In this document: in pieces, positions 1-64,000 of the stretch
Position numbering within the stretch: the stretch's first letter is position 1
Layout of the letters: each line of letters starts with the position of its first letter
Assembly (NCBI GenBank): GCA_012295275.1
Contig: CM022670.1
Span: 33,480,001-33,544,000, forward strand
Length of the DNA: 64,000 bases
DNA from: Chrysomallon squamiferum
Lineage: Eukaryota > Animalia > Mollusca
Direction: 5' to 3'
Notes under the pieces: model-generated
Told to the model about the DNA's origin: nothing
The model's database searches: none
What the model saw: the letters and a program-made list of their open reading frames with translations, nothing else
Made by a program: the position numbers and the translations under genes

Positions 1-164
1 TTTTTAAAAGAATAGTAAAATCTTTATACCGCTGGTACCGTTACAGACATTACAGACAGCATATAAATAATATAAACAAGAATACTTCTCCTGTAATATG
101 ACAGAATCGAAGTTTTCAGTTGAAAGTGAGATACGTCTACAACATGGTTTGAATACTGTCTTAC

Positions 165-341
165 GCTGGCAAGTCATCGTGGGTAACTCCCATACACCAG
201 TTTTCTTGGAACAGTTTGCTTGAGGATTTCCCTCCCAGTAAACGTAACCAGATTTACAAGCATATGTGACTTCCATTCCGTCCGCCGACCTTTTTATCAC
301 TTCAGCGCCGAAAAGCTCGGGCGTCGTTTTACATTCATTTG
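165..341 (-). CDS. Gene A CCP/sushi domain exon
   Basis: 177 nt: NECKTTPELFGAEV...YACKSGY...[18 protein letters not shown], with four Cys and the conserved Trp. Same length as the gene B CCP exon at 17222-17398. Confidence 0.88.
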
Positions 342-1546
342 CTGCTCATGTAAAAATTAACTGACTGCAGCTCAGTTGAAGAAATTAGCTATATTTACAT
401 ACACAGACAAACACATACGCACGCATGCACACTCACACACAGACAGACAGACACACACACACAATATGCCCATTGTGTGTTATGAAATAAATTAATTTCT
501 GTAATGGTAGTGGTATATAAATACGAATAAGTAAAATAATATATTTATTTATTTAGAAATGAAGACAAATATTAATAAATCCAGTATACTTTTCCTATCT
601 CGTTAGATAATGTTAAATAAATAAATAAACTTTCTTTGTTTAACGAACAATAAATCAACAAACACAAACAAACATACACACACACGTGCAGAGAAACAGA
701 AATACATATCAGTCTATATTTTGCCGACGTTTTCGAAATATTAAACCATTATCATGATTATAATTTGATGAAAATCGGCTTCATGCCAAATCTAAAAACA
801 ATAAATTTTCAGAGATATGGTTTGATCTCAAAAAGATTATTTAATTATTAATGTTGGTTTATTTATTAATTTATTTCTTCATTTGACCAAAACTTAAAAT
901 AAATGAATAAATTTAATAAAATAAATGCAGACCTTCGCATCCGTTTCCGTTATTGGTAAATCCATCTTTACACTGACAGACAAATGAGCCTGCGGTGTTT
1001 GAACAGAAAGATGTTTCATCATCACAGTCAGCAATTCCCATTGCACATTCATCTTTGTCTGCAAGTATATAATTTTTAGCATTTTAAAATATTGCTATAA
1101 TATATATTGGTATGTGCTGTATAATGCCATGCGAAACTAAGACATTTTTTTTTTTTTTGTCTGAATTTGTTAATAATAAAATTATAATGGTAACGAAGTA
1201 ACAATTCAACAAGTGAACTGAAAATTCTTAATCCATTTTAATTTTGCTGCATAACTAAATAACAATTCTATACATGAACTGTAAATTATTCAGTCGCTCC
1301 AATGTTATGTTGTAACAACATTTTGTTTTTGTTAGAGATAAATAAATAGTTAAAACGAAAAAAGATTCCTTTACCTGAACAGCCTTTTCCATTGTCTGTA
1401 TATCCCTGTTTGCACTGACAGGTAAAAGATCCAGCTGTATTTAAACAGGTAGATGTCTTCTCATCACAGCTGTCAGTTCTTAAACTGCACTCATCCACAT
1501 CTTCAACGACGACATATAATATACATATATTAGCGTAATGCTGTGT

Positions 1547-1623
<77 letters not shown>

Positions 1624-4600
1624 ATTAAATATGTAACAATGATAAATAAATAATTCCATACATGAATTGTAAATTTTCAATCCCACTCAATTTTTATTAT
1701 GTTGTAAAAAAGATAATTACTGTGTAATAATTTTCTTTATCTTTTGTAAATAAATAAATAAATAAAACTACATATTTACAACGAATGAAGATTCATTTTA
1801 CCTGAACAACCTTTTCCATTGTCGGTATATCCCTGTTTGCACTGACAGGTAAAAGATCCAGCTGTATTTAAACAGGTAGATGTCTTCTCATCACAGTCAT
1901 CAGTTCTTAAACTGCACTCATCCACATCTTCAATGAAGACTTAATTTATATATCAACTGAAAATCGCTGGATTTATGTTTGAAATGCATAATCACTAAAT
2001 AACAATTCTATACATGTACTATAAATTCCCAAACACCCTTCAGTTTTTCTACATTGTTAAAAATTTACTTAATAAGATGATAATATCGTCTTTGTTAGTT
2101 TATCATAGATAAACGCAATATCTCTACATGTCGTTCCGTTTTTAACAAATCCATCTTTACAGTAACATTTGTAAGATCCAATCGTGTTTGAGCAATATGA
2201 TGTTTCACTGCAGTTGTGAGTTCCCAGGCTGCACTCATCTTTATCTGTTATATCAGAGATACAAAATAAATTTATTTCTACAGTTTAACTTATGTGTTGA
2301 AAACAACGATAATGTTAGAAAAGGCATTTAAACTTAAGTTTTATATTAGCTTGTTTTGACAATTTTAAACGTTTTCGCAGTTACATTTGCCTAATAGTCC
2401 TATGTTGGCAGATTTAAGATTAACACCACTGTAAGCTGCCATTTATTGTAACTCTGTATAACAATAGTATGTATACAAAGTATTTTTGCTTGGTCTCTTA
2501 GTGATCACGGACTGAAAAAAAAACAAAAAAAAACAAAACGCACTAAAGTTTAACACCTCATATTTACAAAACTGTTTGCAATATTCATTTTGTTATTGAC
2601 CGTTATCTGTCGAAATTTCAGTTTACTGTCTGCTGCAGTTTTTACATTAGGACAAAATCAAAATTTTATACTGAAAAGAAACTGTTCGAAAACACATGCG
2701 CATCCTGTCAGTGAGTACATTGCAGTGACACCTGTCACTCAAGTGTCGTCTGGCTCGAATATTAAATTAATGTGTTTTTGAGTGCACGGCATTTTTTTTA
2801 ATTTTTTTAAATTTTTTTTATTTTTTACCCTTCTGATATAATTTTCAATATAGTTTAAATTCCATTTTACAGAAAAATGAATAATAAGAAGGAGTTAACA
2901 CTAGTTATAGTGTGTAAGTTAATTGCTAAGTAATATAAGACGAATTTGGCGACACATTTAAATTCGAAAAATATTAATGTTATACCTTCGTCATCGCAGT
3001 TCTTTCCGAAATATGCGCCTTTGCATTGACAGATATAAGAACCACCATCGACTGAACATTCACCTCCATTACTACAAGGACTGCTAGAACATGGATTCAC
3101 CAGTGCAGCAATGTCGGCTATTGGTAAAGTAAGTTAACTACTTCATAAAAAGTTTTTCTTAATATGAATTATGGGAAAAATGTGCCTCAAAAATAGGTAT
3201 TTAAAAATAATTTTGACTTAGGTCTTCTAAGAGAAAGTGTTTATAAAAGTAATTGGTGATGTAAAAATGACTAACTCATAATATTTCAGCTACGCAAACT
3301 TTAAAAAATATTCTGAAAAGTCTTAAATGATTTAAACTATCATCATTTATCTTCAGTATTTAAAATACAAAATTACAGTACATAACATTACCATGCGGAG
3401 AAGACAGTAAGACCAAATAATATGATACATACCTAAGTAATTTTAAAGCAAATATTATTCATTAATATTATAGGCATTTTTTAATAAAAATTAAATTATT
3501 ATTATTATTATTATTATTTTTGAAGTTACTGAGAAAGATAACTAAAAGGATAAATAGTTTTAAACAGGAAAACTTTGCAAAATTTCTACACACTGTAGAA
3601 CTGAGAAAATATTCAAGTACCTTTATGAAAATTATCTTCCAAATATTTGACACGTTTTAGAAGTTGTTCACTTGAAGTAGACGGTTTAAAGTTTGACAAA
3701 GAAACAGATATCCCGAACACGAATATAGAATCTTCTGTTTCAAAAAAAAAAAGAGGAGAATATTTATATATATTAACTGAAAGAGTTACTTAAAATATAT
3801 CTTACAAAACTGACAATATATAATATATTTAATTTTCTTCTTTTTTTCTGCTATTTGAAGCAATTCAGAAATGAATTAGAAAATAAAGATTTATTATTAT
3901 TATTTTTTAGACGGCTCACATCTTATATTATCTTAAAGTGCATTACAGAAACAGATTTACATTAATAAAGATTACTGCTAGACGATATAAAATTTTACAA
4001 CATAATTCTGTGTTTAAAATTTAACCTGATTCCTGTGGTTTAAAGTCATCTTCATGCTCTACCATTTCTACAGTGACTCCGTGGATCTTCATCAGCTTGT
4101 TTATATCTGATTCCAGTGTAGAACTGAACTCTTTTTCCCATTCAGGACTTAAACCCGATACAGCACTATGCAGCGAAGGATCATCTGAAACTAATAATAA
4201 TAATTATATCAACAACAATACCAATAATAATAATTATAATGATGATGATGATGACAATAAGTAGAAAATATATTTGTAACTGACCATTATGTAGTGTTAG
4301 CGCAACCTCTCGACTGTTGACTACCCTTTTCCATATATGTAACAACGGCGTCATCTGCTTCATCGCCATCATCATCCTCATGATCATCAGCAGCAACAAC
4401 ATAATAATGATGATGATAATAATAATAATAACAACAACAGTAGTAACAGTGATAACAGTAATAACAATTATAATGAATTTATCGTAGATGCAACAATGGT
4501 AAATAGAGAAACTTGAATCTTACTGGAAGAATCGTCAAATTTATGAAAGCTCTGAAGTCGTTTAACACGATGTTCCAAATCTTCGTTTTCTTTCGGCGGA

Positions 4601-4833
4601 GGTGCTATGTCTTTCAAAAATTTAGAAGACGCAGCATCTATTTCTATTGATTGTTGCACATCCATATCGCCAAACGGCGCGCTGAAGTCGAACTGTCTAT
4701 CACCGTTATTCTGAAAATTAAACTCCTCTTTAAATACACTGTCACCGGTAATTTGGAAATCAAAGTCATTCTCCCCGACAACTAATTTGTCATGAAGACA
4801 GCAAAGAAGAACAGCCAAAACATAGAAGAACAT
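165..4833 (-). CDS. Gene A: secreted EGF/cbEGF-array + CCP(sushi) protein, paralog of gene B; 3' end lies beyond the left edge of the window
   Basis: Exons on the minus strand, all joined in phase 1: 4833-4524 (signal peptide MFFYVLAVLLCCL, acidic region, [10 protein letters not shown]); 4184-4026 (LESDINKLMKIHGVTVEM); 3734-3621 ([16 protein letters not shown]); 3117-2986 (EGF NPCSSSPCSNGGEC); 2244-2122 (cbEGF, donor reads AT not GT); 1927-1802, 1500-1375 and 1058-933 (cbEGF D[VK]DEC..CxNTxGSFxCxC, 126 nt each); 341-165 (CCP, ...[10 protein letters not shown]). All junctions are AG/GT except one, and the exons match gene B in order and phase. Confidence 0.9.
933..3117 (-). CDS. Gene A EGF block: 1 EGF + 4 calcium-binding EGF exons
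   Basis: Six-Cys EGF spacing; D-x-D-E-C and C-x-N-x4-[FY]-x-C Ca-binding/hydroxylation consensus; one domain per symmetric phase-1 exon. Confidence 0.9.
4524..4833 (-). CDS. Gene A exon 1: signal peptide + acidic FDF/FNF region + RVKR
   Basis: ATG at 4833 preceded by an A-run; hydrophobic N-terminus; gtaag donor at 4523; 310 nt, phase 1, same as paralog exon 1. Confidence 0.88.
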
Positions 4834-5165
4834 TTTTTTTATTAGAGCGATTTGTTTTTCAGTAAACAGCAGCTTAGGATTAATTTACTGCAGTTACATT
4901 AACGAATCTTGTGTGTTCGTATTAAATATTTAACTTTTTTGTTTTGTTTTAAAATACCATGGTCTCTCCGCTATAATGCTGACAAACATATACACACGAG
5001 ACTTTATTTGTAAGAATATAGTTTACGGTTTGTGATCATTGGAGAATAACTCTAAGGTTTGCGTTTGCGTGCATACTCTAGATAATAGCTTGTGCAGATA
5101 AAAACGTGTTATTCAAAGCCTGTAATTACAAAGCTACTTGCAGTAATCTTTGTGCCAAGACAGTG

Positions 5166-5222
<57 letters not shown>

Positions 5223-5981
5223 AAGCAGGCAGACTGACACACCTAATCGAAACTGACTGCTTACATGATAACATGAACATGAAAAAAAAAAAAAAAAAAA
5301 ATTGATCCTTTATGACATGTTGATCGCATTGATCTGGTCATGTTAAATACTTTCGTCTTTTATCATTAAATAAAGATCACATTAGAATTCTTGGTAGCAT
5401 AATTCTAGATGGTAAGATTATTGGTTAGAAGTAGATTTAATGCGAGGTTGTTGCCCTCATATTAGTGTATTTATTTCGAAAAGCCTGATTTTTACGTTAA
5501 GCACTCGTCTGCACGCAAGCGATCTAGTTTATGGACAGCTCTCTGTATCAGTCTGCGTGTGCATCTGTAAATATATTTCTCTGCATTAATCTGAATGTTC
5601 ATTTCTCTCTCTATCAAAGTGTGTGCGATTGTGTATTTATGTGTATTTATTTTCTCTATATATTTACAAATATTTATTCTATGTTTACTCGTTATTTTTA
5701 TTATTATTTTTATTATTGTTACTTTAAACATAAAGAGTTATCATTTCCATCTCTGAATTATCTGTTTTCATTTTCTAAAATATTATCAATAGAATCATGG
5801 CTTTTTTGTTATCAACAACAAGCATCATATTACTTTAAAACAGAATGTTATCAACATGGTATTAATTTTATGGTGATAACATTGACAGATATTGTTGTTG
5901 TCTTTGAAAAACACGAAATTCACATGAAGTTGAGAATAAATAAAACACGAATACATATACATATTTTTTATTTCTACCAAA
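4834..5981. promoter_or_regulatory. Intergenic spacer of the head-to-head pair; candidate shared bidirectional promoter
   Basis: Only 1148 bp separate the two divergent ATGs; the spacer includes an (AG)n tract at ~5169-5217. Transcription start sites are not identifiable from sequence alone. Confidence 0.6.
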
Positions 5982-6360
5982 ATGTCTGTGTGGATATTGG
6001 TGTTTATTTTTGGTCTTAATGTGTACGTCTTTGGTGGCGCAGATTTCGACTTCCATGACAACGGCGACGATTCCTTTGACAATAACTTTAATTTCGAAGA
6101 CACGCAAAGTAGGTTCGACTTCGAAGACAATGAGGGAAGTAAGTTTGATTTCAAAGGCAGCGAGGGAAATAAGTTTGATTTCGGAATGCTAGAGGAAGAC
6201 CTTTTGAGTCACATCAAAGCTGAAACCCCGATAGAAGTCAATTCTCAGGTTATCGACAATTTGAACTTTTTAGAAAAAGGTCCGGATAAGAGCGAGGAAG
6301 ATGATTTGAAATTTCGTGTGAAACGTTTACAAAGTTTCCACAAAGACCTGGCATCGTCAG
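5982..6360 (+). CDS. Gene B exon 1: signal peptide + acidic FDF repeat + RVKR
   Basis: AAAATG start; [18 protein letters not shown] hydrophobic leader; CAG|gtaagt donor at 6361. Confidence 0.9.
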
Positions 6361-6649
6361 GTAAGTAATGTAGTTTTAATATTCTAGCCCAGAAATAAAA
6401 TTAATTAATTAATATTAAATAGAAGAGAGAAATATGTTCCTCTATAAAACAACAAATATGATATTATATGGCTATAAAATGATTTTGATAATTATGTTGA
6501 TAATACTTAAAATAATAATGATGGTGTTGGGAATTTGGTGATGATAATATTATCATTTATTGTCTTCTTTCTATCTTTACTATTATCATTATCATAATAT
6601 TGTACATCAATCTTGTTTTTGCTGTTGTTATTATTATTGTTGTGTTGTT

Positions 6650-6708
<59 letters not shown>

Positions 6709-7730
6709 CTTATATCCGAAACCATCAGTTACATTAAGGTAAGTTTACCATATCAGATTTCATGTTAAAAGATTCTGATTATTTACTTAATTTTCGACAT
6801 GATTATGCGTCTATCTGTCTGCTCTACCAGTCTTTATAATCTGTGCCAGTGACAAAACAAAAACAAAAAATATATATATATTAAAAATTATAATAATAAT
6901 AAATAAAAAGAAATAAAAATAAACAAAAGATACATACACAAACTCACTCTCACACACAGACTCGTTCATACATACATACAGTGACTTACGAGTTTAATTC
7001 GTTCCGTGACCGAGCTCGTATCTCAATTTGCTCGTATATCAAATCAATTTACCCAACTGAAATTAATTGAAATACCATTAATCCGTTCCAGCTCCCCCAA
7101 AACCACCCCAATGTTTTATAACGTGTTTTTAAATAAGGAAAATGTATTTATATATGACAAATATTGTATAAAAAAAAACTAAATAAAAGAGATTGTAAAG
7201 AAATAAATTGGTTTTGTTAAAGTGCTTCTGCGTTCAGTATGGTACATATCGTAGAATTACTTAGCCAAGTCGACTACATGCAAATCTCGCTCATGTTTTT
7301 CAAGCTTTAATTCAAAGGACATCATCCGCTTCTTCTTCTTCCTTGGCACTCATTTTCTTAGGATCCATTATCAGAAAAAAAGAAATTTGGCAAAATACTG
7401 TACAAACTCGAGCACATCACAGCAGAGACGCTTCCGCGGCAAGTAAACGTGAAGTAAACGAGTGAGACGCGGGATGCTGGCCGGATGTTATGTTGTTCGT
7501 TGCACCAATAACGGCGGCTTATCTGAAGCTCGCTCGTAACTCGGATTTTTAGCTCGCAACTCATGGCACAAAATCAAACAGGCGACTGCTCGTAAATCGA
7601 AAAACCCGTAAGTTTGGCACTCGTAAGTCGAGGAACCACTATATATATATATATATATATATGTACACAAAGACACACATACATACGTGCAAAAATATGC
7701 CAGTATGTTTATACAATTATAAATATATGC

Positions 7731-7770
<40 letters not shown>

Positions 7771-10205
7771 TGCAGATGGTCCCACATTTGGTGTGCCTAT
7801 AGCAGGTCTGGATTTTCAACCAGGAAAGTCATCAGCAGGTTCCGCACTGGAGTCAGACATAAATCAGCTAATGAAGAAACACGGAGTAACTGTAGAAATG
7901 ATCGAAGGCAAATCTGAAGAGGACACATCTGACTTCACAGACTTAGGTGGTAAGACAGATACATAAATACATAGAAACTTTTATACTTACATAGAAAACA
8001 CACACACACACTCACACACACACACACTCACACACACACTCTCACACACACACACACATACAAACATACAGATATACATACATATGTACATAACGTTGTC
8101 CGTCTTGCGAGTGCGGGCGAATGGGTGCCACACGTTCGAGTCTCGTCAGCGGCATCAGCGGAGTTTGTGAGATCGTGATTGAACTTTGTCCTTCTGTGCC
8201 AGTGCATCCCCAAATATTGTCTATGTGGAGAGTCTGATCAGACGTAAGAAACCAATCAAATCCTAACTACATGCATATCCATATACACATAATAATAATT
8301 ACCACAACAACGAAAACAACAACAAAAACACCACCAACAACAATAATAGTTTGAATGCGATCAATATGTGGTAATAATTTCTTAAATAGTATTTTAGAGT
8401 AACAATAATAACAATGATAATCAACATGATGATGATGATAATAATAAAGGTGATTGTGGTCAACAATAATAATGAATCTTTTTTGTACACTTTGTCTTTA
8501 TAAAAAGACGGGGTATTTGGAATGCCAGTGTTATTTAGTGACTCGAAGGAGGTAACTATTGAACAGCTTCTGAAGAGAGTTAAATATCTGGAGGATAACT
8601 TCCATAAAGGTATGTATAAAGTATGTTTGTGAATGAACGTGTGTGTATGTATCTGCAAGCTTTTGTTTGTTCATGCATTTGCAGTCAAATGTTTGTGTAA
8701 ATACCTACATGCAGTTGTTTCTACGTAAGTGCTTACGTTTATATTAATGACTTTATACGAAATGTATATACTTGTGTTCGTTAAAATATATTTGATTTAT
8801 CTACATTAAACTGTTTTGTAAGATTAAGATTTTAAAAATATAATTGTCTTTACAAAAAAATATATCTTTGAAAACTGATTTATTAAATCATAAATTTTGT
8901 TAGGATGACTAGTTTTAAATTTTTGTTTTGTTTTTGTATAAACAAATAATGCTGACATTACTTCTATTATTAACCTAAGCTTATTATTAGCGTGTTTTTC
9001 TATTTAAAAAAGAAAAAGACAAAATCATATTATCGTTTAAACCTCAAATAACCTCTGGCGGCACCTCAATTAATGACAAATATTGTTATTCCTAATAAAC
9101 TGAATACTCGATTCATCTTGCAATTTTCACAGAGGACATCGAAGGATCATCAGATCCGTGTTCTAGCAATCCCTGTAGAAACGGCGGAGATTGTTCCGTC
9201 GTAGACAAGTCATACACTTGTCATTGCGATGGGAATTTTTATGGAAAGAACTGTGAGAATCAAGGTAGGAATTTTTTAAATTGCGTTTTATATTTACCAT
9301 CTACATTGTCTAATTTTGACACTTCATTTGTTCCACAATATTTTATGCAGAGTAACAAATTTTGTGATTTTTTTTTTGTCTTGTTTTCAAATAATATTAT
9401 TCTTATTATGATTAAGAATTAGTATTAAAATATGTATAATCTTCTTTTCAGATGAAGACGAATGCAAAAAGGGAACTCATAACTGTGATAACACAACGTC
9501 AACTTGTTCAAATACAGTTGGATCTTTTATTTGTCAATGTAAAGAGGGATTTTTTGACAGCGAAAACGGGTGTTCAGGTATTTTTACTAATTCCATATTT
9601 CAAATAGGTAAAAATCCATAACAATTTTAGTAAGCATCTGAAATGGAAAAAAGAAATAATCCTGATTCAAATTATAGAGAAGAGTCAAATAAAAATATTG
9701 TAGCGAGAAAACATTCAAAAAATGAAATAATTGAAAGTTCTGGTACAGCCAAAATCCTGTTAAATGTTTCATTTCAGACTGCAAATGTGCCTACCTGAAA
9801 TATTTGTTTGACAAAGAGAAAACGTGTTATAGCTTTAGACAGAAGACTGCTTTTGCCATATATATCTAATACAGTGAAGTCTTTTTTTTCAGATGTAGAT
9901 GAATGCAGTGAGGGGACTCATAACTGTGATGACAAGACGTCAACATGTTTAAATAAAGTTGGATCTTTTACCTGTCTGTGCAGGGATGGATTTTTTGACA
10001 ATGGAAAGGGATGTTCAGGTACTTTAGTAATTCTATATTTCAAATTATCCAGCAGTTTAAATTAAAAATATTGTAGAGAGGAAATTCTTAACAAAAAAAA
10101 AAAAAAAAAAAAAAAATAAAATAAAATAAAATTTAAAAAAATAATTAAAATCATTAAAATGAAAAAAAATGAAAAAAAAAAAAAAAAAAAAAAAAATAAA
10201 AAAAA

Positions 10206-10260
<55 letters not shown>

Positions 10261-11129
10261 AAAATGAAAATACAAATAAAATAAAATAAAAAATGGTCAG
10301 GTATATCCAGCAAATTATCAAATGGTTTCATTTTAGACCGAAAAAACAGCAATCCAAATCAGCAGTTTTTACCATTGATATCTAATACAGTAATTTCATC
10401 TTTCAGATATAGATGAATGCAGCGAGGGGACTCATAACTGTGATGACAAGACGTCAACATGTTTAAATACAGTCGGGTCTTTTACTTGTCAGTGCAAGGA
10501 TGGATTTTTTGACAACGGAAAGGATGTTCAGGTATTTTTTAGTAAATTTATATTTCAAATTATCTAGTCGTAATTTAGCAAATTCAGATATTTGTTTGAC
10601 AAAGAAAAGACTAATTAATTTTTTAGACAGAAAACTACCACTGATATCTAATGCAGTTAATTTCATATTACAGATGTGGATGAATGCAGTGAAAGAACTC
10701 ATAACTGTGATGACACGACGTCTACCTGTTCAAACACCATTGGATCTTTTACCTGTCAGTGCAGAAAAGGATTTTTTGACAATGGAAAGGGATGCTCAGG
10801 TATTTTACTAAATCAGAATTTCAAATTATCCATTAAGAGGTGAGGATCTACAGAATTTAGGTTTATATAACTGAAAACGTAACAAAAAATAATTTAAAAT
10901 AACTCCTGATTTAATCTACAGAGGAAAGCCTAGACTGATGGAATAGTTTGAAGGAAGCTTTTCAAAGTAATTAAAATAAAACAAATGTTCACGGGCATTC
11001 GTTATATTTTCAAATTTAGTTTTTGAAAGCAAATGTGGTAAAATAACATATTATAATATACTGGGAAAATAGCAACATTTTTTATCATTAATAATCAGTT
11101 TGCCCAAACCACATGTATTTTTATTTATT

Positions 11130-11186
<57 letters not shown>

Positions 11187-14100
11187 TTTTTGTTTGAGGT
11201 GGGTCTGTCATATGATTTGAATAACGTAAGTCTCGATCATTTGAAAGTTTTTAACCTAAGACACACTCATATCTGAAATCACTTAATATCTGTTAAAAAG
11301 GTTAGTTAGAAAAGGAAAAGAAATAATTATGGTTTTAGTCAGATTTCTGTTTTTACCACTGATATGTAATGAGTTAAGCGTGTATTTCAGATGTAGATGA
11401 ATGTGAGTACGGAACCCACGACTGTGAGAAGAAGACGTCAACATGTAAGAACACATTTGGATCATTCACCTGTCAGTGTAAAAAAGGATTTGTTGACTAT
11501 GGACTGGGATGTTCAGGTATTTATTTCGTGAATATTTAAAACAAAATCAGTGTGGACCAGTGTTGGTTTAGTTTTGGACAAAATGTAATAAAAAAAAAAA
11601 AAAGAAAAAAAAACAACAAAAAAGACATCGTTAATATTTTATGTTTTGTCAGTAATCAGTAGTACGTAAGCGAATTTAAATAATAATAATAAAAAATAAA
11701 TAATAATCTTCTTGAAATCAAAACTGAAAATTTTTATTTATCATATATGTAACTCACAGTAACAATTCTAAATGAAAATGAATATAGTCTAGAAACTGAC
11801 AGCTATGATAAAAAAAAGATCTGTTACAACATCTTTGGATCATTTAATTTTAAAACATTTAAGGTACGATTTATCAAATGTTAATCAGTTTTGCACTAAC
11901 AGCTAATTAGTTCAGATATGTATTGCCATGTTGTGTTGTTTTGTTCAGATGAAAACGAGTGTAGAATGGGAACTCATGACTGCGATGAAAAGACGTCTGT
12001 TTGTTTAAACACATTCGGATCATTCGCATGTCGGTGTAAAAATGGGTTTGCTGATAACGGAATGGGATGCACAGGTTTTTTTCCGTTTTATTTTATTGAA
12101 AATTTGAAAATGTTGAACTGAGTTAAATACATTATCTTTTTATCAGTAAATGAAATTAAAGACAAAATCACAGAAAAGTTGAACTTTGTTTTCGAGAACG
12201 TTTTCTGGAAAAAAACTAATGTGATCAGAGTTAAATATTAAGGAGAGATATGTTCAAAAAATCTGTATTATTTATTTATTACGTACAGCACCAGAAAATC
12301 AAAACACAGTTTCGGAAATTCAAATCTGTTTTATTAACATTAGCATTATTATTATTAGTTTTGTTTTGAAGCATTCATAGTAAAAATAAAAATTAATACT
12401 GAAATATGAGAAATTTTTGTTTCAGATATAGACGAATGCAAAAAGGAAACAGATAACTGTGATGACACAACGTCTACCTGTTCAAACACTATTGGATCTT
12501 TTACCTGTCAGTGTAAAGATGGGTTTTTTGACAACGGAAAGGGATGCTCAGGTATTTTATTAATTCAGAATTTTAAATTATCCATTAAGTGGTGAGGATC
12601 GGTGGGAATGTTTGTAATTATTTGATATAACAACAACAACAAAAATACAAAAAAAACAACAACCAACAAAACAAAACAAAAACACCCAAATAAAATAAAA
12701 TAAAATATAAAATAATTTAAAAAAATGCTGATTCAGTCTATGGATAATTGTTTTATTTATCTTCGAATGACACCCAGTAGCCAATTTTTGGTGCTAGGAT
12801 GTTGTTAAACAAACAAAGAAACAGATAACGGGAGGAGAGCCTAGATGAATGGAATTGTATCAGTTAAATATTCAGCATTTATAATATTATTTAAAAAATG
12901 TTCTCGTACATCCAACATACTTTTAAATTGTTTCATTATGCAAAATTACCTGTTTATAGGAAACGATCCATCAGACCATTTTGTGAATAAGTTGATACAT
13001 CTAAGAACGGAGAAAAAGGAAAAATCAACCACAAACCCCCCAAAAAACCTACAAAACCCAGCAATCCCCCAGACACCCTCCCCGAACAAACTATTAGACT
13101 AAAACAGTTATATCACTGAAACATTCCGAAAGAAATATTTCAAAGTGTTTCTTTTTATGTCGCAAATATGGCAACATATAACATTTTAAACTCAGTTTTC
13201 TTTAAAAATTCTGCTGTATTCTTTAAGAATATTCAACATTATTAAGATCTGTAATTTAACTTAATTTGTTTTGGTTTTTTTAATAAAAGTATCTGAAAAA
13301 AATAAAAATAAATAAAAAATAAAATAATTTTCAAAGCCAAAACAGCAACAACAACGAAAAGTAGATTGAACAGGCACAAAAAACAAACAAAACAAATACC
13401 TCTCCAAAAAATATTTCTATATATTAACGTATTTTATTGTTATTATTTTTAATTTCTATTCATCATAATGTATAGACAGATGTATAATAACCTGTTTTAA
13501 TTTTTCAGATATAGACGAATGTAGCGAGGGAACACACAGCTGTAAAAATGTGACGTCAGTCTGTATTAACACAGTGGGTTCATTTGAGTGTCAATGCAGA
13601 AAAGGATTTAATGCAGTCCAAGATGGATGTTTTGGTATTTTGTAATATAATTTTTAAAGCATTGGATTAAAAATCAGTTTACTTTTGTAAGTTTACATCC
13701 CTTTAACATAACATGCAAGTTTATCAAGTTTTGTAAAATAGAATAATCAGAAACATTTATACATACTTTCCCATACGTGCGTTTTGAAATAATAGGATTT
13801 ATTACTGATGAATGCTGTTGTGAATCAGAGGTTATGTTGGGGCTGGACTGGAACGTCATGAGTCATAAGATTAATTCTCAAGTCGGTGTCCCATTATTTG
13901 TAAGATTCTGTATGATAAACTTTATATTTTTAAAATCAATGTATATTTGAAACTTTCATTGATTCGTACGTCCATCCATAATTCATTCAGTCATTCATAT
14001 CCCCATCACAGCTCTTTCTTTGTTATATTTTCAGATATCGATGAATGCTCCATGAAGACTGATACCTGTGACTATACGACATCAAGCTGTGTAAACACTG

Positions 14101-14552
14101 ATGGGTCATTTTACTGTGAATGTGTTCAGGGATACGTTAAATCTGGAGATCAGTGCATAGGTATAAAGAAACAAAAAATTAAATACAACGAAAACAACAA
14201 AATTATAGATATGTAATACGTAGAGAGTAAGATCTGAAGAGAACAGAATTCGGTTTTTAAACTTGTGGTATTAGACTGGTACCCAGAGCAGTACGAAAAA
14301 AGAAAAAGAAAAAAAGATCTAATAAAATTCCTTATGCTTACGAATATCATTTTAGTGTTTTGTGCGTCTTATCGTAGCTTTTGGGGGTTTATAAAACAGT
14401 ACTGTTACAAAGCATCTGGAAGCAGCCACTTCGATCCTTCAGAAATATAGCGATGACGTCATCGCGTGCATTGCGAACTGGTAGATGTAGTTCTTACTTG
14501 ACAACACTAGAAAAAACTTTACAGAAAATCTGTCCGCACAGTGTCCGTTACA

Positions 14553-14636
<84 letters not shown>

Positions 14637-15211
14637 TATAACTGTTCTGTAAAATTAAGTGGTCTGAAAAAAAAAGAAGAAATAATAATAATAACAACAG
14701 AAAAAAATATAATAATAAAAAAAGAGAAGAAGTAAATGAAGTATAACCTGAAAGCGTGGATAATTTTATTTCGAAACACCGAATATACGCTTTAAATAGA
14801 AAAATAATATACAAATCAGTACTACAGTATATTAGTACGACGTATGTATGTATGTATGTATGCATGTATGTATGTATGTATACCAAACATATATATATAT
14901 CACATACAAGCCTACAATCACATACATACAAACATATATACATGTATACAGACATCTGTATTTAATGCGTGTATTAAAACTGTTTACTTGAAGTAATTAA
15001 ATTATAAATTCACTTTTTCAGAGGACAGTGGAGCATCTGGATATACTGGAAATGTCTGTACGTATGTTACTGGTTAAATTAGTCATAGGCTACATTGATC
15101 AGTTTTAGTGTCGAATGATTGCTCGTATAATGTATAGGAAATAATTTTCAAAATTAATAACAATAATAATAATAATAACAATGATAATAGCAACAACAAC
15201 AACAGTAATAA

Positions 15212-15250
<39 letters not shown>

Positions 15251-16502
15251 ACAACGATAAAAAAAAAAAAAAAAAATAAATAAAAAATAAAAATAACAAG
15301 ACATAACAAAAAAAAATTAAAAAATGAAAGAAACCAAAGAAAACAAAGAAACTAAAATTAAAGACCCCTCCCAAAAAAAAAAAAAAAAAAAACAACTTAA
15401 ATGAGCATACTAGTTTATAACAAATATCACGTGCTTAGTAAACTAATAGTCTTATACACTAAATGCAAACGGTGCTAACACTTAGATTTAGTTTCTTTCA
15501 AAAGTTAGTATGGTAACAGATTCGAGAAAAGGATGAAGATTAAAATCAAAATATACTGTCTTATTTTTGTATTTATTCCAGACAACACAGATCTGTGCAA
15601 TGGCAAATGTGACAAAGATACATCCGAATGTGTGGGCGATGATTATTTTGCATATTGCGAATGCAAATACGGATACATAGACTACGGCTACGGATGTACA
15701 CGTAAATTAATATAGATCATTCTCATTACATCTACAATAGTGTTCATTTATTCAGAACGAATTTTAGTTTAGGATTAGAACGTTAGCCTCGGTGTAAGCA
15801 TTTCTGTGGATCAAAAGCCCTAAGTGCTCCAGTTTTGGGTATATCTCGATTCATTTGGTGTATGAAATGCCTTAACGTATACTTTATAGTTTGTGAAAAG
15901 TGGATATAATTTAACCAGTGATGCTGCTTAATAAATTTAACATAAGAAATAGTAACAGCTACTTTTCTCTGTCGTATGATCATTTTAAAGAAGGGATATG
16001 GTGGATTGTTAACAAAGATTTGTCTAAAAGTTGTTAAATAATTAATCATTCATTCATTCATCTGTTAAATCATATCAAGAAAGAAAACCAACCTGTGTTT
16101 GATCTTAGAGTTTAAAAGATAATAAAATAGAAAATAAATTAAATAAATTAAATAAAACTTAAATAAAATAATACCCACAAACAAAAAGCAACAATCTACA
16201 TATTAACAAAAAATAAAAAAATAAATAAAATAAAAAAATAAAATGGCTTTTCACTTTTATCCCTGAATCTAAAGTTCTGAACATAATAACAGCAGCATAT
16301 AGTAGTTGTTGATTTAAAAAAGAAGTAAAACTAATATAATGTTTGTCTTTCAGAATATACAACGAGCTTAGATGTGTGCGCTGACTGTGACAATGATACC
16401 GCTACTTGTGTGACTAATATGTACTCATCTTTCTGTGACTGCAAAGAAGGATATATATTTGATGGGTTAGGATGTATAGGTAAACTGATACATATGTGTG
16501 TG

Positions 16503-16534
<32 letters not shown>

Positions 16535-18281
16535 TGTGTGTGTAAATTATCCAGTGTCATTAACTGGGGAACGTAATCGATGGAACTTCTATTCTCAGGT
16601 TATCATTATCCCAAAAGAATATAATGATGCTGATAAATAACAATTTGTAGATTCATATTTTGATATACCTTTAAAGATTAATTAATTCTTTCATTTGTTA
16701 AATTAAACTTTTCGTATGAAATGTTTTCGTGCAAATTCATAACAAACCAACACAAATCGAAATTTCATTATCTGAAATGCAGCTTCTATTTCTCTTTCTG
16801 TTTATTCATTTTTTGATTTATTATTATTTTTGTATTATATAATTTATTTTAGCATATCATCGTTTATATATATAAAAAATATATTAATGCTAAATACATA
16901 TACAAATTATATATGTATATATATATGTATGTATGTGTGTATGCATGTATGTATGTATATGTATGTATGTATGTATATATGTATGTATGTATGTATAAGT
17001 ATAATTTGTAAACGTATTTAGCATTACTGAATATTTTCTTTACTATGTTCAGTGGGGTTTTCTTTTCACTTTTTTCTTTTTTACTCCCCAAGAATTTTAG
17101 AAAAGGGAGAGTTTATGATATAGTTTACATAAATGATGAGTAGCTATGAGACTTTCCACAAATATCTGCTTTACATAAAGTTTTGTGTTCTTATCTGTCT
17201 ATTTTTTTCTTCTTCGATTAGCGGTTGGATGTTTAAATACCCCAACACTGTTTGGTGCAGTCATAATAGAAATCTCAGAAGATAGTCTGTACGTAAAGTT
17301 TTCCTGTGGAGAGGGTTACAGAAATAGAGGAGGATATCCATCAGCAATTTGTTCAAAAGTAACTGGCGTATGGGAGCTGCCTACCATGATATGTGAACGT
17401 AAGAGCAAATCTGCTTTATCTTACATACATGTGATTTCATACTGCCGGCATCTTCCTAAATAACAATATAAAAAAATAATGCGACTTTTCGAATCTCTAT
17501 TATTGCATGTTATTTTTATGTCGTACGTTTCAGTGTATTTAATGTTTTATTATTGTTATTGTTTTATTGTTCTGCTGCAACTACTACTACTACGACTACT
17601 GTTACTACCACCACCGCTACTGCTTCTGTTACTGTTACTATTCTACTACTCCCTTTTGTTTTACTATCAGTCTTAATATTAGTATTAATTATTTTAATAT
17701 TCGTATTCGTATCCGATATGTATTCAGAAAAGTAGTAGTAGTGGTAGTAGTAACAGTCGTAGTAGTAGTAGTAGTAGTAATAGCAGTAGTAGTAGTAGTA
17801 ATAGCAACTGCGGTAATATATTGCCCAAACACAAAATATCATGTTATCCTGTCCGTATTAACATAATAATATATTACATTCATCAGCAACCGAATGCTTC
17901 ATCCGAGTCGAGGGACATGCTTACTATGCTGGGAAGCAAAATAAAGCCAGGTCAAACAGTATGGTGTGTGGCCGATTTGATTCCCCTGAGCTGATAGCTG
18001 AAAAAAAGGAAATCTTGTACCCGTACTACTTCCATGTGAGCGACATTTCAGACGTGAACGATTACTGCAGAGATCCTTTCAGTTCTGGCACACCCTGGTG
18101 TTTCACCAATGCCACGGGGAGAACAAACAGATCCTGCGATATACCAATGTGTGAACCAGGTACTAACAAGAAGTACACGATTTTATAAAGTTTAGCATAC
18201 GTACCACTTAGGTGTAGTCCGGAAAAGATGCTTGTTGTTGTTGTTGTTCTTGTTTATTGTGGGTGGTGGTACTGGTGTAAA

Positions 18282-18337
<56 letters not shown>

Positions 18338-19568
18338 GTGTCTGTGTGTGTAACTGAAAGTATTATACAGAAAGTTTCAAGTTAAACTACATGTAATTCT
18401 TACGTGTTAGTCCATTAGGCACTGTGAATCTTTTTGATCAGTATCAATTTCTCATTTCTTATTTATTTCGGTAAAGATTGGAAAATTTGAATTTCTGTTA
18501 ATCTTGTGTCATTAATTTTGTCGTTCAGTTATTTTCAATACTTTTCAGGTTTCTACACTGAATTATTATTATTATTTTTTTCTTCTTTCTTTCTTCATAC
18601 CAGGTTCGAACTGTACCGTAGCGCCTTTTGTACCTGGTGCCTCTGTCGCTTCCATGACAAAGGATGCAGATGGAACGGTGAGTGCGACGTACGAATGTCT
18701 TGATGGACTGGTACAAGTAAACAATCCAGTCGCAGTGTGCAAAGGCGACAAGGATGGAGATGAAGAATGGACTGTTGCAAACGTTATCTGTGCTCGTAAG
18801 ATTTTAGCAGCGTCTGCTGTAATTACATATATAAATATACCCATTTGTACACATACGCAAACATATGCACATACATTATGTATATGTAAATACATACATA
18901 CTTAAAAACTTAAAAATAATACAAATACATACATGCATAAATACAAGCATGCTTCACATTACATCTTCCTCTGATATCCACGAGTGGTTTATCTAAAACA
19001 AGGTGGTTTTTTCCCGCTTATGGGAATGTTGCTATAAAACTATCCTTTGCTACTAAACGAGAAAGAGTAACCCTTTAAATGAAGGGTGACTTTGAAAATT
19101 GCTTTTGGCTGATTAAACAAATATTAAGACACCCATACCGTCTTAGATTAAGAATATTTTGAATGCATCATTACATAAAACATTTCTTCAGTTTTGAAAC
19201 ACACGTTTACTTTATAATGTATTGTCTTCTTTTTCTTCTTGTTATTATTATTATTATTATTATTGTTATTATTATTGTAAATATCTTTAGCGAAAGACTG
19301 CTACATGTTAGTAAGAGATTCCCGGGAGACTTTGGTGGCTGCTTACTCTGGAAGACAGAACAAGACCATCAGTGGACTGGAATGTCAACGCTGGGAGGAT
19401 GCTGACGAAGACACAACTCATTTTGTCACAGGCGAAAGTGTCCACGACGCCGGCAGCTACTGTCGCGACGGAGTCGGGCGGCTGAAGCCGTGGTGCTACA
19501 CAACGCGAACGTACACGTCGTGGGAATACTGCAGTGTCAGACCCTGCAGTTTCATGAACAATATGTGA
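5982..19568 (+). CDS. Gene B: secreted modular protein, SP - acidic repeat - RVKR - helical blocks - 12 EGF (9 Ca-binding) - CCP - kringle - CCP - kringle (~1040 aa if the 1-nt deletion in exon 7 is repaired)
   Basis: Exons: 5982-6360, 7776-7949, 8508-8609, 9133-9264 (EGF); cbEGF 9452-9577, 9893-10018, 10407-10531 (125 nt, frameshifted), 10674-10799, 11391-11516, 11949-12074, 12426-12551, 13509-13634, 14035-14160; linker 15022-15057; EGF 15582-15701, 16354-16479; CCP 17222-17398; kringle 17887-18159; CCP 18604-18795; kringle + stop 19291-19568. All are AG/GT and phase 1 apart from exon 7. Confidence 0.92.
6979..7641. mobile_element. Non-autonomous Tigger/pogo-like (Tc1/mariner superfamily) DNA transposon/MITE in gene B intron 1
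   Basis: Left end TA-CAGTGACTTACGAG; right end CTCGTAAGTCGAGGAACCACT-ATA (reverse complement AGTGGTTCCTCGACTTACGAG). These are terminal inverted repeats with TA flanks, and the left copy has a small internal deletion. Subterminal CTCGTA motifs are repeated. No transposase ORF. Confidence 0.75.
8090..8261 (+). mobile_element. Probable tRNA-derived SINE in gene B intron 2
   Basis: GC-rich island in an AT-rich intron with a Pol III B-box-like GTTCGAGTC (8134-8142) and a 3' tail GACGTAAGAAACCAATCAAATC; A-box degenerate. Confidence 0.5.
9133..16479 (+). CDS. Gene B EGF array (1 EGF, 9 cbEGF, 36-nt linker, 2 divergent non-Ca EGF)
   Basis: Repeated 126-nt exons such as [42 protein letters not shown]. 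The last two EGFs lack the DxDE Ca-binding start. Confidence 0.92.
12766..12817 (+). mobile_element. SINE 3'-end remnant
   Basis: AATGACACCCAGTAGCC...GTGCTAGGATGTTGTTAAAC(AAAC)n resembles molluscan SINE tails (recognised from memory, not searched). It is absent from the paralogous intron copy at ~10905-10940. Confidence 0.45.
17222..17398 (+). CDS. Gene B CCP/sushi domain 1
   Basis: [14 protein letters not shown]...FSCGEGY...[18 protein letters not shown]; 4 Cys + Trp; gtaag donor. Confidence 0.9.
17887..18159 (+). CDS. Gene B kringle domain 1
   Basis: ECF...[18 protein letters not shown]...[16 protein letters not shown]...CDIPMC: six Cys with the Y-x-G, YCRDP, PWC and CDIPxC kringle signatures. 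Confidence 0.9.
18604..18795 (+). CDS. Gene B CCP/sushi domain 2
   Basis: [13 protein letters not shown]...ATYECLDGL...AVCKG...[10 protein letters not shown]; 192 nt, phase 1-1. Confidence 0.82.
18978..19073 (+). mobile_element. Degenerate Meta-domain-like SINE core
   Basis: CCACGAGTGG...TGGGAATGTTGCTATAAAACTATCCTTTGCTACTAAACGAGAAAGAGTAACCC resembles the molluscan MetaSINE central domain (from memory). Weaker look-alikes occur at ~15824-16040 (+) and ~35540-35570 (-). Confidence 0.5.
19291..19568 (+). CDS. Gene B kringle domain 2 and stop codon (terminal exon)
   Basis: DCY...[18 protein letters not shown]...SYCRDG...PWCYT...WEYCSVRPC, then TGA at 19566-19568. Confidence 0.92.
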
Positions 19569-19644
19569 CATACAGTAAGAACGTGCTTTAATAACAGCTG
19601 TGTTTTAATTTTAGATTATTTTGATGAATCATGGACAATCGAGA

Positions 19645-19665
19645 ATTAAAGATCTGCGTAATAAA
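19645..19665 (+). terminator. Candidate polyadenylation signals of gene B
   Basis: ATTAAA (19645-19650) and AATAAA (19660-19665), 80-95 nt after the stop and followed by T/GT-rich sequence. Confidence 0.45.
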
Positions 19666-19738
19666 ATATTAAGTGCAAGAACGACTGATGTTATGTTTTC
19701 AATTTTTGTTGCTGGATTATTTTGTTTGCTGTACAGCG

Positions 19739-19802
<64 letters not shown>

Positions 19803-20267
19803 TTATTATTATCGGTATTTTTAAAGAAGGCTTTATGTTCATAATTACATACACAAACACACAAAAAAAAAAAAACCACACAGGTACGCACACATCCATA
19901 AACTCTCTTTATAACCAATCACAAACTAAATAGTTATAAAGGAAAAACTAATTTCGCAAGGGAAATAACTCTGCTTGGTATCCATTTGTACTTGTAATAG
20001 TATTACTCTGTAATATTAATGGTAAGCAAAGAAATGATCACAGTATTCAATTACACATGGCTGACTATTATTTATATAATTACTAAGAATGTACTCAGAG
20101 TACAACTAACTTACATTAATAGTACACACATTACATAATTATACTTGTTCTCTGGTTATTGTCAGCTTAATGTATGACATCAGCGTAATTTCAGAGCTGT
20201 AATTAAGGAAACGTAATTATGAAGCTTTTACAATGCAGAATCTCGTATCATACACATATGCATAAAT

Positions 20268-20325
<58 letters not shown>

Positions 20326-22206
20326 AAAATCTTGCTTTATCAGTACGTAACTTAATATATAATAATAAATAAATAATTAAAAAAAATTAATTTCATACAA
20401 ACAAACAATAAATAAATAAATAAATAAATAAATAGATGTTACAATTTCATTTTCTATCTCTGTACATACTTGTATACTTGTTATCCGAGGTCTGTGTTCG
20501 TGACGCAATGCTCCTTTGTTTGGTTTCCTTTGTTTCTCTGTTGAAACTCATTTCATTTTGACTATTTCTTTCACCACACGCGAAACCCTCCCCTGTTTAA
20601 TATCATGGATCCGCTCTGAAATTTATATATTAAAAAAAACAATTTTTTTTAAAATCTAATACAGACAACCTTTCTCTTTGTTTTTCATCAGCTGATTGGT
20701 CAAGACAGTTATTACAGCGAGAAAACCGCGTGAAATCTGACATTAATTATCATCTTTCAAAAGGAATCTTGGAACAAAAATTCAATAGTTTACCATTAAA
20801 GTAATGAAGTAGTAAAACCAATGTTTAATAATGACATTATGACAAATATGTTGTCGTAGTAAAAAAAAAAAAAAATGACATTTGCTCTGCTAATAACATA
20901 GAAGATAAGTAAAATCAATGGTAACTACATTATGAATCAGGAAGTTGTCAACACAAAAAGAGGTTAATGCAGACGAACAAATAGTGCAGACAAATGAAGA
21001 AGAAGAAGAAAAAAATGAATGATAGCAAATTTTATTCTCGAAATTTCTCTACTAATGTTTTGATAAACAGCATTTTAGCCAGAAGAAAAAGCAGGGTAAA
21101 AAAATTAATAATAATAAATATCGTTTGCTTGTTGTTGTTGTTGTTGTTGTTCGTGTCGTCTACTTGTTGTTTTTAGAATTATATTTCATTGTTTAAAATA
21201 AAACTTAAGAAGAAGGATTTAAAACGATTAAAGTGAAAAAGAAATGATTTTTCTGGAACAATTATTGTTCATTATTAACACTGTTTTCTAACATTAACCT
21301 GTTGTTTAAGAACAAATAATTTATTGTTTGCTCATTAGGCTAAAGTATAATATTTCAGAATCGGATGATGCTAATATTATTTATTATTGCATATTTCGTT
21401 TTATTTCGATTTTGATTTTGTTTGTCTTTTTCTTTTTTCTTCTCTTTTTTTTCCCCCTTTTTTTTTATAATTAACAAGAACGGGAAAAGGTAATACGAGA
21501 TAGAGAAATAATTAATTGAATTTCCAGTTTCATCTAATTACTTATTTTTTTCTGTTTCATTTTGTATAGGCCTTATATAATGCCTTTAAATTATTATTAA
21601 TACTTTCTTTTTATAAATCTAATTTAAGAAATGTTAGCAAATACATCAATAACATCTCAGTACTGTATAAATGTAATGAGACGAGGCTTTTAAAAAAAAA
21701 AAAAATTAATTATTGGAATATTTTCAAAGCTTCCCTTTGTATTTGAGAAATATTAAAGGTAAAAATATTAAAACACGATATCCATCATCACAGTTATTGT
21801 CTCAGTTATACTTTTAACTACTGAAATGGATATGCATTACTGTTTTAAAGATGGGAATTAATGAAAACTAATCAAAGCAAGATACATACATAATAAAAAA
21901 TAATAATACAAGTAATAATACTTCAGTAAGACCAGGTGAACTTTTTGTCTGAATTCCTTTTAAATATTTAAAAAAAAAAAAAAAAAGATTTCTGAAAATG
22001 TTTCTTTCATACTGAAGAGAAAATATTTTATTACTTCTATTTTAAGTCCTTTTTAAGTTTTATTTTTCTGTATTTTTTTTACATTTTATTTCATTCTATC
22101 TCTTCTCTGTCCTCTTTCTCATTATTCTTCTTCTTCTCTCTGTCTGTCTTATTATATATCTCGTTTTTATATATCTTCCTCTTTTTCTGTTCTGTCCCTT
22201 TCATCT

Positions 22207-22327
<121 letters not shown>

Positions 22328-24659
22328 GTTTGTGTGTGTGTCTCTCTATTTCTTGCTATGTTTTGTGTTTCTGGAACCAGCAAATGATATCAATCACAGC
22401 CACAATATCTGTTAGTGCAGAACTTCTTCTTGGTGGTTGATCAAGTGAAAGTAATAACATTAAATCACTTTCAAACGTTATTTTAATAAACGTGCTTGCG
22501 CTATAAGCACAACCAAATATCTTCCCAAGTGACAAAGGAACCTCGTGTTCCTTTCATAATTTGACTGAGAGTAAAGCTAGGAGGTAGAACTGTATTAATA
22601 ATAAATACTAAACTGAATTTTCAAACTAGAAGATTCACTCATTTTATTTAATTCCTATTTCAGAAACATTCTGCAGTGTCATACAGGAACTCATAACTTT
22701 TTACCAATAGAAAAAAGCTAAAGAATAACACACAAGTATTTGTTAGTCATTTATAACTGATATTTACAGTCGATGAGATACTTCTGCGGAGTGAAGTTTA
22801 TACCTGTGGCCATTCAGGTCCTTGTATTAATCTTGAGAATTAAATTCATTATAATTAACTCAGCAGTGACAACAATCAATACACCTACATGTTCTCAGTG
22901 AAGCGTATTGATGTATTATTTCCTAAGTAAAGGAAAAACAAAAATTAATGCAATAATTAGTTGAAATTTAATCATAATTGATGTAGAAATAGTGAAATAA
23001 AATAGCGGATATTATCTTCTTTTTTTTTTTTTCTTTTTTTTAAAAGACATAATGATGACAATACTGGTAAACTGTATTGAATGATAAATATTTGAACAAA
23101 TCTTTAATGATATATTCTGCTAATAACTTGTTATTAATTTGTTTTTGTGCAAGGAACAGTGGAATGAACAAACCTATTCTCGCCACCTCAAAGTTTTATA
23201 ATGCTAAAGAACAACATTGGACCTTGTAAATGGAACTTTCTAAACAACATACACACCATAACTTTTAAATGAATATTTTTAAAGAACATATAAACCATAA
23301 CTTTTAAATAAATCTTTCAAAATTACATACACGTCATAACATTTGTAAGACGTTGTGGAACGAGTAATAGTCAAATGTACTTACTGAGGATATATTGTCA
23401 ATACTTTATTAATAACAAAGATGGATGGCCTGTAACAAACAGAAGAATCATTTGGAAGTAAATAAAATATATTTAGATAGTTCATTCGCAAAACGTCAGC
23501 TACCTTTCAACGTTTCAAAGCAGAATTAAAACAAACAAACAAACAAATAAAAAATAATAAATAAAAAATAAATCAAATAAATAAATGTGAATCCTAAAAC
23601 TAAACAATATAAAAACAAGTCAAACAGTTTAACAGCCTTTATGCCAGTCACCCCAAAAGGTCATTCATTACATATAGCTTAAAATAATGTCCACAGAAGA
23701 AAAAAAAAAAGAAAAAAAGAAGCGAAATTCGTTAAGTGCTTTCTACAAACACGTGTTTATAATAATAATTATAAAGACGTATTTCTATGGTACAGTCAGA
23801 GAATAACGGTGCTATAGTTAAACTCTGCCACAAGCTGGAAGAAAACCAAGATCCATTGTGTTGTTTATTTTGTGATATCGTCGTGGGAGACACGCTGAAA
23901 ATAATGCTGGCTGTCATTCGAGACATACTGCTTTTAAGGCACATTTCCAGTCGTCAAGTGATAGTCAAGGTCCAGCGTAATTTCATACCCGTTTATTTCA
24001 GAGAAAGAGCAGACTGGAGCGATACATGAAAGTTTAACAACATGACTGATTGGTTTGTGGAAAATAGAATACTTATATACCTTTGAACGTATTTATCCAT
24101 CTTTTAGTTCATCCATTCATACATACATACATATATAGATACATATAAAGATACAAATATATATATACATACACATACATACATATATACATTAGTGAAA
24201 ACGTGCATAAATATATACACATAAGCATACATATGTATATATATATATATATTTATTTAAAGTAATCAGTTTTTAAACTGAATAATTGCATACTGAATGT
24301 AATAACAATTACAAATTGAACATTATGAACAGCATACAGTGCATATAATACATAAGCACATAAACACACACACACACACAAACACACACACATGCTGAAG
24401 TATTTGTTTGTTGACTTTGCGGAAAGGATTTCAAAAAGAAGTGTTTTGAGATTCGGCTAAAGATAAATACACTAGACAAAGTAAACATAAAAATTTCTCC
24501 AGAAAAAAAAAGAAGAAATGTATGAAATTAAGTATTACTTTCGGAAATTAACTAACAAGCACTCAACCACTCAGTATTTTCAACAACAATACTTTACATA
24601 AACAAACCACTAACGTAAGTAAACATCCATTACACATAACGGTATTCGATCTTGAACTG

Positions 24660-25320
24660 GATGGAGTGAGGGAAAAACTAACTGGGGTGGGGGCAGTGCC
24701 TTGTGGGGTTGGGGCAGTGCCGTTGGGGTTGGGGGTAGTGCTAGTTACGTCTGATGGTAATTTAGGCAGTGTGACGGTAAATAACGGTATATGTACTCTG
24801 TATCACTCAGCCGCATTAACCAGTAATCGCCATGGATTTTACCGATCTTTACGAAAACACACAAAGCTTTTACTGTGATCGATAAATCGCAATGTGACAG
24901 CACATTTACAGCGATCATACTCAGACCTCAGTCACCGCGTTACGAGTCTTTAAATCACGTCTTGCATAGTCTGACATGGTCTTGCACGGCCCCGAAATCT
25001 CATTACATACGGAATACCCATGAAAAGGTGAACCGTGTTATTGCAAGGGTCAGCTGGTGTGAAAAATCAATGGGCGGATTTCATTGGATACCATTCACTT
25101 ACTGTAGCCGTACGTATAAACGTATAAGACGTATATGCGTACGTTCCAGTGGTCATGACGCAAGTTGTGGTCTTGCTCTGCAGGGTGTGGTCAGTGAGGC
25201 TTTATTTAACTTTGTCATCGAGTGTGCACGTGTGGTCAGTGTTACAATAGAGTCGACGTTAAATTTAGTTCACTAAGAGATGGATACCTGAAGATAGGGG
25301 AGTCTCGTACTGAAGGTAAG
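24660..25320 (+). promoter_or_regulatory. CpG-enriched region; candidate promoter and non-coding first exon of the PDE10A gene (donor at 25316)
   Basis: Locally raised GC/CpG content, a G-tract repeat, CACGTG and TGACG motifs, ending in a strong donor AAG|gtaagc at 25315/25316. The exon at 31048 has a strong acceptor that needs an upstream donor. Confidence 0.45.
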
Positions 25321-25382
25321 CTTTTCTTTAATAATAATAATAATAATAAATAATAATAATAATAATTAGAATAATAGTAATT

Positions 25383-25434
<52 letters not shown>

Positions 25435-25442
25435 TGATGATG

Positions 25443-25482
<40 letters not shown>

Positions 25483-26306
25483 CAACAGTAGTTAATAATA
25501 ACAATAATAATACTAGTAGTAGTAGTAGTTAATAATAATAATAACTGTAGCAGCAGTAGTAGTAGTGGAGGAATTAATCCATCCATTCATATATAAAGAA
25601 CATGCGTTCGTACGCACTAACGTACTTACGTAGATACACATATACATGAATGCAAGCATGCACATAACTAAAATTACAAATAATAATAAATCGAACAATT
25701 AAAAAAATAAAAATAAAAAATAAAATAAAATAAAATAAATAAATAAGTAAATAAATAAATAAATAGATAAATAAATAAATAAATAAATAATTTACTTTCA
25801 CATAACATTAAAAAAAAATGTATTTTGAAATTTACGAAAGAAAAGTATTATGTTTTGAAAGTCAACACCTTTTTACACTTTGTACAAAATGGAAAAATAT
25901 AACAACAAAAATAATAAAAGCCTCTAAATAACAGTTAACATACAGAAATCACAGATTAATTTCTTCGGTTATTCGTTAATGTCTAGTATATAACATTTTC
26001 AGGAATATTTAATTAATCAGAAAAGACATGAATTAATAATAAATAATTATATAGGTCTGTGTGTGTGCGTGTGTGTGTGCAGATATATTTTGTTTTCTTG
26101 GTTATTTAAGTAATCCGTATTTAAGTAATAGGTAATTTTGGTAGGTGGAACATGTTTACATTTGTTTATTTACTTGTGTTTAATTGTTGCTACTGGTGGA
26201 TATTAATAAGGTTTCTAATGCCTAAGTTTGCCACTTGTGATTTCGTAAAGTACGGCTTAATAAATATATGTATATGAAGGACTGATACATACGTGCTTAC
26301 GTATTT

Positions 26307-26355
<49 letters not shown>

Positions 26356-27774
26356 AGTATTGTAACTGTGTTCAACTAAATCCTTGATATAAAATCAAAA
26401 TCAATAAAAGTATTAATCGGATGGCATCAATAGTTAAGTTTTGAATATAATTTTTTTTTTTTTTTTTTTTTTCAATTTATGTTAATTTCTAATAATTTAA
26501 AAATAAGAAGAGAAAAATATTATAACAACAACAATTACTGAAAAAAATCCAGAAATATTTATTATTGTGTTATAAACCTTGACATAAGGTAAATAAATTA
26601 TAAAACTGTCCCTAAATGATACTCATGTTTGTTATGGTTTGAATACGTTCTTAACATTTTTACTACGTTAAGAAAACTGCTTTAAGAGCAGGTCAGTAAA
26701 TACCGATTTATTACTGACCTCAATAGCACACGAAAGGTCATTTGGGTTTGACCTGCACATGGAAGAATAATAACAGATAAAGCTGAATGCCAAATAATAT
26801 TTACCGTTGACATTGTGAAACCACTTGGAACAGAAGCTTACTGAAAGTAACAGACGACTTTCCACAGCGAGAAAGATCAAATACGTGCGTCATATATCAT
26901 ATTATAGATTGTGTTAGGTGTGTATACTGAACATTAACACAGGATAGCAGGGGTGCTGGGAAGTTTGTCGCAAGAGAGGTAGAGAAAAAATGGTTTATGT
27001 GTGTGTGCGTGTGCGTGTGCATGAGCGTGTGTGTATGTGAGTGTGTTAGAAAAAATAGGAAAAGACGTAAAGAAACAGAGGAAGGCATAAAAAGAAAGAG
27101 ATGACAGAAAGATTGAGAATGATAGAAAGAGGTGTAAGAATTTTTACTATAAAATAAAAATACATAGGCAGAATATAATCAATCATTTTTATTAAAATCT
27201 TATAACTAATAATAATAGTAATAACAATAAACAGCTTTGGGAGAAGTACGGTAGAACGGGAAATAGCGCAAGCAGAAATGCTTCTGCGATATAAGACGTA
27301 AGGTCAACTTCAGAACAGTCAAACTATAAGACGCATACATTAATGACAACGTCCAACAGTTCAAAAGGTCACTCAATATTTAGTGAAGTTTAACATCTTG
27401 TAAATCAAGTTAAACTGTTAATGGTAATTGTAATATTCACGTCATGATTTTACAACAGCACGACATTTATGACCTTATAACTCACAAAAGGTGAAAACGT
27501 CTTGAGCTACGTTTGAAGGAACTCTTCACCTATCAGCTACATTGTTAATCGGCAGCTGAGTAGACTGTGTAATAATCTGTAAATACTAAAACAAATTCGT
27601 GACGAGCGATTTACGTTGACAGTCTCGTGCATAGGGTACAAGGTTGAGATTAGCTTGACGTATACGATACTTATTAACTAACACAATGACACGATCGTAT
27701 TTCTTCATGACTGTCTCAGTATTCGGTGTGTTATAAAGCAATGATGATGTTTACATTTGAACGTGTGATATCAG

Positions 27775-28360
27775 AATTTATATTACCTTGATTTTCTATC
27801 AGGTATCTAAATAACTGTTAAGATTATGCAGTCTCGAGATTTAAACTGTCGATAATTTATTATCTTGATTTCCTATCAAATATCTAAATGAGATAAACGC
27901 AATAACCAAATTTAAGAGTTAGTAATTTATATGATCTTGATTTTTTTGGACAAAAATCTGTCGTATTCTCCATATGTAAACTGCTAATAGTTTGTTATTG
28001 AGTATCTAAATAACTGTTAATATTAAAGCATTCTCAAGATTTACAATTGTTGATAATTTATATAAATTTAATTTTCTATCAGTTATCTAAATAACTGTTA
28101 AGATTAACATATTCTCAAGAATTAAGCTGTTGATAATTTATATTATATTGATTTTGTATGGAATATCTAAATAACTGTTCAGATTAAGGCAATCTCGAAA
28201 TCAAAACTGTTAATAATATATTACCTTGATTTCTTATCAAATTTCTAACATACCAAATTCCCAGATAATGGTTACATTTAGCGCAGTTTCAAGATTTAAG
28301 CTGTTATTAATTTACGTTATCTTGATTTTTGTTTATCTGTACTGTTAAGATTAACACAGT
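27775..28360. repeat. Diverged ~80-bp tandem repeat (~7 copies)
   Basis: Recurring TATCTAAATAACTGTTAAGATT...GATAATTTATATTATCTTGATTTT at ~27803, 27880, 28002, 28084, 28164 and later. Confidence 0.75.
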
Positions 28361-29415
28361 CTCTTGTTTGCGAAAGTTAAACATTTGCTCACTGATTTCG
28401 AATTATTTACAGATAACGCATTTAGTCATTAATTTACGTGTTTGGTTACTTTTCTTTTCCCTTTAAATGTTTGCTCTGGAACTGGTTTGACTCTCAGAAT
28501 GTTTGATTATAATTTGCTATCGTTTAATGACCCATTTTTCATTACGTCATAAGATTCGTTGAAAGAAAGACGTCACAAAGTTAACTCTTAGTTAGGAACG
28601 CTAACTCTTATTTGAGTTTTGAAGATTCAATACAACATACATTTTGTCAGTGTCCGATGATGTTGCTGCTGTAATAAACTGATAGAAATTTGCGAAGGCA
28701 TAAAAAATCACCTTAATGGAAAGGAATAAAGGCTGGCTCGATAAACAAACGATTGACGAATCGTAGGATCTTTCCATCACACTGTTTTTATTTTGATGTC
28801 TTCAGTAATATACGTCTTCTACGATCACTTATCAAAGCTGTCTTATCCTCTTTTCCCTTCTGTGGGAATACAAATTGCCTTTTTGCTATGCGGAAAAAAA
28901 AAAGTTAATTAATTTACAAGTTCGGTAACTTTTCTTTTCTCTTTAAATGTTTTTGTACTAGAAGTGGTTTGACTGTCAAGTTGAATGATTATAATTTGCT
29001 ATCTTAAGATGAACAACAACAACTACAACAACAAAATTATTTTGTGTATTGTGTATATAGGTGAGGTTTTGTTACTGTTTGTACACTTTGTATTAATTTC
29101 TCTGTCTGTCTATCGCCAGGAAAAAAAAAAAAAAAAAAAAAGAATTAAATAATCAACTAAAAACTGATTAGCAGTTCTGTAGTCTTAATATTTTCATGTT
29201 CTTTGACTCTAGTATAATTTGTAATTTTATATATTTCTGCTTCAGCATTGCTGTTATTTTTATGCCTATCGATTTCAGTATATTTGTAATTTTATACATT
29301 TTCTACTCTACTATGGTTTGTATTTTTAATTAAATAATCTATTTTTGCTTTTTCATCTTGTAGATCCAAGCAACCAAAAATAACCGGTTCCTTTTAATTG
29401 ACTTTGCATGATATT

Positions 29416-29446
<31 letters not shown>

Positions 29447-29619
29447 CCAGTAGCGTGACGGGTGATAGCCTCTCTATTGTTAAAATAGAGAGTATTAAGA
29501 ACTCTCCTCATTAGTCATCTACATAAACAAATAAGTAGCTCTAGTATTATATATCAACATGCTGGAGATGGTTGCTATGGACTGCCATGTCCAAAGTAAT
29601 AATATGAATGCAGTCAGGA

Positions 29620-30290
29620 ACAGATAATGAAACATTATAATCGTTTTGAATTTTCTAAACATATGCAGAAATAACAGATATAAAGTCATGAGGAGAAGGT
29701 TTCATTATATTCATTTTGAACTTTGTAAAAGTTTTACTTTAATAACGTGTACACAAAGAAGAGAAGATAACACTTCATTAATTCATTTTCAACTTTCTAA
29801 ATTTCTACTGTAAAACCGTCAGTATAGTCAAGAGAAGATAACGTTTAATTATATTCGTTTTAGAGTTTCTAAACATCTAAATATGTGTTGTTTACAGTCA
29901 GTAGAAAATAACGTTTAATTATATTCGTTTTGAACTTTCTAAACATCTAAATATCTATTGTTTACAGTCAGTAGAAAATAACGTTTAATTATATTCGTTT
30001 TGAACTTTCTAAACATCTAAATATCTATTGTTTACAGTCAGTAGAAGATAACGTTTAATTATATTCGTTTTGAACTTTCTAAACATCTTTAGTAATAACC
30101 TTTTTACAGTCAAGAGAGAACAACGTTTCATTATATTAGTAGAACATTCTAGGTAATAACGTGAATGTAGTACAGAGATGTAAAATATTTCATTATTTTC
30201 GTTTTGAACTTTCACAAATATCCATGGTAATAACGAATAATAAGTAGAGTGGAGATAAAGTTCATTATTTTCGTTCTGTTCTTTCTCAGA
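29620..30290. repeat. 70-bp minisatellite (~10 copies; central copies near-identical, flanks diverged)
   Basis: Unit AACGTTTAATTATATTCGTTTTGAACTTTCTAAACATCTAAATATCTATTGTTTACAGTCAGTAGAAAAT with a 70-nt period. Confidence 0.85.
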
Positions 30291-31109
30291 AATTCTAAAT
30301 GAAATTAATATTTAATTTGTTATCTTTTAAATATTCAAGCTGAATTTCAATATGCAATACGGTGTCCCAAAAGTTTTTCTTATTTAACATAATTATTATA
30401 ATTTCAAAAAAAAATTGAATATTGCTAAAATAACTCATGAAAAAAATATCCTTCTCCACCCACCAAAAAACAAAAATAAATAAATAAATAAATAAAATAA
30501 TAAAGATTTTGTTTTAAAAATAATAAAAGAAAAAATAACGTTATTTGAAAAATAAAAATAATTAATAAAAGAAAATTGTATATCAGATACTATCAAGGGA
30601 ATAATGGAATTATTTTCTTCAAATATCACATACGGAATAAACCTATTACATGAACACAGCTGAGCGAAAGAAAATGAGTAAGATTTAATGAAAGTGTATC
30701 AGAAAACCCAGTCATCTTAATTCATTTCAACCTGCTGCGCCAGAAGCCTATTTATAATTCTAAACCTGGATACGTCAATAGAAAACATTTTTTGTTACGA
30801 AAAATTGAATTGTTAGGAACATATGAACTTTTTCTTTTGTCAGAAATAAAGTATTAGCCATTTTGTTCTTTCAGGGTTTTTTTCATCGATAATGACAAGA
30901 TGTAGCTCTTTTGACTGCATGCCCGTGGGGGTTTATATAAATATACAATGTAGACTAATGTAATGTTATTTTGAGTTTTATTTAATTATTTTATTTTATT
31001 TTTTTTTTTTATTATTATTAATTTTTTTTTTTTTTTTTTTTTTACAGAATTTGGTATGTCCTCAAAAGTAGGACGTTTCAAAGCTGTGATTTTTCAGTGA
31101 TCGGTCGCA

Positions 31110-61567
<30,458 letters not shown>

Positions 61568-62154
61568 GTTTGAAGTTTGGGGCCGGAGTTGTTTTTGTTT
61601 TTTTTACCTTCTTCCCTTCACTAACCTAGCTTAACCATTTTTGTTGACGCAGTGATGATTTCCATTCGTTTGAATTTTTATTTTTGTTTTTAGTTTAGTA
61701 TTTAATGAGAGAGAATGAGATAGAGATTTGCAGGTTCCAGAACTGATGTTGGGTTGTGGACTCCACTGGTTGAAACATATCAGCAAATGTTCACTGATTT
61801 TTCTTTTTCAAAGGAATGTGAATTCTAACACGGCTTTAGCTTTGTGAAATACTAAATATACTTTTCTGCATAGTAAATGAGAAGTTGTAATTAATCTGTT
61901 ATGGTAAGTCAGATTTTGAAAAAACTGAAGTTAGTTCCATACTTGTAACTCGGTAGATTTTTTTTTGTTTTTGTTTTTTAAATTATTATTATTGTTATTT
62001 CTTTGTGATTTTGGTTAGTTTTCCCCTTAATTTCGTTTCTCAACTTTTCTTTCTGTCTATCGTATAATTTGTTCTTTTTCTTTCTCCATTTTTTTCATCT
62101 TTCCCTTTAATTTCCTTCTTTCCTTCCTTTTCTTTCCTTATTCTTACTTACATA

Positions 62155-62395
62155 CGTCGTAATTTGTAAATATGTACTCACTTTACATAAACAAATCTTT
62201 GAAATTTAAACTAAAATTATGACGTAATTTTTAAATATGAACTCATTTTACATGAACAAACTTTTCAGACTTGTAAATATGACGTAATTTGTAAATAAGT
62301 ACTCATTTTTAAATAAAGAACATTTTTTAATTCAAAGTTATACATGACGTAATTTGTAAGTATGACCTCATTTTAAGTAATGAAACCTTTCGAAC
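62155..62395. repeat. Diverged ~60-66-bp tandem repeat (4 copies)
   Basis: GACGTAATTTGTAAATA..ACTCATTTT at ~62157, 62221, 62281, 62347. Confidence 0.75.
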
Positions 62396-63224
62396 TTAAT
62401 TTCACATGGAAACACTCAAGCAGTAATTTTTATCTGCAGATCTTTTAAAAACATTTTCGTTTACGATTATATTTTCAAAAATCTCATTATTAATTCAATA
62501 AAAAGGGTCAGAAGTAAAAAGAAAATACAATAATTTTTACTTGCAATTAAAAGCACGTAACAAGAGCCAATTCCAAATTAACAAAATGCCTGCAGAATTA
62601 CTTTTTGTAATACATTTTTGATATTTAAAACGAAATTAGTTTTTAAAAATTTATTTATGTTTAATTTACGGTATTATTTAATTTAATCAGAAATTTTTAG
62701 GTTTAGCATGGTTTGTATATTTATTTTCGAGTTTTATGTTTCTGTTATTTTATTATATATCATACCAAAATCAGTAATAATGATTAACTTTCTACTTTAC
62801 CTTAACTTTTAACCCTTGAATGATTTTGTTTGCTGATCCTTGTTTTTCCTATGTTTTGTTTTGTTTTGAATAATAAAACATAATCAATCTGTGTTTGGTT
62901 TCAGTTAGATTGGCATTTTTTAATGGTGCCATTGTTTTGTTAAATTCTGTTGACAGTCACATAGTAGTTTTGTTTATTCTGTCTGTAAAATAGAAAACCT
63001 GTGACCATTTATACATTTATACATGACACATTTATGCTGTTGTTTCGTTTAGATTATTTATATAAGATTTCATGACATATATATATATATATGTATATTC
63101 AATTTATATACATACATACACATCTACCTACATACCTATCTAATTACAGACACACACACACAAACACACATACGCACACACACACATACACACACAAACA
63201 CATATATATACTCTTTAAAAATGT

Positions 63225-63830
63225 GTACAGGTTATTTATATAAGATATCAATTTTAAATATGTATGATGCATTTAGATTATTTATGTAAAATAGCATTTC
63301 AAAATAAGAATAAGTTATTTATGTATTTACATTATTTGTCTAAGATATCTTAGAAATACGTGTAACAAATTTATTTAGGTTATTTGTATAAGATATTACA
63401 TAAACACATGCATAACATATTTATATTATTTATGTACAATATCATTTGAAAATATACATTACGTATTAATTTTATTTAAGTTAAATATCACACACAAAGA
63501 TGTATAAGATGATTTGTTGACAACTATATATATTTATTTTATTTATGCAAGATTATACTTGGAAATGTATATAACGTATATAGGTTATATATGTTTGATA
63601 GAACTTGTTACATGTTTAACATATATTATTAGTGTAAGATATCGCTTGGGAATGTATGATATGTAGGTTTTTTATGTAAGCTATTTTTGGAAACCTGTGT
63701 AACATATTTAGATTATTTATGTATAATGATACATGGATACATAAATCCACTAAAGGTTTATTTATTTCTACTACAAAGTATTGTTTTTAAACAGTATAAG
63801 ATTTTCCAAAGATGCTTATATAATAATTAA
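63225..63830. repeat. Highly diverged AT-rich tandem repeat
   Basis: Recurring TTTAGATTATTTATGTA..AGATAT-like blocks. Confidence 0.55.
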
Positions 63831-64000
63831 ATTTAATATTATTTTTCTTTTTATTGTGTCTGTGTTTGTATGTATGTTTATTTTAATTTATTTTATATTA
63901 TTTTACTAAATATTGTTATCAGTATTCATTTTTACAGCTTCTTTTGTCACAGTTTTAGAAAATTTATCAAATAGCTTTATTGTAAAAAAATGTGTGTTTC

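What the first reader, a model, noticed from the sequence alone, without database searches (positions are those of the whole stretch)
165..19568. Head-to-head paralog pair encoding an unusual secreted EGF-array/sushi/kringle protein family - candidate co-expressed hetero-oligomeric matrix system
Seen: two genes arose by inverted duplication. They share exon order and phase and diverge from a 1148-bp spacer. Gene B is complete: signal peptide, acidic FDF region, RVKR, two conserved helical blocks, 12 EGFs, CCP-kringle-CCP-kringle, stop. It has no protease, transmembrane or GPI-like tail. Known: collagen IV alpha-chain genes are arranged head-to-head, share promoters and co-assemble, and cbEGF arrays form rigid Ca-dependent rods (fibrillin, fibulin). 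I do not recognise this exact architecture as a named protein. Inference: a co-regulated two-chain extracellular scaffold, adhesive or recognition system (e.g. skin, mucus, egg-case or shell matrix, or immunity) with chains of different rod lengths.
Basis: partly seen in the sequence, partly recalled or inferred. Interest (0 to 1): 0.85.

Follow-up and report, generated by a model that had tools for sequence, protein, structure and literature searches.

The report
Head-to-head tenascin-like EGF-kringle gene pair
Two related animal genes sit back to back and encode likely secreted proteins with EGF-repeat arms of different length (12 and 5 repeats), sushi and kringle ends, and an identical short helix predicted to bundle chains into trimers; the domain order seems new, but the parts and the layout are of known kinds.

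Summary
The pair is real. Genes A (minus) and B (plus) diverge 1148 bp apart (ATG to ATG), share exon order and phase-1 introns, and carry EGF, sushi (CCP) and kringle domains as described. Two blemishes were missed: B's fourth EGF exon is one base short (frameshift as assembled; skipping it keeps the frame), and one A donor reads AT, where a public DNA run reads GT. New here: the N-termini hold three short heptad helices. Helix H3 is 16/16 identical between A and B despite saturated synonymous sites and carries the R-h-x-x-h-E trimer motif just before the first EGF. RVKR lies inside a similar helix and is followed by Leu, so it is probably not a furin site. Best reading: a tenascin-like layout (trimer knot, EGF arms, binding heads) built independently; A and B chains could mix if co-expressed. 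One RNA run holds a spliced B contig and an A exon contig; shared promoter, co-regulation, assembly and tissue remain untested. No orthologue or same-architecture protein was found, but searches were limited to single exons. Verdict: new variant of a known kind, moderate interest.

The parts
4524..4833 (-). Gene A exon 1: predicted signal peptide, acidic Phe/Asp-rich region, helix H1 (4540-4569, [10 protein letters not shown])
4026..4184 (-). Gene A exon 2: helix H2 (about 4057-4113)
3621..3731 (-). Gene A exon 3: helix H3 with R-h-x-x-h-E (3622-3669); tandem acceptor also possible at 3734
2986..3117 (-). Gene A EGF1 (not calcium-binding type)
2122..2244 (-). Gene A cbEGF; donor reads AT in the window, GT in run X2
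1802..1927 (-). Gene A cbEGF (recent duplicate of the next exon)
1375..1500 (-). Gene A cbEGF
933..1058 (-). Gene A cbEGF; covered by an RNA contig of run X1
165..341 (-). Gene A CCP/sushi 1; gene continues past the window edge
4834..5981 (.). 1148-bp spacer between the two start codons; no inverted-duplication remnant; TSSs unknown
   Evidence: (66 of 200 shuffles reach the observed score)
5982..6360 (+). Gene B exon 1: predicted signal peptide, acidic Phe/Asp-rich region with a 30-bp repeat (6107-6182), helix H1 (6315-6344)
7776..7949 (+). Gene B exon 2: helix H2 (about 7847-7903); spliced to exon 3 in an RNA contig
8508..8609 (+). Gene B exon 3: helix H3 with R-h-x-x-h-E (8561-8608)
9133..9264 (+). 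Gene B EGF1 (not calcium-binding type)
9452..14160 (+). Gene B nine cbEGF exons: 9452-9577, 9893-10018, 10407-10531, 10674-10799, 11391-11516, 11949-12074, 12426-12551, 13509-13634, 14035-14160
10407..10531 (+). Gene B exon 7: 125 nt, one base short, frameshift as assembled
15022..15057 (+). Possible 36-nt linker mini-exon (AG/GT, phase 1-1); unverified
15582..16479 (+). Gene B EGF11 (15582-15701) and EGF12 (16354-16479), divergent, no calcium consensus
17222..17398 (+). Gene B CCP/sushi 1
17887..18159 (+). Gene B kringle 1
18604..18795 (+). Gene B CCP/sushi 2
19291..19568 (+). Gene B kringle 2 and stop codon; AATAAA at 19660

Best explanation
A and B are old inverted paralogues encoding likely secreted chains that are predicted to bundle into trimers through a short N-terminal coiled coil and would project EGF arms (12 repeats in B, 5 in A) ending in sushi-kringle heads that likely bind extracellular partners. 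Shown: gene structure, domains, purifying selection on the helices, the R-h-x-x-h-E motif in H3 directly before EGF1, one spliced B contig. Inferred: secretion; parallel trimer through H3, helped by H1 and H2; calcium-stiffened arms (cbEGF consensus with fibrillin-type spacing; rod behaviour recalled from fibrillin); heads as multivalent binding modules, not lysine-binding or proteolytic. Because H3 is identical in both chains, nothing in it would tell A from B, so mixed trimers would form wherever both are made (my odds for real A/B mixing about 0.3). The job is most likely matrix cross-linking or surface recognition; the tissue is unknown.
For: H3 16/16 residues identical with 9 synonymous differences, H1 10/10 with 7, H2 15/18, while whole exons 1 and 2 are 39-42% identical and dS is saturated or above 1.2: selection, not recent conversion. 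All six helices share core layers L(d)-V/I(a)-L(d)-H/F(a). H3 matches Arg(g)-h(a)-x-x-h(d)-Glu(e), described as specifying parallel trimers (PMC3653964, passages); 223 of 20000 shuffles of B's N-terminus contain it, 3 of 20000 contain two R-h-x-x-h-[EQ] (motif chosen after seeing the sequence). Tenascins put a 24-27 aa heptad stretch with central RhExLE before their EGF arms (PMC11401434, passages). AlphaFold models give helices at H1 (103-125, pLDDT about 70) and H2 (pLDDT 79-86). cbEGF consensus in 4 of 5 A and 8 of 11 B EGFs counted without exon 7. No TM or GPI-like tail. Both genes appear in RNA run X1.
Against: Each helix spans only about two heptads and B has no Cys before EGF1, whereas tenascin-C trimers are also held by disulfides. 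The motif also occurs in dimers and antiparallel trimers. Models rest on two sequences, pTM 0.19 and 0.31. RNA support is thin: one study, contigs of depth 2.5-7, two of the A-locus contigs include intron, no strand or level. B is frameshifted and one A donor is broken in the window as assembled. No orthologue was found, so conservation is known from two paralogues only. A's C-terminal half is unseen.
Confidence: 0.5

Rival explanations
1. The three helices of one chain fold on each other (an intrachain three-helix bundle or cap), the proteins are monomeric rods, and the head-to-head layout is only a by-product of inverted duplication; A and B act separately.
For: Three short helices per chain in the same register, joined by 25-45-residue linkers; H1 and H3 look like internal repeats (4, 27, 41 and 288 of 3000 shuffles in four comparisons). 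An intrachain fold would also explain purifying selection. No promoter remnant in the spacer.
Against: H2 is not a significant repeat of H1 or H3 (176-1712 of 3000 shuffles). 100% identity of H3, including outward heptad positions, fits a surface shared with other chains better than a private core (inference).
Confidence: 0.27
2. RVKR is a proprotein-convertase site: the acidic Phe/Asp-rich segment is a propeptide removed on secretion, releasing an active EGF/kringle ligand or unlocking assembly, as in HGF-like or fibrillin-like precursors.
For: R-x-K-R is the only such motif in each chain and is conserved; the segment before it is acidic (B 17 D/E and 11 F in 55 aa) and variable in length, as propeptides often are (recalled).
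Against: P1' is Leu; furin cleavage is reported incompatible with an aliphatic P1', and a P1' Ser-to-Leu peptide was not cleaved (PMC3713968, one passage). The site lies inside a predicted helix. Exon 3 repeats the motif as RVKY-LE without the P1 Arg. This rival can coexist with trimer formation.
Confidence: 0.15
3. The pair is decaying: B is frameshifted and A mis-spliced, so no full-length product is made.
For: 125-nt exon 7 in B and AT donor in A in the window; low RNA cover.
Against: Run X2 reads GT at the A donor, and differs from the window by several single-base indels, so the window holds errors or alleles. The missing base lies in a G run. Exon 7 versus its sister exon: pS 0.22, pN 0.05. 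Skipping exon 7 keeps the frame. All other exons are open with full Cys sets.
Confidence: 0.08

Closest known systems
Tenascins (works like; not a member)
   Same: Signal peptide, short N-terminal heptad stretch with an R-h-x-x-L-E motif, EGF arm of variable length among paralogues, C-terminal binding head (PMC11401434).
   Different: cbEGF rather than tenascin-type EGF; no assembly cysteines, FN3 or fibrinogen globe; sushi-kringle heads; three helices; tenascins are described as chordate proteins.
Fibrillin / fibulin cbEGF arrays
   Same: Tandem cbEGF exons with C-x-D-x-D-E-C junctions; profile hits fibrillin-1, NELL1/2, Notch, uromodulin EGFs.
   Different: No TB (8-Cys) or fibulin C-terminal domain among the exons found.
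Plasminogen / HGF / apolipoprotein(a) kringle family
   Same: Two six-Cys kringles; best solved matches are plasminogen and HGF kringles.
   Different: No PAN or protease domain; the acidic pair and Arg of the lysine-binding pocket (positions recalled) are not kept.
Gigantopelta aegis 'plasminogen-like, partial' XP_041346654 (P0124)
   Same: Alternating sushi and kringle modules without protease; its sushi is the best match to the A/B sushi profile among 150 kringle hits (2.4e-8 in a 150-protein search).
   Different: Order KR-KR-CCP-CCP-KR-CCP, no EGF array, partial model, low identity; not an orthologue.
Collagen IV COL4A1|A2 gene pairs (layout only)
   Same: Head-to-head paralogues encoding extracellular chains (PMC12141075, passages).
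   Different: No collagen or NC1 sequence; shared promoter and heterotrimer are shown for collagen IV and untested here.
Limpet mucus protein P-vulgata_14
   Same: Secreted gastropod protein combining kringle and two sushi domains (PMC7333891, passages).
   Different: It is an astacin metallopeptidase with ApeC, CUB, lectin and ShKT domains and no EGF array.

Membership tests
Tenascin | N-terminal heptad repeats with central RhExLE | tested here: inconclusive
   H3 reads R-V-K-Y-L-E: fits R-h-x-x-h-E, lacks the Glu at position 3; only about two heptads
Tenascin | Assembly-domain cysteines | tested here: not met
   0 Cys before EGF1 in B; A's two Cys are in the signal region
Tenascin | Tenascin-type EGFs, FN3 repeats, C-terminal fibrinogen domain | tested here: not met
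   Pfam gives EGF_CA, Sushi, Kringle; no FN3 or fibrinogen hit on 27 exons
R-h-x-x-h-E trimeric coiled coils | Arg(g)-h(a)-x-x-h(d)-Glu(e) in heptad register | tested here: met
   H3 of both chains, h(a)=Val, h(d)=Leu
R-h-x-x-h-E trimeric coiled coils | Parallel trimer in solution | not testable with these tools
   needs biophysics on the recombinant region
Fibrillin/fibulin | Tandem calcium-binding EGFs | tested here: met
   EGF_CA above cut-off on 9 B and 4 A exons
Fibrillin/fibulin | TB/hybrid domains or fibulin C-terminal module | tested here: not met
   none among the exons of B
Plasminogen/HGF family | Kringle domains | tested here: met
Plasminogen/HGF family | PAN domain and C-terminal trypsin-like domain | tested here: not met
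   stop and poly(A) signal follow kringle 2; no further candidate coding exon of that kind before the next gene; A's end unseen
Plasminogen/HGF family | Lysine-binding pocket residues | tested here: not met
   alignment to plasminogen kringles; pocket positions recalled
Collagen IV-type head-to-head pair | Divergent paralogous genes | tested here: met
Collagen IV-type head-to-head pair | Shared bidirectional promoter and co-regulation | not testable with these tools
   only contigs were available; they show no TSS, strand or level
Collagen IV-type head-to-head pair | Chains co-assemble into heterotrimers | not testable with these tools
   needs co-expression and pull-down
Furin-processed precursor | R-x-K-R with permissive P1' in an exposed loop | tested here: not met
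   motif present, but P1' Leu and predicted helix; cleavage itself untested

The most novel reading that the evidence does not exclude
An independently evolved, two-chain 'tenascin' of an invertebrate: one bidirectional promoter drives A and B, whose identical H3 helices mix into heterotrimers with long and short arms, while H1 and H2, which place His at a core position in all four copies, act as extra pH- or metal-switched stickers that cross-link trimers into a network on secretion.
Probability: 0.15. Interest if true: 0.7.

Novelty: new variant of a known kind. Interest (0 to 1): 0.4.

Why it matters
If the trimer reading holds, an invertebrate lineage rebuilt the tenascin design (short trimer knot, EGF arm, binding head) from other modules by phase-1 exon shuffling, and tunes arm length by exon duplication. 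With an identical assembly helix in two divergently transcribed paralogues, it is a compact test of whether head-to-head layout is kept for chain co-assembly outside collagen IV. If the chains are monomeric or separately expressed, it is one more lineage-specific mosaic extracellular protein, of which invertebrate genomes hold many.

Tried and rejected
No whole genome is held for this window, so A's 3' half and further paralogues could not be sought; within the window tblastn finds no third paralogue. Word-seeded homologue searches: B exon 1, 0 of 90 candidates at E<=1; sushi alignment, 0 of 568 at E<=0.1; a sushi-kringle stretch of P0124 gave 35 hits of 50 candidates: itself, 33 vertebrate plasminogen-type proteins by name or domains, and one SRCR-kringle protein. 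Metagenome contig scans: 0 of 337 and 0 of 592 pattern matches confirmed. These are weak negatives. The Atlas could not take B exon 1; with P0124 it gave no feature hit and only TM<=0.35 structure rows. Alignment A5 misplaced kringles on the sushi and was dropped. Complex prediction of two B exon-3 peptides with one A exon-3 peptide: no answer (score 0.22, mark 0.34, controls not folded). PDB search with B exon 3: 0 hits at E<=10. No fold search was run on the two low-confidence models. Spacer inverted symmetry: chance level. Recent gene conversion as the cause of H1/H3 identity: rejected, synonymous sites differ. The hydrophobic peak near B's EGF12/CCP1 boundary (KD19 1.75) lies in disulfide-bonded domains and was rejected as a TM helix. 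H2 as a third repeat copy: not supported statistically. Runs X3 and X4: listed pieces lie only on the intronic repeat; the table was cut, so this shows nothing. Peltospirid shell and sclerite proteome paper PMC11871041: no 'kringle' or 'plasminogen' in main text or in 4 searched supplement files, one cut when stored and one further file unreadable; it does not bear on function while the window's species is unknown. Three look-ups of earlier findings returned nothing.
Full report
Observation. The window is AT-rich (23-36% GC per 2 kb), microsatellite-rich animal DNA with GT-AG introns; no genome is held for it and I did not determine the species. Reading 1-24000 and fixing exon ends by script gives gene A on the minus strand (9 exons, 4833 to 165, 463 codons open, running off the window) and gene B on the plus strand (19 exons plus a possible 36-nt mini-exon, 5982 to 19568). 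The start codons are 1148 bp apart. Every intron is phase 1. A's exons match B's in order: exon 1 (E 3e-11), exon 2 (E 2e-12), exon 3 (70%), EGF1, cbEGFs, CCP1 (E 4e-21). Pfam on 27 single exons confirms EGF, sushi and kringle calls; B has 12 EGF exons (11 with a Pfam hit), A has 5. B ends with a stop after kringle 2 and an AATAAA 92 nt later; the tail is hydrophilic. A scan for further exons beyond 19600 gave 10 candidates, none resembling a protease or anchor by eye, two of them in the next gene; 18 long open frames beyond 19600 gave no Pfam hit above cut-off.

Blemishes. B's exon 10407-10531 is 125 nt: a G run is one base shorter than in sister exons, and the spliced frame stops at codon 432; skipping the exon leaves 998 aa open. 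A's exon 2122-2244 is followed by AT. Run X2 (kind not on record, 74% of words) reads the base giving GT there and differs from the window at several single-base indels, so the window carries errors or alleles; X2 may or may not be independent of the assembly. Reads were laid on the first 10 kb only, so the B frameshift is unchecked. Exon 7 has been under purifying selection (pS 0.22, pN 0.05 against exon 6), so an error or a very recent lesion is likely.

Expression. Of 4 runs laid (3 RNA from one study, all contigs), X1 holds a 349-nt contig joining B exons 2 and 3, a contig on B exon 1, and a contig whose placed part (129 of 153 nt) covers A's last EGF exon and ends at the exon end; two more contigs at A include intron. 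Depths are 2.5-7 and the piece table was cut. This shows that B is spliced and that both loci are represented in one sample; it shows no co-regulation, strand or TSS. The spacer has no inverted remnant (66 of 200 shuffles reach the score) and one TATA-like match at 5657, which is no evidence.

The N-terminus. Between signal peptide and EGF1 there are no cysteines; an acidic Phe-rich stretch is followed by three short helices. A and B have saturated or near-saturated synonymous sites, yet H1 is 10/10 identical (7 synonymous differences), H3 16/16 (9) and H2 15/18. All six helices have core layers Leu-Val/Ile-Leu-His/Phe in heptad register. H3 contains R-V-K-Y-L-E, the Arg-h-x-x-h-Glu motif described as specifying parallel three-stranded coiled coils, though also seen in some dimers (PMC3653964, passages). 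H1 contains R-V-K-R-L-Q, the same pattern with Gln; H1 and H3 look like internal repeats with modest support (4 to 288 of 3000 shuffles), H2 does not reach significance. AlphaFold on two-sequence alignments places helices at H1 and H2 but has low overall confidence. Tenascins have the same plan: a 24-27 aa heptad stretch with RhExLE, then EGF arms, then a binding head, but add cysteines, FN3 and a fibrinogen globe (PMC11401434, passages).

Arms and heads. The cbEGF exons keep the calcium consensus and C-x-D-x-D-E-C junctions and hit NELL, Notch, fibrillin and uromodulin EGFs. Arrays still grow by exon duplication: A's two middle exons are 98% identical in protein with 89% DNA identity into the introns, B exons 6 and 7 87%. 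Sushi exons hit complement-regulator CCPs. Both kringles have six Cys but lack the acidic pair and Arg of the plasminogen lysine pocket (pocket positions recalled), so ligands are unknown.

Relatives. No orthologue was found. An exhaustive search with kringle 2 gave 2356 hits at E<=0.001, of which the best 150 were returned, 29-44% identical. With profiles built from the window's own exons, 10 of 150 carry an EGF or sushi beside kringles, none carries both, none has an EGF run, none matches the N-terminal blocks. Pfam on 106 of the 150 agrees. The ranking favours many-kringle proteins, so a distant two-kringle relative could lie among the 2206 not seen. The nearest sushi-kringle protein is a partial 'plasminogen-like' model of the vent snail Gigantopelta aegis, too distant to place the window's species. 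Other searches were empty or crowded by plasminogens; all used single exons, since no spliced protein was in the collections.

Literature. Searches for kringle+sushi+EGF-like+mollusc+secreted (3 papers, listing only), kringle+gastropod+mucus+proteom (1 paper) and kringle+mollus+sushi+calcium-binding EGF (0 papers) found no such protein; the library lacks most subscription papers and preprint supplements were closed. The limpet paper lists an astacin with kringle and two sushi domains (PMC7333891, passages). PMC13425148 (passages) reports EGF and sushi domains as common in lophotrochozoan shell proteomes and does not mention kringles; PMC11871041 (passages and supplements) has none either. Head-to-head paralogues that co-assemble are known from collagen IV (PMC12141075, passages).

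Mechanism and verdict. Most likely (0.5) these are secreted, trimer-forming arm-and-head proteins; identical H3 means A and B would mix where both are made (about 0.3 overall). Rivals: monomers with an intrachain helix bundle (0.27), furin-processed precursor (0.15), decaying pair (0.08). It works like a tenascin in layout but is not one; it is not a fibrillin, plasminogen or collagen IV family member. New domain orders made by phase-1 exon shuffling and head-to-head duplicates are both common kinds (own knowledge), so this is a new variant of a known kind. The strictly conserved helix makes the co-assembly idea testable and lifts it above a routine mosaic gene: interest 0.4.

Noticed in passing
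window 6980-7630 (B intron 1): A high-copy interspersed repeat: summed depth 45,000-57,000 in run X2 against about 50 elsewhere; ends look like a DNA-transposon remnant (recalled).
   Followed up: no
window 47278-47457 and 61395-61631 (+): Next gene, a cyclic-nucleotide phosphodiesterase: the second stretch hits the PDE10A GAF domain (E 1.5e-6); the first is a candidate exon that I read as its N-terminus from recall.
   Followed up: partly
window 2966/2967 (A intron 4): Contigs of runs X1 and X2 both hold about 49 extra bases here that the window lacks.
   Followed up: no
window 6107-6182: A 30-bp coding tandem repeat (2.5 copies) lengthens B's acidic Phe/Asp-rich region relative to A.
   Followed up: partly
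window 1375-1927 and 10674-10799: A's two middle cbEGF exons group with B exon 8 in a tree (support 0.85; about 82% DNA identity) although exon 1 synonymous sites are saturated: possible exchange of EGF exons between the inverted genes.
   Followed up: partly
window 4540-4569, 4057-4113, 6315-6344, 7847-7903: His falls at a core 'a' position in H1 and H2 of both chains; in a trimer this would make His3 layers, a possible metal or pH switch. Speculative.
   Followed up: no
window 24560-25280 (-): A GC-richer, non-microsatellite stretch with several open frames and a short Thr/Pro repeat; no Pfam hit above cut-off.
   Followed up: partly
P0124 residues about 238-283: The G. aegis model carries a Myb/SANT-like fragment between sushi domains, probably a transposon exon wrongly included in the model.
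   Followed up: no
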